From the NCBI GenBank assembly GCA_963709025.1, contig CAVPVE010000022.1, forward strand, positions 3,509 through 67,508: a stretch of DNA of 64,000 bases, given 5' to 3'. Numbering within the stretch: position 1 is the first letter of the stretch; every line of letters begins with the position of its first letter. Of this stretch, positions 1 through 64,000 are shown in pieces. Made by a program: the position numbers and the translations under genes. Origin of the DNA: an uncultured Acidobacteriaceae bacterium. GTDB lineage: Bacteria > Acidobacteriota > Terriglobia > Terriglobales > Acidobacteriaceae. The notes under the pieces were generated by a model, which was not told where the DNA came from, ran no database searches, and saw only the letters and a program-made list of their open reading frames with translations.

Positions 1-290
1 AGCACCTGAGAGTAGATGGGTTGTTCGACCCACGTGGTGCCATCCTGGTCGAAGGTGGCAATGCGGTCCTCTGGCAACACGAACCTCGGGTTGCTCTTAT
101 CTGTGGTGGTCTTGACAAAGTCGAGGATTGCAGTTTTCGCCGGTCCATCGTTCCAAGAAGGCAGCTGGTCAATGCCTACGGGGGAAGACGGTTGGCCCGC
201 GGCCGGTCTCGATGACGGAGAGTTGGTAGCACAGCCGGCAAGGATGAGAATCGAAAAGACCAGAAACAGTAATGCCAGACGGGTCTTCAT
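1..290 (-). CDS. HAD-superfamily phosphatase-like lipoprotein, N-terminal part (gene runs off the left edge)
   Basis: Absent from the ORF track because it is truncated by the window edge. Reverse translation from the ATG (complement of 288-290) gives MKTRLALLFLVFSILILAGCATNSP...LPSWNDGPAKTAILDFVKTT...RIATFDQDGTTWVEQP. It has a lipobox (LAGC) and the DxDGT motif of HAD hydrolases. It is a paralog of the decayed gene at 28953-29860. Confidence 0.7.
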   Translation of the reverse strand, partial: MKTRLALLFLVFSILILAGCATNSPSSRPAAGQPSSPVGIDQLPSWNDGPAKTAILDFVKTTTDKSNPRFVLPEDRIATFDQDGTTWVEQPIYSQV

Positions 291-399
291 CTCCGATTCT
301 CCTGACCTTGCCGCACCTGCCAACGGGCTTGTGTATATTGTGATGAAAATGAAGCGTGAGCGAGGGGAGGATGCTCACCGCCTCGATGTATTCGGCCCA

Positions 400-555
400 T
401 TAAGTGAGCGGGCAATCTTCGTGCCCGCACTCGCACGCGATCTCTACTTCTTCTTTCCCGGCATCGCGACAGGTCTCGCTGCAGTATTCCTGATCGTGGG
501 GAACTACACAGCTACAGGGTTCGTGTGCGCACCGTTTTGGTTCGTGTTCAGTCAT
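400..555 (-). CDS. Small Cys/His-rich protein, prokaryotic metallothionein (SmtA/BmtA)-like, 51 aa
   Basis: Below the ORF-track size cutoff. GGAGGAG lies 6 nt upstream of the ATG. Translation: MTEHEPKRCAHEPCSCVVPHDQEYCSETCRDAGKEEVEIACECGHEDCPLT. The CxHxxCxC...YCSxxC...CxCGHxxC spacing resembles bacterial metallothioneins. Confidence 0.55.
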   Translation of the reverse strand: MTEHEPKRCAHEPCSCVVPHDQEYCSETCRDAGKEEVEIACECGHEDCPLT

Positions 556-747
556 AGTCTTCTCCTCCATCCGGATCTTCGGCTAGCTAGTTTTTCGATC
601 CTAACGTTGCGTTTCAACACCGATAACTGGAAGGAATGACGGTCCTCCGAAGCCAGAGCGTTCTTCCGTTGCCTAAGTGTGCAACGGTTGGCTCGGTCGA
701 GCACCCCCGAAGACTGGATCCGAGGTATAAGAATAGTTCCTTCCCGT

Positions 748-1725
748 CTACTGATTAATTGCAGTGCCCGTTACGCTGTTCCAGCCGTCGCCCGGGTTGT
801 ACTCCGCCATAGCTACGGCGACCTCGGCAGTCTTCTCGCCCAGGTCTTTTTGGTAGACGGTCCCGTCCTTGCCGACGATGAACGTCATGATTCCCGAATT
901 CCTGTACTCCGCGGGATAAGCGAGAATTCCAAATCCACCGGTCATCTTTCCGTTCGCGATGTAGTCCTTCGCTCCGCCCGTCGCCTTGTCTCCTTGTTTG
1001 GTCAGGATCTGGAAGTAGTAGCCATTGAAGGGTTGCGGCTTGTCGCCTGAATTCGTGTAACCCAGGGCCTTCGCGAAGTCGCCAAGCTGGCCCAAGGGAC
1101 TCGGGGCCTGGCCTTCTCGAGCCTGCCAGTACAGCCCGTTTTGTTTCCCTTCGTCGCTGACGAATTTCTGAGCGTATTGCTTAACGCTGTCGCCATCGTG
1201 AGTCTGGCCGAAGTATTGCTGCTGGGCAGCCGCGAGAGCGCCACAGGCAGCAATTGCCGTCAACTCGCCCTTGCCGATACGGCGGGCCAGTATTTCGTCC
1301 TTACCTGCAGCAGTGTCGAAGGACCACTGGCCTGCGGAATTCTTGGCCAGAGGAATTGGGAAAGGATAGTTGTCTGCCCCAACGTACAGAATCTCTCCAC
1401 CCGCTTTGATCTCGCGCCAGCGATTCATTTGGCCATAGGCAGAAACAAAGTCCTGCAGTGCGTTCTTGTCCTTTATCGCATCTCCGGAGAACAGAACGTC
1501 CTTGGCATCTGGACCGAAGATTGCGAGTAACGCACTCTGATCGCCAGACTTAGCGGCTTCCAGGAAAGCGGCGCCTGCATCTGCGGGTGAGGCGAAGGTC
1601 TTTTGAACTGACTTGGAATCGTCCGACTTGCTGCAGGAAGCCAGCGCGAGGACCAGTGCGAACAGCGCCACAGTCATCGCGAGACTTGCACGTTGAGCCT
1701 TATGTTTGCGAGTAAAATGAGACAT
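748..1725 (-). CDS. DUF2950 family secreted lipoprotein
   Basis: Signal peptide with lipobox (LALASC). Characteristic C-terminal block: FNGYYFQILTKQG...GGFGILAYPAEYRNSGIMTFIVGKDGTVYQKDLG. Confidence 0.85.
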   Translation of the reverse strand: MSHFTRKHKAQRASLAMTVALFALVLALASCSKSDDSKSVQKTFASPADAGAAFLEAAKSGDQSALLAIFGPDAKDVLFSGDAIKDKNALQDFVSAYGQMNRWREIKAGGEILYVGADNYPFPIPLAKNSAGQWSFDTAAGKDEILARRIGKGELTAIAACGALAAAQQQYFGQTHDGDSVKQYAQKFVSDEGKQNGLYWQAREGQAPSPLGQLGDFAKALGYTNSGDKPQPFNGYYFQILTKQGDKATGGAKDYIANGKMTGGFGILAYPAEYRNSGIMTFIVGKDGTVYQKDLGEKTAEVAVAMAEYNPGDGWNSVTGTAINQ

Positions 1726-1788
1726 ACATATTCCTCCGAACCTTCTGGTTCTGCCCTCTTTCCATCCGACGTGGATTCCCTGTGGACA

Positions 1789-3003
1789 TCAGCGACGAAA
1801 ACCGCCGCCGCCGAAACCCCCACCACCGCCACCGAAGCGTCCGCCGCCGAAGCCGCTGGAGCCCATGCTGCCCCAACCGCGACTGCTCTCTGCTCTCGAA
1901 GACCAGCCGCCGGAACCGCCAAATCCGCCAGAGTGCCCGTCCAAGCCGCTGAAAGCGGTCGATCTTCCGCCATTCGAATTGTCGTGCTGTGCCCACGAAT
2001 CGGAGCCCGAGGAACGATTGGCGTTGAAGTTCTGAGCGTTCTGCCGGTTGACGTTGACCGTGTTGCCGCTCACGTTTCTGTTGTAGGTGTTTCCGCCGTG
2101 GTAGTTGTTGTAGTTATTTCCATTGTGGTTATAGGCATTGTTGTAGCCATAGCTGTTGTGGTAGCCGCCGTTATAGTAGCCACCATGCCACGCTGAATTG
2201 CCGTAGTACCCTCCGCCGTGATAAATGACGGCGGTGCCGTGCCAACCGCAGTTCCAACTGCTGTAGCCCCATCCACAACACCCGCCGCTCATCATCGCGC
2301 CGACGGCGATTCCAGCCCCGAACCCAAGCAGGCCGGCCGCCACCACATCTCCCGTGGAATATACGGGGGCAACATAACCTGGAACCACATAGGGATAGCC
2401 GTAAATCACCGCGGGGTTGTACTGCGGAACATAGACGACCTGCGGATTGGCCGATTGAATCACGATTGTCTGCGGCGACTGCTGCACGACCGTGATCTGT
2501 GGAGTGGACTTGAGATTGCCCTTCTCCTTGGCCTGCGCGCGCAGGGTCTGGATGGCTGTCATTACATCCGCCGACTGGTTGTGATAGGCCTCTCCCATCG
2601 ACGAGGTCCAGGTAAGATTCGTCGCCAGGTTGTTGAGCACTGACGGAAACTGCGTGAGTGCCTTTACGCTGGGATCCCAGGTTTGCTGGTCAACCGCCTG
2701 CATCAGGGAACTTCCGGTCAGACTCTTGTTTTGCTGCAGCCAATAGTTAGCAATTGCAACCTGGTCCGGAAACGTCGACGCCGCGAGAATTTGGGCCACC
2801 AGCGCATCTGGATAGAGCGCGATTGGCGCCACTAATGCTTGTAGATCGCTCGCGCTCATCGGAGCGGATTCTGTGGAATTTCCAAAGTTGCTCGCGGGAG
2901 CTGAATCTGAGGATTGGTATCCGTACAGGAACTGTGGTGAAACTGTGGCGAGAAGGAAACTCAGTACCACCGAGAGGATTTTCTTAACGTCTATTAGGTT
3001 CAT
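1789..3003 (-). CDS. DUF3300 domain protein with Gly/Asn/Tyr-rich C-terminus
   Basis: Signal peptide. Hallmark LVAPIALYPDALVAQILAASTFPDQVAIANYWL. Low-complexity G/N/Y tail. Adjacent to DUF2950, the usual pairing. Confidence 0.85.
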   Translation of the reverse strand: MNLIDVKKILSVVLSFLLATVSPQFLYGYQSSDSAPASNFGNSTESAPMSASDLQALVAPIALYPDALVAQILAASTFPDQVAIANYWLQQNKSLTGSSLMQAVDQQTWDPSVKALTQFPSVLNNLATNLTWTSSMGEAYHNQSADVMTAIQTLRAQAKEKGNLKSTPQITVVQQSPQTIVIQSANPQVVYVPQYNPAVIYGYPYVVPGYVAPVYSTGDVVAAGLLGFGAGIAVGAMMSGGCCGWGYSSWNCGWHGTAVIYHGGGYYGNSAWHGGYYNGGYHNSYGYNNAYNHNGNNYNNYHGGNTYNRNVSGNTVNVNRQNAQNFNANRSSGSDSWAQHDNSNGGRSTAFSGLDGHSGGFGGSGGWSSRAESSRGWGSMGSSGFGGGRFGGGGGGFGGGGFRR

Positions 3004-3144
3004 AATGAGTACTCCAAGTCGATGTCATTTCCGAGAATTGTCATCCTGACCGGGTCAGGCTACCGAATCCGCAAGGCGAATGGATTTCACTCTTCTGGCT
3101 CGCTCGTGATTGCACCCGACATCGAGTAATTCTCGGGAGTCAAT

Positions 3145-4038
3145 TCACTTTGCCGCCTTCTGCGTTAACGAGGACAAATGCACCACAGCAGCTGCGGCGG
3201 TGAGTTTTACCTCGTCTTTGTCGTCCTTCAACCCAGTACTTAAATCAGGCAACACGGCGGGATGACCGCGGCGGGCCAAGGCGTCGTAGGCGGCCGCCCT
3301 GACGAGCCAGTTCTTGTCCGCCGTCGCCGCAACCAACGCCTTTTGGGTGCGCGGATCCGGATCCAACGCCAGGATTTTGATGGACGTTGCCTTGATGATG
3401 GGCGCTTTCTCCTCACTGGCATGAATTGCTTCAAAAGCCTGAAGGCCGATGCCCCCAAAGGGCACGAAGCCCATGCCTTGTTCAAAGGCCAGTGCTTCCA
3501 TCTGTTTGGGGTTTCTTAGGAGGTCGTTCAATTCCTTTTCTTCTCCGCCCACCAGGCTTTCGCCGGACTTGCGCTGCCCCGTTAGCACAGCGTAGTAAAC
3601 GCTGTAGCCCCTTTCGTCTCCGAGTTGGATCAGCGCCTTGGCTGCGGCCATGACCACAGCGCCTTCTTTGTCGCTCTTCGCCGCGCTCACCAACGCTGGG
3701 ATTGAACTCTTGGATTTCATGGCGCCGAGCGACAGGGCCGCAGCCCCACGGACTTCCGCCTCCTTGTCCTGCAAGCCCTTCTCCGCCATGGCCACTGCTT
3801 TGGCATTGCTGGGAATCAACTGCAGCACGCGCATAGTGGCGATACGTTGATCGGTGCTGTCGCTGCCGGCACCAGCCTGCAGAATGGTCCACGCCTGGTC
3901 GGCTGGTGCTTGAGGGAATGCTCCAGTCGGGACCAGCAACACCGTGGCCCATCCGAGAACCATGGCGATTCCTGTCACAATATTCGAGTGTGATCTCTTG
4001 TAAGACTCCATCCGTCTCTCCTTTAACCTTCTCTCCAT
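3145..4038 (-). CDS. HEAT-repeat protein (membrane-anchored or secreted)
   Basis: Repeated HEAT-like units (EVRGAAALSLGAMKSKSSIPALV, VVMAAAKALIQLGD, NWLVRAAAYDALARRGHPAVLPDL). N-terminal hydrophobic segment. The start may be the internal MESYKRS. Confidence 0.7.
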   Translation of the reverse strand: MERRLKERRMESYKRSHSNIVTGIAMVLGWATVLLVPTGAFPQAPADQAWTILQAGAGSDSTDQRIATMRVLQLIPSNAKAVAMAEKGLQDKEAEVRGAAALSLGAMKSKSSIPALVSAAKSDKEGAVVMAAAKALIQLGDERGYSVYYAVLTGQRKSGESLVGGEEKELNDLLRNPKQMEALAFEQGMGFVPFGGIGLQAFEAIHASEEKAPIIKATSIKILALDPDPRTQKALVAATADKNWLVRAAAYDALARRGHPAVLPDLSTGLKDDKDEVKLTAAAAVVHLSSLTQKAAK

Positions 4039-4119
4039 GCGTCCGATAACTGATCAGAGTAAGTCGACTTCGCCCGGACGCTTCTCTCACTCGCTTGCCG
4101 TCTGAAAATGAACGCGCGG

Positions 4120-4713
4120 TTACTTTTCCCGATACACGTTGGCGAGGCGGAATGGCTTCTGGCCGTAGTTCTCGATCTCCAATTCATTGTTCTTGTTGAA
4201 CTTAACCTTGCAGAGCGGAGAGAACGTGCCAGTCCCTTTGCCATCCTTATCGACGTTGAGAACTACGATGCCGATCTTGTAATTGGTGGAACGCGTGGCG
4301 TTGTAGAGTTCCGGAAACGAGATGGGGCGATTGGTAGCGAGGACAATGTGCTGTCCGCCGTCCTTGGTCGGGTGAATGCGCACCACGCGCATCCCGGTGC
4401 CAACCGACCCCGTAGGAGCGAAGCGGCCTTGGTCCTTGATGTTCTCGAGGGCGCTCACCAAGCCGTCCTGGCCTTTGTGCTTCAACGTCGCCGCCAGTTC
4501 TTGGATTTCCCCATCACTGGTCAATGCCTGTACATAAACCGTGGCTCCGAAGCTTTTGCCCGCGACGCGGCCGGACTGGCCGATTACAGTCACCGCATAC
4601 TGCGCCGGTAGATCGGGTTGAGTCTTGGCTGGTTCGGGCGACTGCGCAGAGCCATTCGGCGGTCCGATGCAGAGGAATAGAGTTAGAACTGTAAGAATTC
4701 GTAGTAGTGGCAT
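4120..4713 (-). CDS. Secreted protein of unknown function (paralog of 5396-5998)
   Basis: I trimmed the 255-aa track ORF to the internal ATG at 4713. That ATG is preceded by GAGGAG and followed by a signal peptide (MPLLRILTVLTLFLCIGPPNGSAQ). Colinear similarity to 5396-5998 (..G..LVSAL...K..G...TG..G.......I.PT..G....V.TNR.I.F.E.Y). Confidence 0.65.
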   Translation of the reverse strand: MPLLRILTVLTLFLCIGPPNGSAQSPEPAKTQPDLPAQYAVTVIGQSGRVAGKSFGATVYVQALTSDGEIQELAATLKHKGQDGLVSALENIKDQGRFAPTGSVGTGMRVVRIHPTKDGGQHIVLATNRPISFPELYNATRSTNYKIGIVVLNVDKDGKGTGTFSPLCKVKFNKNNELEIENYGQKPFRLANVYREK

Positions 4714-4814
4714 TTCATTCTCCTCAGGGCAGGGGCTTGGCGGGCTTCCGCCTACCAACGCGCTCGATATACACTCTCGGCCAACTGATTCAGTTGCCGT
4801 CGGTAACGATGAGT

Positions 4815-5219
4815 TCAGCATTCGCTGTGTCGCACATCCCGTAAATTGCGCCTGACCGGCAAGCGCCCGACGGAATATTTGACACATGCAGGCCTCTTCG
4901 CTACGACCGAAACCGAGCGGTCAGAGCCCCCAATGATGGCTCCGGCGGGGTCGAATGGAGATGACGGGCCGACATCGACAACAAAGCCATTGTCCTTCTC
5001 CGTGCTGATCCACTTCACCGTCGTGCCCACCTTCACGCAGAAAAGAGAATTACCTTTCGCGTTCGGGATGCTGGGAGTGGCGGATGCGGAATCCGAGGTC
5101 CGTTTGACATCGACCGTGCAGGGACTGGAGGCGGATCCGCAGGTATTGGCGGCGGTGCACAGTTGTGCCGGATTTGGTTCTAAGCAAGCGTACTTGCTGC
5201 TTCGACTGAGCTGTTGCAT
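4815..5219 (-). CDS. Cys-containing hypothetical protein; a possible signal peptide lies out of frame upstream
   Basis: 134-aa ORF with a beta-rich, secreted-looking sequence. A clean signal peptide (MKIHRCFVVTCAALVLTLSVLSSNATAQ, ATG at 5289) sits in a different frame just upstream. This suggests a 1-nt frameshift near 5215. Confidence 0.4.
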   Translation of the reverse strand: MQQLSRSSKYACLEPNPAQLCTAANTCGSASSPCTVDVKRTSDSASATPSIPNAKGNSLFCVKVGTTVKWISTEKDNGFVVDVGPSSPFDPAGAIIGGSDRSVSVVAKRPACVKYSVGRLPVRRNLRDVRHSEC

Positions 5220-5395
5220 TGCTCGACAACACCGAGAGCGTTAAGACCAGCGCAGCACACGTAACTACGAAGCATCGATGAATTTTCATATTGCACCTCA
5301 CGATTCGACGTTCAAGGGACCACACCGCGAGCGGGAGCTCCAATTACGTCGATCAGAATGTTTTACAAATATCGTTGTAAAGCCGAATCTGCCGC

Positions 5396-5998
5396 CTAAT
5401 TGACGCCTGGCGTTCCTGCCCAGTCGAGAATGTCAACCAGTTTCCAGGGGTTTTCTCGCAGATCCCACTGCAACTGTCCTTGGCTGTCGAGGATAAGTTG
5501 GGCCGCGGGATACAGGACGCCTGTGCTCTTGCTCTTGTCCTGGTCGTTGATTTCGATGATGCCGGCAGTGAGATTGAAGGATTGAGATTGGGTGTCGTAG
5601 TAAGCCTCCCCAAATCTGATCCAGCGATTGGTCACAAAGATAATTTTGCGGCCAGTTGGTGTCGGAATCATCTTGATATAGGAGCAGTCATTGCCAAGTG
5701 TGCCGGTGATCTCGACGTGACCTACGGCTTTCATTTTTTGTAGAGCGTTTACCAGTCCCTGGTTCTGGCCCTTCTGGTACGCCTGGATCAGAATCTGCTT
5801 GTCCGCTTGAGTCGAGAACTCATAAATATTCAACGTCACGCCAATATTGGCTCCCAATTGGGTCCCCGTACCGAACGCTGTTGCTTCGATTGTTTCGTAC
5901 TTGTCTCTCGCGAAGCCGGGAAGGCTGCTTACCATGAGTAAGCCCAGTGCAAGTCCGGCCCCAACGACGACCTTTGCGATTCTTCCTAGTCCGTGCAT
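5396..5998 (-). CDS. Secreted protein of unknown function (paralog of 4120-4713)
   Basis: 200-aa ORF with signal peptide MHGLGRIAKVVVGAGLALGLLMVSSLPGFA. Similar to 4120-4713. Confidence 0.7.
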   Translation of the reverse strand: MHGLGRIAKVVVGAGLALGLLMVSSLPGFARDKYETIEATAFGTGTQLGANIGVTLNIYEFSTQADKQILIQAYQKGQNQGLVNALQKMKAVGHVEITGTLGNDCSYIKMIPTPTGRKIIFVTNRWIRFGEAYYDTQSQSFNLTAGIIEINDQDKSKSTGVLYPAAQLILDSQGQLQWDLRENPWKLVDILDWAGTPGVN

Positions 5999-6038
5999 AA
6001 GTAACTCCGATCTGGTGAATGTGATGTGCGCTACTGAA

Positions 6039-6611
6039 CTATGCGGCTACCGCAGGCCGATCCGGGTTGTGAACGTTGACCTCTTCCGCCGATGTATTCG
6101 CCAGAATGCGGCGCGCCGCTTCCGCCTCTTCCGCTGTTCCGTGGGCAATGAGCAAGAACTTGCCAGCTTTGATTGAGCTCTCGTACTTCAGAGCACTGTC
6201 TTTCGGGATGCCAATGCTGAACAGCCCCGCGCCCAGCGCACTTAAGCCGCCGACGACTACAGCACCTTCTAGCGCGGCCACAATCCACGCCACGGCGGAT
6301 CCGGCCACTACGACTGGCCCGATGCCGGGAATTACAAAGAATGCTGACCCCACGAGCAAGCCCCAGAGCCCGCCCCAGAATGCACCATTCTTTCCCCAAT
6401 GTCTCATCCGATCGCCGGTCGTGTAATATCCGACCACCTGATCTTCTGTGTGGTAGCCGCGACCTATGATCGCGAGCTTCTTAATGTCGAAATTTCCCTT
6501 CTTGAGCAGGTTGATTGCATTCTCCGCATCAGTGTGCTGCGGATAGATGGCGACAACTGAATTTTCTTGGCTATCGATTTGTGTCATTGTTTTCTCCGAA
6601 GTATGAGACAC
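6039..6611 (-). CDS. General-stress-like membrane protein (YflT/DUF1269-like ends, glycine-zipper TM core)
   Basis: N-terminal VVAIYPQHTDAENAINLLKKGNFDIKKLAIIGRG. Central Gly-rich TM region GAFWGGLWGLLVGSAFFVIPGIGPVVVAGSAVAW. C-terminal KAGKFLLIAHGTAEEAEAAR. Confidence 0.6.
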   Translation of the reverse strand: MSHTSEKTMTQIDSQENSVVAIYPQHTDAENAINLLKKGNFDIKKLAIIGRGYHTEDQVVGYYTTGDRMRHWGKNGAFWGGLWGLLVGSAFFVIPGIGPVVVAGSAVAWIVAALEGAVVVGGLSALGAGLFSIGIPKDSALKYESSIKAGKFLLIAHGTAEEAEAARRILANTSAEEVNVHNPDRPAVAA

Positions 6612-6887
6612 GCCGTCTGCGGAGCGGCCCGGTCACTGAGCGCACTTTCCATCCGAGGTTTGCGGCGATTGCATTCGACGTAGGCGCCGGGTGCGCGCGC
6701 ACTGACCAAGCGCGCTGTGAACCGCCTTTACACCAAGCAGCATCATCGACGCTTTAGCACCGCGCAATTGTCAGTTTTGACAGTGCAACAGGAAAACTCG
6801 GGATCAGCCATAACTTAGTAGAAGTGAGTTGATACGTCGGGCTCGGCCCAGGGGCTGAGGGAGTTTGCGCAACCATAGCGCTGCGCT

Positions 6888-8354
6888 CTAAGGTTTCTTT
6901 GCGGCGCTGGCAGTTGGAACTGTTGCGGCTGGTGAACTGTCGAAACTGCCGCCCAGCGCGAGGTGCAGGTTAATGCGATTGGCGAGTTGAGTATTGCGTA
7001 GTTTGATGAGATCAGTCTGGCTCTGGATCTGGCCAGCTTGCAACTGCAGCACCGACAGAAAGTCCATCGATCCAGCTCGGTACCTCAGGTTGGCCACGCG
7101 GACGGCCTCGCCGTGGTCGCGTACGGCGCTCTCTGTATGGGGGAGACGTTTGGCCAACAACTCTTCGTTCGTCAGTGCCACTTCCACCTCGGTAAATGCT
7201 CTCAGCGACACGCCACCAAAATGGGCAACGGATTGCTGCTGCTGCGCAGTGGCGATCTTGATTTGCGCTCGCAGGGCACCGCCCTCATAAACCGGGACGA
7301 ACATTCCGGCCGCAGCGTGAACCAGCCAAGGGTTGAGGCCCAGCACGGCGAGGAGCGGGTCACTCAGGCGCCCACCTTCCAGATTGAGCGAAAAGCCCGG
7401 CAGCAGTGCCAGTTTTGCGGCTTCCTGGGTTCGGAATGCCGCCAATACCTGGTGTTCTGCAGCAGCGATGTCGGGCCGGCGCTCAAGCAACGAGGAAGGA
7501 AGTCCGGGCGCAACCGGCGGAGGCAGGGGGACAAACGCTTCTGCGATCTCTAGTTCGGCAGCCGGATAGCGACCGATGAGCACTTCCAGTGTGCGCCGTG
7601 CCTCGCTGTACAGACCTTGCGCGATTGTTAATTGGTTCTGGGCCTCATCGAGTTGATAACTCGCCTCCGCCACGTCGAGGTCTGCGACCTTGCCCGCAGC
7701 CCGTCTTATTTTCACCAACTCCAGCAGTTGCTGATATATGTTGACGGCTTGTTCGGTGAGTGTGAGCAGTTGACGAGTTTCGATGGCCAGATACCAGTTC
7801 TTTGCTGTGGTCGCAGCCAACGACTGCCGCGCAAATGCGTAATCAAGCGCAATTCCTTCGTAGTTCTCCCGCGCAGCAGCATGCTGGGCCCGTAACCGTC
7901 CCCAGATATCGATTTCCCAGGCGGCCCCCCCTAGTATGGTGCTGCTCTGGTTTTGCTGGGTCACATCTTTATCCGTCGAGCGCGTGGTAGCAGCGGAGAG
8001 GTTTGCGCTAATTTGTGGCTTGAGCTTGGAGCCGACCACAATGACGCTCTGGCGTGCTTCCTCCACCCGCGCAGCGGACTGGCGCAGATCGAGATTGTTC
8101 GAGATGGCTTCGGAGACCACAGCTTCGAGACCAGTATCCTGAAAGGATTTCACCCAGCCATCATCGACATTCACACTATTTGAAGTTGAACTCCAAGCCG
8201 GCGGCAGAGGTGTTGCTTTCGGCAAGGCCTGAATGACGATCGTCGGATGGGGTGGTGGTTTGTGGAGTGCACAGCCGCAGAGGCTGGCTCCCAATACAGA
8301 TCCGAGAGTCGCCAACACCATCCTACGAACCGAATTCATTGACATACGTTTCAT
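6888..8354 (-). CDS. Efflux transporter outer membrane factor lipoprotein, NodT family
   Basis: Lipobox LCGC. Two TolC-like repeats (QSAARVEEARQS..., AAEHQVLAAFRTQEAAKLALLPGFSL). I prefer the ATG at 8354, where TGATG overlaps the HlyD stop. The track ORF extends to 8387. Confidence 0.85.
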   Translation of the reverse strand: MKRMSMNSVRRMVLATLGSVLGASLCGCALHKPPPHPTIVIQALPKATPLPPAWSSTSNSVNVDDGWVKSFQDTGLEAVVSEAISNNLDLRQSAARVEEARQSVIVVGSKLKPQISANLSAATTRSTDKDVTQQNQSSTILGGAAWEIDIWGRLRAQHAAARENYEGIALDYAFARQSLAATTAKNWYLAIETRQLLTLTEQAVNIYQQLLELVKIRRAAGKVADLDVAEASYQLDEAQNQLTIAQGLYSEARRTLEVLIGRYPAAELEIAEAFVPLPPPVAPGLPSSLLERRPDIAAAEHQVLAAFRTQEAAKLALLPGFSLNLEGGRLSDPLLAVLGLNPWLVHAAAGMFVPVYEGGALRAQIKIATAQQQQSVAHFGGVSLRAFTEVEVALTNEELLAKRLPHTESAVRDHGEAVRVANLRYRAGSMDFLSVLQLQAGQIQSQTDLIKLRNTQLANRINLHLALGGSFDSSPAATVPTASAAKKP

Positions 8355-9631
8355 CAGAATGGCATCGGATATAGCCAGTTGAACCACGAATGCATGCGGA
8401 TCGTAATCTTCCGGAGCACAGCGAATCCGCCTCCGCTGGTATATATCGCGGCTGCGCCCTGCGCGCCGATTGGAAGCCCGACTTTGGACGGATGGTCAAG
8501 GTATATCTTTACTGCGAACTCTCCCTGAGGTTGCATCGGGTCTGCCGGATAGAACTTCGGAATAATATCGCTGGGAAGGTATTGTCCTTCTCCGTTTGCC
8601 CACCATACGCTGTCCACTTTTGCAGCAAAGACTTGCCCGGGGTAAAGGTCAAGCGAAACTTCAACGGGTTGCCCGATCCTCACATACTTCAGCGTCTCCT
8701 GATTGAAACTGGCCAGCAGGTAGCGATCGTTATCGACAATGAAGGAGGCGATCCCGCCGATTCGGTAGATGCCCGCGACCATACCGGGTTGGACTTGGAG
8801 ATTCACAATGTAGCCGTCCTCGGGCGCCACCATCAGGGTGTTATCCAGGTAATAACGTGCGAGTTCAAGCTGCGCTTTCAGGCTCTCGACGGTCGCGGCC
8901 GACTGCTTTTGTGCGGCTTCGCTCTCTTTCATTTGGGCTGCCGCACCCGCCACGGTCGTGTTGACTCCTTCCCACTGCGATTCGTACTTGAGGCGGGAAC
9001 GTTCAGCTTCGGCAGTTGCTTGCGACACAGAAGCCTCGTCGGCACTCATCTGGGCCTGCCACTTCTGAGCATCTTCTTCCGGGCCAGCACCCTTTTGCGC
9101 CAACCACTGGGAAAGCTGTTGCTGATACTTGGCATATTCCAGTTCACTCTTCGACCGGAGTACTTTCTGTTCGGAAGCGTCCAGATCGGCTTTGTACATA
9201 AGCACGTCCTGATTAGCCCCAGCCAGTCCTGCTTTCAACTGGTCAACCTTATATTTCGAAGACAATGCGCTCGCTGAGGCGGCCTCGATTTGCGCCTCGA
9301 GTTGCCGAACCTGGTATTCATACGGACGGCGGTCGAACTGGAACAGGGGTTGTCCCTTCTTCACCGGAACATCCGGTCGAACCAGCACGGCGGTCACAAG
9401 AGTCGGTTCGGGAAGGCGCGGAACCAGTTGAATGGTGTGTTGCACGACTTTCAGGTTCGACGAGTACGGGGTGACGAAGCGCAGACCGACGATAAAGATG
9501 AGGAACAAATGGGCGGCAAAAAAGAGGGAAACGATCCCCCATGTCTTGGTGAACTTGAGCCACTTGAATTTAAAAAACACCAACCAGACAAAAGATAAGA
9601 ACACGAACGTGATGAGGAAGGCGAACATCAT
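8354..9631 (-). CDS. HlyD-family membrane fusion / secretion protein
   Basis: N-terminal TM segment, a long coiled coil, and a beta-barrel C-terminus (PGMVAGIYRIG..., VRIGQPVEVSLDLYPGQVFAAKVDSV). A 4-nt overlap with the upstream DUF3302 gene. Confidence 0.85.
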   Translation of the reverse strand: MMFAFLITFVFLSFVWLVFFKFKWLKFTKTWGIVSLFFAAHLFLIFIVGLRFVTPYSSNLKVVQHTIQLVPRLPEPTLVTAVLVRPDVPVKKGQPLFQFDRRPYEYQVRQLEAQIEAASASALSSKYKVDQLKAGLAGANQDVLMYKADLDASEQKVLRSKSELEYAKYQQQLSQWLAQKGAGPEEDAQKWQAQMSADEASVSQATAEAERSRLKYESQWEGVNTTVAGAAAQMKESEAAQKQSAATVESLKAQLELARYYLDNTLMVAPEDGYIVNLQVQPGMVAGIYRIGGIASFIVDNDRYLLASFNQETLKYVRIGQPVEVSLDLYPGQVFAAKVDSVWWANGEGQYLPSDIIPKFYPADPMQPQGEFAVKIYLDHPSKVGLPIGAQGAAAIYTSGGGFAVLRKITIRMHSWFNWLYPMPF

Positions 9632-10014
9632 GACGTTGGCTCTTCGGGGCGCGGTTCATTCGCCGCTCTGGCCTTGGGTTCCGTCGATGCAAGCTTGTTA
9701 TCCGGAGCCAGATTTCCGGTGAGTCGCGCCAACTCTTCGCCGATGTTCTGCTGTTCTTGCTTGGGGAAGTAGCGAATATCAACGACATCGGTGGGCTTGA
9801 AGGCCCACATGAACGCCTGCATCCATGGGACAACGGCCAGAAATCCTAACCATCCCATGGTGTTGATGGCATCGGCGTCGGGGTGCTTGCGCGCGATTGC
9901 GATCCGCCCCGGCAGACCGAGGACTAACACGGCCACAGTGAGAAAGGCGCCGATCAGGGCGAAAATGACCAAGAAGGTCAGGTAGTCCCAGATAGTCAAA
10001 TCAAAACCAAGCAT
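9628..10014 (-). CDS. DUF3302 small membrane protein (YibI-like)
   Basis: Two TM segments with LPGRIAIARKHPDADAINTMGWLG. First gene of the DUF3302-HlyD-OMF operon. Confidence 0.7.
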   Translation of the reverse strand: MLGFDLTIWDYLTFLVIFALIGAFLTVAVLVLGLPGRIAIARKHPDADAINTMGWLGFLAVVPWMQAFMWAFKPTDVVDIRYFPKQEQQNIGEELARLTGNLAPDNKLASTEPKARAANEPRPEEPTS

Positions 10015-10458
10015 AAAGAACTCTCAGTCGCGCTTTTACGAACATCGCGTCGACTAGCATCTATGGGGCTGGCGCGCCATCTGCGCCCTCTTCGCACTGG
10101 ATAACTCGACTCGCGGACGAGGCGCGACCCTCATTTTCAGGAGGGCCACTCCCGGACGGTCTAACGCTACTCGGACTATGCCAGTTTCGAACATTGGCAA
10201 AACTGCCAATCGTGTGGAAGAGCGCCGAACTCGCGGCATTGTTCCTGAGTCAGGTGCGACCCCTTTTTTGGGATCAAGAGGGTATGCGAGGAAAAGGGGC
10301 ACCTTCTCACTCGGCAAGATTCGACTGCACCTCCTGTCAGTTCTCGCAGTGTTGGGACTGGGCGAAACCGAGCTACGATGTTTTTCGCCATCGCCATACG
10401 GAGGCGGTGGTGTTCACCCGGTACGGGTCATACTGAGCAACTTTGTTTTAGGAGGCGA

Positions 10459-12240
10459 ATGCCGTCGCAAGCCTGGGTGACGCTGGGAATTCTGGCGGTG
10501 ATGTTCGGGCTGCTGATATGGAACCGGCTGCCGGCATGGCTTGTATTCGTTGGTACCATCACGGCGGCCATGACCCTGAAGCTGGCATCTCCTGAGGCGC
10601 TGTTGAAAGGCTTCAGCAACACCGGCGTTCTGACCGTTGCGGCGCTGTTCCCAGTGGCTGCGGGGATGTACGCAACGGGAGCGATCTCGCTTCTATCGCA
10701 ACGTCTGATCGGCTTACCAAGGAGCGTGACCGCCGCGCAGATCAGGATTCTTCCGCCCATCGCGCTGGGCAGTGCTTTCCTGAACAATACGCCGCTCGTA
10801 GCGATGATGATTCCGGTAGTGCGCGATCTCACGAGGGTCACCGGACTGCCGCGGTCGAAGCTTTTTATGGGTCTGAGCTTCGCGTCGATTCTGGGCGGCA
10901 CCATGACGACCATCGGGACATCCGTAAACCTGATCATCGTTGGGCTGGTAGGCAATGCGATGGCGTCGGGTCTCCTCACAGGGATGAAGCCGCTGACAAT
11001 CTTCGAACCGATATGGGTGGGCCTGCCAGCAACGGTTGCGGGACTTATTTTCATGATGTTGGTTGGTACACGATTGTTGCCGGTCGACCGGCTGCAAGAG
11101 GTCGTGGGCTCGGCGAAACGAATTTTCCGAGTCGAGCTCCGCGTGCAGCCGCAATCCAACCTGGATGGCAAGACGCTGGACGCCGCAGGGTTCGCCAGGC
11201 CGGAGGGCTACAGCCTGCTGTCTGTCACACGCGGCGGAGCGGCGGTGGAGATCTCCTCGACTCTCAAACTGAGCGGGGGAGACGTGCTGGCTTTTGCCGC
11301 GCCCGCAGGAGTTTTGCCGGGACTTTGGACTACGATCGGGCTGGTTCCGCTATACGGGGACCAGACTTCCGTCCCGCGCTACAGACATCAACTCGTGGAA
11401 GTGGTCGTTTCGCCAAAGTCTCCCGCAGTGGGCCGTTTGATCTCGGAACTTCCTTTGCCAGATAGCCCCTACAACGCTTCAATTGTGGGTGGGTCGCGCC
11501 ACGGCCAGGCGTTGGAGGTTCCCTTGGGAGACTACCGGATACAGGCTGGTGACAGCGGAATTCTGGAAGTGGATGATTCCTTCTTCTATGAGAACCGGCG
11601 CGAGACTGACTTCATTCTGACCAGAGTGATTGAGGGGTTCAGAGTGCAACGGATCGATCGTGCATGGACGGCCGCGGTGATCACGGTGGTGATGGTGGCC
11701 GCTGCCGCGCTAGGGATAACGAGCATGCTGAATGCCGCTCTGCTGGCTACCATGGCGATGCTGCTCTCAGGTTGCCTGCCCATTGAGCGCGCTTGGCGCA
11801 GCCTGGACTGGAAAACGTTGGTCGTGCTGGGGTCGGCGGTGGGTCTGGAGGCAGCCGTCACAGGGAGCGGGCTCTCGCAGGAGGTTGCGAAGCTGTGCGC
11901 CATCATTGGAGGCGGCAACCCGAGGGTATCGCTGGCAGTGGTGTTGGCGGGCACACTGATCATGACCAACATCATTACCAATGCAGCAGCGGCAGCTTTC
12001 ATGTTTCCGGTGGCCCTGTCGATGGCGCAGCGGCTGCACGTAAGTTTTCTGCCGTTCGTCATCATCTTGATGGTGGGAGCTTCGTGCGCTTTCATCAATC
12101 CCGCGGGATTCCAGACGAACCTCATGGTACAGGAGCCTGGCGGATATACCTTCGCAGACTTCGCGAGGGTGGGACTGCCACTTACGGTCGTGGTCGGGGT
12201 CGTGGTTATCGTTATGGCGCCATTGGTCTACGGGTTCTAA
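10459..12240 (+). CDS. SLC13/DASS-family anion permease with two central TrkA-C domains
   Basis: I moved the start to the ATG at 10459 because AGGAGG lies 5 nt upstream. Polytopic halves flank two TrkA-C-like segments (RVELRVQPQSNLDGKTLDAAGF..., HQLVEVVVSPKSPAVGRLISELPLP...). Confidence 0.8.
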   Translation: MPSQAWVTLGILAVMFGLLIWNRLPAWLVFVGTITAAMTLKLASPEALLKGFSNTGVLTVAALFPVAAGMYATGAISLLSQRLIGLPRSVTAAQIRILPPIALGSAFLNNTPLVAMMIPVVRDLTRVTGLPRSKLFMGLSFASILGGTMTTIGTSVNLIIVGLVGNAMASGLLTGMKPLTIFEPIWVGLPATVAGLIFMMLVGTRLLPVDRLQEVVGSAKRIFRVELRVQPQSNLDGKTLDAAGFARPEGYSLLSVTRGGAAVEISSTLKLSGGDVLAFAAPAGVLPGLWTTIGLVPLYGDQTSVPRYRHQLVEVVVSPKSPAVGRLISELPLPDSPYNASIVGGSRHGQALEVPLGDYRIQAGDSGILEVDDSFFYENRRETDFILTRVIEGFRVQRIDRAWTAAVITVVMVAAAALGITSMLNAALLATMAMLLSGCLPIERAWRSLDWKTLVVLGSAVGLEAAVTGSGLSQEVAKLCAIIGGGNPRVSLAVVLAGTLIMTNIITNAAAAAFMFPVALSMAQRLHVSFLPFVIILMVGASCAFINPAGFQTNLMVQEPGGYTFADFARVGLPLTVVVGVVVIVMAPLVYGF

Positions 12241-12516
12241 GCACATCGGTTCAACATTCGCGGTCACACTTGGCACCTCTAACAATAGTCGATACAACAA
12301 ACCCTCCAGGCTAGTTTGTTCCTTCCTTATGCCGCGGCCAAGCGCCTTTTGACCAAAACCTTTTCTTTGCAAATCCGCTCGGCGGTTTTAACGAGCCCTG
12401 TCAGAAATGACAATAGGCACGTGCCCGCGCTCGTGGTGCACTACGAGCGTGATCAGCAAGTGCTTCCGTACAGATTCTCAGCTTCAAATACAAGTCCACC
12501 AAAGAAGGAGTAAATC

Positions 12517-14103
12517 ATGGCAACAAAACAACCGAATATTCTGATCCTTTGGGGCGACGACGTCGGCATCTGGAACATCAGTGCTTTCAGCGATGGCCAG
12601 ATGGGCTATCGCACGCCGAACATCGACCGCGTCCGCAACGAAGGCGTTAAATTCACCGACTACTATGGCCAGCAGAGCTGCACCGCTGGACGCGCAGCAT
12701 TCATCACCGGCCAGAACCCGCTCCGTACCGGCTTGACCAAAGTCGGAATCCCCGGCACCGCCGTCGGATTGCATGCGGAAGACCCGACTATCGCTGAACT
12801 GCTCAAGCCGCTCGGCTACGCCACCGGCCAGTTCGGCAAGAACCATCTCGGCGATCGCAATGAATACTTGCCGACCGTCCACGGATTCGACGAGTTCTTC
12901 GGCAATCTTTATCACCTGAACGCCGAAGAAGAACCAGAACTGCCCGACTATCCGAAGAACCCGGGATTCAAGGAGAAATTTGGACCCCGCGGCGTGCTGC
13001 ATTGCGTGGCGACGGACAAGGACGACCCCACGGTTGATCCCCGTTTCGGACGAGTGGGCAAGCAGATCATTAAGGACACCGGCCCCCTGACCAAGAAGCG
13101 CATGGAAACTGTCGACGAGGAAATCACGGCCGGCGCTCTGGCGTGGATGGAGAAGCAGGTCAAGGCCGACAAGCCTTTCTTCCTCTGGTACAACTCGACG
13201 GCAATGCACGTGAGGACTCACCTCGCCGCCAAGAACCGGGGCAAGAGCGGGCAGGACGATTACAGCGATCGCATGGTCACCCACGACGAGCAAATCGGCC
13301 AGATGCTGGATAAGGTCGATCAGCTGGGCATCGCCGAAAATACCATCGTCATGTATTCCACCGACAATGGTCCCGAGAACGACACTTGGCCCGATGGCGC
13401 CAACACGCCCTACCGCAGCCAGAAGGACACGAACTGGGAAGGTGCCTGGCGCGTTCCGGCGTTCATGCGCTGGCCGGGCAGGATCAAGGCTGGCTCAACC
13501 CTGAACGGCATCGTCTGCCATCAGGACATGCTGCCGACGTTGCTGGCAGCAGCGGGCGAACCGAACATCAATCAGAAGCTGCTCGACGGCTACAAGGCTG
13601 GAGACAAGACCTTCAACGTGCACATCGACGGCTTCAACCAGTTGCCCTATCTCACAGGCCAAGTGAAGGAGAGTCCCAGAGAAGCCTTCTTCTACGTCAG
13701 CGATGACGGCGGCATCATGGCTGTCCGCGTGGGCGACTATAAGCTGGTATTCCAGGAGCAACACGCAGAAAAGATGCGGGTCTGGCAGCAGCCGTTCGTA
13801 CAGCTTCGCCTGCCTGACATCATCCACCTGCGACGCGATCCGTTCGAGCGGGCCCTCGATAACTCGAATACCTACCTCGACTGGATGTTCGATCACATTC
13901 CACAGCTCTATCTGACGCAAGCCGTCGTGGCGGCACAGATTGATGAATACGTGAAGTACCCACCACGCCAGAAGCCAACCTCTTTCAACCTGGATGCAGT
14001 CATGGCGCAATTAGGGCCAGCGATCCAGGCGTATCAGGAAAAGAAGAAGGAATTGGCAGGCAAAGCGCCGGTTGCAGACCATGGTGTTTTGGTTGGCAAA
14101 TGA
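12517..14103 (+). CDS. Arylsulfatase (formylglycine-dependent)
   Basis: NILILWGDDVG..., sulfatase signature [13 protein letters not shown] (C-x-A-x-R), GKNHLGD and YSTDNGPE. Confidence 0.9.
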   Translation: MATKQPNILILWGDDVGIWNISAFSDGQMGYRTPNIDRVRNEGVKFTDYYGQQSCTAGRAAFITGQNPLRTGLTKVGIPGTAVGLHAEDPTIAELLKPLGYATGQFGKNHLGDRNEYLPTVHGFDEFFGNLYHLNAEEEPELPDYPKNPGFKEKFGPRGVLHCVATDKDDPTVDPRFGRVGKQIIKDTGPLTKKRMETVDEEITAGALAWMEKQVKADKPFFLWYNSTAMHVRTHLAAKNRGKSGQDDYSDRMVTHDEQIGQMLDKVDQLGIAENTIVMYSTDNGPENDTWPDGANTPYRSQKDTNWEGAWRVPAFMRWPGRIKAGSTLNGIVCHQDMLPTLLAAAGEPNINQKLLDGYKAGDKTFNVHIDGFNQLPYLTGQVKESPREAFFYVSDDGGIMAVRVGDYKLVFQEQHAEKMRVWQQPFVQLRLPDIIHLRRDPFERALDNSNTYLDWMFDHIPQLYLTQAVVAAQIDEYVKYPPRQKPTSFNLDAVMAQLGPAIQAYQEKKKELAGKAPVADHGVLVGK

Positions 14104-14114
14104 GCTAACGACTG

Positions 14115-14146
14115 TCGAAAGGGAGGTCGAGAGACCTCCCTTTCGA
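14115..14146 (+). terminator. Perfect 14-bp stem hairpin directly after the arylsulfatase stop
   Basis: tcgaaagggaggtc-gaga-gacctccctttcga. No U-tract follows it, so an intrinsic-terminator role is only plausible. Confidence 0.45.
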
Positions 14147-14408
14147 AAACAGCAAGAAAAATAGACAGGCTTCGTTGGCGGACGGCGGATCTGTTGCCCG
14201 CTGATAAAGAAGATAAATTGCAAGGATCGGAGGTGCTAGCAGGCACAGTCTACACGCGCAGGTCGTGTTTCACTTTCCGCGTCGTTGCGGTACGGCACTG
14301 GCGGCAAATTGTGCCCCTCGCCGTGCCCGCCGGTGAAGGGCTTCTGTCAACTGTCGCCTCAAACGTTGCTCTGCGCACGGCAGCGAGCCATCCGAGGAGG
14401 AACCTGAA

Positions 14409-15086
14409 ATGAACCTGCCAAGTTTTCCGAGCGTCGACATGTTCTCCGCCGGCATCAACGCCTTGTACGGCGTGCTCGTCGCCCGCCAACCGTCGCACAA
14501 CCGCGGTTACACTGCCGCCGGACTTTTGATTATGGCCTTTTTCGGCGGTATCGGCGGTGGTGTGACGCGCGACGTCCTGCCGAATGACATCCCTTCGCCT
14601 ATCAGAGACCCGAACTATCTTCTCGTGTGTCTTCTGATGGGTTTGCTGGGGCTCGCGATCTATCGCTGGGCCGACTCAAAGGAGGAGCAGTTCCGCACGC
14701 GGGTCCTCGCCTACTTCAAGTCCTTCACGCTGCCTTGGTTTGCCATTCTGGGCGCTCATAAGGCGCTCGAACACAACCTTGGGCTCTGGAGCGCGATCAT
14801 CATCGGCTTGATTGCTACCACCGCGGGTGGGGTGCTCATCGATCTCTTTTCGGGCGTCACGCCAGAGATCGTGAGGCCGTCGGAGCAACTGGTCACGGCG
14901 GGGGTGCTGGCGAGTTCGGTCTACGTGCTGCTTGCGTCGGCCACGAAAGCGAATCCCCATTTCTTTCCCGTCACCTTGATCGCGGTGCTGATTACGTTCA
15001 CTTTTCGCGTGTTTGCTGTCCGGGATCATTGGCCGTCGATCGTGCCGCTGGACGCACCGGCGGAGGGGCCGCGCGCGGCTGCCTAA
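14409..15086 (+). CDS. TRIC-family cation channel (UPF0126/YadS-like)
   Basis: Two UPF0126 repeats with Gly-rich motifs (FFGGIGGGVTRDVL, TTAGGVLIDLFSG). About seven TM segments. Confidence 0.8.
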   Translation: MNLPSFPSVDMFSAGINALYGVLVARQPSHNRGYTAAGLLIMAFFGGIGGGVTRDVLPNDIPSPIRDPNYLLVCLLMGLLGLAIYRWADSKEEQFRTRVLAYFKSFTLPWFAILGAHKALEHNLGLWSAIIIGLIATTAGGVLIDLFSGVTPEIVRPSEQLVTAGVLASSVYVLLASATKANPHFFPVTLIAVLITFTFRVFAVRDHWPSIVPLDAPAEGPRAAA

Positions 15087-15129
15087 GAGATTTCGAACAA
15101 GAAATGCGTCCGTCGTTCTAACGGTGTAG

Positions 15130-15570
15130 ATGCACTACCAGGGAAGGGATGCTATGGACCACATGTGGGCACGCATAGGAACTCAATTACTCGCCCGTGT
15201 CAGCGGGCCGATGAAGTTCAGACTGGTGCTCCAGCCGTGCATGGCGGCATTCTTCGCGATTCGCTCAGGCCTGGCAGACGCCAAAGCTGGCAAACCGCCA
15301 TATTTCTGGGGACTCTTCTCAGATCCTGCACAACGCGGCGCCATGCTCAAGGATGGGTGGAAGAGTGTAGGCAGGGTATTCATTCTCGCCCTGGTGCTGG
15401 ATGCCGTGTATCAGCTTATTGAGTTGCACTTTGTCTATCCAGGCGAAATGGTTATCGTCGCATTTGTCCTGGCGATCGTCCCCTACTTGATTCTGCGCGG
15501 ACTGACCACGCGTGTGGCTCGAATGAATCAGGTTCGGCACCACGCAAACACTCCGATCCTAAAACACTGA
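15130..15570 (+). CDS. Small membrane protein of unknown function
   Basis: 146-aa ORF. Conserved block FRLVLQPCMAAFFAIRSGLADAKAGKPPYFW, shared with the decayed copy at 33839-34188. Confidence 0.6.
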   Translation: MHYQGRDAMDHMWARIGTQLLARVSGPMKFRLVLQPCMAAFFAIRSGLADAKAGKPPYFWGLFSDPAQRGAMLKDGWKSVGRVFILALVLDAVYQLIELHFVYPGEMVIVAFVLAIVPYLILRGLTTRVARMNQVRHHANTPILKH

Positions 15571-15637
15571 GGTCTTTGTCGCTCCTCACGCCGCCGAACA
15601 CTGATCAAGGCCCAGAGGGGCGGCGGGGGGAGGTAGA

Positions 15638-16633
15638 ATGAAATCCCAAATGGCAGATGAACTTCCCCGACCAAGCGACCCAGTGGGCGGTCCGCCGCAT
15701 CCCGGTATGGCTTGGATAGACGGCGGCGCGTTCAAGATGGGTTCTGACGACTTCTATCCCGAAGAGCGTCCAGTTCACGAAGTTAGCGTGGATGGTTTCT
15801 GGATAGATTGCTACGAGGTCACGAACGAACAATTCGCGCGCTTCGTTGATGAGACTAGCTATAAGACGCTCGCCGAGCGCCCGCTCAATCCTGCCGATTT
15901 CCCTGGCGCCCCTCCTGAGAATCTCGTGCCCGGCTCGATGCTCTTCCACAAAACCGACGGCCCGGTTGACTTACGCGATTACGTCAACTGGTGGGCCTGG
16001 GCGCCGGGGACAAGTTGGCGTCATCCGCTGGGGCCGGGATCCTCGCTCGAGGGTCTTTTGAAACATCCCGCGGTTCACATTGCTTATGAAGACGCCGAAG
16101 CGTACGCACACTGGGTGGGGAAAGAACTGCCGACGGAAGCGGAGTGGGAGTTTGCAGCTCGCGGTGGGCTTGACGGGAAGAAGTATACGTGGGGCGATGA
16201 GCATTCTCCCGGCGGCCAGATCATGGCCAATAGTTGGCAAGGGGAGTTTCCCTGGCAGAATCTGCGCCAGGACGGCTACGAGGGAACCTCTCCGGTCGGA
16301 TCCTTTCCGCCGAACGGTTACGGTTTATACGACATGGCGGGCAATGTCTGGGAATGGACTTGTGATTGGTTTGTCCCGCGCCACGCCGACGAAGTGGTCA
16401 AGGCGTGTTGTGGACCGGCAGTCAATCCTCGCATAGCCTCGCCTGACAAGAGTTACGATCTCGCGCAGGCGCAGTTCCGAATTCCGCGCAAGGTTGTCAA
16501 AGGCGGTTCGCACCTGTGCGCGCCCAACTACTGCTTGCGTTATCGTCCGGCAGCGCGACAGCCACAGATGATCGACACCAGCATGAGCCACATCGGCTTC
16601 CGCTGCATTAACCGCCCGGCACTGACAGACTGA
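15638..16633 (+). CDS. Formylglycine-generating enzyme (SUMF1/FGE family)
   Basis: MAWIDGGAFKMGSDDFYPEERPVHEVSVDGFWID..., GNVWEWTCDW and GGSHLCAPNYCLRYRPAARQPQ. Confidence 0.9.
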   Translation: MKSQMADELPRPSDPVGGPPHPGMAWIDGGAFKMGSDDFYPEERPVHEVSVDGFWIDCYEVTNEQFARFVDETSYKTLAERPLNPADFPGAPPENLVPGSMLFHKTDGPVDLRDYVNWWAWAPGTSWRHPLGPGSSLEGLLKHPAVHIAYEDAEAYAHWVGKELPTEAEWEFAARGGLDGKKYTWGDEHSPGGQIMANSWQGEFPWQNLRQDGYEGTSPVGSFPPNGYGLYDMAGNVWEWTCDWFVPRHADEVVKACCGPAVNPRIASPDKSYDLAQAQFRIPRKVVKGGSHLCAPNYCLRYRPAARQPQMIDTSMSHIGFRCINRPALTD

Positions 16634-16963
16634 AAGGGTAAGAGTCAGTTTCTGGTACGAGGCTACGGCAGTCTCGCCGTGTAGGCCTGATCGCATGCCG
16701 TCTTCTCCTGTTCTGCAGCCAGCGTTTCGACTTTCCCATCCTTTAAACGCTTTTGAGAGCATCTATGCGCTTCAAGCTATGATCCACGAGTCGCGACGAC
16801 ATCGAGAAGGGACTGTCAAAAGCGACAGTTGCCGAGCATTGCACATCGTGATGAAGTCATCGTGAACTCGTACTCCGTTGATAGGACAGGACATCTGCAG
16901 CGGCTTGGTTTGTGGTGCGCTCTCAGTCCGACGATCCATTCGTGAAGGCAGGCTCCTACGGAA

Positions 16964-18814
16964 GTGACGCGACGTCGGCGGATTGGGTTACTCAAATATC
17001 ACCCGGGAAGGGTGTGCCTCTTCGTATGCTCAGTGCTGGCTTGCTGCTTCTCAGTTTTCGCTGCGTCCGATCCTCCAGCACGGTCGACCGAGACGGCTCA
17101 ACCGAAGAACGTGCTGCTGCTCTACAGCTTCTCCGAGCGCACTCTATTTGATCCAGTTGACCACCTCAAGTCGGCAATTCGGTCTCGGCTCAGCTCGCCG
17201 GTGAACTTCTACGTGCATTACATGGAGACGCAAGGAACTGGAGATCCCTACGAAAAAGCCCTGAGCGAGGGCTTGCGCCGCGAGTTCGTTGGCGTAAAGT
17301 TGGACCTGGTGATTGTGGCGGCGTATCCGGCGCTTCGATTCGCCGTGAACTACCGCGATCAGATATTCCCGGGCGTCCCCATCCTCTTCTGTTATGTCAG
17401 CCCCAGCAGGTTCGAGGGGCAGCAGCTATGGCCCGGTGTCACGGGGGTTACTATTTCTGTCGGTGTTCAGGAAACTCTCGAACTCGCTTTTAGACTTCAT
17501 CCAGGCACGCAAAATCTCGCATTCATCTCGGGGACATCCGAATTTGACCAGTATTGGCGGGCGGCGGTTCGCAATGGGTTTCAAAGGTATGCCGGCAAGG
17601 TGAAGCTCATCGAACTCGTGGGACTCCGGAATGATGAAATTCTCAGGCATGTGGCCTCGCTTCCCGCGGCCACCGTGGTTTTGTTTCAAGTGACGCCCAT
17701 GGATTCGACTCAGCCCGCAGTCGGACTCTATGACACCATAGCAGCGATCAGCCAGCGTCTCCCCGCGTACTGCATCTTTGCGAACTACTGCATTGATCAT
17801 GGCGGTGTTGGTGGATCGTATGCTGATTACGACGAGCAAACCCTCAGGACGGGGGAAATGGCGGCGCGCCTGCTTAGGGACGAGAAGCCCGAGTCAATCC
17901 CCGTTGCGCACGGCTCCCCGACGCGCGCTACTGTCGACTGGCGGCAACTTGCTCAGTGGGGCATACCCGAGTCGATCCTTCCGCCCGGCACCATTGTTTT
18001 GTATCGCCAGCCGACGGTCTGGGAACGATACCGGATCTATATTCTCGCCGGCGTCGTGTTAATCATCCTCCAGACCTTGCTGATCGGTGGACTGCTGTTG
18101 CAGCGCGCCCAAAGAAAGTCGGCAATGGAAGATCTCAAAAAAGTTGGAGCTCTTCTGATTCATGCCCAAGACGAAGAACGTGCCACAATCGCCAGGGAAC
18201 TTCACGACGACTTCAGCCAGCGATTGGCACTTCATAGTATTGAACTTACACAGCTAGAGCGCAGGCTCCCCGTGTCACACGTTGAGCAACGCACTCAGGC
18301 ATTGAAAATGCTGGAGGAGACGAAGGAAATGTCTCAGGACATACGTTCTCTCTCTCATCATCTCTATTCCAGCAGGCTGGAGCTGGTCGGTCTCGTCGCC
18401 GCTCTGAGGGGTCTTTGTGAGGACACAACTAAGAATTACAAATGCACGGTCCATTTCACGGGTCCCAACGCTCTTCCTGATCTCACGAAGGACTTGGAAC
18501 TATGTCTGTTCCGAGTCGCACAGGAGGCACTAGCCAATGTCGTTAAGCATAGTCAGGCTAGTAGCGCACACATTGAACTCACTGCCGATGCGAAGGTTCT
18601 CCGGATTCGCATTTTGGATGCGGGCAAAGGCTTTGATCCTGACCTCGACCGTGCCAGAGGTGGAATCGGTCTGATTAGCATGTGCGAGAGGCTTCGGCTT
18701 GTTGGCGGCAAGCTCTTTGTACGTTCAGAACTCATGCGAGGGACTGAAGTTCTCGCCGAGATACCGCTGGCTACCTCCGCGAAGGCAGCGGGCCGCAAAA
18801 CACACGTAGCATGA
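16964..18814 (+). CDS. Sensor histidine kinase, NarL-type (HisKA_3 + HATPase_c), with a periplasmic solute-binding-like domain
   Basis: N-terminal TM, about 330 aa of periplasmic domain, then a second TM. H-box ERATIARELHDDFSQRL. ATPase motifs QEALANVVKHS, DAGKGFDP and GGIGLISMCERL. Confidence 0.85.
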   Translation: MTRRRRIGLLKYHPGRVCLFVCSVLACCFSVFAASDPPARSTETAQPKNVLLLYSFSERTLFDPVDHLKSAIRSRLSSPVNFYVHYMETQGTGDPYEKALSEGLRREFVGVKLDLVIVAAYPALRFAVNYRDQIFPGVPILFCYVSPSRFEGQQLWPGVTGVTISVGVQETLELAFRLHPGTQNLAFISGTSEFDQYWRAAVRNGFQRYAGKVKLIELVGLRNDEILRHVASLPAATVVLFQVTPMDSTQPAVGLYDTIAAISQRLPAYCIFANYCIDHGGVGGSYADYDEQTLRTGEMAARLLRDEKPESIPVAHGSPTRATVDWRQLAQWGIPESILPPGTIVLYRQPTVWERYRIYILAGVVLIILQTLLIGGLLLQRAQRKSAMEDLKKVGALLIHAQDEERATIARELHDDFSQRLALHSIELTQLERRLPVSHVEQRTQALKMLEETKEMSQDIRSLSHHLYSSRLELVGLVAALRGLCEDTTKNYKCTVHFTGPNALPDLTKDLELCLFRVAQEALANVVKHSQASSAHIELTADAKVLRIRILDAGKGFDPDLDRARGGIGLISMCERLRLVGGKLFVRSELMRGTEVLAEIPLATSAKAAGRKTHVA

Positions 18815-18825
18815 GGGAGGGAGAT

Positions 18826-19464
18826 ATGAGTCGCCCACGTGTACTACTGGCAGATGATCATCGGATGTTGATTGATGCGCTACAGAAAGTTCTAGAGCCG
18901 CGGTGCGAAGTTGTGGGCTCAGTGGGCGACGGACGAGAGCTTGTGGATGCCGCAGGCAGATTGCAACCCGACGTTATAGTGCTGGACATTGCCATGCCCC
19001 GACTGAATGGCCTCGACGCCGCCCGAGAACTCAAAGCCAAAATGCCCAAGGTAAAGCTTATTTTCATGACGATGCATGAAGATCCTTACCTCGTGGGAGA
19101 GGCTTTTCGGGCCGGTGGATCGGCATTCCTGTTGAAGGAGGCTGCGGCGTCGGAACTGACTGATGCACTTGACCAGGTCTTGAAGGGCGGCTCCTACGTA
19201 ACGCCTAGCGCCGCCGACGGTTTGAAAAACATCTCTCTGCGCCCCCCCAGGAACCGGGATCATGTCCCGGAACCCACTCCTCGACAGCGGGCAGTCATTC
19301 AACTGCTGGCAGAAGGACGCTCCATGAAGGAAGTAGCTGACGAGCTGAAGATCACCAGCCGAACCGTGGCGGCACACAAGTACGCCGTGATGGAACTCCT
19401 GCAGCTGAAGACCAATGCCGAATTGTTCCAGTACGCTCTCAAACACAGAATCATATCTATCTAG
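18826..19464 (+). CDS. NarL/LuxR-family response regulator
   Basis: REC domain (VLLADDH...DVIVLDIAMP) plus LuxR HTH (TPRQRAVIQLLAEGRSMKEVADELKITSRTV). I chose the ATG at 18826 because GGGAGGGAG precedes it. The track start is 18811. Confidence 0.85.
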   Translation: MSRPRVLLADDHRMLIDALQKVLEPRCEVVGSVGDGRELVDAAGRLQPDVIVLDIAMPRLNGLDAARELKAKMPKVKLIFMTMHEDPYLVGEAFRAGGSAFLLKEAAASELTDALDQVLKGGSYVTPSAADGLKNISLRPPRNRDHVPEPTPRQRAVIQLLAEGRSMKEVADELKITSRTVAAHKYAVMELLQLKTNAELFQYALKHRIISI

Positions 19465-19603
19465 CCTCCTTCACCGACCTCCTTGCACCCCGTTAGTTTT
19501 ACCAATAGAAACCTTCTTCGATCGCGTCCATTCTAGATGGGAAGGATTTTGCTTCACGGCAAAAAAGTGAGCGCCAATCCAAAAGGCACTCTGGAGGCTG
19601 AGT

Positions 19604-20071
19604 ATGCTCCGAAACTGCGACCCGTCGCCAGGAACTGGCGTCCATCATAAGGACGAGTTTCTAGTGCCGCGAATCCGAGTAGTGGTGGCCGATGATCAGC
19701 CGCGCATGTTGGAAGTAGCAGCCGAATTGTTAGGAGAGTCTTTCGAAGTCATTGACTTGGTCTCCGACGGCCGAACTGCTCTGGAGGCAACGCTTAAGCT
19801 GGAGCCCGATCTAGTCGTCTTGGACATCTCGATGCCAGGAATGAACGGGATAGAAGTTGCCAGAGAGCTAAGAAAGAACACCAGTGGGGCCAGGATCGTC
19901 TTCCTCACGATTCATGAGGATGCTCAGATTCTAGCCGATTGTCTTGCTGTCGGTGCACTCGGTTACGTCGTAAAAGAGCTCATGGATAGTGACTTGATTC
20001 CCGCGATGAATGAGGCGCTTGCTGGTCGAGTGTTCGTCTCTCGTTTCTCTTCCGAGAAGACAAGGTCTTAG
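19604..20071 (+). CDS. Single-domain (CheY-like) response regulator
   Basis: RVVVADDQ...DLVVLDISMPGMNGIEV...IVFLTIHED...GYVVK. No output domain. Confidence 0.75.
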   Translation: MLRNCDPSPGTGVHHKDEFLVPRIRVVVADDQPRMLEVAAELLGESFEVIDLVSDGRTALEATLKLEPDLVVLDISMPGMNGIEVARELRKNTSGARIVFLTIHEDAQILADCLAVGALGYVVKELMDSDLIPAMNEALAGRVFVSRFSSEKTRS

Positions 20072-20207
20072 GGACGAGAGAGCGTTGTGAAGTGCGCAGC
20101 AGGGTGTTAATTCTGACAGTTACATTCCGGAAACGATGATCTGAGAATCGAGACGATGTGCAACAGCATTTTGCACGACTCGGTGATGCGTCACAAAAGG
20201 AGAAGTT

Positions 20208-21146
20208 ATGAGCAAGAGTAGAGCTGGAAGAATCGTATTCACTATGCTGTCTCTGGCAGCGCTCTCGCTTGTCTGCGGCGTTGCTGCGGCGCAAAACGTG
20301 CAGGGAGTGATCAATGGAAGAAGTGGCGCCACCATGACGCTGCAGACGCAGGGTGGCGGCAATATCGTCGTGCTGCTCACGCCTTACACCCAGGTGGACG
20401 AGGTTGAGGGGTTGTTCAAAGCGCGCAAGAAAGAGATGGGTGTCACCGCTTTGATCCCGGGTCTCCCGGTACAGGTACAAGGGGCTAACAACGCACAGAA
20501 TCAACTCGTGGCGGACACGGTCAAGTTCAAAGGCGACGACCTGAGGAACGCAGAAGATACTCAGGCAGGATTAGCCCCGACCGCCCAGCAGGTGCAAGCC
20601 AACCAGCAGCAGATCCAACAGAGCGAGCAACAAATTCAGGCCCAGAAACAAGCACTTCAACAGCAACAGCAGCAACTCGCAGCCGAGCAGCAAAGAACCG
20701 CCGCGAACCAGGCGGCGATTGCGGCGAACAAGGCTGCCATCGCAGCCGACAATAAGCGCTTCGGAGAGCTGGCCGATTACAACATCCTGGGAGAGGTGAC
20801 GGTCTACTTCGCCAATGGCAGTACGGCCATTGAATCGCAGTACGATCCCCAGTTGCTGCAATTGGCGCAAAAAGCTACGGGTATAACGGGCTACATTCTT
20901 CAAGTACAAGGGTACGCATCCGCCGTCGGATCGGCAGCCTTGAATCAACGACTCAGCTGCGAGCGGGCCGACCATGTCACCGAGTTTCTCGAGCAGCAGG
21001 GGAAGATTCCGTTGACGAACATGCTCGCGCCCGGTGCGATGGGCACGACCAACCAAGTGGCGCCCGACGCTACCATGGAAGGGCAAGCCGAGAACCGCAG
21101 AGTCGTCGTCAGGATTCTGCAGAACAAGGGCATCGCTGGCACATAA
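20208..21146 (+). CDS. OmpA-family protein with a Gln-rich coiled coil
   Basis: AAGGAG RBS and a signal peptide. Q-rich heptad region. OmpA_C motifs (TVYFANGSTAI..., GYASAVGSAALNQRLSCERA, NRRVVVRIL). Confidence 0.8.
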   Translation: MSKSRAGRIVFTMLSLAALSLVCGVAAAQNVQGVINGRSGATMTLQTQGGGNIVVLLTPYTQVDEVEGLFKARKKEMGVTALIPGLPVQVQGANNAQNQLVADTVKFKGDDLRNAEDTQAGLAPTAQQVQANQQQIQQSEQQIQAQKQALQQQQQQLAAEQQRTAANQAAIAANKAAIAADNKRFGELADYNILGEVTVYFANGSTAIESQYDPQLLQLAQKATGITGYILQVQGYASAVGSAALNQRLSCERADHVTEFLEQQGKIPLTNMLAPGAMGTTNQVAPDATMEGQAENRRVVVRILQNKGIAGT

Positions 21147-21217
21147 ACGAATTTGTAGCAAGAATAGCGCTCGTCCTTCACGGCAAGTTTCTTGCTCCGT
21201 CGGAGCGAGGCGAAGGT

Positions 21218-21859
21218 CTAGGCAGCCACAATGTGGTTCCGAACAGCATACTTGACGAGTGAGGCGGTGCTTTTGGCACCCAGCACCTCCATCATTCGGT
21301 ACTTGTGATAAACAACCGTCCGAGGCGACATATGCAGGATGCCGCTGATTTCCTTCATCGCCCTGCCTTCAGCCAGCAACTGCAGCACTTCACGCTGCCG
21401 CTGGGTGAGACGTTCCTCTTCATTGACCAAGCCTTTGCCTTCCCATCTTAAGAAATCGATCGTGTCGCGCGACAGACTCTTGCACAGATAAGTGTTACAC
21501 CGCAGCGCCTCACGGACCGCCAGCACTATCTCTGCAGCGGCACAGGTTTTCAGCAGGTAGCCTGATGCCCCGCGCGCGAAGGCCTCGGCGGCCACTTCTG
21601 GATCAGTATTCATGGTCAGGTAGACCAACTTGACCGCGGGCTGCATCCGCTTCACTTGCCGCCCCGCATCCAACCCATTCAGGATGGGCATGGCGACATC
21701 GACAACGATAAGATCCGGTTTCAGTTCGCTGGCGGCAAGCACCATCTCGCGACCATCGCTTACCACGCCGATCACCTCAAACTCCGGTTCGAGGAGTCTT
21801 TTGCATAGTTCAGCCACCAGATTGTGGTCATCAGCAATCAGGATGCGTGAGCGGTTCAT
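21218..21859 (-). CDS. LuxR/NarL-family response regulator
   Basis: REC (ILIADDHNL...DLIVVDVAMP) plus LuxR HTH (LTQRQREVLQLLAEGRAMKEISGILHMSPRTV). Confidence 0.85.
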   Translation of the reverse strand: MNRSRILIADDHNLVAELCKRLLEPEFEVIGVVSDGREMVLAASELKPDLIVVDVAMPILNGLDAGRQVKRMQPAVKLVYLTMNTDPEVAAEAFARGASGYLLKTCAAAEIVLAVREALRCNTYLCKSLSRDTIDFLRWEGKGLVNEEERLTQRQREVLQLLAEGRAMKEISGILHMSPRTVVYHKYRMMEVLGAKSTASLVKYAVRNHIVAA

Positions 21860-22113
21860 CGTTGCTTCTCCGTATCTTCGGTGATCCTAAGAAGTGCCAA
21901 TTTGGCCACTGGAATGGTGAACTGCGACTGGCCGCAAACCAGGCAGACCAGGACTTTTGGGAAAAACAAGACGCCAGGATGACCAACATTCTTGAAGCCA
22001 CGGAAATGGAGGTTTACTTCAGCAGGGAACTCCACTTGATTCTCTGATTTGCATATCGGACAAGTCCGAGCCGTCCTTTCCTCGTCATCCACCCCAAGGG
22101 ACCGCGTCGCCAT
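21856..22113 (-). CDS. Small zinc-ribbon protein, translationally coupled to the LuxR regulator
   Basis: 85 aa with CPIC...x38...CLVC. Its stop overlaps the regulator start by 4 nt. Confidence 0.5.
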   Translation of the reverse strand: MATRSLGVDDEERTARTCPICKSENQVEFPAEVNLHFRGFKNVGHPGVLFFPKVLVCLVCGQSQFTIPVAKLALLRITEDTEKQR

Positions 22114-22309
22114 ACGATTCCTCTTTTCTATTTTCTGGGTTTCTACTCCGCATATCCTTCTATCTAGTAAGACGGAAAATGCGGGTCAAAACCGCAATCG
22201 GGTGAACAAAAGATTGAAGGAAATGAGGACTGCGGCTTCGCAGCGAACAGATACCGCGCTGGGCTTCTGTCTGCCAAAACGTATAATGTATTGAGCCTAG
22301 GAGGTTTGG

Positions 22310-22894
22310 ATGACCGCTTCTTCGACCCACGAGGTCACCCAGCTTCTCAGAGCATGGACAACTGGGGACCAACAGGCTCTGGAAAAGCTAACCCCGTTGG
22401 TCTATCAGCAATTGCATCGCGTAGCACGGCACTATATGGCGGGACAACGATCCGGCCACATCCTGCAAACAACCGCACTGGTCAACGAAGTCTACTTGCA
22501 GCTTGTCGATTGTGGACAGGTGAATTGGCAGGATCGGGCGCATTTCTTGGCTGTGTCCGCTCAGCTGATGCGGCGCATTCTGATCGATTTTGCCCGTTCG
22601 CGCGGCGCCCAGAAACGCGGCGCGGGCGCGCTTCCCATATCCTTGGACGACGCGCCTTCGGTGTGCTTCGACCCCGATCCCAACCTGGTAGCACTCGATG
22701 ATGCTTTGCAAGCATTGGGCGCGATTGATGAGAGGAAGAGTAAAGTTGTGGAGTTGAGGTTCTTCGGTGGATTGAGCATCGATGAGACAGCCGAGGTCTT
22801 GAAAGTTTCTTCCGAAACCGTGCAGCGGGATTGGAGATTGGCGAAAGTCTGGCTCCTTCGGGAGTTGAGCGAGAGGAATGGGCGTGGAGCCTGA
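22310..22894 (+). CDS. ECF-type sigma-70 factor (kinase-associated ECF group)
   Basis: [34 protein letters not shown] (N-terminal extension typical of kinase-linked ECFs). Region 2 and region 4 ([30 protein letters not shown]). Confidence 0.85.
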
Positions 22895-25800
22895 ACTCTG
22901 GCGTCGAGTAGAAGATTTGTACCACCGTGCCTTGGAACTGGACGAGAACCGCCGCACGGAATTCCTTGAACACTCCTGCGGGAATGATGAGGTGCTTCGT
23001 CGCGAAGTAGAGTCGCTCCTCGCACAAGAGAAGAACGCCGAACATTTCATTGAATCACCGGCGCTGGAAATTGTCGGCAAAATGATTGCCCGTGAGCCGG
23101 GAACGGCGGACCGTGGGACGAAACTGATCGGCAGCAAAGTTTCCCGTTATCGCGTCCTCGAGAAACTCGGCAGCGGCGGCATGGGCGTGGTTTACAAGGC
23201 TGAAGACACCGAACTTGGCCGTTTCGTCGCCCTCAAATTCCTACCTGACGAACTATCGCGAGACCCGCACGCCCTAGAACGGCTTCGCCGCGAGGCGCGT
23301 GCAGCGTCGGCTCTCAATCATCCCAACATTTGCACTATCTACGAAATCGGCAGGCATGGTGAGCAGTCTTTTCTGGTCATGGAGTTTCTGGACGGCGTAA
23401 CGCTGAAGCATTTCATCGCGGAAAAACCGCTAGATAACGACCCTTTGATCGCGCTGGCGATTGAGATTGCGGACGGACTCGATGCCGCGCATTCCCAGGG
23501 AATTGTCCACCGCGACATTAAGCCTACAAACATTTTTGTCACCCGGCGCGGCCACGCTAAGATTCTGGATTTTGGGCTGGCAAAAGTCGCACCCACGGCC
23601 CAACGCTCAGTCGACGAACAGCAGGTCACCGCTCCCGGTACGATGCTCGGCACTGTCGCTTACATGTCGCCGGAGCAGGTGCGAGGCAAAGAACTTGATG
23701 GCCGTACGGACTTGTTCTCGTTTGGCGCGGTGCTTTATGAGATGGCAACCGGGATGGTGCCTTTTCAAGGGGAAACCTCGGGGGTTGTTTTCAGCGCGAT
23801 TTTGGAACATCTCCCTCTTCCCCCTCTCCGAATCAATCCCGTGATGCCACCGAAACTCGAAGAGATCGTCAACAAGGCATTGGAGAAGGACCGGAACCTG
23901 CGCTACCAGCACGCCTCGGAGATGCGAGCCGATCTGCAACGGTTAAAACGGGACACCGAGACGGGCCGCTTTGCCATGGCAAAAGCGGGCACGAGCGCGA
24001 TACCGGAAACGCCTGCTGCCGGGCGAGGGAAGATCTTCAGAATAGCGGTTCCAGTTCTGGTCTCTGCGCTGCTTATCGTTTTTCTGGTCGTGGGTGGGTT
24101 TTACTATCGTTCTCGACAGCTAAGCAAGCGCCTGACCGACAAAGACACCATCGTACTGGCCGATTTCACCAACACCACTGGGGACTCCATCTTCGACGGA
24201 ACTTTGCGGCAGGGCCTCGCCTCTCAACTCGACCAGTCGCCCTTTCTCAGCCTCGTTTCCGATGATCGCATCGCACAGACGCTCACCCTACTGGCCAAGC
24301 CGAAGGACTCGCGGCTTACTCATCAACTGGCCCGCGATGTCTGTCAGCGAAGCGGCAGCAAGGCGACCATCGAGGGGGCCATTTCCGGATTCGGAAACTC
24401 GTACGAGTTGTCGTTGCAGGCCGTGGACTGCCATAGCGGAGATGTGCTGACCGAGGTTCGTGAAAAGGCAGGGAGCAAGGAGCAGGTCCTTACGGCGCTG
24501 AGCAAAGCCGCAGCGAATATGCGCGGAAAACTGGGCGAGTCTCTGGCTTCGGTACAGAGGTACGACGTTCCTGCGGAAAACGTGACCACCGGCTCGCTTG
24601 AGGCCTTGCAGGCCTACAGCCTCGGCTATCGGGCCATGGACGTAAGAGAAGACTTCATGGGAGCGATCCCGTTGTTCGAGCAAGCCACAAGTTTGGATCC
24701 GAATTTTGCGATGGCGTATGGGCTGCTGTCCACGAACTATGGCAACAGAGGCCAGAGCGCCAAGGCTGCCGAAAACGGTCGCAAGGCCTACCAACTACGC
24801 CAGAGAGTGAGCGAACGGGAGAGGTTTTACATCGAAACCTCCTACGAGCGCAACGTAACGGAAAACGCCGAGGCTGCGCGGAAGATCTACGAGGCTTGGG
24901 CGCTAGCGTACCCGCGGGATGACATTCCCCCAAACGACCTAGGGGTCATCTACACGCAATTAGGCGATCACGAGAAGGCACTCTCCGCCTACCAGCAAAG
25001 TGCGCAGCTCAATCCAGACACCGGGATCGGAGATGGGAATATCCTGTCTGCGTACATCAGCCTCAACCGCCTGGATGAAGCCAAAGCCACTATCGAGGAG
25101 GCACAGGCACACAAGGTTGATTTTCCCAATCTTCACTTCCGCTCGTACGACCTTGCCTTTTTGCAGCTGGATGCGGCTGGGATGGAGCGCGAGGCTGCAT
25201 TCCTGATCGGCAGGCCCGGGTTCGAGCCCGCAGTGCTGTACACCGAGTCCGAGACGGCGGCCTACCGTGGTCAGATTCTCCGAGCACGGGAGTTGGCGAT
25301 ACGAGTGATTGAGATCGCGAAGCGCTCTGGGCACAACGAATGGGCAGGGGGATTCGAAGTTCAGGCTGCTTTGCGCGAGGCCCTCATGGGCAATTTGACA
25401 TTGGCGCGGCGCCAGGCCGAGGACGCCCTCGGTCTTACGGACAATAAATACGTTCAGGCAGTGGCTGCGACGGTTCTGGGGCTAACGGGCGATACCGCAA
25501 AAGCGACAAGCTTGGCGGGCGATCTAGCACGCCTTTATCCGGAGAATACCAGCATGCGGTTTCATTATCTGCCCATGATCCGCTGCGCCGTGGCGACGCA
25601 GAAAGGTAACGCGGCGAAACCGCTGGATGCCACAGAGATCGACGAACGATACGATTTGGGTTCACCAAGCTGGATGAATTACGTAAAGCTCTACACGGTT
25701 TACCTGCGGGCCCAGGCGTACTTGGCCGCGCGCCAGCCCGTTCCGGCAGCCGCGGCCTTTCAGAAAATCCTGGACCATCCCGGGTTGGTCGTGAACGAAC

Positions 25801-25967
25801 CGATCGGCGCCTTGGCGCATTTAGGCCTTGGCCGCGCTTACGCGATGGCCGGGGACTCTAACAAGGCAAGGACAGCCTACCAGGACTTTCTTGTGCTCTG
25901 GAAAGAAGCGGATCTCGATCTCCCGATCTTGAAGCAAGCGAAGGCGGAGTATGAGAAGTTGCTATAG
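22878..25967 (+). CDS. Ser/Thr protein kinase with TM segment and C-terminal TPR region
   Basis: [33 protein letters not shown] and YMSPEQ, followed by one TM and long TPR-like repeats. Overlaps the sigma-factor gene by 17 nt. Confidence 0.9.
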
Positions 25968-26314
25968 CGGGCAAGTTTGTTCGGGCCACGCACCTATTCC
26001 TTTTCCTTTGTTTCACCTTACTCACAGTATCGCTCCACCCTCACTTGACGCAGGCCATAAAGGGAGCAAAGGCGACGAAACGTTTCACTTGATTCCGTCG
26101 CAGGCCGATATTGGCTAGGGGAGGAGTCGAGTAGACTCACTCCGCGGAGAAGTCATCGCGACTCGACCAGAGGCAAGCCGGTTCAAGAATGAGCGCAGCA
26201 TCGGACACCCTCCGGGCACCCAGACGGATGTCTTGTTCGTATCTGCTTGATTTTGTTATGTCGTGCATGGAGTAAGCTGGACGTGCAAGTTGTTGTTTGT
26301 AATTGGGTTGGCGA

Positions 26315-26361
26315 CCCTTTTAAGGCATGGGTCGCAGGTTCGAGTCCTGCCGCGCTCACCA
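26315..26361 (+). other. 3' half of a tRNA-Lys(UUU) gene (att-site remnant, not a functional tRNA)
   Basis: Layout: CTTTTAA anticodon loop, GGCAT, GGGTC variable loop, GCAGG-TTCGAGT-CCTGC T-arm, CGCGCTC, A, CCA. No 5' acceptor strand (GAGCGCG) or D-arm exists upstream, and the 5' anticodon-stem strand is unpaired. Confidence 0.7.
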
Positions 26362-26394
26362 AAAACCCTTTTCGGTTCATTGGATTACATCGCT

Positions 26395-27630
26395 CTAGGC
26401 ATTTTCTGCCAAGAGATTCTGACCCACACCCAGCCCACAACTCTCAAACCAGCGCACCTGCACGCCGTGCATTTCGTCGGTGACCACCTGAGCGTAACTC
26501 CTCAGCATGATCTCCGGTCCCGCATCGCGCATGTTGCCTTGGGCGGTCTTCACATCAGTCTTGTCGATGGACACCATCCAAGTAGCCATGCTTGAACGCA
26601 GGGAGTGAAGCCCGAATCGTTGTCCATCAGCGATCTGTATTCCCGCGGCTATCGCAGCGGAACGTAGATGGTCAGTGACGAAGACTCCCGCGCTCATCGG
26701 GATTGCCCCATGCATCTTGAACGAGGGAAAAATCCAATCGTCGTCCTGCGCATAAGGCGTGACGCGACGCCATTGGCGCAGGAACCATGCCAACTGCTGA
26801 GACATTGACACCGGGGCCTTCGAGGCTTTTGTTTTCGGTTTGTCGATGCATGCAGCTGTCCAACGGCGCTCGATCTTGATCTGGTTCTCATCCCAGATTA
26901 TGTCACGCCATTTGAGGCCACACGCTTCGGAAGCCCGAAGCGCGGTTGAGGCACAGACCAGAACGAGCATCTGGTGCATCGGATTCGGCAGCAGCAAGAT
27001 AATCTTCTTTACTTGCTCGGGCTTCACGATCACAGGAACGTAGTCCGATCCCACATCCTCCAGCCTCCATCCAGTAGCGGGATTGGTGGTTACAAGACCC
27101 TCGAACTGCGCCCAGTTGTAAATCGTTCCGATCATCGTCTTGATCTTCGAAATCGTAGGTCCGGCAAGGTCCCCATCATCCCGCAACAGATATAACCAGT
27201 CGCGGAGATCGCGTCTGGTGATTTTGTCGGCGATCCGGTTACCCCATTGAGGCATGATGTGGTTTTGGACATAAGATTTCGTGCTGTCCGTGGTCGTCTT
27301 CGCCCGACGAGAACCGGAGACAGACTTCCAGTTTCTGACGGAGAGATCGTACTCCAGCCCGTGCACCTTGTTCATGTAACCCGCCAGGACTCTCGTCATT
27401 GTGGTTTCTGGCCCAGCGTCCTTGTTGATGAATACGCGGACACCCAGCCGATCCACTTCCTTCCAAGCATCTTCCTTGGTCGGAAAATCCGCCAGCGCAC
27501 CGATAATTGTGCCGTTCTCGACGCGCCGATCCTCTTTCCGGACGCGGAACCTGAATAACCACATCCGGCACTTCTTGCCTTCTGTAATGCGCCAAACTTT
27601 CTTTAGACTCCCGTTCTGGTATGCCATCAC
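26395..27630 (-). CDS. Tyrosine-type site-specific integrase
   Basis: 411 aa. Box I ALRASEACGLKWRDI. HSLRSSMATWM (HxxR). C-terminal ...MLRSYAQV (catalytic Tyr). It ends 34 nt from the tRNA-Lys fragment. Confidence 0.85.
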   Translation of the reverse strand: MMAYQNGSLKKVWRITEGKKCRMWLFRFRVRKEDRRVENGTIIGALADFPTKEDAWKEVDRLGVRVFINKDAGPETTMTRVLAGYMNKVHGLEYDLSVRNWKSVSGSRRAKTTTDSTKSYVQNHIMPQWGNRIADKITRRDLRDWLYLLRDDGDLAGPTISKIKTMIGTIYNWAQFEGLVTTNPATGWRLEDVGSDYVPVIVKPEQVKKIILLLPNPMHQMLVLVCASTALRASEACGLKWRDIIWDENQIKIERRWTAACIDKPKTKASKAPVSMSQQLAWFLRQWRRVTPYAQDDDWIFPSFKMHGAIPMSAGVFVTDHLRSAAIAAGIQIADGQRFGLHSLRSSMATWMVSIDKTDVKTAQGNMRDAGPEIMLRSYAQVVTDEMHGVQVRWFESCGLGVGQNLLAENA

Positions 27631-28103
27631 TGGCCTCCTTTGCGGGAGCCGCCGCCGCCGATTGTACGGCTATTGCCCCCCTTCGGGCTACTGCCGTCGC
27701 CGAGCACCCAAGAACGAAGCTCGCTGAGGAGAAAACGCCATGTCTTGCGCTGTCCGAGGCCAAGAGGGTGCGCGGGGATTTCTCCACGTATCGCGAGCTT
27801 GAGGATGTGTTTGCGGGAGAATGAAAGAAACTGGGCTGCTTTGTCTGCGTCCACGAAATGCTCTAGTGGTGCACCGCACGCTTCTTTGCCGAGAGGCTCT
27901 TGGGAAAGCCAGTTTGGTTTGAGCTCATTGGGACTTGACTGCAATTCGATTGTGTTCAAGCATGACCACCTCACATCACTTCCAAGGGCTTTGTGCCCCC
28001 CTCCGGTTGGACGGGAGCGATCTCCGTTTGCGGGATCATTACAATTCTCGCCGGTCACTCTCCGTTTGTTCCCAATCTGGCGGACGCCGTGGGCTGTCCG
28101 CAC
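27627..28103 (-). CDS. Excisionase/AlpA-like HTH DNA-binding protein
   Basis: C-terminal VDADKAAQFLSFSRKHILKLAIRGEIPAHPLG..RKTWRFLLSELRSWV. Its stop overlaps the integrase start (ATGA). The true start is probably downstream of the 28103 given by the track. Confidence 0.6.
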   Translation of the reverse strand: MRTAHGVRQIGNKRRVTGENCNDPANGDRSRPTGGGHKALGSDVRWSCLNTIELQSSPNELKPNWLSQEPLGKEACGAPLEHFVDADKAAQFLSFSRKHILKLAIRGEIPAHPLGLGQRKTWRFLLSELRSWVLGDGSSPKGGNSRTIGGGGSRKGGQ

Positions 28104-28442
28104 TCGGAACTTCGGGTCTGAGCCAGCCTCGTTTCTGCAGCCGTGACGCTGGATGACTCATCCTGGTTTGTAGCAGGCACTTTGTTTCGCAAGCATGGTC
28201 ACGGCATCTGCGCGCACCTGCGTACTTAACTAATACGCCAGTTCTGTGCTTCTTTCCTCACCTGGTTTCAACAGTTCCCAGGTGCCGGCATGAGCACAGA
28301 CTGGGGCGGCTGATTTGCCCAGATTAGTGCCCCCTCGGACTCTTATGTGATGGGGCGGACCACCAGGCAGGCGCTTCAAGAGGTTCGGTTGGCCGGCTAT
28401 CGGGGAGAGTTGGCAACTCAACAGGATCAATCAGGAGATTGA

Positions 28443-28634
28443 ACAGGTCACCTCATTATTCGCGACTCCGGTTCAGGCTTTGAACTCGAAGCTACCAGGG
28501 ACAGTCGGGGGCTTGGCCTGGTCAGCATGGAAGAGCGACTCAGGCTGGTGAAGGGAACGCTTTCAATCGACTCGCAACCTAACCGCGGGACAACGATCCA
28601 CGCTATCGTGCCCGTCTCTCCAACCGCGCTGTAA
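28443..28634 (+). pseudogene. 3' fragment of a histidine kinase gene (HATPase_c tail only)
   Basis: Begins after an in-frame TGA. Reads ..HLIIRDSGSGFELEATRDSRGLGLVSMEERLRLVKGTLSIDSQPNRGTTIHAIVPVSPTAL*. No HisKA or sensor part lies upstream. Confidence 0.7.
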
Positions 28635-28731
28635 CCTTGCCTCCCTTGGCGTCGGCACGCTTCAACCAATCGCCATCGAAACCCTTGCCACCGGGAGCAA
28701 GGGTCCAGGCGGATTTCTGTGGTTGGCTGTT

Positions 28732-28846
28732 GCACCACGTAGCAATCCATCCAGAAGCCGTCCACACTAACGTCGTGAACTGGCCTCTCTTCGGGATAGA
28801 AGTCTTCGGAACCCATGCGGAACGCGCCGCCGGGTATCGAGGCCAT
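28732..28846 (-). pseudogene. 5' fragment of a formylglycine-generating enzyme gene
   Basis: MASIPGGAFRMGSEDFYPEERPVHDVSVDGFWMDCYVV matches residues of the intact FGE at 15638. Homology then stops abruptly. Confidence 0.7.
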
Positions 28847-28952
28847 ACCTGGATGCCGTGGAATGCTCGAAGTTTCGGTTGTTTGGCTAGAGTTCAGACT
28901 ATTGCGATTTTATTCAGTCGTTGCTGGATCTGCGTGCGATGGAACAAGATTC

Positions 28953-29860
28953 TCAAAACGGGAAGATAGTCTTCCAGTCGTCCTTCATGCTGACTACCGT
29001 CCAGCCGAATTTGGGTGCCTCGTCGAGGCCGCGGTCGAGTTTGCCTACGCCTGATTTGCGGTCGTATGCGAACTCGCGTACGGCATCGTCGTGATGAACG
29101 AGAAGTCCGAAACGTGGTCCCGTTCCGCCGGTGACCCATTCGAGCATCTGAAAATCACCATCGGAATTTCCAAATGCGGCAATGGGACGGCGGCCGATAA
29201 ACTTATTGATCCCTACCGGCTTGCCCGCGTTATCGTCGATGAAGTCCATCTTGGCTTCCCTTACCAGGACCGGCTTTCCGTCTCGAACCTCGTACTTCGT
29301 AATGATGCTGCTGCCGACAACCTGATCGGGAGGAATTCCATATACCTCTTCACTGAATGTCCGCATGAACTCGATGCCGCCGCCCGAGACGATAAAGGTC
29401 TTGAAATCATTCGCTCGTAAAAAGGCCAACAATTCCAGCATGGGTTGATAGACAAGATCGGTGTACGGCCTGTTGAACTTCGGATGCCGCGCCGTGGCCA
29501 GCCAGTCTTTAACGACACGTTCGAACTGTTCCGTAGTCATGCCTGCGTGAGTTGCCATTACGAGTTCAACCAGACCGGACATGCCAGCGGCATCCAGGGA
29601 CTTCATGTTGTTTTCGAGCACGGCCTTGAACGGTTGTTTGTCGTTCCACTCCGGATGTTGAGGTGCCAGCGCACGAACCCGGTCGAAAACAAAGAGCCCC
29701 TGAAAATAGAACGGCTGTTCGGCCCATAGCGTTCCGTCGTTGTCGAAGACGGCGATTCGTTCCCTGCAGGAACGAAATCCGGGCTGCCTTCGGTCGTCAC
29801 ACGACGCACGAAATCGAGTATGGATTGTTTCGCCTTGCCGTCGTTCCACGAAGCCAGCGG
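28953..29860 (-). pseudogene. HAD-superfamily phosphatase-like gene, frameshifted and lacking its own start and signal peptide
   Basis: PLASWNDGKAKQSILDFVRRVTTEGSPDFVPAGNE lies in one frame. RIAVFDNDGTLWAEQP...FIVSGGG...GNSDGD lies in another (shift near 29770). Confidence 0.75.
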
Positions 29861-30613
29861 CCCGCCTGCCTGATACTGCCAAAGCTTCTTTGCGGCGGTG
29901 CCGAAGTTTCCGAGTTGGTAGATGGACATGATCGGCCTTAAAGGTGAAGCTCTCGAAAGGCTCTGCTTTGAGCTGTTTTGCAAAATCTTCCTTGGCAACG
30001 CCCAGGGTGACGTGAGGCAAATAGTTTTGCCCGCTGGACTTCGGAACAAATGTCTCGACCCAGCCGATGGTCTCGGCGTTGATCCCGGTGCCGACGAAAG
30101 CCTCTCCGGTCCCGCCACTTACCGAAAATGGAGCTCACGGCGTCAATCACCTTCTGATGCAGTCGCATCAGCTCAGGAGTACGCTCGACAACGAAGACTG
30201 TACCGCGACTCCTCCCCAAATTACATACTCATATCCCTTTGCCTTCAGCCGCAATTCCGTCGGACGTTCGGCGGCGAAAACTTTCGTGAGCGCGGCGGTC
30301 ACCGCGTCGAAGTCTTTGGCTCGCACGAAACGCTGCAGCAGCGTGACATGCGGCGCATGCGTAGAGTCCAGCTCATATCCACCGGAAGATTCTCCCGCAA
30401 GCGAGCGTTGACGGCTTGGGCCTTCCCAATCATCGTCTGATCCGGTTCGATAAGGACATCGATGGCGATTAGCTTGTCGCCCGTGGTTTGCATGGCTACT
30501 CCATGATTCTCTGGTGTTCGATTCGTGATCTGCTCGGGCGTACGCCTGCTGCGGGGCAACCCTGAAATGAATCCAATGACAATCAAGAACATCAAAGCGG
30601 TTTTCTTCATCAT
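29861..30613 (-). pseudogene. 2H-phosphoesterase (LigT-like) gene with signal peptide and at least 4 frameshifts
   Basis: Pieces in different frames: MMKKTALMFLIVIGF...; ELDSTHAPHVTLLQRFV (first HxTx motif); GTVFVVERTPELMRLHQKVIDA; NYLPHVTLGVAKEDF (second HxTx motif); SIYQLGNFGTAAKKLW. The last piece runs in frame into the HAD remnant. Confidence 0.6.
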
Positions 30614-30719
30614 TGACCTACGTTCGCTTGGTAGCTCCGGTGCTAATTACTCGGGCGCATACCTTTACCGATCTCATTCTGACCGTCGGCTTTTTGGGAC
30701 AGTGCAAGGTGGGAGAAGT

Positions 30720-30753
30720 GTCGGCGCGATTCGAGACTACCAATCGCGCCGAC
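30720..30753. terminator. Perfect 12-bp stem hairpin downstream of the decayed sulfatase gene
   Basis: gtcggcgcgatt-cgagactacc-aatcgcgccgac. No U-tract. Confidence 0.3.
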
Positions 30754-30779
30754 CGCTCACTGTCGCGTCGTTAACGCGG

Positions 30780-32301
30780 TTACTTCACTCCGGCGCCTGA
30801 GCCGGATTCCAGAGCCTCCTGGTGCTGCCGGAGCTTCTCCATCATTGCCCGGGCTCCAGCTCTCCGGACTCTGGCGTGGCGGGAACTCCATCATGGTCTG
30901 CATGTACTGCCCGACCAGGGCACCGGCCGGCGCCAGCATAAAGACCCGGTCCGCCCGCCACTTCTAGTAGAAAATCGGAGGAGATTCCGCCTCCTCGAAG
31001 GGATCGGTGCGCAGGTTGACGAGCATGCGGGAACCTCAGCTGCACCAACGGCTCCTGCCAGGCCTCCACTCCCTCATAGCGCTGCACCGCGAAATGGATC
31101 TTCCAGTTGCCGTAGCGAAGCGCCATCAGGTCGCCTTCGTCGCCCCAGTAGAGGAAACCGGGCCGCGGGTTCGCTTTCACCTCGCCCTTTAGATGAGGCA
31201 TGAGGTTGAAGCCGTCGAGATGGACCTTGAAGGTCTTGTTGCCGGCCTTGTGGCCCTTCTTGCACTTCTCGACGATGTCCGGCTCGCCGGCCGCCGCCAC
31301 CAGCGTGGGCAGCATGTCCTGGTGCGAGAAGATTTCGTTGGAGACCGTGCCCGGCTTGATCACGCCCGGCCAGCGAATCGCGCAGCGGCACGCGCCAGCC
31401 GCCTTCCCAGTTCGTGTCCTTCTCGCCGCGGAACGGCGTGGTGCCGCCGTCGGGCCAGCTCAATTCCTCGGCGCCGTTGTCGGTCGAGTACATGACGATG
31501 GTGTTGTCGGCGATGCCCAGCTCGTCGAGCTTGTCGAGCAGTTGCCGACGTGACCGTCGTGCTCGACCATGCCGTCGGGATAAACGCCCAGCCCGGTCTT
31601 GCCCTGGGACTCCTTCTTCAGGTGCGTCCAGATGTGCATCCGGGTGGAGTTCCACCAGCAGAAGAACGGCTTGTCGGCCTTGGCCTGGCGCTCGATGAAG
31701 TCGATCGCGCCCGCCGTGATCTCCTCGTCCATGGTCTCCATGCGCTTCTTGGTCAAGCGGCCGGTGTCTTCGATCTTCTGCGTGCCGTCCGGATTCGCCC
31801 AGCAGTGCAGCACGCCGCGCGGCCCGAACTTCTTCTTGAACTCGGGTATTCCGTGCCTTCGGATAGTCCTCGCATTCCGGCTCTTCCTCGGCGTTCAGGT
31901 GATAGAGGTTGCCGAAGAACTCGTCGAAGCCATGGACGGTGGGCAGGAACTCGTCGCGATCGCCAAGATGGTTCTTGCCGAACTGGCCGCAGGCGTAGCC
32001 CTGCGGCTTGAGCAATTCGGCGATGGTCGGGTCTTCCGGCTGCAGGCCGAGTTTCGCGCCGGGCAAGCCGACCTTGGTCAGAGCCGGTGCGGATCGGCGA
32101 CTGGCCGGTGATGAAGGCGGCGCGGCCGGCCGTGCAGCTCTGCTGGCCGTACCAGTCGGTGAACAGCGCGCCTTCCTTGGCGATGCGGTCGATGTTGGGG
32201 GTCTTGTACCCCATGATGCCGTGGTTGTAGGCGCTGATGTTGAACCAGCCGATGTCATCGCCCCAGATGATCAGAATGTTCGGTTTTTGCGATTTAGCCA
32301 T
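30780..32301 (-). pseudogene. Arylsulfatase paralog, heavily decayed (about 6 frameshifts plus an in-frame stop)
   Basis: Colinear with 12517-14103, but its pieces lie in alternating frames. They are: [18 protein letters not shown]...[19 protein letters not shown]; [12 protein letters not shown]...[11 protein letters not shown]...NAEEEPE; [10 protein letters not shown]...KPFFCWWNSTRMH; QLLDKLDELGIADNTIVMYSTDNGAE...NWEGGWRVP; IKPGTVSNEIFSHQDMLPTL...; LVNLRTDPFEEAESPPIFY*. Confidence 0.85.
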
Positions 32302-32463
32302 ACTGTTTAAGCTCCTATTGAATTTCCTGGAACACCACTGATACCGAACTGACGGTGTTTCGTGTGGCGATGAACGACTCGCTATTCGAGGAGAACTATA
32401 GGCGTATGGCGAGTAACGGCGACTACTGCCCTTTGGGGAAGGTTGCGGCAAATGATGTATTCA

Positions 32464-33688
32464 TCAGAAAATGAACTTGATCAAGCGGGTCAGTAATTGT
32501 TCCAGCGACCAGATGGTTAGCGTCAGCGGCAATAGTGGGGCGGCAGTAATAGCCACAAGTCGCACGATGTCATCAAGCCCAAACGGAACGATGCGCATCT
32601 GACGCACGAAGGAATAGCTGTTTCCCAGGTCGGCCAGCGACTGCAGGTCCGCGGTGCCGAGCAGTTCCCTCGGTTCCGAAGGGCCGCTTCGGACCCACTT
32701 TGCCTCGAAGCCGAACAAATACCGATTGGCGAGCAGGCCATATTCGGCTTGGCCCCTGCGTTTGACACGGTCAAGCCGCGGGGTAAACATGCATAGAGGA
32801 CCAAGAATGCACGCGATGAAGAAACCTAGCCATCCGGCGGCCTCCAACTTGAAGGACAGCACGCTTTGTCCGTTATACAGGACCTGGCTGGCGATCAATC
32901 CCGCCACCAATGCGCCCTGAGCAAAAAGAATCGGCCCGAATGCGTAGGAACTCTTGCCCAGGAACCCAATCCCGCCGGCTCGATCCGGATGGGCGGGCGT
33001 AAGATGCAGGTTCAGTCTCGAAACCTGCCACAGAAAACCGGAACCAGATCACGAGTCTCAAATACCAGCGCAGCAAGATGAACTGAAAAATCGGGATACT
33101 CACGAAGGCGAACCAGTAGCCGGCTAACGTGAGATGCAAGTGCGTTGCGTCCGGCGAGGCATACCAGGTTGCCCCTTTCATTGCGATTTGGTTGCGCCAG
33201 ATCCAGTGCCCCAGTGTATAGACCAGAACCAATAGCGACACTTCCACAGCTACCGAATTGCGTACGCGCAGCGCTGACTTAACCGCTGCGTTGTACGCAG
33301 GCAAGTCTTCGGTCACCACGATGCCCCGCTCCACGAATCGTCCGATCAAAGGGGTGATGCGATTGAGAACCACAAGCTCGGCAATGATGAGCGCTGGCAG
33401 CGCGACAAGGAATCGAGCGTGGGCCTCGACGTCATACAGGAAAGGGATCTTGATGCCTCCGCCGAGGGCGTGACCACCGACCACCGACAAGATCAGGAGT
33501 GGTAACCACGCGAACAGCGTGATGACCAGGACTCGGCGCTTCAGCAGTTCCAGCGCGTCTCCCGACAGATGCGCTCGCCGGTATAGCTGAAACAAGGGCC
33601 CGCCTAGGACCAATGAGAAGTCGGCTGGCTCCGGGATGGCAGTTGGTGTGTTCATTGATTGCCAAACCCTCGCGGTTGAGTGAGACAT
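32464..33688 (-). pseudogene. Polytopic membrane protein (paralog of 43737-44921) with one frameshift
   Basis: Track ORFs 32873-33688 and 32464-32910 join through a 1-nt shift at the A4/T4 run near 33034-33037 (..RWYLRLVIWFRF | LWQVSRLNLHLTPAHPD..). Confidence 0.8.
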
Positions 33689-33838
33689 GACAACAGCAGT
33701 CCTACGTTACTTGAACAATGTGGACTGGTCACCTTCCCTTAAGGGCAGTAGTCCGTATTACCCACATGAGCCTATAGTCCATCGAAGTCCCAATTGCAAT
33801 CCTGAAGCACAGTCTCGATTGCAAAGGATCGACACCCA

Positions 33839-34188
33839 ATGGAACTATTTCCCCGAAGCTTCGAAGAAGGCTTGTGGGCGCGAACGACTGGACCAGGCAA
33901 AGGACGTTTCGTCCTGCAGCCTGTTGTTTCCATTGCGCTCGGTATTCGCGATGGGATCTCGGACGCGAAACACAATAAACCACCCTACTTCATCCGTGTC
34001 CTGTTCAAGAGCGAGCGCAAGCTTTCTGTGCTGAAAGCCGGCCTCAAAAGCGTTGCCACGCCGCTGACGTTGGGATTGTGCTCGATATGATTTTGCAGTG
34101 GGTCATATTCCAAGGGGTCTTCCTGCTTCCAGCCATCATTGCAGGAACGATCCTGGTGGCACTCCCATATGCTGTCGCTCGTGGTTGA
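33839..34188 (+). pseudogene. Small membrane protein (paralog of 15130-15570), frameshifted
   Basis: GRFVLQPVVSIALGIRDGISDAKHNKPPYF lies in one frame. The C-terminal LDMILQWVIFQGVFLLPAIIAGTILVALPYAVARG* lies in another (shift before about 34080). Confidence 0.65.
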
Positions 34189-34347
34189 GCAATCGCGTTG
34201 CCCGGGGATGGTACGAACGGTCGTCAGCCCGGGAATCAGCAACCCGAAAGGCCATTTGAAATTGATTTCTGAGGCCAATAGGAGTGCAACTGGCAGCGTC
34301 CAGCCAGAGCCAATCGTTGGAATTTGATATGTCGGAGGTGACACAGC

Positions 34348-35066
34348 GTGCCTTACTCATACACCCTCGCAGCGGCGCTGGTGCTCGCTAGCGTCTACGT
34401 CTTCGGTTATAAACTGCGTGTCAACTCACATCACCGGCGGTGGATCTCCATTGCCGCCGGCGTATCGGTCGCTACGATTTTCGTAGACCTCCTGCCCGAG
34501 ATCTCGGAACGTCAGGCGACGTTCTCAGGCGGACTCCACCGTGATGCAGCACTCTTCCCGGAGCAGGCCATCTACATTGCCGCCATGCTGGGATTCGTCC
34601 TTTTCTACGGCTTGGAATATATGGTTGCTGCATCGCCTTCCAAAGAAAGCGAGCCTGGTCGCATTTTCTCCATATTCCGAACCACAGCCTTTGCTGCTTA
34701 TAGCAGCCTTATCGCCTATCTCCTCGTGCACGACAGCTGGAAGGGCGTTCCATCCCTGCTCCTTTATTCTCTGGCAATGGCGTTTCATTTGCTCCTCGTC
34801 GACCACTCGCTTGCTGAGCGGCCCGATGGGTCTATCAGAGTCGTGGACGATGGATCCTTGCTCTGGCAGTCATGGTGGGCTGGTGCGCAGGAGTTCTCAC
34901 TTCGATACCGGAGCAATGGCTGGCTAGGATCACGGGGTTCGTCTGCGGCGGCGTCATCATGAATACCCTCGTCGTCGAATTGCCCGAGGGACGTGGAGGA
35001 CGCTTCTGGCCATTTGTTTTGTCTGCGGCGGGATACTCCCTCGTACTCATCATTGTTTTAGGTTAA
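34348..35066 (+). pseudogene. Polytopic membrane protein of unknown function, one frameshift
   Basis: Track ORF 34348-34962 loses its hydrophobic pattern after ..DHSLAER. The pattern resumes in the frame of 34872-35066 (RWILALAVMVGWCAGVL...YSLVLIIVLG*). Confidence 0.6.
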
Positions 35067-35206
35067 CCACGGGATGAACGGTGGACCGTTCGCGCAGGGA
35101 TGCGGGCGTGCCTGGAAATCCCTTCCATCCCCACTGTCTGTTCTGACAGTAACCAGGGCGCCCTCGTGCTCCTAGAATCGATAAGACTTAGGAGTATGCC
35201 TGATTG

Positions 35207-37491
35207 ATGAACATGAGCCGGGCGAGGCAAGAACGACGGTTGAGGAGAGTCTTCTCTCTCACGACCATCGGGCTTGTCATCCTCAGCTTGGGCTAGCGTC
35301 GAGGCAGCCGGGCAGACTCCGGCTCAAAGGCCCATACAACGGGTGCTGGTCCTTTATTCGGATGAGCGGTTGCTGCCAGCTAATCTCATCGTGGATGAGG
35401 CCATCCACGCAACCTTCACGGCCGACACCACCAATCGCATCGAACTTCACAGCGAGTTCCTCGATGTAGCCCGTTTTCCGGGCGAGGAGCAGCGGCAGCG
35501 GCAGCGGGATTTTTTCCGCGAGAAATATCGGCAGCGTCCGCCCGACTTGGTGATCGCAGTCGGCGGAGACGCCTTTCTCTTCCTGGAGGAACGCCGGTCC
35601 GAGTTATTCGGTGGACTCCCGATCGTTTATTGTTCGGTCGCCGGTGATCCGCGTCCGCAGGACCTTTCCGACGCCAGGATTGCGGACGTCCCGGTCCCCG
35701 ATACCGCGCCCTCACGCTGGAGATGATGCTCCGCCTGCATCCCGACGCCCGGCACGTGGCGATAGTCTCAGGCAGCGGGCCGAGGGATCGGCAGTACGCC
35801 GACGTCTTCCGCAAAGAGCTGGCCACCTTCGGGAATAGGGTCACTTTTACATGGCTGACCAATCTTTCCATGGATCAATTGCGCGGAGAGTTGTCGCGTC
35901 TGCCGGATCACAGCCTCGTGCTTTACCTCACAATGTTCCAGGATGCTACCGGCGCGACGTTTGTCCCGCGCCAGGCGCTGGATGCGTTCGCCCCTGCGAG
36001 CCGGGCTCCTATCTATGGCCACTACGAAACCTACGTCGGGCATGGGATCGTCGGCGGTTCGATGGTGACGTTCGAGGAAATCGGCAGGAAAGCCGCCCAG
36101 CTGGGCATCCGTATTCTCGCTGGCGAAGACGCGCAAGCCGCAGCCCGGTCGGAGTCGTACCAGCCGGTGACAATGTTTGACTGGCGCCAGTTGCAGCGAT
36201 GGAAGGTCCGCGAACGGCAACTACCTCCGGGCAGCATCGTCCGATTCAAAGAGGCCACGTATTGGGAGCAACATCGCCAGATCATCGTCACGGCGCTTTC
36301 CCTGTGCCTTCTGGAAGCTTTGTTGATCCTGGCGTTGCTGGCCCAGCTCCGCCGCCGCCGAGTGGCCGAGGCATCCGTGCGCGAAAACGAGCAGCGGATG
36401 AGCTTGGCCGTCGATGCCGCCAACTTTGGCATTTGGATCCGGGACCTCACGCGGAGCGAAATCTGGGCCAGCGACAAGTGGCGGGAGTTGTTCGGATTCA
36501 CGCCGTCAGAGCGCCTGGACTTCGATCGCATCTTGCAAAGGCTGCACCCCGACGATCGCGACGCACTCCGCCAGGTTCTGCCGAAGGCGCTCATCGAACG
36601 GAGGTAGCTACGACACAGAATTTCGGTTGATGCTGCCGGATGGCGAGATGCGCTGGATCTCCTCCAACGGCCGAGTCGAACTTGACGCCAATGGCCAGCC
36701 AGTCCGAATCCGCGGCGCCTCCCGGGATATCACCGCGAATAAGCAAGTCGAGCAGGAGACGCAGCTCTTGAGGCGAGAGGTCGCGCACGTCAGCCGCGTC
36801 ACGATGATGGGCCAACTCGCCTCAGCGCTGGCGCATGAAATCAATCAACCGCTCGGCGCGATCCTGCGCAACGCGGAGGCAGCGGAGCTTTTCATGCAGG
36901 ACGCATCGCCTGACCTCGACGAGATCCGCGCCATCGTTACCGACATCCGCAGGGACGACCAGCGTGCGGGGGCCGTCATCGACCGGATGCGCGGGCTGCT
37001 AAAACGGGAAGCGCTCAATACCAGGGCGCTCGATGTGGGCGAACTCATCAGCGATGTCACTGCCCTCGTGCGGGTCGACGCTGCGGCGCGGCACGTGAAG
37101 TTGGAGGCGGACCTGCCGAGCGATCTGCCGCCCGTGCGCGGGGATCGCGTGCATCTTCAGCAGGTGCTGCTCAACCTCATCCTCAACGGTATGGACGCGC
37201 TCAACGGGGAGCCGAGGGGATCGACGCGTCAGTGTGACCGCGCTACTCAACGGGCGGCAGACCGTCGAGATTTCCGTGAGCGACACCGGCAGCGGCATCC
37301 CCGCTGACAAACTCGCCTCCATCTTCGATCCCTTTTTCACTACGAAGCCGAACGGCATGGGCATGGGTCTGCCGATCTCGCGCACGATCATTGAGGCACA
37401 TGGTGGGCGGTTCTGGGCGGAGAACAACAGCAGCGGCGGAGCGACGTTCCGTTTCACACTGCCGCTCGCGCAGGAGGCTGCCGAGAAATGA
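35207..37491 (+). pseudogene. Sensor histidine kinase (periplasmic solute-binding-like domain, PAS, HisKA, HATPase_c) with about 4 frameshifts
   Basis: Five colinear pieces in different frames, with shifts near 35290, 35720, 36605 and 37230. H-box LASALAHEINQPLGAI, N-box QQVLLNLILNGMDA and G-boxes DTGSGIP...GMGMGLPISRTI are still readable. Confidence 0.85.
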
Positions 37492-38126
37492 GCGTGATCG
37501 GACCCACGGTTCACATCGTCGATGACGACCGGTCATTTCTTACCGCGACCTCGCGGTTGCTGCGGGCGAGCGGCTTCGCGGTGCAGACGTTTGCGTCGGC
37601 GAGCGATTTCCTCGCGCGGCGCGATACGGAGGCGCCGGGTTGTGTGGTGGCTGATTTGCAGATGCCCGGAATGAACGGACTCGACTTGCAATCGGAGCTG
37701 GTGAAATCTCGTAATCCCTAGCCGATTCTCTTCCTCACCGGCCACGGCGACATCCCATCGACCGTGCGCGCGATGCGCGGTGGTGCGGTGGACTTCCTGG
37801 AGAAGCGCGCACCGAAAGAAAGACTTCTCGACGCGGTGAGGCGCGCTCTGGCCCGCGATGCGCAGGAACGCGAGGAACGTGACCGCCAGCGTCAGTTACG
37901 CGCTCGCTTCGACGCGCTCACCGAACGGGAACTCGAAGTCCTCTCCCATGTCGTGCAGGGTAGGCTCAACAAGCAGATCGCCGGCGATCTGGGCATTCAC
38001 GAGCGGACGGTGAAGCTGCACCGGACGGCAATCACGACGAAACTAGGCGTGCAATCCGTCGCGGAACTGACGCGGCTGACCGACGAAGCGGGCATCTTCA
38101 CGACATCTGCGCTGACCTTCCCCTAA
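37488..38126 (+). pseudogene. FixJ/LuxR-family response regulator interrupted by one in-frame TAG
   Basis: ..LQSELVKSRNP*PILFLTGHGDIPSTVRAMRGGAVDFLEK.. The TAG is at 37719-37721. Both halves are in the same frame. The LuxR HTH is intact (LTERELEVLSHVVQGRLNKQIAGDLGIHERTV). Confidence 0.8.
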
Positions 38127-38177
38127 GGGCAGTAGTCGGCCTCACATTCCACGCCTATAGTCCTCATCGGAGTTCCG

Positions 38178-38549
38178 ATGAGCAAAATTACACCCATCTA
38201 CGTCGCTGTTGTTGATGACGATGAAAGCGTTTGCCGATCACTCGGCAGACTACTGCGCGCGGCGGGCCTTCAACCCATCACCTATGCCTCAGCAGAATCG
38301 TTCCTTGCGGACACGAAGCATCCTCAGTTCGGCTGCTTGGTGCTCGACATTCAGCTCGGTGGCATATCCGGCATTGAACTCGCGCAGAAGCTCGTTGCCG
38401 AAGGTGGGCACACTCCTACTATCTTCATCACTGCTCACGACGATCCTGAAGCGCGCGCAGAAGCTGAAGCTACAGGTTGCGCGGCTTACTTCCGCAAGAA
38501 CGATTCCGGCGCGGAAGTGCTTGAGGCTATCCGGCGGGTGGCGGTTTGA
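38178..38549 (+). CDS. Single-domain (CheY-like) response regulator
   Basis: VAVVDDDESV...CLVLDIQLGGISGIEL...IFITAHDD...AYFRK. Intact. Confidence 0.8.
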   Translation: MSKITPIYVAVVDDDESVCRSLGRLLRAAGLQPITYASAESFLADTKHPQFGCLVLDIQLGGISGIELAQKLVAEGGHTPTIFITAHDDPEARAEAEATGCAAYFRKNDSGAEVLEAIRRVAV

Positions 38550-38569
38550 ACCAAACCCAGAGAGTCGCG

Positions 38570-40438
38570 ATGAAAACAACCTTCACCATCCTGCACACCA
38601 ACGACATCCACTCGAATCTCATCGGTGTCGGCCCCGCCTCGGAATACACGCCGGCCACGCTCAACGACGACCGTACCATCGGTGGTATCGAGCGCATCGC
38701 CACGCTCGTCGCCGAACGGAAGCGGGCACGCGAAGCCGACGGACCTGTGCTCGTTCTTGATATTGGCGATTTCAGCGTGGGCACACCCTTCGGAGGAGCA
38801 TTTCAGCAGACCGGCGCTGAGCTGCAATGCCTATCTCTGGCAGGATTCGACGCGACGACGTTCGGCAATCATGATTTCGATTTCGGGCCTGCGGCCCTGG
38901 CCAACGCTGTGGCTTCGGCCCGCAAGGCCGGCCGCTTGCCCAAGATTCTCGCCGCCAACACAAGCTTCGCTGCCGCCGATGTTGCACTCGACGGCATGAA
39001 GGCGCTGGCCCAAGCTGGGGCGATCCGCAGCCACATGGTGATCGAACGTGGGGGTATACGCTTCGGCCTGTTCGGCATGATGGGCGCCGACTCTATTACG
39101 TGGACCATCAATCCGGGCGCCCTAACATTCCCCGATCCGATCGAGACCGCACGGGAAATAGTGAAACGGTTGCGCGCAGAGGGCGCGGACGTGATCGTTT
39201 GCATGAGCCACGGCGGAGTGCGCGAGCCCAAGAACGGCCCGATCACCGAAGGCGACGACATCAACCTGGCGCGTGCCGTGCCCGAAATCGACATCATCGT
39301 CGGCGGACACACACACACTTTCATGCGAACGCCGGTGATCGTGAACGGCACGCCGATCGTGCAGGCTGGTTGCTGCGGCCAGGCAGTCGGGGAACTGGTC
39401 ATCCAAATGGAGAGGCGCGACAGAAAAGTCGTGTCGTACGAGTTGCGGCCGGTCGACGACACCATCCCAGGCGATCCACGCCTCGGCAAGGAAATGAAGG
39501 CGTTCTCGGCCGAAGCATCTCGCATCGTGTTCGCGCCGCGCGGTCTGAGCCTTGATGAGCCGCTAGTGGTCATCGATCGCGACTGGCCCAACACGTTCTT
39601 CGACCTGAACGCCTCGCGGCCGCTTGGCAACGTGACGGCCGATGCCATTCGCGACGCCACCGGAGCGAATGTGGCGTTGAACGCCGCCGGCATGGTCCGG
39701 GCCGGTTTGACGAAGGGCGCTTCCGGGGTGCAGACGGCCTACGACGTCTTCCTGATCGCGCCGCTTGGGATCGGCGTCGTGGATCAGAGTGCCGGTGGTT
39801 CTTTGGTGCTCGCATATCTCACGGGACGAGAGATCAAGGACTGTCTTGAATTCCTGCTCGCGGGCAATCCAAACATACCCGGCCAATACTTTCCTCGCGT
39901 GTCGGGCATGCGTTTCCGATACGACGCCTCGCGACCGCTTTACGACACGGTGACTTCGGTCGAACTCGGCGACCTCGCGGGTGGCTATCGCGTCATCGAC
40001 ATCTCGGGCGCGTCGAAGGAACTCTACAGCGTCGCCTGCAACCTCTACCTAGGGATATTGCTCGCTGCCATATCCAAGAAGACCAAGGGGGCACTGGCGG
40101 TCGCGCCCAAGAAGAAGGATGGCACACCGATCGAGTCGCGCGTCGACGCGCTGCCAACGGAGCAGTCCGGCCCGTACTTGCTGCCGCCGAAGGGCACCAT
40201 CGACAAGGATCATGTTGTCCGCGATCCCAAGGCAGCCGCAACGATTGAGATTAAGGAATGGCAGGCCATCATGAATTACCTGAAGGGGCTGCCAACGAAG
40301 AATGAAAAGGGTGTGACAGTGCTCGTGATGGATGAGCGCACGAAGGAGAACCGATCAATCGATGTGCGCTCGGAAGAAACCGATTCCTCGCGCGGTGAGT
40401 TCGGATGCTCGAATCGGTCAGAACTCAAGGTCCCGTGA
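38570..40438 (+). CDS. Bifunctional metallophosphatase / 5'-nucleotidase family protein
   Basis: HTNDIHS, DIGDFSVGT, GNHDFD, MSHGG and GGHTHT, followed by a 5'-nucleotidase C-terminal domain. I prefer the ATG at 38570. The track uses a TTG at 38546 that overlaps the upstream stop. Confidence 0.85.
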   Translation: MKTTFTILHTNDIHSNLIGVGPASEYTPATLNDDRTIGGIERIATLVAERKRAREADGPVLVLDIGDFSVGTPFGGAFQQTGAELQCLSLAGFDATTFGNHDFDFGPAALANAVASARKAGRLPKILAANTSFAAADVALDGMKALAQAGAIRSHMVIERGGIRFGLFGMMGADSITWTINPGALTFPDPIETAREIVKRLRAEGADVIVCMSHGGVREPKNGPITEGDDINLARAVPEIDIIVGGHTHTFMRTPVIVNGTPIVQAGCCGQAVGELVIQMERRDRKVVSYELRPVDDTIPGDPRLGKEMKAFSAEASRIVFAPRGLSLDEPLVVIDRDWPNTFFDLNASRPLGNVTADAIRDATGANVALNAAGMVRAGLTKGASGVQTAYDVFLIAPLGIGVVDQSAGGSLVLAYLTGREIKDCLEFLLAGNPNIPGQYFPRVSGMRFRYDASRPLYDTVTSVELGDLAGGYRVIDISGASKELYSVACNLYLGILLAAISKKTKGALAVAPKKKDGTPIESRVDALPTEQSGPYLLPPKGTIDKDHVVRDPKAAATIEIKEWQAIMNYLKGLPTKNEKGVTVLVMDERTKENRSIDVRSEETDSSRGEFGCSNRSELKVP

Positions 40439-40560
40439 AGAAGTCCATCGAAGATGACAACTGCGTGGGCATTAAGAAATCGATATTTTCCGAAAACGTT
40501 AAGAAGGGTTGCACTCGTAACCCTGCCATTGAAACAAACACAGAAAAGGTGTGAAAGGCG

Positions 40561-41902
40561 ATGATGACGAAACCGATTCAAACGAAATTCCATGGCTGGC
40601 AAAGTCTCGTGGCTCTACTGTGCGCACTGCTGCTCGCTCCCGGCGACATGATGCTATACGCGTCGCCGGCACAGCCTCAGGACGCCTCATCAGGGCAAGC
40701 GGCTCCGGCACTCCCCAATGATCAATTGGACTCACTGGTGGCGCCGATCGCCTTGTATCCTGACCCGCTTCTAAGCCAGGTATTGGTGGCTTCGACCTAT
40801 CCGCTGGAAATCATCCAGCTGCAGCAATGGCTCGGGAAGAATGGCACCCTGAAGGGCGATGCACTGACAACGGCCGTTCAAAAGCAGAATTGGGACCCCA
40901 GCATTCAGGCCATGGCTGTGCTTCCGGACGTGGTCAAACGCCTGGCGGACGACATCACCTGGACCACCGACCTCGGAAATGCTTTTCTGGCGCAACAGTC
41001 AGATGTGATGGACGCGGTCCAGCGCATGCGCATGAAGGCGAAGAACGCCGGGAATTTGAAGTCCAGTGAACAGATGAAGTAGAAACAAAGGTTGTTGAAA
41101 AGCAGACCGTTGTCGTCATCCAGCAGACCAACCCACAGGTGGTGTACGTGCCCACGTATAGCCCCGTGGTGGTTTACGGACCGCCCATATACCCGTATCC
41201 GCCGATTTACTATCCTCCGCCAAGTTACTACGCGGCGGGCGCTGTCTTCGCGTTCGGAGTCGGCATTGCGATCGGGGCAGCTTACCGTGGTGGTTGGGGC
41301 TACGGTTGCGGGTGGGGCCACGGTCACAACAACATCAACATCAACGTCAACAACAATTACGTCAGCCACTACAACCGGACGAACATCACAACGTAAATCG
41401 CAACAACATCAACAACGTGAATCGGAACGGAAATAACTGGCAGCACAATCCCCAGCACCGCGGCGGCACTCCCTATTCAAACAAGGCGACGGCAAATAAG
41501 TTCGGCGGTGACAGCTCGCGGGGATTCCATGTCCACACGACAAGCGAACGCGCGGCAACAGCGGAGCCGGCAATAGACAACAGCCCACCGCCAATAATCG
41601 AGGCGGGACCGCAGCAAGCCGGGCTGGCTCGAATGCCGGTTCGCGGCCCAACACCGGCACCGCAGCAAACCGGGCTAAGTCCAATGCCGCAACGCGTCCC
41701 AGCAACACGGGTGTGAATAAGGGTAGCGGAAGCGGGAACAATATTGGCAACCGGCAGGTTCCCCGCGTCGTCGAACCACGGCGCGTTCGGAGGAGCATCG
41801 AGCAAAGCCAGTGCCCAAGCCAGCGGTACGCGGGGTGCATCCAGCATGGGCGTGTCCCGTGGTGGTGGGGTGCACGTTCAGGCGGTGGACGGCGGTGATT
41901 AA
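40561..41902 (+). pseudogene. DUF3300 protein gene, at least 3 frameshifts
   Basis: LVAPIALYPDPLLSQVLVASTYPLEIIQLQQWL lies in frame 1 up to a stop at 41082. It continues as VETKVVEKQTVVVIQQTNPQVVYVPTYSP.. in a second frame, then NWQHNPQHRGGTPYSNKATANKFGG in a third. The exact 3' end is uncertain. Confidence 0.8.
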
Positions 41903-41923
41903 AGTCATGAATAAGGAAAACCT

Positions 41924-42905
41924 ATGAAATTCAAAGCAATGAATCCGCTCCGCGCAAAGATTCTTTCGGCGGTGCTTGCTATCGTCACGTGCTGCATTCT
42001 GCCAAGCGCACTGTTCGCGACTCCGCAAACAAAGGCCGCAACCACGGCGGAGCAACCACAACAGAAAAGATTCGACACCTCGCAGCAAGCCGCCGATGCC
42101 ATGATTCTGGCAGTTAAAAACGACGACGTGGCCGCCCTACAAGAAATCTTTGGCCCCGCGGGCAGAGATTTCGTCGCCTCGGGAGACGACGTGCAGAGAC
42201 AAGCAAACGCGTGCCTCTTTTGCTGCGCTGGCCGAGCAGAAAATGCACGTCGACACAGATCCTCATAACCCGGCCCGAGCAATTCTTTCGGTCGGCGACG
42301 AAGATTGGCCCTTGCCAGTTCCGATCGTCAAGCAGGGCGGGGAATGGCGTTTCGATTCGAAGGCTGGTCGCGCTGAGATCCTTGACCGGTACATCGGCTC
42401 CAACGAACTGGATGCCATCGCCATTTGCCGCGGCTTCGTGGAAGCCCAGAATGACTATGCGGAACAGATTCACGACGCCTCCGGAGTAAATCAATACGCC
42501 CAGCGAATCATAAGTACGTCCGGAAAGCAGGATGGCTTGGCCTGGCAAAACTCGGACGGCAGTTGGGGAGGTCCCGTCGGGGAGGCGGTCGCAAGAGCGC
42601 TTGAGGAAGGCTACGGAGACAAGGCAAAGCCCTTCCACGGTTATTACTTCAAAGTTCTGAAAGGGCAAGGACCTGCTGCGCCTCTCGGCCAAATCGACTA
42701 TGTCATCAAAGGAGCGATGATCGGTGGTTTTGCCCTGGTTGCAGTACCAGCCGAGTACCGCGTTACCGGCGTGATGACATTCATAGTCAGCTACAACGGA
42801 GTTGTCTACCAGAAGGACCTCGGACCCAGTTCCATTGAGATCGTCAAGAACATGGAGCGCTACAACCCGGATAAAACCTGGCATCGCACTGACGACGAGG
42901 AATAG
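41924..42905 (+). pseudogene. DUF2950 protein gene, one frameshift near 42195
   Basis: Track ORFs 41924-42268 and 42150-42905 together are colinear with the intact DUF2950 protein at 748-1725 (..FVASGDDVQ | DKQTRASFAALAEQKMHV..; FHGYYFKVLKGQG..GGFALVAVPAEYRVTGVMTFIVSYNGVVYQKDLG). Confidence 0.8.
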
Positions 42906-43003
42906 TGCCACGTTCCCACAAGCCCAAGGCTGCCGCTTGTTTGCCTAATGTCAGACACGCGCAGGACATGAAACGCAATCACATCGAAATAGGAGAGCAA
43001 ATC

Positions 43004-43639
43004 ATGAGGCACAGAAAAATTCAGATACTAAGCATTTCGCTATTGTTTCTGCTGAGCACCGGCTGCAAGAAATCGGATTCCGCCGCGGCTGCGGTCCCGA
43101 GTACACCAATAGCGAGCGCGCCTACTATGCCGCCACCTCCGTTTGATGCGGCGCAGAAGATCGGGATGTTTGCGTATCCCAAGAACAATCAGAGCAACGA
43201 TCAGCAACTCAGAGATGGGTACGACTGCTACAACACGGTTCAGCAGCAGACGGGAATAAACCCAGACACGCCGGCGCCGTCGGGTCCATCTGCAGCAGAA
43301 GTGCAGGCTGCCCAACAGCAAGCTGCCGCGAACGCGCCCGAAGCGCAAGGCGGACGAGTGCGGGGTGCAGCAAGAGGTGCAGCTGGTGGGGCAGCCCTCG
43401 GAGCAATCACCGGGAACGCCGGTCGCGGTGCAGCTGTCGGAGCGACAGTCGGCACGGTACGGGGCGGAAGAAAGCAGCGCGCGGCGAATGAACAGTCCCA
43501 GCAACAGGCGGCGCAATCCGCGGGTACACAGATGCAGCAGCAAGCCAATCAAGCCAAGGCGGCCTACAACCAGCAAATGGATACCTTCAAGCGAGGGTTT
43601 TCGGCTTGCATGGATGCGCGCGGATATTCGGTGAAATAG
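43004..43639 (+). CDS. Glycine-zipper lipoprotein
   Basis: AGGAGAG RBS. Lipobox LLSTGC. Gly-zipper GAARGAAGGAALGAITGNAGRGAAVGATVG. C-terminal FSACMDARGYSVK. Confidence 0.7.
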   Translation: MRHRKIQILSISLLFLLSTGCKKSDSAAAAVPSTPIASAPTMPPPPFDAAQKIGMFAYPKNNQSNDQQLRDGYDCYNTVQQQTGINPDTPAPSGPSAAEVQAAQQQAAANAPEAQGGRVRGAARGAAGGAALGAITGNAGRGAAVGATVGTVRGGRKQRAANEQSQQQAAQSAGTQMQQQANQAKAAYNQQMDTFKRGFSACMDARGYSVK

Positions 43640-43736
43640 ACAGTGCCACGTCGCCGATTGGTGTTGACAACCGCCAAGGGGACTAAGCGCCTCCGGTGAC
43701 AAGTCCGTAAAACAGGGCGCATGAGGTGCCCCAGTC

Positions 43737-44921
43737 ATGAATGAGACGAGAGCTTCCGCGGCCAACTGTTTCTCTATCACTCGCGGCGGCCCGCTGCACT
43801 GGTTGCTGGTTCGCATAGGCTTGGCCGGGGATGAACGCCGGCAAGTCATCCGCAGGACCGTCTTCGCCGTACTGGTTACGTGGCTTCCCCTGCTGGTTCT
43901 TTCCCTCATCCAAGGACAGGCCTATGGAAGCCAGACCACGATCCCCTTCCTGAAGGACGTGGCGGTCAACGTACGTTTCCTGATCGCAGTTCCAATTCTG
44001 ATTTTGGCCGAATTGGGGATTGATCAGAAATGGCGCACGCTGGTCCTTGAATTTCTAAGGTCCGGATTGGTAACTGAAAAAGAACTCCCTTCCTTCGAGG
44101 CGGTAGTCGAGAGAACCATCCGATTACGGGATCGCGTTCTTCCGGAAGTTTTGTTGCTCCTTGCCGCATTCTCACAGTCCATCCTGTTCAAGACAGAACT
44201 TCTGATGAGTGGTGTCTCTAACTGGCACACCATGGGTGCGGGATCGAACCAAGCGAGTCTGGCCGGTTGGTGGTTCAACCTGGTTAGCGCTCCGTTCTTC
44301 CGTTTTCTGTTGTACAGGTGGTTGTGGAGGATGTGTATTTGGACGTCTTTCCTGTGGCGCGTCTCGAGAATCAACCTGTATCTGGTCGCCACGCACGCTG
44401 ATTTGGCCGCTGGCCTCGACTTTCTTTCCCAGGGCCAGAAGGCGTTCAGCCCAATTGTGTTTGCCGGAGGGGCCGTCATTGCTGCGCAGGTGGGAAACGC
44501 AATCGCCCATCAAGGAGCGAGCCTCTCGTCGATGAAGTTCCCCATGATTGCCTATGGTGTCCTCGCGATCATCGTCCTCATTGTGCCTCTTCTCGCGGTT
44601 GCGCCTGTCTTGATCAACGTTCGAAAAAAAGCGCTGAGAGACTATGGAGCTTTGGTGACAATCCATAACCAGCTATTTGATCGGAAGTGGATTCAGAAAG
44701 AACAATCAGGGGACGCGGTGCTCTTGGGGAACCCCGACGCGTCGTCCTTGATCGACCTGGGAAGCAGCTTTGCTGTCATACAACAGATGCGGGTCGTGCC
44801 GATCGGTAAGCGAACTCTTATCGTTTTGGCAGTGGCAGCCGCGTTGCCCATGGTTGCAGTCGTTCTCTATGCCACTCCGGCCGATGAAATGGTCCGGACC
44901 GTCGTGAGAATGCTCGGTTAA
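43737..44921 (+). CDS. Polytopic membrane protein of unknown function (intact paralog of 32464-33688)
   Basis: 394-aa ORF with multiple TM segments. Colinear similarity to the decayed copy. Confidence 0.7.
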   Translation: MNETRASAANCFSITRGGPLHWLLVRIGLAGDERRQVIRRTVFAVLVTWLPLLVLSLIQGQAYGSQTTIPFLKDVAVNVRFLIAVPILILAELGIDQKWRTLVLEFLRSGLVTEKELPSFEAVVERTIRLRDRVLPEVLLLLAAFSQSILFKTELLMSGVSNWHTMGAGSNQASLAGWWFNLVSAPFFRFLLYRWLWRMCIWTSFLWRVSRINLYLVATHADLAAGLDFLSQGQKAFSPIVFAGGAVIAAQVGNAIAHQGASLSSMKFPMIAYGVLAIIVLIVPLLAVAPVLINVRKKALRDYGALVTIHNQLFDRKWIQKEQSGDAVLLGNPDASSLIDLGSSFAVIQQMRVVPIGKRTLIVLAVAAALPMVAVVLYATPADEMVRTVVRMLG

Positions 44922-45030
44922 CCATGATGGAACCACGGAGTTCGTCGAAATCGGTGAGTTCGAGAACACGACAAAATACGAACCCAAGGCTCGTCGATTG
45001 ACCGAACACGACTGTCTGTCTGACGGAAAG

Positions 45031-45968
45031 ATGCGGACTTTCTTAAAACTCGTCTTGGTGGCAGTGCTGGCGGTCTGTCGCCTGCAAGTTGTTCTCGCGC
45101 AGGATCTCGCGCCGCGCGCCTACGTCATCACGCCGCTCCATTCCAATGCAGTCACGCTAACCTGGTCCTTCTACAATGGCAGTATAAATTTCAACGGAGC
45201 GCTGCCATTCAGCGATGCGAAGGGGAAATACAGCGTCCCTATTTTTAGCTACTACCATTCCTTCGGCCTATTTGGACGCTCGGCAAACATTGTCGCCGCA
45301 GTTCCCTATGGCATAGGGAATTTCCAGGGTACGGCGCAGGGGGCGGAGCAGCACCTGTATCGCTCCGGTCTTGTAGATTCGGTCTATCGCCTTGCGGTTA
45401 ACCTTAAGGGTGGTCCGGCAATTCCACCACAGAAGTTCCTGAAATGGAAGCAGAAGGTCTTGCTGGGGGCCAGTCGGTGATCGCTCCTACCGGCCAGTAC
45501 GATCCGAGGAAGCTGATTAACTGGGGCACCAACCGCTGGTCCTTCAAACCGGAGTTTGGTTATTCCCAGCGCCGGGGCAACTGGGTTGTCGATGGGTACG
45601 CCGGAATGTGGTTCTTTACCACCAATCATGATTTCTGGTCGCGCAATTCCTATTTTCCGGGGACGAGGTCGCAATCGCAAAAGCCCATAGGAGCCTTTGA
45701 AGGGCACCTGAGTTACGACTTCAAACCTGGGTTCTGGGTCTCGCTGGACGGCAATTTCTGGGTCGGCGGAAGCACGAGCATAAACGGCGTGGAAAACTCG
45801 CTTACCCAACAGACGAACTCTCGTCTTGGAGCCACCGGCGCCATCCGAATCGCCAAACACCAGTCTCTAAAATTCGGCTATAGCAACGGCACCTACATTC
45901 GGTATGGCGGTAACTACCAGAACGTGTCCGTGGGGTGGCAGTATTCCTGGCTCGGCAGGCCTAACTAG
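45031..45968 (+). pseudogene. Outer-membrane transporter, MetA-pathway-of-phenol-degradation-like beta-barrel, one frameshift near 45470
   Basis: Signal peptide MRTFLKLVLVAVLAVCRLQVVLAQ plus the N-terminal half lie in one frame. VIAPTGQYDPRKLINWGTNRWSFKPEFGYS...GWQYSWLGRPN* lies in another. Confidence 0.7.
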
Positions 45969-46057
45969 CCGCCCTCATCTTGCGTTGAGACTTGTGGCTC
46001 CCGTGTAAGTCCGTAACGCGCCCCCGCCAGTACAGGATTCTCCATCGTATTGATTGT

Positions 46058-46714
46058 ATGACTCTCAAACAACATGTCGGCGCGTTTGCAATAACTATTC
46101 TGGTCGCAGTCCCCGCTCTGGCCCAGAAAGCACCGGACAATGTGTCCGCCGCTTCCTCGAATGCCACTGCGAATCCCTGGGAATTCTCACTCACCACCAG
46201 TGGCTTCATAGTGCCAACGGGCGAGTCCTATGTATCGCCGGACTTTTCAGCTGATCATGGCTGGCTGCACCTGGAGGCTCGTTACAACGACGAAGCTTTG
46301 AAGACGGGGTCACTGTGGGCAGGCTACAACTTCAACGTGGGGAAAAAGCTGGTCCTAAATGCCACCCCAATGGTCGGTGGCGTCTTCGGAAATCTGAACG
46401 GGATCGCCCCGGGCCGTGCACTCACACTCACGTACAAGCGAATTCAACTGTACGGCTCCGCTGAATATGTATTCGATCTTGAGAATCACAGCAACAATTT
46501 TTTCTACATTTGGGACCAAGTCACGTACTCGCCGTTGCGATGGTTGCAAGTGGGCTTGGTATCGCAAAGAACCCGGGTGTATCAAACCGGCCTCGATGTG
46601 CAGCGCGGCGTGCTGGCGGGCGTCAGCCACAAGAAAGTGAACTTCACAGCCAACGTCTTCAAGTTTGGGTGGACGACGCCAACCGAGGTTCTAGCGCTGG
46701 GTTTCAATTTTTGA
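46058..46714 (+). CDS. Probable outer-membrane beta-barrel protein
   Basis: Signal peptide MTLKQHVGAFAITILVAVPALAQ. Alternating beta pattern. C-terminal ...LALGFNF. Confidence 0.6.
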   Translation: MTLKQHVGAFAITILVAVPALAQKAPDNVSAASSNATANPWEFSLTTSGFIVPTGESYVSPDFSADHGWLHLEARYNDEALKTGSLWAGYNFNVGKKLVLNATPMVGGVFGNLNGIAPGRALTLTYKRIQLYGSAEYVFDLENHSNNFFYIWDQVTYSPLRWLQVGLVSQRTRVYQTGLDVQRGVLAGVSHKKVNFTANVFKFGWTTPTEVLALGFNF

Positions 46715-47163
46715 GGAGCCCTCAAGCAAAAGATCAGTTGTTCAAATCAGAGTGAATGGGCTCCGTCGAGGTGTGCCATAAGTGTGCCGTACGCTCCGAT
46801 CCCATATGCGCCAACTTGCTTCTTTCCAATACCAGACCAAATTGCTCCCGCGCGGGCTTGGTTTTGGGTAAGTGATTGACTCTTAAGGGTGCTAGAACGT
46901 GGAAGAGCCTTCCATACTGGCCTACTCTCAATCAATTGTCCTTCCGCGTCCCGAAGCTGCGGATTCAGCAAGCGTCGATACGTTGATCGAGAAGGGAATG
47001 CGTTCGACGCCGACGTCGTCGCTGGTGTCGAGAGCGCCGGTGCCGCAGACGGGAAGGACGTCCATACGCACGATGTGCCAGAGGATGACGTGCCCGGGGA
47101 GTATTTGGATAAAGAGTAGGCAAATTCAACTTCTGGTTATTCCACAGTGAAGCGCCGAATTCC

Positions 47164-47183
47164 TGTTACTATTTGTTACTATT
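47164..47183. repeat. Perfect tandem direct repeat, 10 bp x2 (tgttactatt)
   Basis: Read directly in non-coding DNA, 150 nt upstream of tRNA-like fragment A. Confidence 0.8.
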
Positions 47184-47216
47184 TTCGGTTATGATGATGC
47201 GTTTTTGGGCTGCTGT

Positions 47217-47246
47217 GGACTTCGTCGGACTTCGTTGAACTTCACA
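47217..47246. repeat. Tandem 10-bp repeats x3 (ggacttcgtc / ggacttcgtt / gaacttcaca)
   Basis: Read directly. Iteron-like, in non-coding DNA. Confidence 0.75.
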
Positions 47247-47332
47247 GCAGAATGTTTTTAAACCACTGCGATTGCAGGTGGATCGATCGATTTTTGCATT
47301 TTCAATGTGATTTTGGAATTTGCGGCAAGCAC

Positions 47333-47545
47333 AATCCCTCCCTCTCCGCCATGTAGTCTGAACTGCAGAGAATTCGTGCCTTCGTTTCTTTCGAAACTCG
47401 CGAATTCCGCCCATTTTTCGCGATTCCTGCTCGACAATCCGGACTGCAGAGAACGGACTTCCTTAGCGTCGGCCCTCATTAATCCGGCCTTTTCTCTGCA
47501 GGCACGATAAGCAGTCCGACTTCGACGATTTTGTTCGGCGAAGAC
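47333..47545 (+). repeat. Repeat copy A: tRNA-like 3' end (AATCCCTCCCTCTCCGCCA) plus about 190 nt of flank
   Basis: Aligns with copy B. Shared blocks include aactgcagagaa, tcgacaatccggactgcagagaacgg and gcagtccg. The motif ACTGCAGAGAA occurs at 47361-47372 and 47443-47453, and inverted at 47492-47501. Confidence 0.7.
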
Positions 47546-47745
47546 TTGGCGATCAGAAATCGAACTACTTACGAACCCGATTTGACTTCTTGCAGGGATC
47601 TCCGAATGCCGTGTCTGCTCCTGGATCGCGAGCATGTCAATCCCCTCATTCGCCTTGAACGGGGTTGCGCTACGGCTGCGCGCCGTGGATCGCGGCCCGA
47701 TCGCGCTCGGCCTATAATTGCAACGCTGGCAATTTGGAGCAAGCG

Positions 47746-49336
47746 ATGATGATGGCGGAGTCGCAGCCGCAAATGGCGGGTGGCACGGTAGAGAGCCGTG
47801 ACGAAAGGCACCTGTTTCCGATGCTAGGCGCGACCACGATTGTACTCCTGATTGCCGCGTGCAAGCTGGTGGGTGCATTTGTACGCGGGACACAGGTATG
47901 GTTACTTGGGTGACGAGCTGTACTTCCTGGCCTGCAGCCGTCATCTCGCTTGGGGCTACGTCGATCAGCCGCCGCTGATCGCGATGATTGCCTGGGCGGT
48001 GCGGAATACGCTGGGTCAGTCGCTGCTCGCGATTCGATTCTTGCCGGCGCTCGCGGGGGCGGTGGAGGTTGTGCTAACCGCGCTGATTGCGCGCGAACTC
48101 GGTGGGAGGCGCTTCGCGCAGGTACTTGCGGCGATTACCACGCTCACTGCGCCCGGCATTCTCGGGTCGGACAGCTTCTTCACGATGAATGCGTTCGAGC
48201 CACTGTTCTGGATGACCTGCGCGTATCTCGTGATTCGCATCATCCAAACCGGAAATGAGAGGCTGTGGATTTGGTTCGGCGTGGTCGCGGGCATCGGTCT
48301 CGAGAACAAGTACTCGATGATGATCTTCGGCGCTGGGATTGTCTTCGGATTACTGCTTACGAACCAACGAAAGCTGCTCGCGAATCCGTGGTTATGGATT
48401 GGCGGGGTGGTCGCGTTTGTGATTTTTGCGCCGAATCTCTGGTGGAATGTTCGGCACCACTTTCCATTTCTCGAATTGCAGGCCAACATTCGACGCAGCG
48501 GGCGGAACGTGCCGTTGGGCTTCTTCAGTTTCTTCGGTCAGGAAATTGGTGCGATGAACCCGTTGACCGCGCCCGTGTGGCTGGCAGGCCTGTGGTTTTT
48601 CTTGTTCGCGGAACAAGGGAAGAGATTTCGCGCGCTGGGCTGGGCCTGGGTGTTCACAGCGGGCGTGATCGTTACGATGAGTCCGCGCGTGTATTACCTC
48701 TTTCCCGCCTTTCCGCTCTTGTTTGCGGCCGGCAGCGTCCTGTGGGAAATGTGTCTCGAGGCGCGGCAGCGAAGGTGGGTGCGAGTGGCCTACCCGGCAC
48801 TGATGATCGCGGTGGGCGCGATTTCTGCGCCGCTGGCCACGCCGGTGCTGCCGGTGGAAACGTACATTCACTACACGCGCGCGTTGCACCTCTCGCCGCC
48901 TCCAAGTGAGACGCACAAGCTGGGCCCGTTGCCGCAGAATTATGCGAGCGAGTTTGGCTGGCCGGAAATGGTCGCGACGGTGGCGCGTGTTTACGACAGT
49001 TTGCCGCCGGGTGTTCGAGCGAAGACGGCGATCTTTGCCCCGAACTATGGCGTAGCCGGCGCGATCGATCTCTTCGGGCCGAAATTTGGATTGCCGTGGG
49101 CGATCAGCGGTCACCAAAGCTATTTCCTGTGGGGACCGCGCGATTACACCGGCGAAAGTATGATCTTCATGGATGATAGCCAAGAGCGCCTCGAGCAACT
49201 GTTTGTAAGCGTGCAGAAGGTCGCGAGCGTGTACCACCCATACTCGATGCCGTACGAGCATTTCGACGTGTTCTATTGCCGAGGGCTCAAGCAGCCGTTG
49301 AAGGAATTGTGGCCGCAGCTGAAGCACTGGGACTGA
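47746..49336 (+). pseudogene. Glycosyltransferase family 39 (ArnT/PMT-like), N-terminus shifted out of frame
   Basis: YGYLGDELYFLACSRHLAWGYVDQPPLIAMIAW... is typical of GT39. The first TM helix (MMMAESQ...LGATTIVLLIAACKLV) is in another frame, with the shift at the gtgggtg run near 47870. Alternatively the protein starts at the TTG at 47852 and lacks TM1. Confidence 0.65.
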
Positions 49337-49716
49337 AGAGCCCTCATCGGGAAGGCATCAAAGCGGCTCTGAGTTTTCGTCCGGCAAAGAGGTATGAGCA
49401 GAAATCTGTGCAAAACGCACGAAATCGCTCCTACAGTGGTCCAGCCCAATCGGAGAAGAGTTCGCTCGCCGTGACTGCTCGCTGAAGCGTGCAGTCACTG
49501 CGTGGGTATTTGCCGATGAAGAAAGGGCTCCGACAACTGACCACTTTCAGCCACACTATCGCCGGGAATTCGCCGTTTAGGATAGATGGAATAGCGAAAC
49601 GAAACCGCACTGATCAAGAAATCAAAGCGCGCGTTTTGGACAAAAAAATCTCTGCTGGAGTTTTGTTATCTGCAACTTACGGACACCTCGGGCTTTGGAG
49701 GCTTAAGACCTGTACC

Positions 49717-49935
49717 GAAGGTTCGAATCCCTCCCGCTCCGCCAGCAAGTCTTAACTGCAGAGAAATTGCGCCGCCTCTTACCCCGAAGTAGGCAAGACA
49801 GCCCAGTTTCGTGATCTTTGGTCGACAAATCGGACTGGAGAGAACGCACGACTCTGCGGTCAAATGGCTTCACCGTCCTGGCTTTCTCCGGGAAGGCGCA
49901 TCGGCAGTCCGGTTTGGATGGTTTCTCGCCGGCGA
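49717..49935 (+). repeat. Repeat copy B: tRNA-like T-arm + acceptor + GCCA (GAAGGTTCGAATCCCTCCCGCTCCGCCA) plus about 190 nt of flank
   Basis: Diverged direct repeat of copy A. Motif copies at 49754-49765 and 49834-49844. No foldable 5' half lies upstream, so this is not a functional tRNA. Confidence 0.7.
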
Positions 49936-50448
49936 ACGCAATGGGATCACAGACCCATCGATGTGGCAAGCGGGTTGACTTTTTCAACATCTCGGAAAGG
50001 CGTTCGGGCAATTCCCTGACCTCATCGCCGCGGCTCCAAATGGCTTCATTAGGCGCACCAAAGCAGGAGGTGAGGATGTTCTAGTCTTTCCTCGAAGCCG
50101 ACGAATTGCCCATTGGTGGACGAAAAGGAACTTCTGATCTTACAGGTCAGAGAAAAGGGGGGTCAAACGGGCTGGGGGGGGTGAGAACAACACGGGAGGG
50201 AATATGCACCCCCTGGACCTCGGGCACTCCCGGTTAGGCTGCCATCCGAGGAGCGGCGACTGGATTTGGTGACCGCCTCGTTGCTCAAAGGAGGTTCGGA
50301 TTTCGTAACAAACCGGCTCGATTTCAAGTTTTTCAATATCGCTTCGTAGTGACTAGCTTTCAAAGACGAAGGGGGCGGGATTCATTAGTGCTCTGGGGCA
50401 GAAGAAGAACGGGGTGCGTTACAAAAACCGAACACAATACCTTTTCTG

Positions 50449-50477
50449 TTGACATTTTGTAGTGGAGCACATAACGT
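50449..50477 (+). promoter_or_regulatory. Possible sigma70-like promoter upstream of the RHS gene
   Basis: TTGACA, 17 nt, TAACGT. The -10 element is weak. Confidence 0.25.
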
Positions 50478-50590
50478 GCTGCGAAAATTTTACGGCAGTC
50501 ATTTTCACCACTCGTCAGGAGACTCTTTACATGGAGCTGCAGGTTGTGTTTTCAACAGCTCTTGGCCTGTTGACGCACTCGGGGCAAGTC

Positions 50591-53500
50591 ATGCGCAAGT
50601 TTCACTTTGCTGTTAGCGTGATCCTGTTTTCTTGCTGCGCAGGCATTGCAACCGCTCAGGTTCAACCCGGCCTACGGAACTTTTCCGCATACGACGCGCA
50701 CGAGGTTGATACGGTCAACCTAATGAATAACAACGTGACCCTGAAGCTTCCGTTCTATTACAAGCCGGGACTTCTTCCGGTCCAGATCGGAATGTTCGGC
50801 AACTACTACGTGAGCGCTCCTAGTTCTACCTGGCAGCCATCTGTCACCAGCCTGCCGCCGACAATCTCGGTGGCTGGGACGCTTAGCGCTGGGAGCACCG
50901 GCTACCTTAGTTGGTCTGGTGGCTCACAAATCTGCCCGAACGGGACAGACCACACTCAGGTTTACTCCCAATGGGCAATTATCACTTCGGACGGCGCGTG
51001 GCACGCCCTCAATCCAACTCTCCAGACCGACAGGATTATGTCGGGTCCGAATACGGGTCAGTCGTGCCTTTCTTCTGGGTTTACCGCGAGTCCACTCGAC
51101 GGCACGAAACTGACTATGACTGCGCCTTCGAACGCATGGAGTTTGGCGCTGCCAACTATCTACACGACGAGCGGCTACATTGTGACCGGGCTTGAGACAG
51201 GCTTAGTAACGCCGTCGATTACTGATTCGAATGGCAATAAGGTAAGCGGCACGACGGCGATCACGGATAGCTTCGGCATGACCGCTGCTACCATCACGAG
51301 CCCAACAGCCGGCCCTGTGTCATGGAATGACGTTAAGGCGGGCACTCCGCAAGTCAGTTTGTCGACGTCGAATCTAACACTGAGGTCAAATTTTGCTTGC
51401 ACCTCCCCGTCGATTGCAGAGTACAACAATACTTCGGCGACGGCACTCCCGACTACCATCAATTATCCGGATGGCACTACGCTCGGGATTAGCTACGAGA
51501 CGACACCAAGCTACTCTCCGAAGGTGACCGGGCGACTGTATCAGATCACGCTACGCGAAGGCGGAACGATCAAATACACCTATGGCGGCGGCCACAATGG
51601 TATCGACTGCACCTACCAAACGGTTCCGACGTTGACGCGTACGTTGGGCAACGGCGACGTGACGACGTATAGCTTGGCCTATAGCCTAATTAGCGGATCG
51701 AACTACAAAGCCGTCAATACGATGATCGATCCCGGCGGAAATGAAACCGATTACACCTTCACTGGCTTCGCATCTGGGGGATATTCGGCTACGTATGGCC
51801 AGGTGCTCACCCAGATCAAAAAGAATCAGGGGAACTGCGCGACATCCTGCACCCTACTTGAGACCGATCTCATCAGCTACAACAGCACGTACACGAGTAC
51901 GCCATCGGCCTCGACTATCGCGAATGCTCAGGTGACTCTCCCGATCACAAAGAAAATCGTCTATCGCCAACTTAGCGGCATGAGCAACTGGTCAGCTGTT
52001 GAAACGCATTATGACACCTACGACGACGTGACCTACACCGCGCAGTACGATTTTGGCGGCTCGTCTCCTGCAAGGGCAACCACTATAACGTATGGCAGCT
52101 GCACTGCGAACTGCACGACGACGAGTCCGACCATATCAAACACCGCAATGGCAGCAAACTTTATATTCAACCGTCCCGGCTCGGTGGTAACGACACAGAA
52201 TGGTTCAACAGTCGCTCAGACAAATTACACCTACGACTCGACAGGGAAGGGAAATCTTACCTCGGCGCAGTATTGGAATGGGTCATCCTTCATTGGGCAG
52301 ACCACTTCCAATGTCATCAACTCTAATGGAACGCCATCGAAGACGTACGATGTCGGAAATCACGAGACTGACTACTACTATGTCTCCACGAGTTATACTG
52401 ACATAAATGGCTGCTCGGCCATGACGCAGACGCCGTTCCCGACGAAAATCACCAACGTGTCTGTTTCGCTTTCCACGCAATTCACTTATGACTGCGTAGG
52501 GGGCGTGAAACTCTCGCAAACTGATGCAAATGGCAACGTCACCAACGACGGATACGTAGAAATCGACGGTACGACCGCAGAGCCGTGGTGGAGACTGAGC
52601 AAGGTGACAGATCCGTATAGCACGGTTTCTGCCTATGGCTATGCGCCAGCTAGCTCAACTTTTTACTACACATCGTTCAACTCTGGTAATTCACTCGATA
52701 ACGCCGGGACTGAGAATGACGCTTACGGTCGTCCTGCGAACTGGCAGAAGGTCCAGGGGCCGTCTAGTTCCACATACGACACCATTTCGACAACCTATGG
52801 CTGGTCTGGTAATTATTTCCAGACGACTACCTCCCAGCCGTGTGCGGCCTCGCTCAACAGTACCTGCACAGCCGCGCACACTTCGCAATTCGACGCGATG
52901 GGCAGGCTTTACACGGAGGTCACCACTAGCAACGAAACGATCACGCACACCTACAACCAAAACGATGACCTAGTGGTATTGACTCCCGCTCCGACGGGAG
53001 AAACAACCGCAGGTAAGCAGATTCAAACCGAGTATGATGGCCTGGGCCGCGTCAGCAAGGTGTGTCACATTGGGTCAACTGCAAGCACAGGCAGTGGGAC
53101 AACTTGCGGTCAACACTATAATAGCTCCGCTACCGGAGCAACAGATGCGTATTCCTACGGGCAAGGTACTGGTTACACAACTGTATCGATCGCTCGTGGT
53201 AGCCAGACGCGCACGTTCACGTTTGACGCTCTTGGTCGCATGACACAGAAGCAAACTCCAGAAGGCGGTACGTGGCACTACTACTACGACTCCTATTCTG
53301 GCAGTTGCGGGCAAAGCGGTAGCCACAATGGTGTGATGACTTGCTCTATCGATCCGAATGGCTACACTGTTTTGTTTTATTATGACGGGCTCGCCAGATT
53401 GACCGACGAGGGCCAGGCAGCAGGAACAAGCAACGCGACTTGCAAGAGATTCCGTTACGACAGCAGCAGCGGAATTCTTGGATCTTTGCCGACAGGCGTT

Positions 53501-55549
53501 AGTTTGTCAAATCAGTACGGCAGGATGGTTGAGGCCGAGACCGACGACTGCACTTACCCGGTGACCTTGGCCCACCAGTTCACGGATGAGTGGTTTGCAT
53601 ACGACAAAGACGGTCGCGCAACCGACGTTTGGCAGTCCAGTCCCCACTCGACGCAGTACTACCATAGCGTAGGCACCTTCTTCGAGAACGGAGCAGTGAA
53701 GACGCTTGCGCTGTCATCGCCAAGTCTATACACGATGACCTATACGATTGACGGCGAGGGTCGCCCGAATAGTGCTGAAGCTGGCACGACTACCATGGTG
53801 TACGGCACGACGTTCAATGCGGCAAGTCAACCGACTGCAGTTAACCTGATTGCCGCCTCCAGCGACAATGACTCGTATAGCTACGATCAGTACACCGGAC
53901 GGATGACTGGCTATACCTTTACGGTTGGCGCAACGCCGAAAAGCCTAACGGGGACATTGACTTGGAACCCCAATGGCACCCTTTCGAAAATTGCGACGAC
54001 TGACGGCTTCAACGCCGGAGGCTCGTTGACGTGTGTGTCGAACTCGACAGGCTCGCTCGGTTACGGCTATGACGATTGGACGCGCTTGAGCACATTCGAC
54101 TGCGGCAGTGGGAATTGGGGACAGAACTTCACCTATGACGTATACGACAATATGTCGAAGAACGTCATTACCGGTCGTACAGGGACTTCGTGGAGCCCTA
54201 CCTATTCATCGTTAACCAACCACTTCACGCCTGGGACGTTTGACTCGGACGGGAACACGACATCGGACGGTAGCGGGTCCAACTATTGGGGCTGGAACGA
54301 ATACTCCAAGATGGCGTGGTACAGCAACAGTGCTATCGCCCCAACCTGCGGGACTAATGGGCAGTGCGCGACTTATGACGCTTTCGGTCGAATGGTTGAG
54401 TACAGCGCCGGGGCTACCTGGAAAGAGACTTGGTACACGCAAGCTGGCACAGTAAATATGAGCGGCACAACCGCAAATTTTGCTTACTGGCCGGCAGCAG
54501 CTGGTAAGGTGATCGTGACGGGGAATCTCGGCACGATTGCGTATGCGCACAATGACTGGCTCGGGAACGCACGAGCCATTTCTACTCACGGACGAACAGT
54601 GCCGCAGGAGCAGGCTTATACTCCTTACGGTGAAATCTTCGCACAATTTGGGACAACGGCAAGCCAACTGGAAGAGTTTGCCGGAATCACTGGAAACTTC
54701 AACAATGGCATTCAGTGGGATACGCCAAATCGAGACTTGGGAATCTTCGGACGCTGGCTGAGCCCTGACCCAGCTGGGCAGGGTTGGAATCAGTACGCTT
54801 ACCCGACAAACCCGAATACTTTCGTTGACCCTTCGGGACTTATAATGAAGGTAGGTTGTGCTGGGGAGCTTCATCCATCAATGGATCCCTTTTGTAGCGG
54901 TGGCGGGCCAGGCGGAGGTGGCGGGGGAGGTGGCGGGGGAGGCTGCATAGTTGATGGTGTTGCCTCAGACTGTGGGGGCCTCCTCGGTAGTAACGGGATA
55001 GTGGAATGTCCGAACGATGTTTGCAACGGGTTCACGAATAGCGGCCAATATTTCCAGTTCGTGGCGGGGGCTGGTGGGGCACAAGGCTATCTTCTTTTTA
55101 GCGACATTCTGAATGGTATTAACGAGGTAAATGGGACCTTCATGTCAAATGCTCAGTTTCAGGCTTACCTGGCTCAGACTTATGCAGCGCAGATACTCGC
55201 GCAATTCAACAGACTCCTGGGTAACCTCCCTGCGGGAGCATCAATTGCCTATGACCCGAACAATCCTGATGTCAACGGAGGTCACGCGAATTTTGCTTAC
55301 AGTTGCCCAGCAGACTCGTGGAGTTCTTGCGGTCCCGGTCGTTATGATGATGGGGTGCACGTTGAATGTGCGTCTGGTGCAACCAATTGTGCTGCCGGGA
55401 GTCCGCTGGTCGCTCATGACGACACCGTGAGTCCGTGGGTCAGCCCGGCTTCGTTTTCCTTCTCAACCTTGTTCACCGCCAATTTTTGGGAGCACGGATT
55501 TGTTGACCTCATCTACGGCCAGATGTGTGGTTGTGTGTTTTCTCAGTAG
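50591..55549 (+). CDS. RHS/YD-repeat polymorphic toxin with Sec signal peptide and an unassigned C-terminal domain
   Basis: I start at ATG 50591 (MRKFHFAVSVILFSCCAGIATAQ). Many YD repeats (FDAMGRLYTE, YDGLGRVSKV, FDALGRMTQK, YDKDGRATDV, YDAFGRMVEY). Core-end motif RWLSPDPAGQGWNQYAYPTNPNTFVDPSGL, followed by about 235 aa of tail. Confidence 0.85.
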   Translation: MRKFHFAVSVILFSCCAGIATAQVQPGLRNFSAYDAHEVDTVNLMNNNVTLKLPFYYKPGLLPVQIGMFGNYYVSAPSSTWQPSVTSLPPTISVAGTLSAGSTGYLSWSGGSQICPNGTDHTQVYSQWAIITSDGAWHALNPTLQTDRIMSGPNTGQSCLSSGFTASPLDGTKLTMTAPSNAWSLALPTIYTTSGYIVTGLETGLVTPSITDSNGNKVSGTTAITDSFGMTAATITSPTAGPVSWNDVKAGTPQVSLSTSNLTLRSNFACTSPSIAEYNNTSATALPTTINYPDGTTLGISYETTPSYSPKVTGRLYQITLREGGTIKYTYGGGHNGIDCTYQTVPTLTRTLGNGDVTTYSLAYSLISGSNYKAVNTMIDPGGNETDYTFTGFASGGYSATYGQVLTQIKKNQGNCATSCTLLETDLISYNSTYTSTPSASTIANAQVTLPITKKIVYRQLSGMSNWSAVETHYDTYDDVTYTAQYDFGGSSPARATTITYGSCTANCTTTSPTISNTAMAANFIFNRPGSVVTTQNGSTVAQTNYTYDSTGKGNLTSAQYWNGSSFIGQTTSNVINSNGTPSKTYDVGNHETDYYYVSTSYTDINGCSAMTQTPFPTKITNVSVSLSTQFTYDCVGGVKLSQTDANGNVTNDGYVEIDGTTAEPWWRLSKVTDPYSTVSAYGYAPASSTFYYTSFNSGNSLDNAGTENDAYGRPANWQKVQGPSSSTYDTISTTYGWSGNYFQTTTSQPCAASLNSTCTAAHTSQFDAMGRLYTEVTTSNETITHTYNQNDDLVVLTPAPTGETTAGKQIQTEYDGLGRVSKVCHIGSTASTGSGTTCGQHYNSSATGATDAYSYGQGTGYTTVSIARGSQTRTFTFDALGRMTQKQTPEGGTWHYYYDSYSGSCGQSGSHNGVMTCSIDPNGYTVLFYYDGLARLTDEGQAAGTSNATCKRFRYDSSSGILGSLPTGVSLSNQYGRMVEAETDDCTYPVTLAHQFTDEWFAYDKDGRATDVWQSSPHSTQYYHSVGTFFENGAVKTLALSSPSLYTMTYTIDGEGRPNSAEAGTTTMVYGTTFNAASQPTAVNLIAASSDNDSYSYDQYTGRMTGYTFTVGATPKSLTGTLTWNPNGTLSKIATTDGFNAGGSLTCVSNSTGSLGYGYDDWTRLSTFDCGSGNWGQNFTYDVYDNMSKNVITGRTGTSWSPTYSSLTNHFTPGTFDSDGNTTSDGSGSNYWGWNEYSKMAWYSNSAIAPTCGTNGQCATYDAFGRMVEYSAGATWKETWYTQAGTVNMSGTTANFAYWPAAAGKVIVTGNLGTIAYAHNDWLGNARAISTHGRTVPQEQAYTPYGEIFAQFGTTASQLEEFAGITGNFNNGIQWDTPNRDLGIFGRWLSPDPAGQGWNQYAYPTNPNTFVDPSGLIMKVGCAGELHPSMDPFCSGGGPGGGGGGGGGGGCIVDGVASDCGGLLGSNGIVECPNDVCNGFTNSGQYFQFVAGAGGAQGYLLFSDILNGINEVNGTFMSNAQFQAYLAQTYAAQILAQFNRLLGNLPAGASIAYDPNNPDVNGGHANFAYSCPADSWSSCGPGRYDDGVHVECASGATNCAAGSPLVAHDDTVSPWVSPASFSFSTLFTANFWEHGFVDLIYGQMCGCVFSQ

Positions 55550-56717
55550 TGCGATCATAGGAACCATTAACAGCCCAGCACAAGACTCGGCCCTCCGGCC
55601 CGAGTGGCGCACGAATTTGCGCCCTGCTCTTCTAAGCGAACCTGTCCGGCTTATTGTTGGCAACCGGCGTGAGCCTGAAGCTCGGTCGCAATCATCCTTA
55701 TGGTTTATGGACAGCAACACACTAGTGGTAACCTTTGTGACACGCGAAAGCCGTGCTAAGCCTGGGGTCTCACGCCGCGACGATGCGGACGAGAGTTTGC
55801 CTTTGCGGCTACAGGTGATTCTGCTTGATGCGACGACAGGACAAATCCTTAAGACTGCCAGTTGGCCTACTGAATCCCGATCTTCCCGCATCGTGGGTGT
55901 GTGTAAAGGAAAGTTTGTGACGCTGCAGGGCAACGAATTGACTCTTTACGCGAGTGATCTGACCGTGTTGAAGAAGGCGAGCTTACCTGTATCAGGCATT
56001 CTCGGTTGGCTTGCACACCCTTCGCCGTCCGGGAAAAGCATCCTGTTCTCGTCGGCCGAGCTAAGGAAGGGTTCGTGGGTCTGGGTGGAGGCCGACACGC
56101 TCAAAGTAGTTCGCGTGTGGCAGGATGACCCAAGTGGATATTTAAGCATCTCTGATCAAGACATGGTCACATCGACGTGTTGGCGTGGATACGAATGTAA
56201 GAAGATCGTCGTAACGCCTAACGAGGCGTCAGCGTGTTTTGCCGGACCGAAGTGTGTTCCGAGCGTCGAAATCAAATCGCTCTCCTCAGACTGGAGGACC
56301 TTAACAGTGGGGGAGCCACAGCTTCGCCCGCAGTTTGTTAGCGACGACCTGATCTTTCTTCCGGGAAGCAGTGGAAGGATTATCCGCACCGACGGAACGG
56401 TCCTATTCGAGCAGCAAAGAGGGCGTGAGTCGTGGGGATGTTGGGGCGCTGGAGTTGTGCCCTCCTCTAAGGGCAATCGATTCGTGATCCCGAGCTGCCC
56501 CGTGAAAGGCGCCGTTGCCAGACTCGACATAAGTGGCCATGTGGTGTTAAAGCAAGTTTTTGTTTTTGAGATTGCTTCCACAATTCGTGCTCAGGTGTTA
56601 CAGGTGAAAGGTCCTGAAATCAAAGATCAGATGGAGTTCGCATTGTCGCCCGATGGTTCTAAGCTTGCCATCTTGAACGGCGAATTCGTTGAGACAATGA
56701 TCCTACCAACCCAGTGA
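55500..56717 (+). CDS. Secreted beta-rich (propeller-like) protein; candidate immunity or partner of the RHS toxin
   Basis: The TTG start overlaps the RHS 3' end by 50 nt. Signal-peptide-like MLTSSTARCVVVCFLSSAIIGTINSPA. Repetitive beta-strand pattern. No recognisable family. Confidence 0.55.
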   Translation: MLTSSTARCVVVCFLSSAIIGTINSPAQDSALRPEWRTNLRPALLSEPVRLIVGNRREPEARSQSSLWFMDSNTLVVTFVTRESRAKPGVSRRDDADESLPLRLQVILLDATTGQILKTASWPTESRSSRIVGVCKGKFVTLQGNELTLYASDLTVLKKASLPVSGILGWLAHPSPSGKSILFSSAELRKGSWVWVEADTLKVVRVWQDDPSGYLSISDQDMVTSTCWRGYECKKIVVTPNEASACFAGPKCVPSVEIKSLSSDWRTLTVGEPQLRPQFVSDDLIFLPGSSGRIIRTDGTVLFEQQRGRESWGCWGAGVVPSSKGNRFVIPSCPVKGAVARLDISGHVVLKQVFVFEIASTIRAQVLQVKGPEIKDQMEFALSPDGSKLAILNGEFVETMILPTQ

Positions 56718-56833
56718 AGATAATCAGTGCACGGACTGCTTGGCACTGACTTGCCCGTGCTTTCTTACACAGTGGAGTGCGCTTCGTTTTCTCGGGATGT
56801 AAGTCGGGTCCCGGAGCTTTTCGGCCCCGGTGA

Positions 56834-58357
56834 TCAATCCCCGACGCCAACCAATTCCGCCAATGCCCTCCAGTGCCTCGGGTGCGGTCTGTATCCTTTT
56901 CGAATCTTGCTCGCATACCAGTTGGAAACTCCAAGTGCCGACCGAATGGCTGACATCGAAACGCTAGACAGCAAAGGCTGGATCTTTCCCGCGAACAATT
57001 CGGGTGTTAGCCAAGCTGGCTGATCGGATTCCTTCCAAGAATGCTGCGCTAGTGCGTTCTTCCGAGCTTTGGTCGCTCGCTTAACCTGAGCTTCAGGGCC
57101 ATTTGCCGTTCGACGTCCGATTCGGGCTGCACTCAACATATTCTTGGTCGATGTCGGCACACCGCATTGAACACAAGTCTTGCTCTCGCTCCGAATTCTC
57201 TTTCCACATCCCGGGCAGAGATTTTCGATCGGCTGTGCTACGCGCACGCTCATTTCAGATACGACACCTTTAGCTGCGCGTCTGTGTGTTTGGGTCAAGT
57301 GCGTCGGTGCATGAGTGTACTGCGTTCGCCTCTGGGTTGTTGACCAGAATTGTTTAGCAACCCATTCGGCTACCGGAGCTACAGCGCGTCTCCATATTGA
57401 AGCTGTTTCAGACAAACGGACAGCGAAGGGAGCCATTAACCGGCAGTTGCCGTCCCGCTGTTCGAAAAACCACTCCCGCCTTAGCGGTTGCCGCGTGATC
57501 CAATCCAGCAAGTACGAGTCCACGCTAGACCGGACCGGCTCCATGAGATCACAGGCCAGGCTGTCGCGAGCCGGGGTATCAACGTGCATGACACCCAAAC
57601 CAGGATCAAGTCCCAGCGCAGCAGCCGCCAATCGAGCTTCAGATTCTAGGACGCAATACAAATAGTTCAAGATTGCGTTCGGCGGATTCACGGCGGATCG
57701 AGGCGAGCCCGTCAACGGTGAGACCCGCGTTCCGAAGCTGCGCCAATGTTCAGGTACGCGGGGCAGGTCCTTCTTGGGAAAATTGATCGGCAGCGTGCTC
57801 CATGCAGACCAGAAGGCACGGGCCGCCTGGGATTCGATAAGGCGAATTGTTGAGATGCAATCAGCTTGAGGCAGCTCGGCTTTATAACGCGCGATCGTAT
57901 CGGCGGTCAAAGAATCTAGAAGCCTGGTACGCGCTACTTGCTCCTGCCCAGAAAGCTTCTTACCGATCAGGTCCCGAGCGATCCGAAGAGCTGCTCCATT
58001 CGAGACTGCCAGAGATTGCGCACGTCGCAGTTTGGCGTCGGAAGATCGAACAGGGCCCGTTGTTGCGAGCACTGAGCCGTCTCGATCGAGCATGACAAAG
58101 CTCGCGTCCTGGTCCGCCAGCCATCGGAGTGCCGCGAGCGAAACCATGCCGTCCGAGCCGATAACGACAAGCCGTCGAAGGCCATGTCCCACCCTTGGGA
58201 AGCGTGCTTGACGACGATCTTTTGCAATTCCATCTTCAACGACCAAGTGACCTCGATCGACGCGCACGCTAGTCCCGTATCCAAAAAGCGTGACTACCCC
58301 TTGTCGAGGCTGAATGTCTGTTTGAGAAAACGAAGTTGAGGCCATTGGATCTCCCAT
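56834..58357 (-). CDS. cas1: Cas1-family integrase homolog (solo Cas1 / casposase-like) with zinc-ribbon + HTH C-terminal extension
   Basis: N-terminal beta domain: VVTLFGYGTSVRVDRGHLVVEDG...VVIGSDGMVSLAALRWLADQDASFVMLDRDG. Catalytic-domain motifs: IESQAARAFWSAW, NAILNYLYCVLESEA and LGLDPGLGVMHVDTPARDSLACDLMEPVRSSVD. C-terminal CPGC-x10-CVQC and ...ALGVSNWYASKIRKGYRPHPRHW. Confidence 0.85.
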   Translation of the reverse strand: MGDPMASTSFSQTDIQPRQGVVTLFGYGTSVRVDRGHLVVEDGIAKDRRQARFPRVGHGLRRLVVIGSDGMVSLAALRWLADQDASFVMLDRDGSVLATTGPVRSSDAKLRRAQSLAVSNGAALRIARDLIGKKLSGQEQVARTRLLDSLTADTIARYKAELPQADCISTIRLIESQAARAFWSAWSTLPINFPKKDLPRVPEHWRSFGTRVSPLTGSPRSAVNPPNAILNYLYCVLESEARLAAAALGLDPGLGVMHVDTPARDSLACDLMEPVRSSVDSYLLDWITRQPLRREWFFEQRDGNCRLMAPFAVRLSETASIWRRAVAPVAEWVAKQFWSTTQRRTQYTHAPTHLTQTHRRAAKGVVSEMSVRVAQPIENLCPGCGKRIRSESKTCVQCGVPTSTKNMLSAARIGRRTANGPEAQVKRATKARKNALAQHSWKESDQPAWLTPELFAGKIQPLLSSVSMSAIRSALGVSNWYASKIRKGYRPHPRHWRALAELVGVGD

Positions 58358-58372
58358 TCTGAGGAAACGCGA

Positions 58373-59374
58373 TCACTTTACGATTCTTTCTTCCTCTGCG
58401 AATGCACGGTCTACAGCAGTTGGGTGGGACTTGCGCTTCCAGTACTCTCTGGAAATCGCAGCCGCTAGGTCAACCCGTCTCGTTCCTTGCTCCAACACGG
58501 TGGCTATCGACCTTCGAAGGTAATAGCGATTCTCGCGCAGATCAGCGAGAGCAAATTTGTTCCCTGTAGGGCGTTTGGCTTCGAGGAATTTATCCGCATC
58601 TCTCATCAGATCCGATCTCCGTGCATTGGCTCTGACAATTCGCTCAAGAATGCGAAAAATCCCGAAGCTTAGGCCTTCTGGCTCTTCCTTCCATTTTCGA
58701 CATCTGTCGGCAGAACGTCTCCAACCTATGAATGGAAGACCCGCAAGAGCGTTCGCAACGTCGAGGGGTGTCAGTCTGTAGCGCTTACTACGGCAGAAAT
58801 CGAACAGTTCGGTTCGGGCGAAGTAAGCCTCGCCATCTCTTATCAATATTTCCAACTCTTTTTCTTGTTCCCTCAAAGCAATGCATTCCTCTCCAGCATG
58901 AGCTAGCTTTCGTGCTCTCTCACACATCGCGTCCCGGATGACGTCCTGTTCTGCAGGGGATAGGTGTTGAGCGGGAATGACCATGAAGCGCTCTAGTGAG
59001 TCGCGGCACTGATCAATCCACCCTATCGCACTCAGATAACGATTATGGAGTTCTCCAAGTTGCTTGCGCTGGCGATACAGCGATCTCGATGTAGCTGGCC
59101 GTTCGCCACTCCAGAGTAAGGCTCTTACAACATGCTCTTCCTGCTCTATTCGTTTTTCCCAAGGCTTCATGACATCGCGCAAATTCCCCATCTTTCGGAC
59201 AGTTTGAAACCGGCAGCCGACCTCGTCCCAAGTCGTCTCTAAAAGAAAACGAAGGTGCTGGCGCATGTTCCACAACCGATCTTTGTCAATTTGTGACGGA
59301 TAGCCTCGTACGGGCTTGCGCTCGTCGAGCGCCGACAAGATTTTGTCCGCCACATTAAAGCCATCCAAATCCAT
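58373..59374 (-). CDS. Hypothetical alpha-helical protein, co-transcribed upstream of cas1
   Basis: 333-aa ORF that ends 15 nt before the cas1 start. No motif I recognise. Confidence 0.6.
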   Translation of the reverse strand: MDLDGFNVADKILSALDERKPVRGYPSQIDKDRLWNMRQHLRFLLETTWDEVGCRFQTVRKMGNLRDVMKPWEKRIEQEEHVVRALLWSGERPATSRSLYRQRKQLGELHNRYLSAIGWIDQCRDSLERFMVIPAQHLSPAEQDVIRDAMCERARKLAHAGEECIALREQEKELEILIRDGEAYFARTELFDFCRSKRYRLTPLDVANALAGLPFIGWRRSADRCRKWKEEPEGLSFGIFRILERIVRANARRSDLMRDADKFLEAKRPTGNKFALADLRENRYYLRRSIATVLEQGTRRVDLAAAISREYWKRKSHPTAVDRAFAEEERIVK

Positions 59375-59509
59375 TGGATCGCCAAGTTAATGATGCTAAA
59401 AACATCGTTATTGCCGTATTACTCGAAAACGTCCTCAGTGAACCTAAGTAAACACATGATATCACGCATGTTAGCCTCCTTTCAGCAGTAGGTAGAAGGG
59501 GCATAGAGA
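59375..59509. promoter_or_regulatory. Divergent promoter region between the (unknown-cas1) and (HTH-HNH-polB) operons
   Basis: 135-nt AT-richer spacer between divergent starts. It contains the imperfect palindrome aacacatgatatcacgcatgtt. Confidence 0.4.
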
Positions 59510-59971
59510 ATGCGAAACGGCAAGAAACAACGTGGAACAAGCAAGAAAACGTACAATCGCGCGCTCCATGTGCTTGCGCGGATGCGCCGGACGGGTTCGA
59601 GCCTAACCGTCGCGGCACGAGAGGAACATATTGACCCTCGCACTGTCCGGAGATACCTGTCGACGGAATTACGGGAGCATGGAAAAGCGACGCGAGGGGA
59701 TCGCAGAAAACGCGACATGCTGGTACCAACGACCGTTGGAAACTCTCCAGTCACGGTGCGCGGTTCGAAGCAAGCGTCGGAGCTGGGTAAATACATGTCG
59801 GCGGTCGGCAGGTACCTCCGAACGGGTGATGTTGAAGGCTTAGGGAAGTTCGAAGGAAAGTCGATTGGTGGACACGCGCTGATCACCGACCCCGATCTTC
59901 TGAGCTCCCTGGCTCAAGCGGGGGCGTTAACCCTGGATGAAATCTACGCCCTCCCGGAGGCGTCGTCATGA
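59510..59971 (+). CDS. Basic HTH-domain protein
   Basis: 153 aa. N-terminus KTYNRALHVLARMRRTGSSLTVAAREEHIDPRTVRRYL. ATGA overlap with the next gene. Confidence 0.6.
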   Translation: MRNGKKQRGTSKKTYNRALHVLARMRRTGSSLTVAAREEHIDPRTVRRYLSTELREHGKATRGDRRKRDMLVPTTVGNSPVTVRGSKQASELGKYMSAVGRYLRTGDVEGLGKFEGKSIGGHALITDPDLLSSLAQAGALTLDEIYALPEASS

Positions 59972-60303
59972 TGAACGAAAAGCCGATCGAGACTGCGCGT
60001 AGAAGAGCTCGGCGCTTGGAGCAAGGAAGGTGCTTGCTTTGTGGGAGAACAGGTTTCCTTATCGAGCAAGACCATACCGCTGGTCAGAACCATGATGAGT
60101 TTCTGACGGCTCCACTCTGCTTGGCATGCCACGCAATGGTTACGGAACTTCGCCGTCGAGCAGACGCCGACATGCGTGCTCAGCGGAATCTTAGGCTGAC
60201 CGTCAAGTGTGCGCTCAACGCTACAGCGGTGTTTCTTCGAATGCTCGCCGATGCAATGCATCGATGGGCCCAACTTCTTTCTGAAGAGGAGAGCTTGCCA
60301 TGA
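59968..60303 (+). CDS. HNH endonuclease-like protein
   Basis: CLLCG...EQDHTAGQNHDEFLTAPLCLACH (CxxC...DH...N...CxxCH). ATGA overlaps with both neighbours. Confidence 0.65.
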   Translation: MMNEKPIETARRRARRLEQGRCLLCGRTGFLIEQDHTAGQNHDEFLTAPLCLACHAMVTELRRRADADMRAQRNLRLTVKCALNATAVFLRMLADAMHRWAQLLSEEESLP

Positions 60304-63185
60304 ATCACGGAATTTTTCTGCGCTGTCACACATGCATTCTGGACGAGGAAACCCTGGAAAAGGGTGGAAAGAGGAAACAGGACCCACTTCCGAAGTATGT
60401 TCTCGTTCTCGACACCGAGACCACAACCGACGCACTCCAGACCTTAAATTTCGGCGTCTATCAGTTTTGTGAATTGACAACCGAAGGCAAGTATCGGTGT
60501 CTGGAGGAAGGAATCTTCTATGGCGACGAACTAGGATCCGAGCAGCAAGCCGTACTTCGCGCTTACGTCACCCAGCAAAACGAGAACCGGGCCAAGGACG
60601 AATTGAAACTCAGGCTTTACGAACGCCGCGTATTTGTCGAGAAAGTGATGTACACGGCGGTTCAGGCTGGAGCAGCAATTGTCGCTTTCAATCTGCCTTT
60701 CGATCTGTCGCGGCTCGCTGTCGAATACCGGGTAGCGCGCGGAGCTGGCGGAGGCGGCTGGAGCTTTGTCGTCTTTCGCTACAAGAATAAGTCGAAGGAT
60801 GAATGGGTTCCGAACACATTCCGTCCTCGCGTCCAACTTCGTCCGAAGGACTCGAAAGCTGCGTTTATTCGGTTGGCGGGAGGCGACATGAATCAACCGT
60901 ATCGTGTCGGTCGCTTCTTAGACCTTAAGACCCTGGTCTGGGCCCTCCGAAACAAGAGTCTCAGCCTTGACAGTGCATGTCGCGAATTCAAAGTACCGGG
61001 CAAACTCGACAACTACGTTCCAAGTGGAAGGATCACACCGGAAGAAGTCAAGTATTGCAGGCAAGACGTTCGTGCGACCGTCGGATTGTTGAATGCACTA
61101 ATCGCGGAATTCAAGAACTATCCTCTGGGCGATCTTCCACCGGAAAGAGCCTACTCAGCCGCATCCATCGCCAAAGCCTTCCTGAAGACAATGGGAGTTA
61201 TTTCACCCCAGCGAAAATTCCAGCTCGACAACCAAACAAACGGCATCTGCATGCAGGCTTACTACGGCGGACGCGCGGAAATTCGCATCCGTCATACTCC
61301 TGTCCCGGTTGTGTATACGGATTTCACAAGCCAATACCCGACGGTTAACACTCTTTTGGGACTATGGCGAGTGCTAACGGCAGATCGGGTGCAAGTCGTA
61401 GACGCTACCGATGAGATTCGATCCCTTTTGCAATCGCTCACGATCGATAATCTGCTTGATCAGAGAACTTGGCCTAAGCTGGCATTCTTCGCATTGATTC
61501 AGCCTGAAGCCGACATTTTTCCGGTTCGAACGGTCTACGGCGATGGTCAGACAGTCGATCAAACAAACATAGGACTGAATCCGCTCACGTCAAATGCACC
61601 GGTTTGGTCTGCGGGTCCTGACGTGGTCGGATCAGCGCTATTAACGGGAAGACCGCCGAAGATTTTGCGAGCCATTCGGATCGAACCGATGGGCGTTCAG
61701 AAGGGCATGAACTCCGTTACGTTGGGGACAGGATCGATTGATCCGCATGCGGATGATTTCTTTCGCAAAGTCATTGAAGAGCGAAAGGGAAAACAGAAAA
61801 GCGACCCTCTCTATTATTTTCTCAAAATCCTGGCGAACGCCGGGTGCTATGGAATCTATGCCGAAGTCAACAAACTCCAAGTTGGAAAGAACAAGGCAAA
61901 GAAAATCGGAATCTTTTCGGGAGAGCTGAGCGGGACTGAACGAACCTGCGTCATGGAAGTGCCGGGCCCCTGGTATTTCCCACCTGTGGCCTCTCTGATT
62001 ACAGCTGGCGGAAGATTGCTTTTGGCCATGTTGGAACGGATGGTTACAGACGCAGGCGGAACCTACCTCATGTGCGACACCGACTCCATGGCTATCGTCT
62101 CCTCTGAACGAGGCGGACTCCTCCGATGCAGTGGTGGCTCGCATCGCATATCGGATGGAAGTGATGCCATTAAAGCTCTGTCATGGAAGCAGGTTCGGGA
62201 AATAGTCGATCGATTCGAGGCTTTGAATCCGTATGACAAGAGAGTGATTCCGGGCTCAATCCTGAACATTGTCCAGGAGCTCAATTTCGATTCGGAAGGT
62301 GGCCAACGACAACTGTACGGCTACGGTATTTCCGCAAAACGCTACGCTCTGTACACCCAGGAGAAATCTGGAATTCACCTTATCAAAGTGAGTGAGCATG
62401 GCCTCGGGCTTTACTATCGGCCAAAAGAAGGTCGCGATCCAGAATGCGAGGTGTCAACTTGGATCAAGGAAGGTTGGCAATGGATGTTGAACCGAGCTCT
62501 CGGCTTCCGCAGTTACAAACCGAAGTGGTTTCGCCTTCCGGTTATGAGACGGATTGCCATCAGCACGCCAAATGTGATGGCAGCACTGCGTCGATTACGA
62601 CGCGATCAAGCCAAACCCTACAATTTTGCATTGTCTCCAGTCTTGGTGAACCTAACCAACATCCCACTGACTCTGTTGGCTCCTTTCGAAAAGGACTCGT
62701 CTCAATGGATGAAATTGCCTCATGTGAACATTCATGATGGCACAACTCACTGTTTGGAGAAGCCAACCGTACCTATCGTGGTGCAAACCTTTGAGATGGT
62801 ATTCAAGCAGTATCACGGCCATCGCGAAGCCAAGAGCTCCGCGCCGGATGGCAGTCGTTGCAAACCCGATACGGATGGTCTGCTCAAGCGATATCCGGTG
62901 ACGGCAACGAGTTTTCATCTGATCGGCAAAGAAACTGAGCGAGGCTGGGAGCAGAGCGATGATGTCAGTACCCTCGTGCCTTCGCTAGTGCGATACGGCT
63001 CTGACACTGGTATTGCCGACGAGCAACTCAGAAAACGGCTGCTTGAGATACCACTAGCCTTCCTGGAATTCGAAACCGGATTGAGTCGGCATACGATCGT
63101 GCGAGCACGAAGAGGCCAACCAGTACACGCGCGGTCACTGCAGCTTCTTAAGAATGTTGTCCGCCGAGTGCCAGTTCGAAAATGA
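60300..63185 (+). CDS. polB: Family B DNA polymerase with 3'-5' exonuclease domain
   Basis: ExoI LVLDTETTTD. ExoII IVAFNLPFDLSRL. ExoIII YCRQDVRAT. Motif A VYTDFTSQYPT. Motif B KILANAGCYGIYAE. Motif C YLMCDTDSMAIV. KxY-like ISAKRYALY. HTH-like C-terminal tail. Confidence 0.85.
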   Translation: MNHGIFLRCHTCILDEETLEKGGKRKQDPLPKYVLVLDTETTTDALQTLNFGVYQFCELTTEGKYRCLEEGIFYGDELGSEQQAVLRAYVTQQNENRAKDELKLRLYERRVFVEKVMYTAVQAGAAIVAFNLPFDLSRLAVEYRVARGAGGGGWSFVVFRYKNKSKDEWVPNTFRPRVQLRPKDSKAAFIRLAGGDMNQPYRVGRFLDLKTLVWALRNKSLSLDSACREFKVPGKLDNYVPSGRITPEEVKYCRQDVRATVGLLNALIAEFKNYPLGDLPPERAYSAASIAKAFLKTMGVISPQRKFQLDNQTNGICMQAYYGGRAEIRIRHTPVPVVYTDFTSQYPTVNTLLGLWRVLTADRVQVVDATDEIRSLLQSLTIDNLLDQRTWPKLAFFALIQPEADIFPVRTVYGDGQTVDQTNIGLNPLTSNAPVWSAGPDVVGSALLTGRPPKILRAIRIEPMGVQKGMNSVTLGTGSIDPHADDFFRKVIEERKGKQKSDPLYYFLKILANAGCYGIYAEVNKLQVGKNKAKKIGIFSGELSGTERTCVMEVPGPWYFPPVASLITAGGRLLLAMLERMVTDAGGTYLMCDTDSMAIVSSERGGLLRCSGGSHRISDGSDAIKALSWKQVREIVDRFEALNPYDKRVIPGSILNIVQELNFDSEGGQRQLYGYGISAKRYALYTQEKSGIHLIKVSEHGLGLYYRPKEGRDPECEVSTWIKEGWQWMLNRALGFRSYKPKWFRLPVMRRIAISTPNVMAALRRLRRDQAKPYNFALSPVLVNLTNIPLTLLAPFEKDSSQWMKLPHVNIHDGTTHCLEKPTVPIVVQTFEMVFKQYHGHREAKSSAPDGSRCKPDTDGLLKRYPVTATSFHLIGKETERGWEQSDDVSTLVPSLVRYGSDTGIADEQLRKRLLEIPLAFLEFETGLSRHTIVRARRGQPVHARSLQLLKNVVRRVPVRK

Positions 63186-63199
63186 TTGCGCGCAATTCG

Positions 63200-63847
63200 T
63201 CAGACTCTAGTTCGTCTGCTTGGAAGCGGACGATCTTGGGTCATCCCGACGCACTCATGAAAGCAACGTGAGTCAACTTTCAAAGACTCTGCAATCTTTG
63301 CGATATCCTCCCGGTGCTTTGAACTTTGCTCCCAACGGGTGTCTAAGATAGCAGTAGCAGGAATCGCCTCTCGCTGGCGGAGGAGAGCCAAGCGTTGAAG
63401 GTCCCTTCGCACGCCGCGCCGACACGAATCCTGAAATATGGGATGGAGGTCATTCCAGTTGGCCTTTAGGGCATATATTCGGCGCTTTACTCTCTGAGTC
63501 TTCTGTCGCACCGACCGCTCAGTGAGCCGAGTACGCTTCTTCCAGTCTCCTCGGCCCCTCAGCCAAATACCGTACGCTGCGACATGCGATGCAAGTTCAG
63601 AGGTGAGCCACTTCTTCCTTCCAACGTCGCTCGTACCCAAGGCGATTAAATCCAGACCGCTCCGTCTAATGTTCCTCGTCGGCCCAACAATCAAAATATC
63701 CAGGTCGGAGTCAGGCCTGGCTAGTCCCGCAGCACATGAACCAAACACAACGATTTCGCGAGCACAACCCAGGGTTGCAAAAGAGATCCCCAACTCTGCC
63801 AGTCGGGATCTCAATAATTGCATTAGATCTGATCTTCTAGTTCTCAT
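63200..63847 (-). CDS. Nucleotidyltransferase-domain protein (MNT / Pol-beta superfamily) with an uncharacterised C-terminal half
   Basis: VVFGSCAAGLARPDSDLDILIVGP (GSxxxG...SDLDIL). Confidence 0.7.
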   Translation of the reverse strand: MRTRRSDLMQLLRSRLAELGISFATLGCAREIVVFGSCAAGLARPDSDLDILIVGPTRNIRRSGLDLIALGTSDVGRKKWLTSELASHVAAYGIWLRGRGDWKKRTRLTERSVRQKTQRVKRRIYALKANWNDLHPIFQDSCRRGVRRDLQRLALLRQREAIPATAILDTRWEQSSKHREDIAKIAESLKVDSRCFHECVGMTQDRPLPSRRTRV

Positions 63848-63977
63848 GTGGTTCTATGATTTTTTCGAGTAAAACCAACACTTGCCCTAACGACTTGAGC
63901 CCCTCTCTCATTTCGTCCTTTGTGGGCCCTTCGCCGTATGCTTGTAATATTTCGTCAAACTGTTCTGCCAAATTCAT
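63837..63977 (-). CDS. Small ORF overlapping the NTase start by 11 nt (may extend beyond the window)
   Basis: MNLAEQFDEILQAYGEGPTKDEMREGLKSLGQVLVLLEKIIEPHEN*. The frame stays open upstream to position 64000. Confidence 0.35.
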   Translation of the reverse strand: MNLAEQFDEILQAYGEGPTKDEMREGLKSLGQVLVLLEKIIEPHEN

Positions 63978-64000
63978 GATTTCCCCGTCGTCGTCTAGCC

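Follow-up and report, generated by a model that had tools for sequence, protein, structure and literature searches.

A genus-restricted repeat unit with tRNA-Ser 3' ends on either side of a glycosyltransferase pseudogene in an uncultured acidobacterium

That genomic islands pile up at tRNA and tmRNA genes is familiar. In the staphylococcal SCC elements the large serine recombinases (LSRs) CcrAB and CcrC take the 3' end of a conserved gene as their target, and tandem SCC and pseudo-SCC cassettes are split by direct repeats, with ccr-less cassettes mobilised in trans. The locus described here lies in a window of 64,000 nucleotides (the whole stretch of DNA that was analysed) from an uncultured Acidobacteriaceae bacterium; it consists of two diverged direct repeats, A and B, each beginning with a tRNA-Ser 3' end, and it has relatives in other genomes of the genus Ca. 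Sulfotelmatobacter. It differs from SCC, whose target is a protein gene (rlmH) and whose repeats are short; excision and integration have been demonstrated for SCC, whereas the units here are known from sequence alone.

A search of the literature for islands that serine recombinases had built at tRNA or tmRNA genes found only analogues. The ssrA islands of Dehalococcoides (PMC3146451) are similar in that the 3' end of a small RNA gene has taken up islands in tandem, with a short direct repeat of that end bordering each one and the junction in the T-loop region, that the integrase is an LSR (there DsiB, of the CcrB family), and that some islands lack an integration module and are read as cis-mobilisable. 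The target here, however, is tRNA-Ser (three isoacceptors) and not ssrA, the repeat is part of a conserved 0.25-0.6 kb unit whereas Dehalococcoides has about 20 bp and a 15-bp motif, no recombinase is present in most cassettes and in whole arrays, arrays occur also away from the target gene, and the LSR backbone carries a terminase. In the tycheposon islands of Prochlorococcus, repeated integration at tRNA genes, including tRNA-Ser, also displaces older elements outwards and leaves partial tRNAs and degenerate elements scattered through the island (bioRxiv 10.1101/2020.12.28.424599), but those islands use tyrosine recombinases and no conserved 0.5-kb unit after each partial tRNA is reported for them. 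Classical tRNA islands as defined by Islander (PMC4383910) share the displaced 3' tRNA fragment as the island end and the junctions in the anticodon loop or T-loop; here, by contrast, the contig has no intact tRNA, the A-B interval has no integrase, and what follows the fragment is a conserved repeat in its own right. Integron cassette arrays and CALINs are comparable in that cargo is split by a reiterated recombination site and orphan arrays lack the recombinase, but IntI and attC-type hairpin sites are absent here, the site derives from a tRNA end, and the cassettes are 2-10 kb, multigene and in both orientations. What appears to be undescribed is a genus-wide conserved 0.25-0.6 kb unit after every displaced tRNA-Ser fragment, its occurrence as up to 16 units per genome with most of the delimited cassettes recombinase-less, and its link to a phage-like LSR and not just to the usual tyrosine integrases.

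Copies A and B and the neighbouring casposon

The original prediction placed two diverged direct repeats with tRNA-like starts on either side of a lone GT39 pseudogene. A blastn comparison with the whole 6.7-Mb genome finds both repeats where claimed, with 72% identity between A and B over 126 nt (E 2e-10). No third copy is present in the genome, including the 924 nt from position 64000 to the contig end, the direction in which one was to be looked for. The repeats are at the proposed places (47333-47545 and 49717-49935), and family alignments (below) lengthen both copies as far as a conserved TTGAC near 47587 in A and 49980 in B. Copy A is accordingly given as 47333 to about 47589, and the core of B with its flank as 49705 to about 49982, preceded in B by a conserved upstream arm of about 270-380 nt (from about 49364/49440) that A does not have. 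The features are as follows.

47333-47351, + strand: core of copy A, 19 nt (AATCCCTCCCTCTCCGCCA), the T-loop-to-CCA end of tRNA-Ser, 100% identical to tRNA-Ser 3' ends.
47352-47589, + strand: module M_A of copy A, the conserved post-CCA arm, from alignments with 10-57 family members; blocks AGTCTGAACTGCAGAGAA (+4), CCGGACTGCAGAGAACGGACT (+87), inverted TTCTCTGCAG / GCAGTCCG and terminal TTGACT (47582-47587).
47746-49336, + strand: cargo, a frameshifted PMT_2 (GT-C, GT39-like) glycosyltransferase gene (Pfam PF13231, 7e-27; PF02366, 8e-6).
49364-49704, + strand: upstream "alpha" arm of copy B, conserved in at least 26 units; hairpin GTGACTGC...GCAGTCAC at 49473-49498 and GCAACTTACGGACAC at about 49672-49686.
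49705-49744, + strand: core of copy B, about 40 nt of tRNA-Ser(GCT) 3' sequence, 93-95% identical to C32:202377-202418.
49745-49982, + strand: module M_B of copy B, blocks as in M_A; second 11-mer at 49834-49844 (1 mismatch), terminal TTGACT at 49975-49980.
50137-50166, - strand: sigma-70-like promoter TTGACC-N18-TAAGAT, abutting the casposon end and outside the repeat unit.
50178-50212, + strand: left terminal inverted repeat (TIR) of the casposon, GGGGTGAGAACA..ACGGGAGGGAATATGCACCCC, the left edge of the RHS/cas1/polB block.

The tRNA-like starts are genuine tRNA-Ser 3' ends. An intact tRNA with the matching end, which was to be looked for elsewhere in the genome, is the tRNA-Ser(GCT) gene on another contig (C32:202324-202417); positions 49708-49744 of B match it over 37-42 nt with 93-95% identity, a match that takes in the variable arm's 3' strand, and the core of B as a whole covers that strand, the T arm, the acceptor, G73 and CCA. 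Positions 47333-47351 of A are identical (19/19 nt) to the ends of tRNA-Ser(GCT) (C32) and tRNA-Ser(TGA) (C18). Because the cores match these two genes, the isotype, previously left as Ser- or Asp-like, is Ser and not Asp. Neither copy is called a tRNA by ARAGORN or Rfam, and no intact tRNA is found on the 68-kb contig (C22). Homology in A begins exactly at the AATCC of the T-loop, a canonical island sublocation (the "delta19" junction class), and at least six other units in relatives begin at the same base with unrelated DNA upstream. The start of B, about 40 nt from the end, corresponds to no canonical sublocation.

Pfam and paralogue alignment bear out the lone GT39 pseudogene as a PMT_2, GT39-like gene with one N-terminal frameshift near 47860-47894: the frame of 47746-47913 encodes its N-terminal TM helix and that of 47852-49336 the remainder, and the alignment with a paralogue begins only at 47894. 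This pseudogene is all that the A-B interval holds. No recombinase gene lies between or beside the copies, the nearest integrase (26395-27630) being part of a tRNA-Lys-type site, and neither the PMT_2 cassette nor a close PMT_2 homologue is found elsewhere in the genus in 120 genomes.

The closest relatives of A and B are in other genomes. M_A is most similar to loci L026 (82% over 220 nt) and L013 (76% over 265 nt), and M_B to L022 (79% over 121 nt) and L014 (73% over 266 nt); the alpha arm of B is 73% identical over 170 nt to L024, with shorter blocks in five other loci, and its 49364-49438 portion has a 91% match adjoining a unit in G294. The alignments indicate that A and B stem from different unit sub-lineages of one repeat family. 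A local tandem duplication of one att region in the contig, which would suit two like-oriented copies that are separated by only 2.4 kb and are the sole ones in the genome, is very improbable: the two are just 72% identical, each is nearer to units of other genomes (82% and 79%), and B has an alpha arm and 40 nt of tRNA where A is armless and has 19 nt.

Copy B is also the last landmark before the RHS/cas1/polB block and had been suggested to be its left junction, as a target duplication or terminal repeat; tRNA 3' ends are indeed the targets of some archaeal casposons (PMC6977970, PMC10359463). Such a role for B is hardly credible, and we reject it. The block, whose Cas1 and PolB are confirmed by Pfam, has its own left TIR, which begins at 50178, 433 nt past the CCA of B, and has its partner at the contig end (91% inverted match to 64890-64924 in window coordinates). 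This TIR is 97% identical to both ends of a paralogous casposon on contig C43 (Cas1 81% and PolB 80% identical), which is flanked by a 14-bp target duplication, CGATCCCGTTTGAC, unrelated to tRNA-Ser and with no tRNA or M nearby. The check proposed earlier, for an inverted copy of the sequence starting at 49745, was negative: from that position onward the sequence has neither an inverted nor a direct copy elsewhere. The 52-nt stretch 50126-50177, which holds the promoter, is common to the right flank of the C43 casposon. No contig end overlaps so as to continue past the right end of the casposon. The RHS-like gene is casposon cargo, and the region from about 26 kb onward is a patchwork of several integrative elements.

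The repeat family in Ca. Sulfotelmatobacter

The flank of about 240-270 nt that follows the CCA in both copies, M, belongs to a repeat family limited to the genus Ca. Sulfotelmatobacter. The family was sought with the central 23-mer of M, at up to 3 mismatches, in 121 genomes of the genus (the reversed control gave 0-1 hits), and the 23-mer is present in 39 of them, in up to 12 copies per genome among those sampled and in 16 copies in G315; M is absent from a 200-genome search at the level of the order. It is always preceded by ...CTCCGCCA. In 7 loci M is joined to an intact tRNA-Ser(GCT), in 4 to tRNA-Ser(TGA) and in 1 to tRNA-Ser(GGA), and elsewhere it comes after tRNA-Ser fragments cut at discrete points: in the anticodon loop (gamma class, 6 units), at the T-loop AATCC (delta19, at least 7 units, including A), about 40 nt from the end and preceded by the alpha arm (alpha, at least 26 units, including B), or 8-10 nt from the end and preceded by a beta arm (beta, 8 units).

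Judged by these alignments, the unit is a 3' piece of tRNA-Ser ending CTCCGCCA followed by the conserved M of about 240-270 nt, and its commonest form, that of B, has in addition the conserved 270-380-nt upstream arm, whose conservation profile was built from 20 alpha units. M comes next in 33/33 alpha arms; an alpha arm followed by a non-M flank, which one model would place at the end of an array, does not occur among the 33. This constant association fits a self-contained 0.5-kb unit as well as a hybrid junction. A and B form no local pair: they are members of a dispersed genus-wide family, with junctions of the tRNA-Ser 3' attachment-site type.

M carries several copies of the motif GGACTGC(AGAGAA) in both orientations, which are putative protein-binding sites. 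The repeated 11-mer that had been noticed inside A and B, ACTGCAGAGAA, has 5 matches at no more than 1 mismatch in the window, every one within A or B, against 1.1 expected (a count of 5 was reached in 1/100 shuffles), and GACTGC is modestly enriched inside A and inside B (p about 0.01 each). As a structured RNA the unit was rejected: for 11 units RNAalifold computed -11 kcal/mol, the covariation term being positive (unfavourable), and the only match of a permissive Rfam scan, with a plastid tRNA-Ser antisense region, is due to chance. The paired blocks of M are invariant in sequence among these 11 units, as expected for DNA-binding sites. A coding function was likewise rejected (indels are not multiples of three and nothing is found in Pfam); ORFs cluster across units because the DNA itself is repeated.

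Cassette arrays and recombinases in relatives

In relatives the units stand between recombinase-less cassettes of 2-10 kb that form arrays with an intact tRNA-Ser gene as anchor. The array of G164 reads tRNA-Ser(GCT)-M, 5.6 kb, alpha-M, 6.2 kb, alpha-M, and that of G296 reads tRNA-Ser(TGA)-M, [LSR], beta-M, [RND pump], alpha-M, [1320 aa], beta-M. Tandem cassettes with tRNA-Ser 3' direct repeats are represented by A-PMT_2-B here and by arrays in G164, G296, G076, G099, G215 and G315, and the array cassettes hold several genes each in both orientations. The array contigs G164:C8 and G215:C1 have neither a tyrosine integrase nor an LSR on the whole contig. Since units delimit stacked cassettes in arrays anchored on tRNA-Ser, the successive integrations at a tRNA 3' end that had been proposed for this locus are supported. 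A single synteny comparison at tRNA-Ser(GCT), G164 with this genome, shows an inversion or rearrangement, and no pair of empty and occupied sites was found in it.

An LSR of relatives, with Resolvase and Recombinase domains, is encoded directly 5' of beta-CTCCGCCA-M-start in 10/11 loci, with a gap of 160-660 nt. Some of these loci were first found through M (gap no more than about 660 nt) and five were picked by protein homology alone; among the latter the gap is 160-590 nt in 4/5 and 4.1 kb in L101. The junction contains the dyad CCAGACTGC-N12-GCAGTCTGG, and the first copy of the conserved repeated motif lies inside this dyad-symmetric site adjoining the LSR gene. That position and family-wide conservation favour the earlier suggestion that the 11-mer is a candidate recombinase-binding site. 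The module is present in 12/15 LSR-positive and 27/106 LSR-negative genomes (Fisher p = 7e-5). The LSR element backbone is phage-like (TerL, ParB-methylase, DUF2924). At 3 LSR loci M is limited to its first 30-110 nt, and the conserved M arm of 240-270 nt far exceeds the needs of a serine-recombinase site. No tRNA-Ser fragment that might mark attL of the LSR elements lies within 5-10 kb upstream of five LSR genes, and a unit 2-7 kb upstream of the LSR gene is seen only in G296 and L100. Tyrosine integrases are found just upstream of tRNA-Ser(TGA) or fragment-M in 3-4 loci. When 1,450 ORFs of about 75 loci were clustered all against all in a search for recurrent proteins, the yield was the LSR (at beta arms), a group of tyrosine integrases upstream of tRNA-Ser(TGA) and common cargo, Ser/Thr kinases for example, and nothing else; no recombinase in this set is recurrently linked to the alpha arm, the class of B. 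This genome has no close homologue of the LSR.

Could M instead be a native conserved sequence downstream of tRNA-Ser, a promoter or terminator or a co-transcribed small RNA, so that no element carries it and A and B are right-end scars (P-O-B') of two unrelated islands? M follows intact tRNA-Ser genes of three isoacceptors, is paired with many unrelated left arms (gamma, delta19 classes, tyrosine-integrase islands), and in LSR elements with 5-10 kb of upstream sequence appears only on the outer, right side, all of which would be accounted for. Most genomes of the genus, this one included, nevertheless have other, mutually unrelated flanks downstream of tRNA-Ser(GCT), arrays have M after every fragment and not just at the distal end, some genomes have up to 16 units against only 4-5 tRNA-Ser genes, and neither covariation nor an Rfam match is seen; we regard this explanation as unlikely. 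Slightly less likely again is a dispersed repeat, a MITE-like or regulatory/ncRNA module with a tRNA-Ser-derived piece, spread by transposition or homologous recombination and not by site-specific integration. The units are dispersed in multiple copies, orphan arrays are found far away from tRNA-Ser genes, the alpha arm is always together with the core and M, and units are often at contig ends in fragmented assemblies. Against such a repeat, the fusion of M to an intact tRNA-Ser is precise and at one and the same base in 12 loci, the left junctions are at sublocations classical for integrases, the LSR gene adjoins one junction class in 10/11 loci, for the unit neither terminal inverted repeats nor target duplications are seen, and RNA covariation was not found.

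A proposed history of the locus

The reading that we prefer, and consider probable, is that A and B are members of a portable attachment-site unit, peculiar to Ca. Sulfotelmatobacter, that was made by the insertion of elements at tRNA-Ser ends. It is built on observed features, namely family membership, the tRNA origin, the junction classes, the anchored arrays, the adjacency of the recombinase and the separate casposon ends; to these we add, by inference, the order of events, an enzyme that would move recombinase-less cassettes and a protein-binding role for the GGACTGC motifs. Site-specific recombination would bring mobile elements into tRNA-Ser genes at their extreme end; with each insertion the tRNA would be regenerated and the previous junction displaced outwards, and for that reason the junctions would become the boundaries of stacked cassettes. 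At the present locus, the DNA to the left of 47333 may be an island's right end, with the crossover in the T-loop, and 47352-49704 (M_A through the alpha arm of B) may be one 2.4-kb recombinase-less cassette with the frameshifted PMT_2 gene as cargo. M_B would open the next cassette, and the casposon would have inserted into this cassette later, some 430 nt onward, at a target of its own that is unrelated. The phage-like LSR of relatives is at least one candidate for the recombinase that uses the CTCCGCCA/M-start site. Because this genome is without that LSR, A and B would now be inert or only trans-mobilisable, and, as the contig has no tRNA to anchor them and the genome no recombinase that matches, they are best described as orphan relics.

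A more far-reaching idea, which we put forward tentatively and think rather doubtful, is that the alpha-type unit is a portable copy of the tRNA-Ser attachment site, one per recombinase-less cassette, such that each insertion brings a new landing pad. If this were true, cassettes and phage-like serine-recombinase elements could stack wherever a unit had landed, an integron-like platform for gene capture in Acidobacteria that an LSR would drive in trans, and this would help explain the paralogue-rich accessory genome, with its kinases, ECF sigma factors, TonB-type receptors and efflux pumps. Few mobile elements are recognised in the peatland Acidobacteria, which are uncultured; if they function as landing pads, the units would offer a concrete route of gene gain in these bacteria.

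Copies A and B and their tRNA-Ser 3' ends

Copy A (47333-~47589) and copy B (core 49705-~49982) are genuine direct repeats, as originally noted: 47333-47458 and 49726-49849 are 72% identical, with an E value of 2e-10 against the whole 6.69-Mb assembly (MAFFT and blastn), and recognisable blocks of homology extend over ~240 nt. By blastn the assembly holds these two copies only, and the third copy anticipated past window position 64000 is absent from the remaining 924 nt of the contig. The 11-mer ACTGCAGAGAA occurs five times in the window with at most one mismatch (1.1 expected), every time within A or B, and GACTGC is modestly enriched in both (p about 0.01).

ARAGORN calls no tRNA within the window (C22:3509-67508) or elsewhere on contig C22, and a permissive Rfam scan gave only a chance match reflecting the tRNA-Ser-like sequence. 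Among the 47 tRNA genes of the assembly (48 contigs), tRNA-Ser(GCT) (C32:202324-202417) matches B 49708-49744 over its last 37-42 nt with 93-95% identity, a match that takes in the variable arm's 3' strand, a stretch specific to that isoacceptor; the 19 nt of A at 47333-47351 match the ends of both tRNA-Ser(GCT) and tRNA-Ser(TGA) with full identity. Because both copies match tRNA-Ser 3' ends on other contigs, the intact tRNA expected elsewhere in the genome can be named as the tRNA-Ser(GCT) on C32. Its downstream flank is unrelated to M, the conserved arm that follows the CCA in both copies (M_A and M_B). The tRNA-Ser(TGA) gene (C18:140717-140806, minus strand) has an integrase ~1 kb downstream, and its 3' end is directly repeated over 19-24 nt at C18:95456-95479, beside a second integrase; C18:95456-140806 looks like a 45-kb island that lacks the M module.

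The casposon and the wider contig

Features of the window, other than A and B (window coordinates, strand, feature)
26315-26361: 3' fragment of tRNA-Lys(TTT), 47 nt, 100% identical to positions 30-76
26395-27630, minus: tyrosine integrase
27627-28103, minus: HTH_17 excisionase-like gene
50178-50212 and 64890-64924 (contig end): terminal inverted repeats of the casposon, 35 nt each
56834-58357, minus: Cas1
60300-63185: family-B polymerase (PolB)

The presence of Cas1 and PolB right of copy B is confirmed. They belong to a casposon of ~14.7 kb that runs from 50178 to the contig end at 64924 and carries the RHS-like gene (1695 aa) as cargo. A paralogue on C43 (112998-128347; Cas1 81%, PolB 80% and RHS-like gene 85% identical) has the 50178-50212 sequence at its two ends as well and is flanked by a 14-bp direct repeat, CGATCCCGTTTGAC. 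A third copy of this repeat lies beyond a neighbouring 6-kb derivative, whose ends differ and whose PolB is partial; paralogue and derivative stand in tandem, separated by three copies of the target duplication (C43:106849-128397). The 52 nt just outside the left inverted repeat (50126-50177) share 90% identity with the DNA that flanks the C43 casposon on the right and contain a promoter-like TTGACC-N18-TAAGAT on the minus strand. Given its own inverted repeats and its paralogue, the casposon starts at its own target, 433 nt past the CCA of copy B, and B is not its left junction as had been proposed. The G6 and G8 runs noted earlier fall exactly on the boundary of target and inverted repeat. 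At C25:371825-377824 lies a third Cas1/PolB pair, a more distant one.

The intact tRNA-Lys gene is on C7, and 26315-28103 has the look of a further island's tRNA-proximal end, minus the 5' part of the tRNA. Contig C22 is a patchwork of integrative elements.

The M family and its cassette arrays

M recurs in genomes of the same genus; the relatives that carry it are Candidatus Sulfotelmatobacter, MAGs of peat and soil Acidobacteriaceae. Its central 23-mer, AACCGGACTGCAGAGAACGGACT, is present with at most three mismatches in 39 of the 121 genus genomes sampled, in up to 12 copies (the reversed 23-mer, used as a control, gives 0-1 hits), and one long-read MAG has 16 copies of M. An order-level search of 200 genomes found M to be essentially restricted to the genus. 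In all 57 non-redundant units (a tRNA-Ser 3' piece plus M), M starts 3-4 nt past ...CTCCGCCA, and the left sides fall into the following classes.

Left-side classes of the units
Intact tRNA: tRNA-Ser(GCT), (TGA) and (GGA) at 7, 4 and 1 loci, respectively
Gamma: homology from the anticodon loop (TTGCTAAACCG), 6 units
Alpha: ~40 nt tRNA-like, after a conserved arm with GCAACTTACGGACACGTCGG, at least 26 units including B
Delta19: homology exactly from the T-loop AATCC, upstream DNA unrelated, at least 7 units including A
Beta: homology of 8-10 nt only, after ...CCCTGTTAGCAGGGAATT...GGTTAGCGCCAGACTGC, 8 units

The closest unit to A is 82% identical (L026), and those closest to B are 79% (L022) and 73% (L014) identical; A and B, 72% identical to each other, are from separate sub-lineages, each nearer to units of other species. 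The alpha arm of B is conserved back to ~49440 in a profile of 20 units, and the match in one relative reaches 49364. This arm contains an inverted pair of GACTGC at 49473/49491, and GACTGC also lies beside the core in the beta arm, a pattern that fits putative repeated protein-binding sites, short of proof. In one unit (L018, G003:C5) an ~18-nt motif, CCACAACGACTGGG..., is tandemly repeated three-fold ~130-200 nt after the CCA, so the variable middle of M tolerates insertions. As a structured RNA M was rejected, with a weak RNAalifold consensus and no covariation; its inverted blocks (CGGACTGC.AGAGAA / TTCTCT...GCAGTCCG) are conserved in sequence and not compensated. Open reading frames across units are artefacts of repetition, and M was likewise rejected as coding sequence.

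Unit pairs spaced 4-10 kb are common in relatives, and the cassettes between units measure 2-10 kb, as in two arrays:
G164:C8: tRNA-Ser(GCT)-M, 5.6 kb, alpha-M, 6.2 kb, alpha-M
G296:C1: tRNA-Ser(TGA)-M, serine-recombinase segment, beta-M, RND efflux operon, alpha-M, 1320-aa gene, beta-M

The cassettes carry ordinary accessory genes, for Ser/Thr kinases with PD40 or TPR domains, ECF sigma factors, CadC-like regulators, TonB-type receptors, and ABC and RND transporters. The segment from A to B follows the same plan (M_A, a single gene, alpha arm, tRNA-like core, M_B). Its gene encodes a PMT_2/GT-C glycosyltransferase. A single frameshift at 47860-47894 falls after the first TM helix and ahead of the conserved RYGY.GDEL motif; it may mark a true pseudogene or be an indel of the assembly.

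A serine recombinase and the proposed integration of the units

Tyrosine integrases are not consistently present near units and are absent from array contigs such as G164:C8 and G215:C1; one integrase cluster lies directly upstream of tRNA-Ser(TGA)/fragment-M at 3-4 loci. The one neighbour that recurs is a large serine recombinase (LSR; 578 aa), which has Resolvase and Recombinase domains. The module is present in 12 of 15 LSR-positive versus 27 of 106 LSR-negative genomes (Fisher p = 7e-5). The LSR gene ends 160-660 nt upstream of the beta arm in loci first found via M, and 160-590 nt upstream of it in four of five further loci picked solely by protein homology (54-76% identity). The gap in the fifth, L101, is 4.1 kb; there the recombinase gene is separated from the beta arm by the element's backbone, a layout that suggests internal rearrangement. 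This backbone, common to the LSR elements of L098 (G237:C1:398000-417999; 5952-12533), L097, L078 and L101, is phage-like, with a large terminase, DUF5681, a ParB-N6/N4 methylase (ParB_N + N6/N4 DNA methylase) and DUF2924.

The LSR-side junction reads GCGCCAGACTGC-(N3)CTCCGCCA(N1)-GCAGTCTGG, a 9-bp dyad flanking a 12-nt spacer; M begins with the right half of the dyad. Three of the LSR loci have M limited to its first 30-110 nt, which is why the start of M, including the first ACTGCAGAGAA, looks like a putative recombinase half-site; the remainder is specific to alpha-type cassettes. This genome has no close LSR homologue.

The best-supported reading takes A and B as attachment-site units, belonging to elements whose integration target is the 3' end of tRNA-Ser. 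Published analogues are the ssrA islands of Dehalococcoides, tandem islands that a CcrB-family serine recombinase builds, with 3'-end direct repeats, some of them without an integration module (PMC3146451). SCC composite islands are another, and tycheposon-built islands at tRNA genes a third (bioRxiv 10.1101/2020.12.28.424599). In relatives, successive insertions would build up as tandem cassettes, and in this genome the units would delimit one small recombinase-less cassette and begin another.

Follow-up and report, generated by a model that had tools for sequence, protein, structure and literature searches.

Casposases are Cas1-family integrases that insert their own transposon, and they are the presumed ancestors of the CRISPR spacer integrase. 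Within family 2, deletion of the helix-turn-helix (HTH) at the C-terminus of the M. mazei casposase abolishes all integration (PMC6977970). This HTH is disordered in the crystal, shows no detectable DNA binding in isolation and has been suggested to read the sequence immediately upstream of the site of integration, and the base-specific target contacts are made by R191/R192 of the catalytic domain (PMC6977970). The A. boonei casposase requires a leader motif and the border between the leader and the target-site duplication (TSD) (PMC6614799). An HTH like that of the casposase also occurs on the DNA polymerase of family B (PolB) in family 2 elements (PMC4046053).

Family 3 is a bacterial clade that includes AceAut-C1, NitAL212-C1, StrAlb-C1 and HenMar-C1 (PMC4046053), and its casposons target intergenic regions (PMC6614799). 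Krupovic et al. 2014 described the Cas1 of the family 3 casposon AceAut-C1 as carrying a C-terminal zinc-binding domain and an HTH (PMC4046053). With this Cas1-ZBD-HTH arrangement on record, a zinc ribbon in front of an HTH is not a new architecture.

We analyzed a window of 64,000 nucleotides, C22:3509-67508 of a 6.7-Mb genome in 48 contigs; C22, C43 and C25 are contigs, and G-numbers denote other genomes. The C22 element resembles AceAut-C1, by description, in its bacterial host, in a Cas1 with a C-terminal zinc-binding domain and HTH, in its PolB, HNH-like and small HTH proteins, and in intergenic integration. Unlike AceAut-C1, it comes from a large Acidobacteriota (Terriglobia) clade and carries RHS-like cargo. 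By host, intergenic targeting and gene set, the C22 element likely belongs to family 3. Checking the gene set, we found the 111-aa ORF to be weakly HNH-like (E 0.0033) and the HTH matches of the 153-aa ORF to be weak. Both ORFs lie directly upstream of polB, a position that fits family 3.

The element also shares features with family 2 (M. mazei 6opm, A. boonei): 6opm is the best structural match for the core, and in both the casposase ends in an HTH of about 60 residues, PolB has an HTH as well, and a leader motif lies upstream of the TSD, which measures 14-15 bp in family 2 and is presumed to be 14 bp at C22 (PMC6614799, PMC6977970). Family 2 differs in having no zinc ribbon or hairpin between core and HTH, in its archaeal hosts and in its mostly tRNA gene targets. 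The likeness to casposases drawn in the first-pass annotation was supported: the core matches 6opm, and the HTH takes the same position. Profiles A2 and A4 of the tail, searched against all PDB sequences, did not detect 6opm and gave no homology to the family 2 HTH. A comparison of folds with the 6opm HTH is impossible because that HTH is disordered in 6opm (PMC6977970).

A Cas1-type integrase in a bacterial casposon

The ORF at 56834-58357 on the minus strand encodes a casposase, the Cas1-type integrase of a casposon, a self-replicating transposon, of about 14.7 kb in a soil acidobacterium. The element, bounded by terminal inverted repeats (TIRs), contains the following features.

50178-50212, plus strand: left TIR (GGGGTGAGAACAACACGGGAGGGAATATGCACCCC), 35 nt
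50462-56717, plus strand: cargo, a 1695-aa RHS/YD-like protein and an overlapping 405-aa partner, within the element limits
56834-58357, minus strand: casposase gene, 507 aa plus stop codon, Cas1 core plus C-terminal extension (ORF list)
58373-59374, minus strand: ORF333, a 333-aa protein directly upstream of cas1, 40% identical to the C43 copy
59510-59971, plus strand: basic 153-aa HTH protein with weak HTH_23, TnsD and IS21 N-terminal similarity
59968-60303, plus strand: small Cys/His protein of 111 aa, weakly HNH-like (NCBIfam HlpB, E 0.0033, sub-threshold), overlapping the polB start
60300-63185, plus strand: PolB, 961 aa (PF03175, 33.6 bits against a cut-off of 25.8)
Equivalent to 64890-64924: right TIR, whose end coincides with that of the contig, 924 nt past the window

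In the 507-aa protein, Pfam Cas_Cas1 (PF01867) spans residues 24-307 (E 3.6e-41) and NCBIfam TIGR00287 scores 105 bits against a cut-off of 71.7. The residues E175, H258, D270 and E273 of the core are invariant in alignment A1, which comprises 72 homologs with 34-87% identity, and line up with the motifs of 4n06 and 6opm. The top PDB sequence matches were also these two structures, 4n06 (A. fulgidus Cas1) at E 6e-20 and 6opm (M. mazei casposase) at E 5.5e-18, the protein being about equally distant in sequence from the CRISPR Cas1 and the family 2 casposase. Both alignments end at about residue 310, leaving some 170 residues. When we searched with the full AlphaFold2 model, Foldseek placed the casposase 6opm at rank 1 (E 4e-17), with CRISPR Cas1 structures behind it.

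CRISPR Cas1 proteins (A. fulgidus 4n06, type I-C 8d3l) share the fold and the catalytic E/H/D(E) residues. They differ in being without the C-terminal arm, and the C22 gene sits in a TIR-bounded, PolB-encoding transposon. The presence of PolB, of TIRs and, in related elements, of 14-bp TSDs, together with the absence of a nearby CRISPR array or cas2, supports the assignment as a casposase rather than a CRISPR Cas1. We found no CRISPR array within 40000-64000 and no cas2 or other cas gene among the neighbors.

The C22 TIRs are 35 nt long and complementary at 32 of 35 positions, and their positions give an element of 14,747 bp that extends 924 nt beyond the window. Its right-hand TSD is missing because the contig ends at the TIR, and the 14-bp TSD of this copy is presumed. 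With a Cas1 that retains its catalytic residues, a PolB and TIRs, and lying outside a CRISPR-Cas locus, the C22 element is a casposon. The genes for the 153-aa HTH protein, the 111-aa HNH-like protein and PolB lie upstream of cas1 in divergent orientation. The cargo also includes a nucleotidyltransferase gene, and the 1695-aa protein matches Rhs_assc_core below the cut-off (E 3.3e-6). PolB found no match among PDB sequences. Over its last ~55 residues (~63018-63182), PolB has an HTH that is homologous to the tail of the casposase (hhalign of A2 against A3, probability 94.2%, E 1.1e-7).

Two additional Cas1-PolB pairs occur in the same genome, one on C43 (81% identity) and one on C25 (44%), and Cas1 and PolB were linked in all nine elements examined. 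At the DNA level, C22 resembles C43, with gaps, from about 50126 of the window to the contig end, a stretch that covers the 1695-aa RHS-like gene. We delimited eight further elements with TIRs, two of them in the source genome and the other six spread over five sister genomes. Perfect TIRs bound the C43 copy (37 nt, GGGGTGAGAACAGGACGGGAGGGAATATGCACCCCTG, flanked by a direct repeat) and the G026 copy (38 nt), and the G027b element has inverted repeats of about 1.5 kb. The TSD measures 14 bp in C43, C25, G026, G027a and G004, matches at 13 of 14 positions in G022 and measures 16 bp in G031; the TSDs of these seven related elements all start with GTCAA(A/T/C)C.

The C-terminal extension is continuous with the Cas1 core

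In the AlphaFold2 model, the last helix of the Cas1 fold covers residues 319-338 (the ..LSETASIWRRAVAPVAEWV.. stretch), which is where the first-pass annotation had seen the fold end. The extension therefore comprises residues 339-507, and its 169 aa agree with the roughly 170 aa claimed there. The protein divides as follows.

57344-58357, minus strand: Cas1 core (residues 1-338), made up of an N-terminal beta domain and the catalytic helical domain
57227-57343, minus strand: basic linker, residues 339-377, carrying PTxLTQ (T352, L354, T355), a motif nearly invariant in alignments A1 and A2
57158-57226, minus strand: predicted Cys4 zinc ribbon, residues 378-400 (C381, C384, C395, C398), from conservation and the AlphaFold2 fold
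57023-57157, minus strand: predicted basic antiparallel helical hairpin, residues 401-445, from AlphaFold2 models and sequence composition
56837-57022, minus strand: predicted XRE/Cro-C1-like four-helix HTH tail, residues 446-507, with a PHPRHW signature, from AlphaFold2

The CPGC-x10-CVQC motif corresponds to C381-C384...C395-C398. Among the 72 homologs of A1, C381, C384, C398 and P491 are invariant, and C395, W441, P461, G488, H492, H495 and W496 are conserved in at least 90%, a level of conservation well above chance expectation. The HTH is the best conserved portion of the extension. The tail, ..MSAIRSALGVSNWYASKIRKGYRPHPRHWRALAELV, terminates the protein; within it G488, P491, H492, H495 and W496 are invariant or nearly so, and the HTH ends in a G-x2-PH-x2-W core with the consensus PHPRHW.

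We then asked how widely core and extension occur together. Residues 320-507 alone, used as the query, retrieved 1099 proteins; all 120 matches listed carry PF01867, and most of these have a length of about 500 aa. When 50%-identity representatives were searched exhaustively, we obtained 1191 proteins at E<=1e-30, many of which align from about residue 15 to about residue 503 with only 36-50% identity. In a comparison of the casposase with its copy on C43 (81% amino acid identity, dS ~1), the core gave a dN/dS of 0.05, residues 340-507 gave 0.18 and the HTH gave 0.135. These ratios indicate that the extension is under purifying selection.

It is very improbable that the extension is an annotation artefact in which two genes were mis-fused, or that the protein is a Cas1 of CRISPR adaptation. 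Many source annotations do label the homologs 'CRISPR-associated endonuclease Cas1', and we found no other support for either view. Against a fusion artefact, all full-length homologs keep the frame, the extension evolves under the constraint just described, and no Shine-Dalgarno-like motif precedes any internal ATG, GTG or TTG in residues 300-470. The mis-fused separate ORF that the first-pass annotation had named as a possible refutation was rejected on these grounds. Against a CRISPR role stand the PolB, TIRs and TSDs, and the lack of a CRISPR array or cas2 nearby.

We also obtained many short stand-alone zinc-ribbon/HTH matches, most of them on contigs of no more than a few kb and hence perhaps truncated. 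One match on a long contig (P0322) was inspected; it lacks an adjoining Cas1 and looks like a remnant.

Related loci were gathered with a single casposase protein as the query. Of 135 confirmed loci, the 80 retained stem almost entirely from MAGs of Acidobacteriota/Terriglobia (Acidobacteriaceae, Ca. Sulfotelmatobacter, Acidoferrales, Bryobacterales and Vicinamibacterales), with one record labelled Micrarchaeota. Within the genus, Cas1 has a patchy distribution: about one third of the genomes searched carry it, with degradation in several copies. The size of the Acidobacteriota clade, the conserved attachment site and a confident structural model were absent from the literature that we searched.

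Predicted structure of the extension

We utilized AlphaFold2 to predict the structure of the full protein (A1; mean pLDDT 90.7, pTM 0.77) and of the extension alone (A2, 36 sequences; pLDDT 88.7), and the two predictions contained the same elements. The linker is modeled as short helices. It is followed by a zinc-ribbon-like pair of knuckles at 378-400 (pLDDT ~85-95), by two long antiparallel helices at 396-418 and 421-440 with 10 K/R against 3 D/E, and by a compact four-helix domain at 452-502 (pLDDT 93-98). The extension is thus predicted with high confidence to fold into a zinc ribbon, a helical hairpin and an HTH, and the lack of any fold that the first-pass annotation had named as a possible refutation does not apply.

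The CPGC-x10-CVQC segment had been read as a zinc ribbon. Its two CxxC knuckles are conserved and are folded in the model, so that on alignment and prediction it is a zinc ribbon. The module as such has no Pfam model; Pfam zinc-ribbon families match the extension below threshold only, and all that the whole-extension profile retrieved from the PDB were zinc ribbons of a generic kind (ribosomal L32 and L37e, and the finger of reverse gyrase).

The HTH-like tail, also proposed earlier, was borne out by the confidently modeled domain, with weak matches to XRE-type proteins. Foldseek with the extension alone returned nothing significant; its list was dominated by XRE/Cro-C1 HTHs (CapH-N, SinR, HipB, Aca proteins and lambda repressor), with target-normalized TM-scores of ~0.5-0.65 over 50-65 columns. 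Among PDB sequences, the tail profile A4 likewise matched XRE-type HTHs alone (E 0.014-0.03), in alignments that run through the recognition helix and the following G-R-x-P. The Foldseek and profile matches of the tail are all weak (E 0.01 to ~1). At the Pfam threshold the casposase itself has no HTH_3 match, and 2 of 36 relatives match HTH_31 weakly. A protein in G034, whose tail is 52% identical to the casposase tail, passes Pfam HTH_3 with 25.2 bits against 23. Because fold and profile similarity point to XRE HTHs only, and because of this HTH_3 match, the tail is probably a diverged member of the XRE/HTH_3 superfamily. It shares with XRE/Cro-C1 (HTH_3) domains the four-helix layout and a ..S..y.s.I..G.r.P.. 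pattern after the recognition helix. It differs in falling below Pfam thresholds, in its own PHPRHW signature, and in being fused to an integrase and a polymerase rather than forming a free repressor.

A leader-like motif adjoins the target

Next to the C22 element, we identified a leader-like host motif that overlaps the presumed target duplication.

50136-50168, plus strand: host leader-like motif GATCTTACAGG-N14-GGTCAAAC, 33 bp, adjoining the C22 element
50162-50175, plus strand: presumed 14-bp target duplication GTCAAACGGGCTGG, overlapping the leader-like motif

Each element has on one side, immediately upstream of the TSD, a sequence that follows the consensus TGATCTTACAGG-N7-GAGAAAAG-NN-GG|GTCAAAC. 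The arrangement resembles the family 2 leader motif and leader-TSD border (PMC6614799, PMC6977970). Of 37 genomes of the genus, 24 contain an exact GATCTTACAGG-N10-16-GGTCAAAC, usually as a single copy, and the reversed control never occurs. The motif is also found in genomes without a Cas1 match. In most cases it is followed by 6-8 nt and then a TIR-like sequence of the GGG(G/A) type. In G003 and G033 it is followed instead by the 3' end of a convergent host gene, and these are apparent empty sites.

We considered and rejected other readings of this site. The motif is not part of the element, as genomes that lack Cas1 also have it, about once each, and the two apparently empty sites are among these cases. 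The target motif is intergenic. ARAGORN found no tRNA in the window, and integration into a tRNA gene was rejected. Rfam returned nothing credible at 48500-50400, and a known ncRNA as the target was likewise rejected.

A possible role of the extension in integration

We propose that the Cas1 core would catalyze the transesterifications that join the 3' ends of the element to target DNA 14 bp apart, and that the linker, Cys4 zinc ribbon, basic hairpin and XRE-like HTH would together make up an integral DNA-reading arm. This arm would most likely anchor the enzyme on specific DNA adjoining the reaction site. We infer DNA binding, the DNA that is bound and the need for the arm in integration, and we regard it as quite likely that the extension is a DNA-reading arm that integration requires. 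Within this proposal, we prefer reading of the target to reading of the TIRs. The arm would read the leader-like host motif (GATCTTACAGG...GAGAAAAG..GG) together with the GTCAAAC start of the duplicated target, and this reading would make integration site-specific, in the manner of leader recognition by family 2 casposases and CRISPR integrases. With a homologous HTH at its own C-terminus, PolB would be brought to the same DNA as the integrase. That shared DNA could equally be the element ends.

A doubtful but real possibility is that the arm binds the element's own ends (TIRs or subterminal DNA), like the end-binding domains of classical transposases, with the PolB HTH docking the polymerase there to start replication. 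The homologous HTH on PolB is best understood if integrase and polymerase come together at the ends; all TIRs have GGG(G/A) termini and an internal A/T-rich ..ATGC..-like block, and three elements with 76-82% identical Cas1 keep nearly identical TIRs. The recognition helix, however, with its recurrent pattern GVS[RN]WYA[SG][KR][IL]R.GYRPHPRHW, is almost the same in elements with three unrelated TIR types (GGGGTGAGAAC.., GGGATAGTGTG.. and GGGATAGGAGG..), which all have the target motif in common, and one TIR type (GGGATAGGAGGTAGG..) occurs with two different recognition helices. That the helix does not track the TIR type while the target is shared favors target over end reading, in a set of nine elements only. 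Recombination between elements could blur this argument from covariation. Binding of specific ends is also at odds with the A. boonei and M. mazei casposases, which integrate varied, even single-stranded, ends with little sequence demand (PMC6614799, PMC6977970). As for the target itself, the core could read GTCAAAC without the tail, because the base-specific contacts of the M. mazei enzyme are those of its catalytic domain (R191/R192).

Other roles seem less probable to us. The nearest fold and sequence relatives of the tail are repressors of the XRE/Cro-C1 class, and the HTH might mainly be a transcriptional autoregulator that keeps transposition low by acting at the divergent promoter at 59375-59509, the region between ORF333/cas1 and the HTH-HNH-polB operon. 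We judge this to be improbable: a homologous tail on PolB would be hard to explain, the element already has a separate small HTH protein beside that promoter, and deletion of the family 2 HTH abolishes catalysis-dependent integration in vitro (PMC6977970). We give just as little credence to a role of the zinc ribbon and hairpin mainly as a Cas2-like protein-protein scaffold, holding two Cas1 dimers at 14-bp spacing with non-specific DNA contacts. Casposases do act as tetramers without Cas2 (PMC6977970), and a long antiparallel hairpin such as 396-440 is typical of oligomerization elements, but this hairpin is strongly basic and, of all parts of the arm, shows the lowest conservation and the most indels.

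Returning to the reading of the target by the arm, a bolder form of it would have zinc ribbon, hairpin and HTH act together as a portable 'address' module, by which a single conserved host site of 33 bp is read. Casposons with unrelated TIRs would then all use this site through the module, and its HTH would have been copied onto PolB and onto the TniQ-like protein of G034, sending different DNA machineries to like sites. We consider this form tentative and rather unlikely. The G034 TniQ-like protein with the homologous tail adjoins a tyrosine integrase. No leader motif lies within 8 kb of the TniQ-like gene, which gives no support either way. This neighborhood is not that of a classical Tn7.

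Discussion

In the M. mazei casposase, the one solved so far, the HTH is essential yet invisible in the crystal (PMC6977970). The Acidobacteriota clade provides more than 1000 natural variants of a larger, confidently predicted arm, together with defined TIRs and duplications of 14 bp; its leader-like target is conserved, and sister genomes contain apparently empty sites. With arm variants, TIRs, leader and empty sites all at hand, target and end recognition by casposases can be tested by simple biochemistry. As the C22 element further indicates, the cargo of bacterial casposons can be large; here it comprises an RHS-like protein, its partner gene and a nucleotidyltransferase gene. If the reading of the arm as an address module proves true, this would be the first system to allow a direct test of what the casposase HTH does, combining a confidently modeled domain with a defined leader motif and natural empty sites.

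A conserved host motif adjoins the casposon target site

A 33-bp leader-like host motif, GATCTTACAGG-N14-GGTCAAAC, was conserved next to the 14-bp target duplication of casposons, the Cas1- and PolB-encoding transposons bounded by terminal inverted repeats (TIRs). Genomes of the genus held roughly one copy of the motif each; casposons whose TIRs are unrelated used it, and it was present at apparent empty sites in two genus genomes, G003 and G033. In many genomes without Cas1, a lone TIR-like sequence adjoined the motif and may be explained either as a footprint or as a non-autonomous derivative. The motif was located at:

Window 50136-50175, with the presumed target duplication
Source genome G000, contig C43:128355-128387
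Extracted loci L028-L055

In the window (TIR at 50178-50212) and in related elements, each 35-37-nt TIR had an outer end complementary to its inner end (GGGGTG...CACCCC); because of this complementarity, a single-stranded casposon end could fold back on itself. Most TIRs started with GGG(G/A)T and contained an internal ..A(A/T)(A/G)TGC.. block; the start in the contig C25 element was GGGAG. The inverted repeats of the G027:C7 element measured ~1.5 kb.

The source genome carries further casposons and remnants

Besides the window element, G000 contained a divergent casposon, a degraded one and a repeat present in three copies, the longest ~440 bp, with a stretch of about 250 bp common to all three. 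In each copy, a casposase gene was represented solely by its final ~45 codons and lacked a start codon.

C25:~367400-383900: third casposon, divergent; Cas1 44% identical; TIRs of ~250 nt
C36:163529-170293: degraded casposon in which a leader motif, a TIR of the GGGATAGGAG type and remnants of cas1 with frameshifts are present
C15:~36822-36956, C18:~108000-108140 and C42:~140295-140435: repeat copies with the casposase gene end

The casposon fills the right quarter of the window and carries cargo

50178-64000, ending at 64924 past the window: casposon, 14.7 kb, filling the whole right quarter
50462-55549: RHS/YD-like cargo protein, 1695 aa (Rhs_assc_core, E 3.3e-6, below the cut-off)
60300-63185: PolB
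63200-64000, continuing to 64855, minus strand: further cargo

The RHS/YD-like gene was overlapped by that of a 405-aa partner, likewise cargo inside the casposon, and nucleotide identity between the two casposon copies in G000 was higher in the RHS region (84.6%) than in cas1 (78%) or polB (74.5%). The right-end cargo, on the minus strand, comprised a PF01909 nucleotidyltransferase whose N-terminus is MntA-like; a helical ORF of 122 aa, which overlaps it and may encode its partner; and an ORF of ~220 aa that contains hydrophobic segments.

The HTH tail extends beyond casposases

The sole family match of PolB was Pfam DNA_pol_B_2 (33.6 bits), an organellar/viral, protein-primed polymerase type, and comparison with the PDB gave no sequence match. 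The PolB C-terminus (63018-63182) formed an HTH, which hhalign placed as a homologue of the casposase tail with 94% probability, and the ILP.L...PH pattern was kept even in the PolB tails of elements from sister genomes G022 and G027a.

Two further proteins carried the tail:

L136:8001-8642, on a 984-kb contig: P0322, zinc-ribbon/HTH-only ORF, 213 aa
L025:3800-6085 (G034:C10), minus strand: protein of 761 aa whose zinc-finger region weakly resembles TniQ

P0322 had no Cas1 beside it, neighbored a Dam-type methyltransferase and a Shedu-like (SduA_C) gene, and represents a remnant or else a stand-alone form of the zinc-ribbon/HTH module. The 761-aa protein, adjoined by a tyrosine recombinase, ended in a casposase-type HTH tail (52% identity, ..IGVSIAYASEIRTGRRRPHPRHWQALGELVGV) that passed Pfam HTH_3. 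The tail thus occurs outside casposases as well and is a shuffled module.
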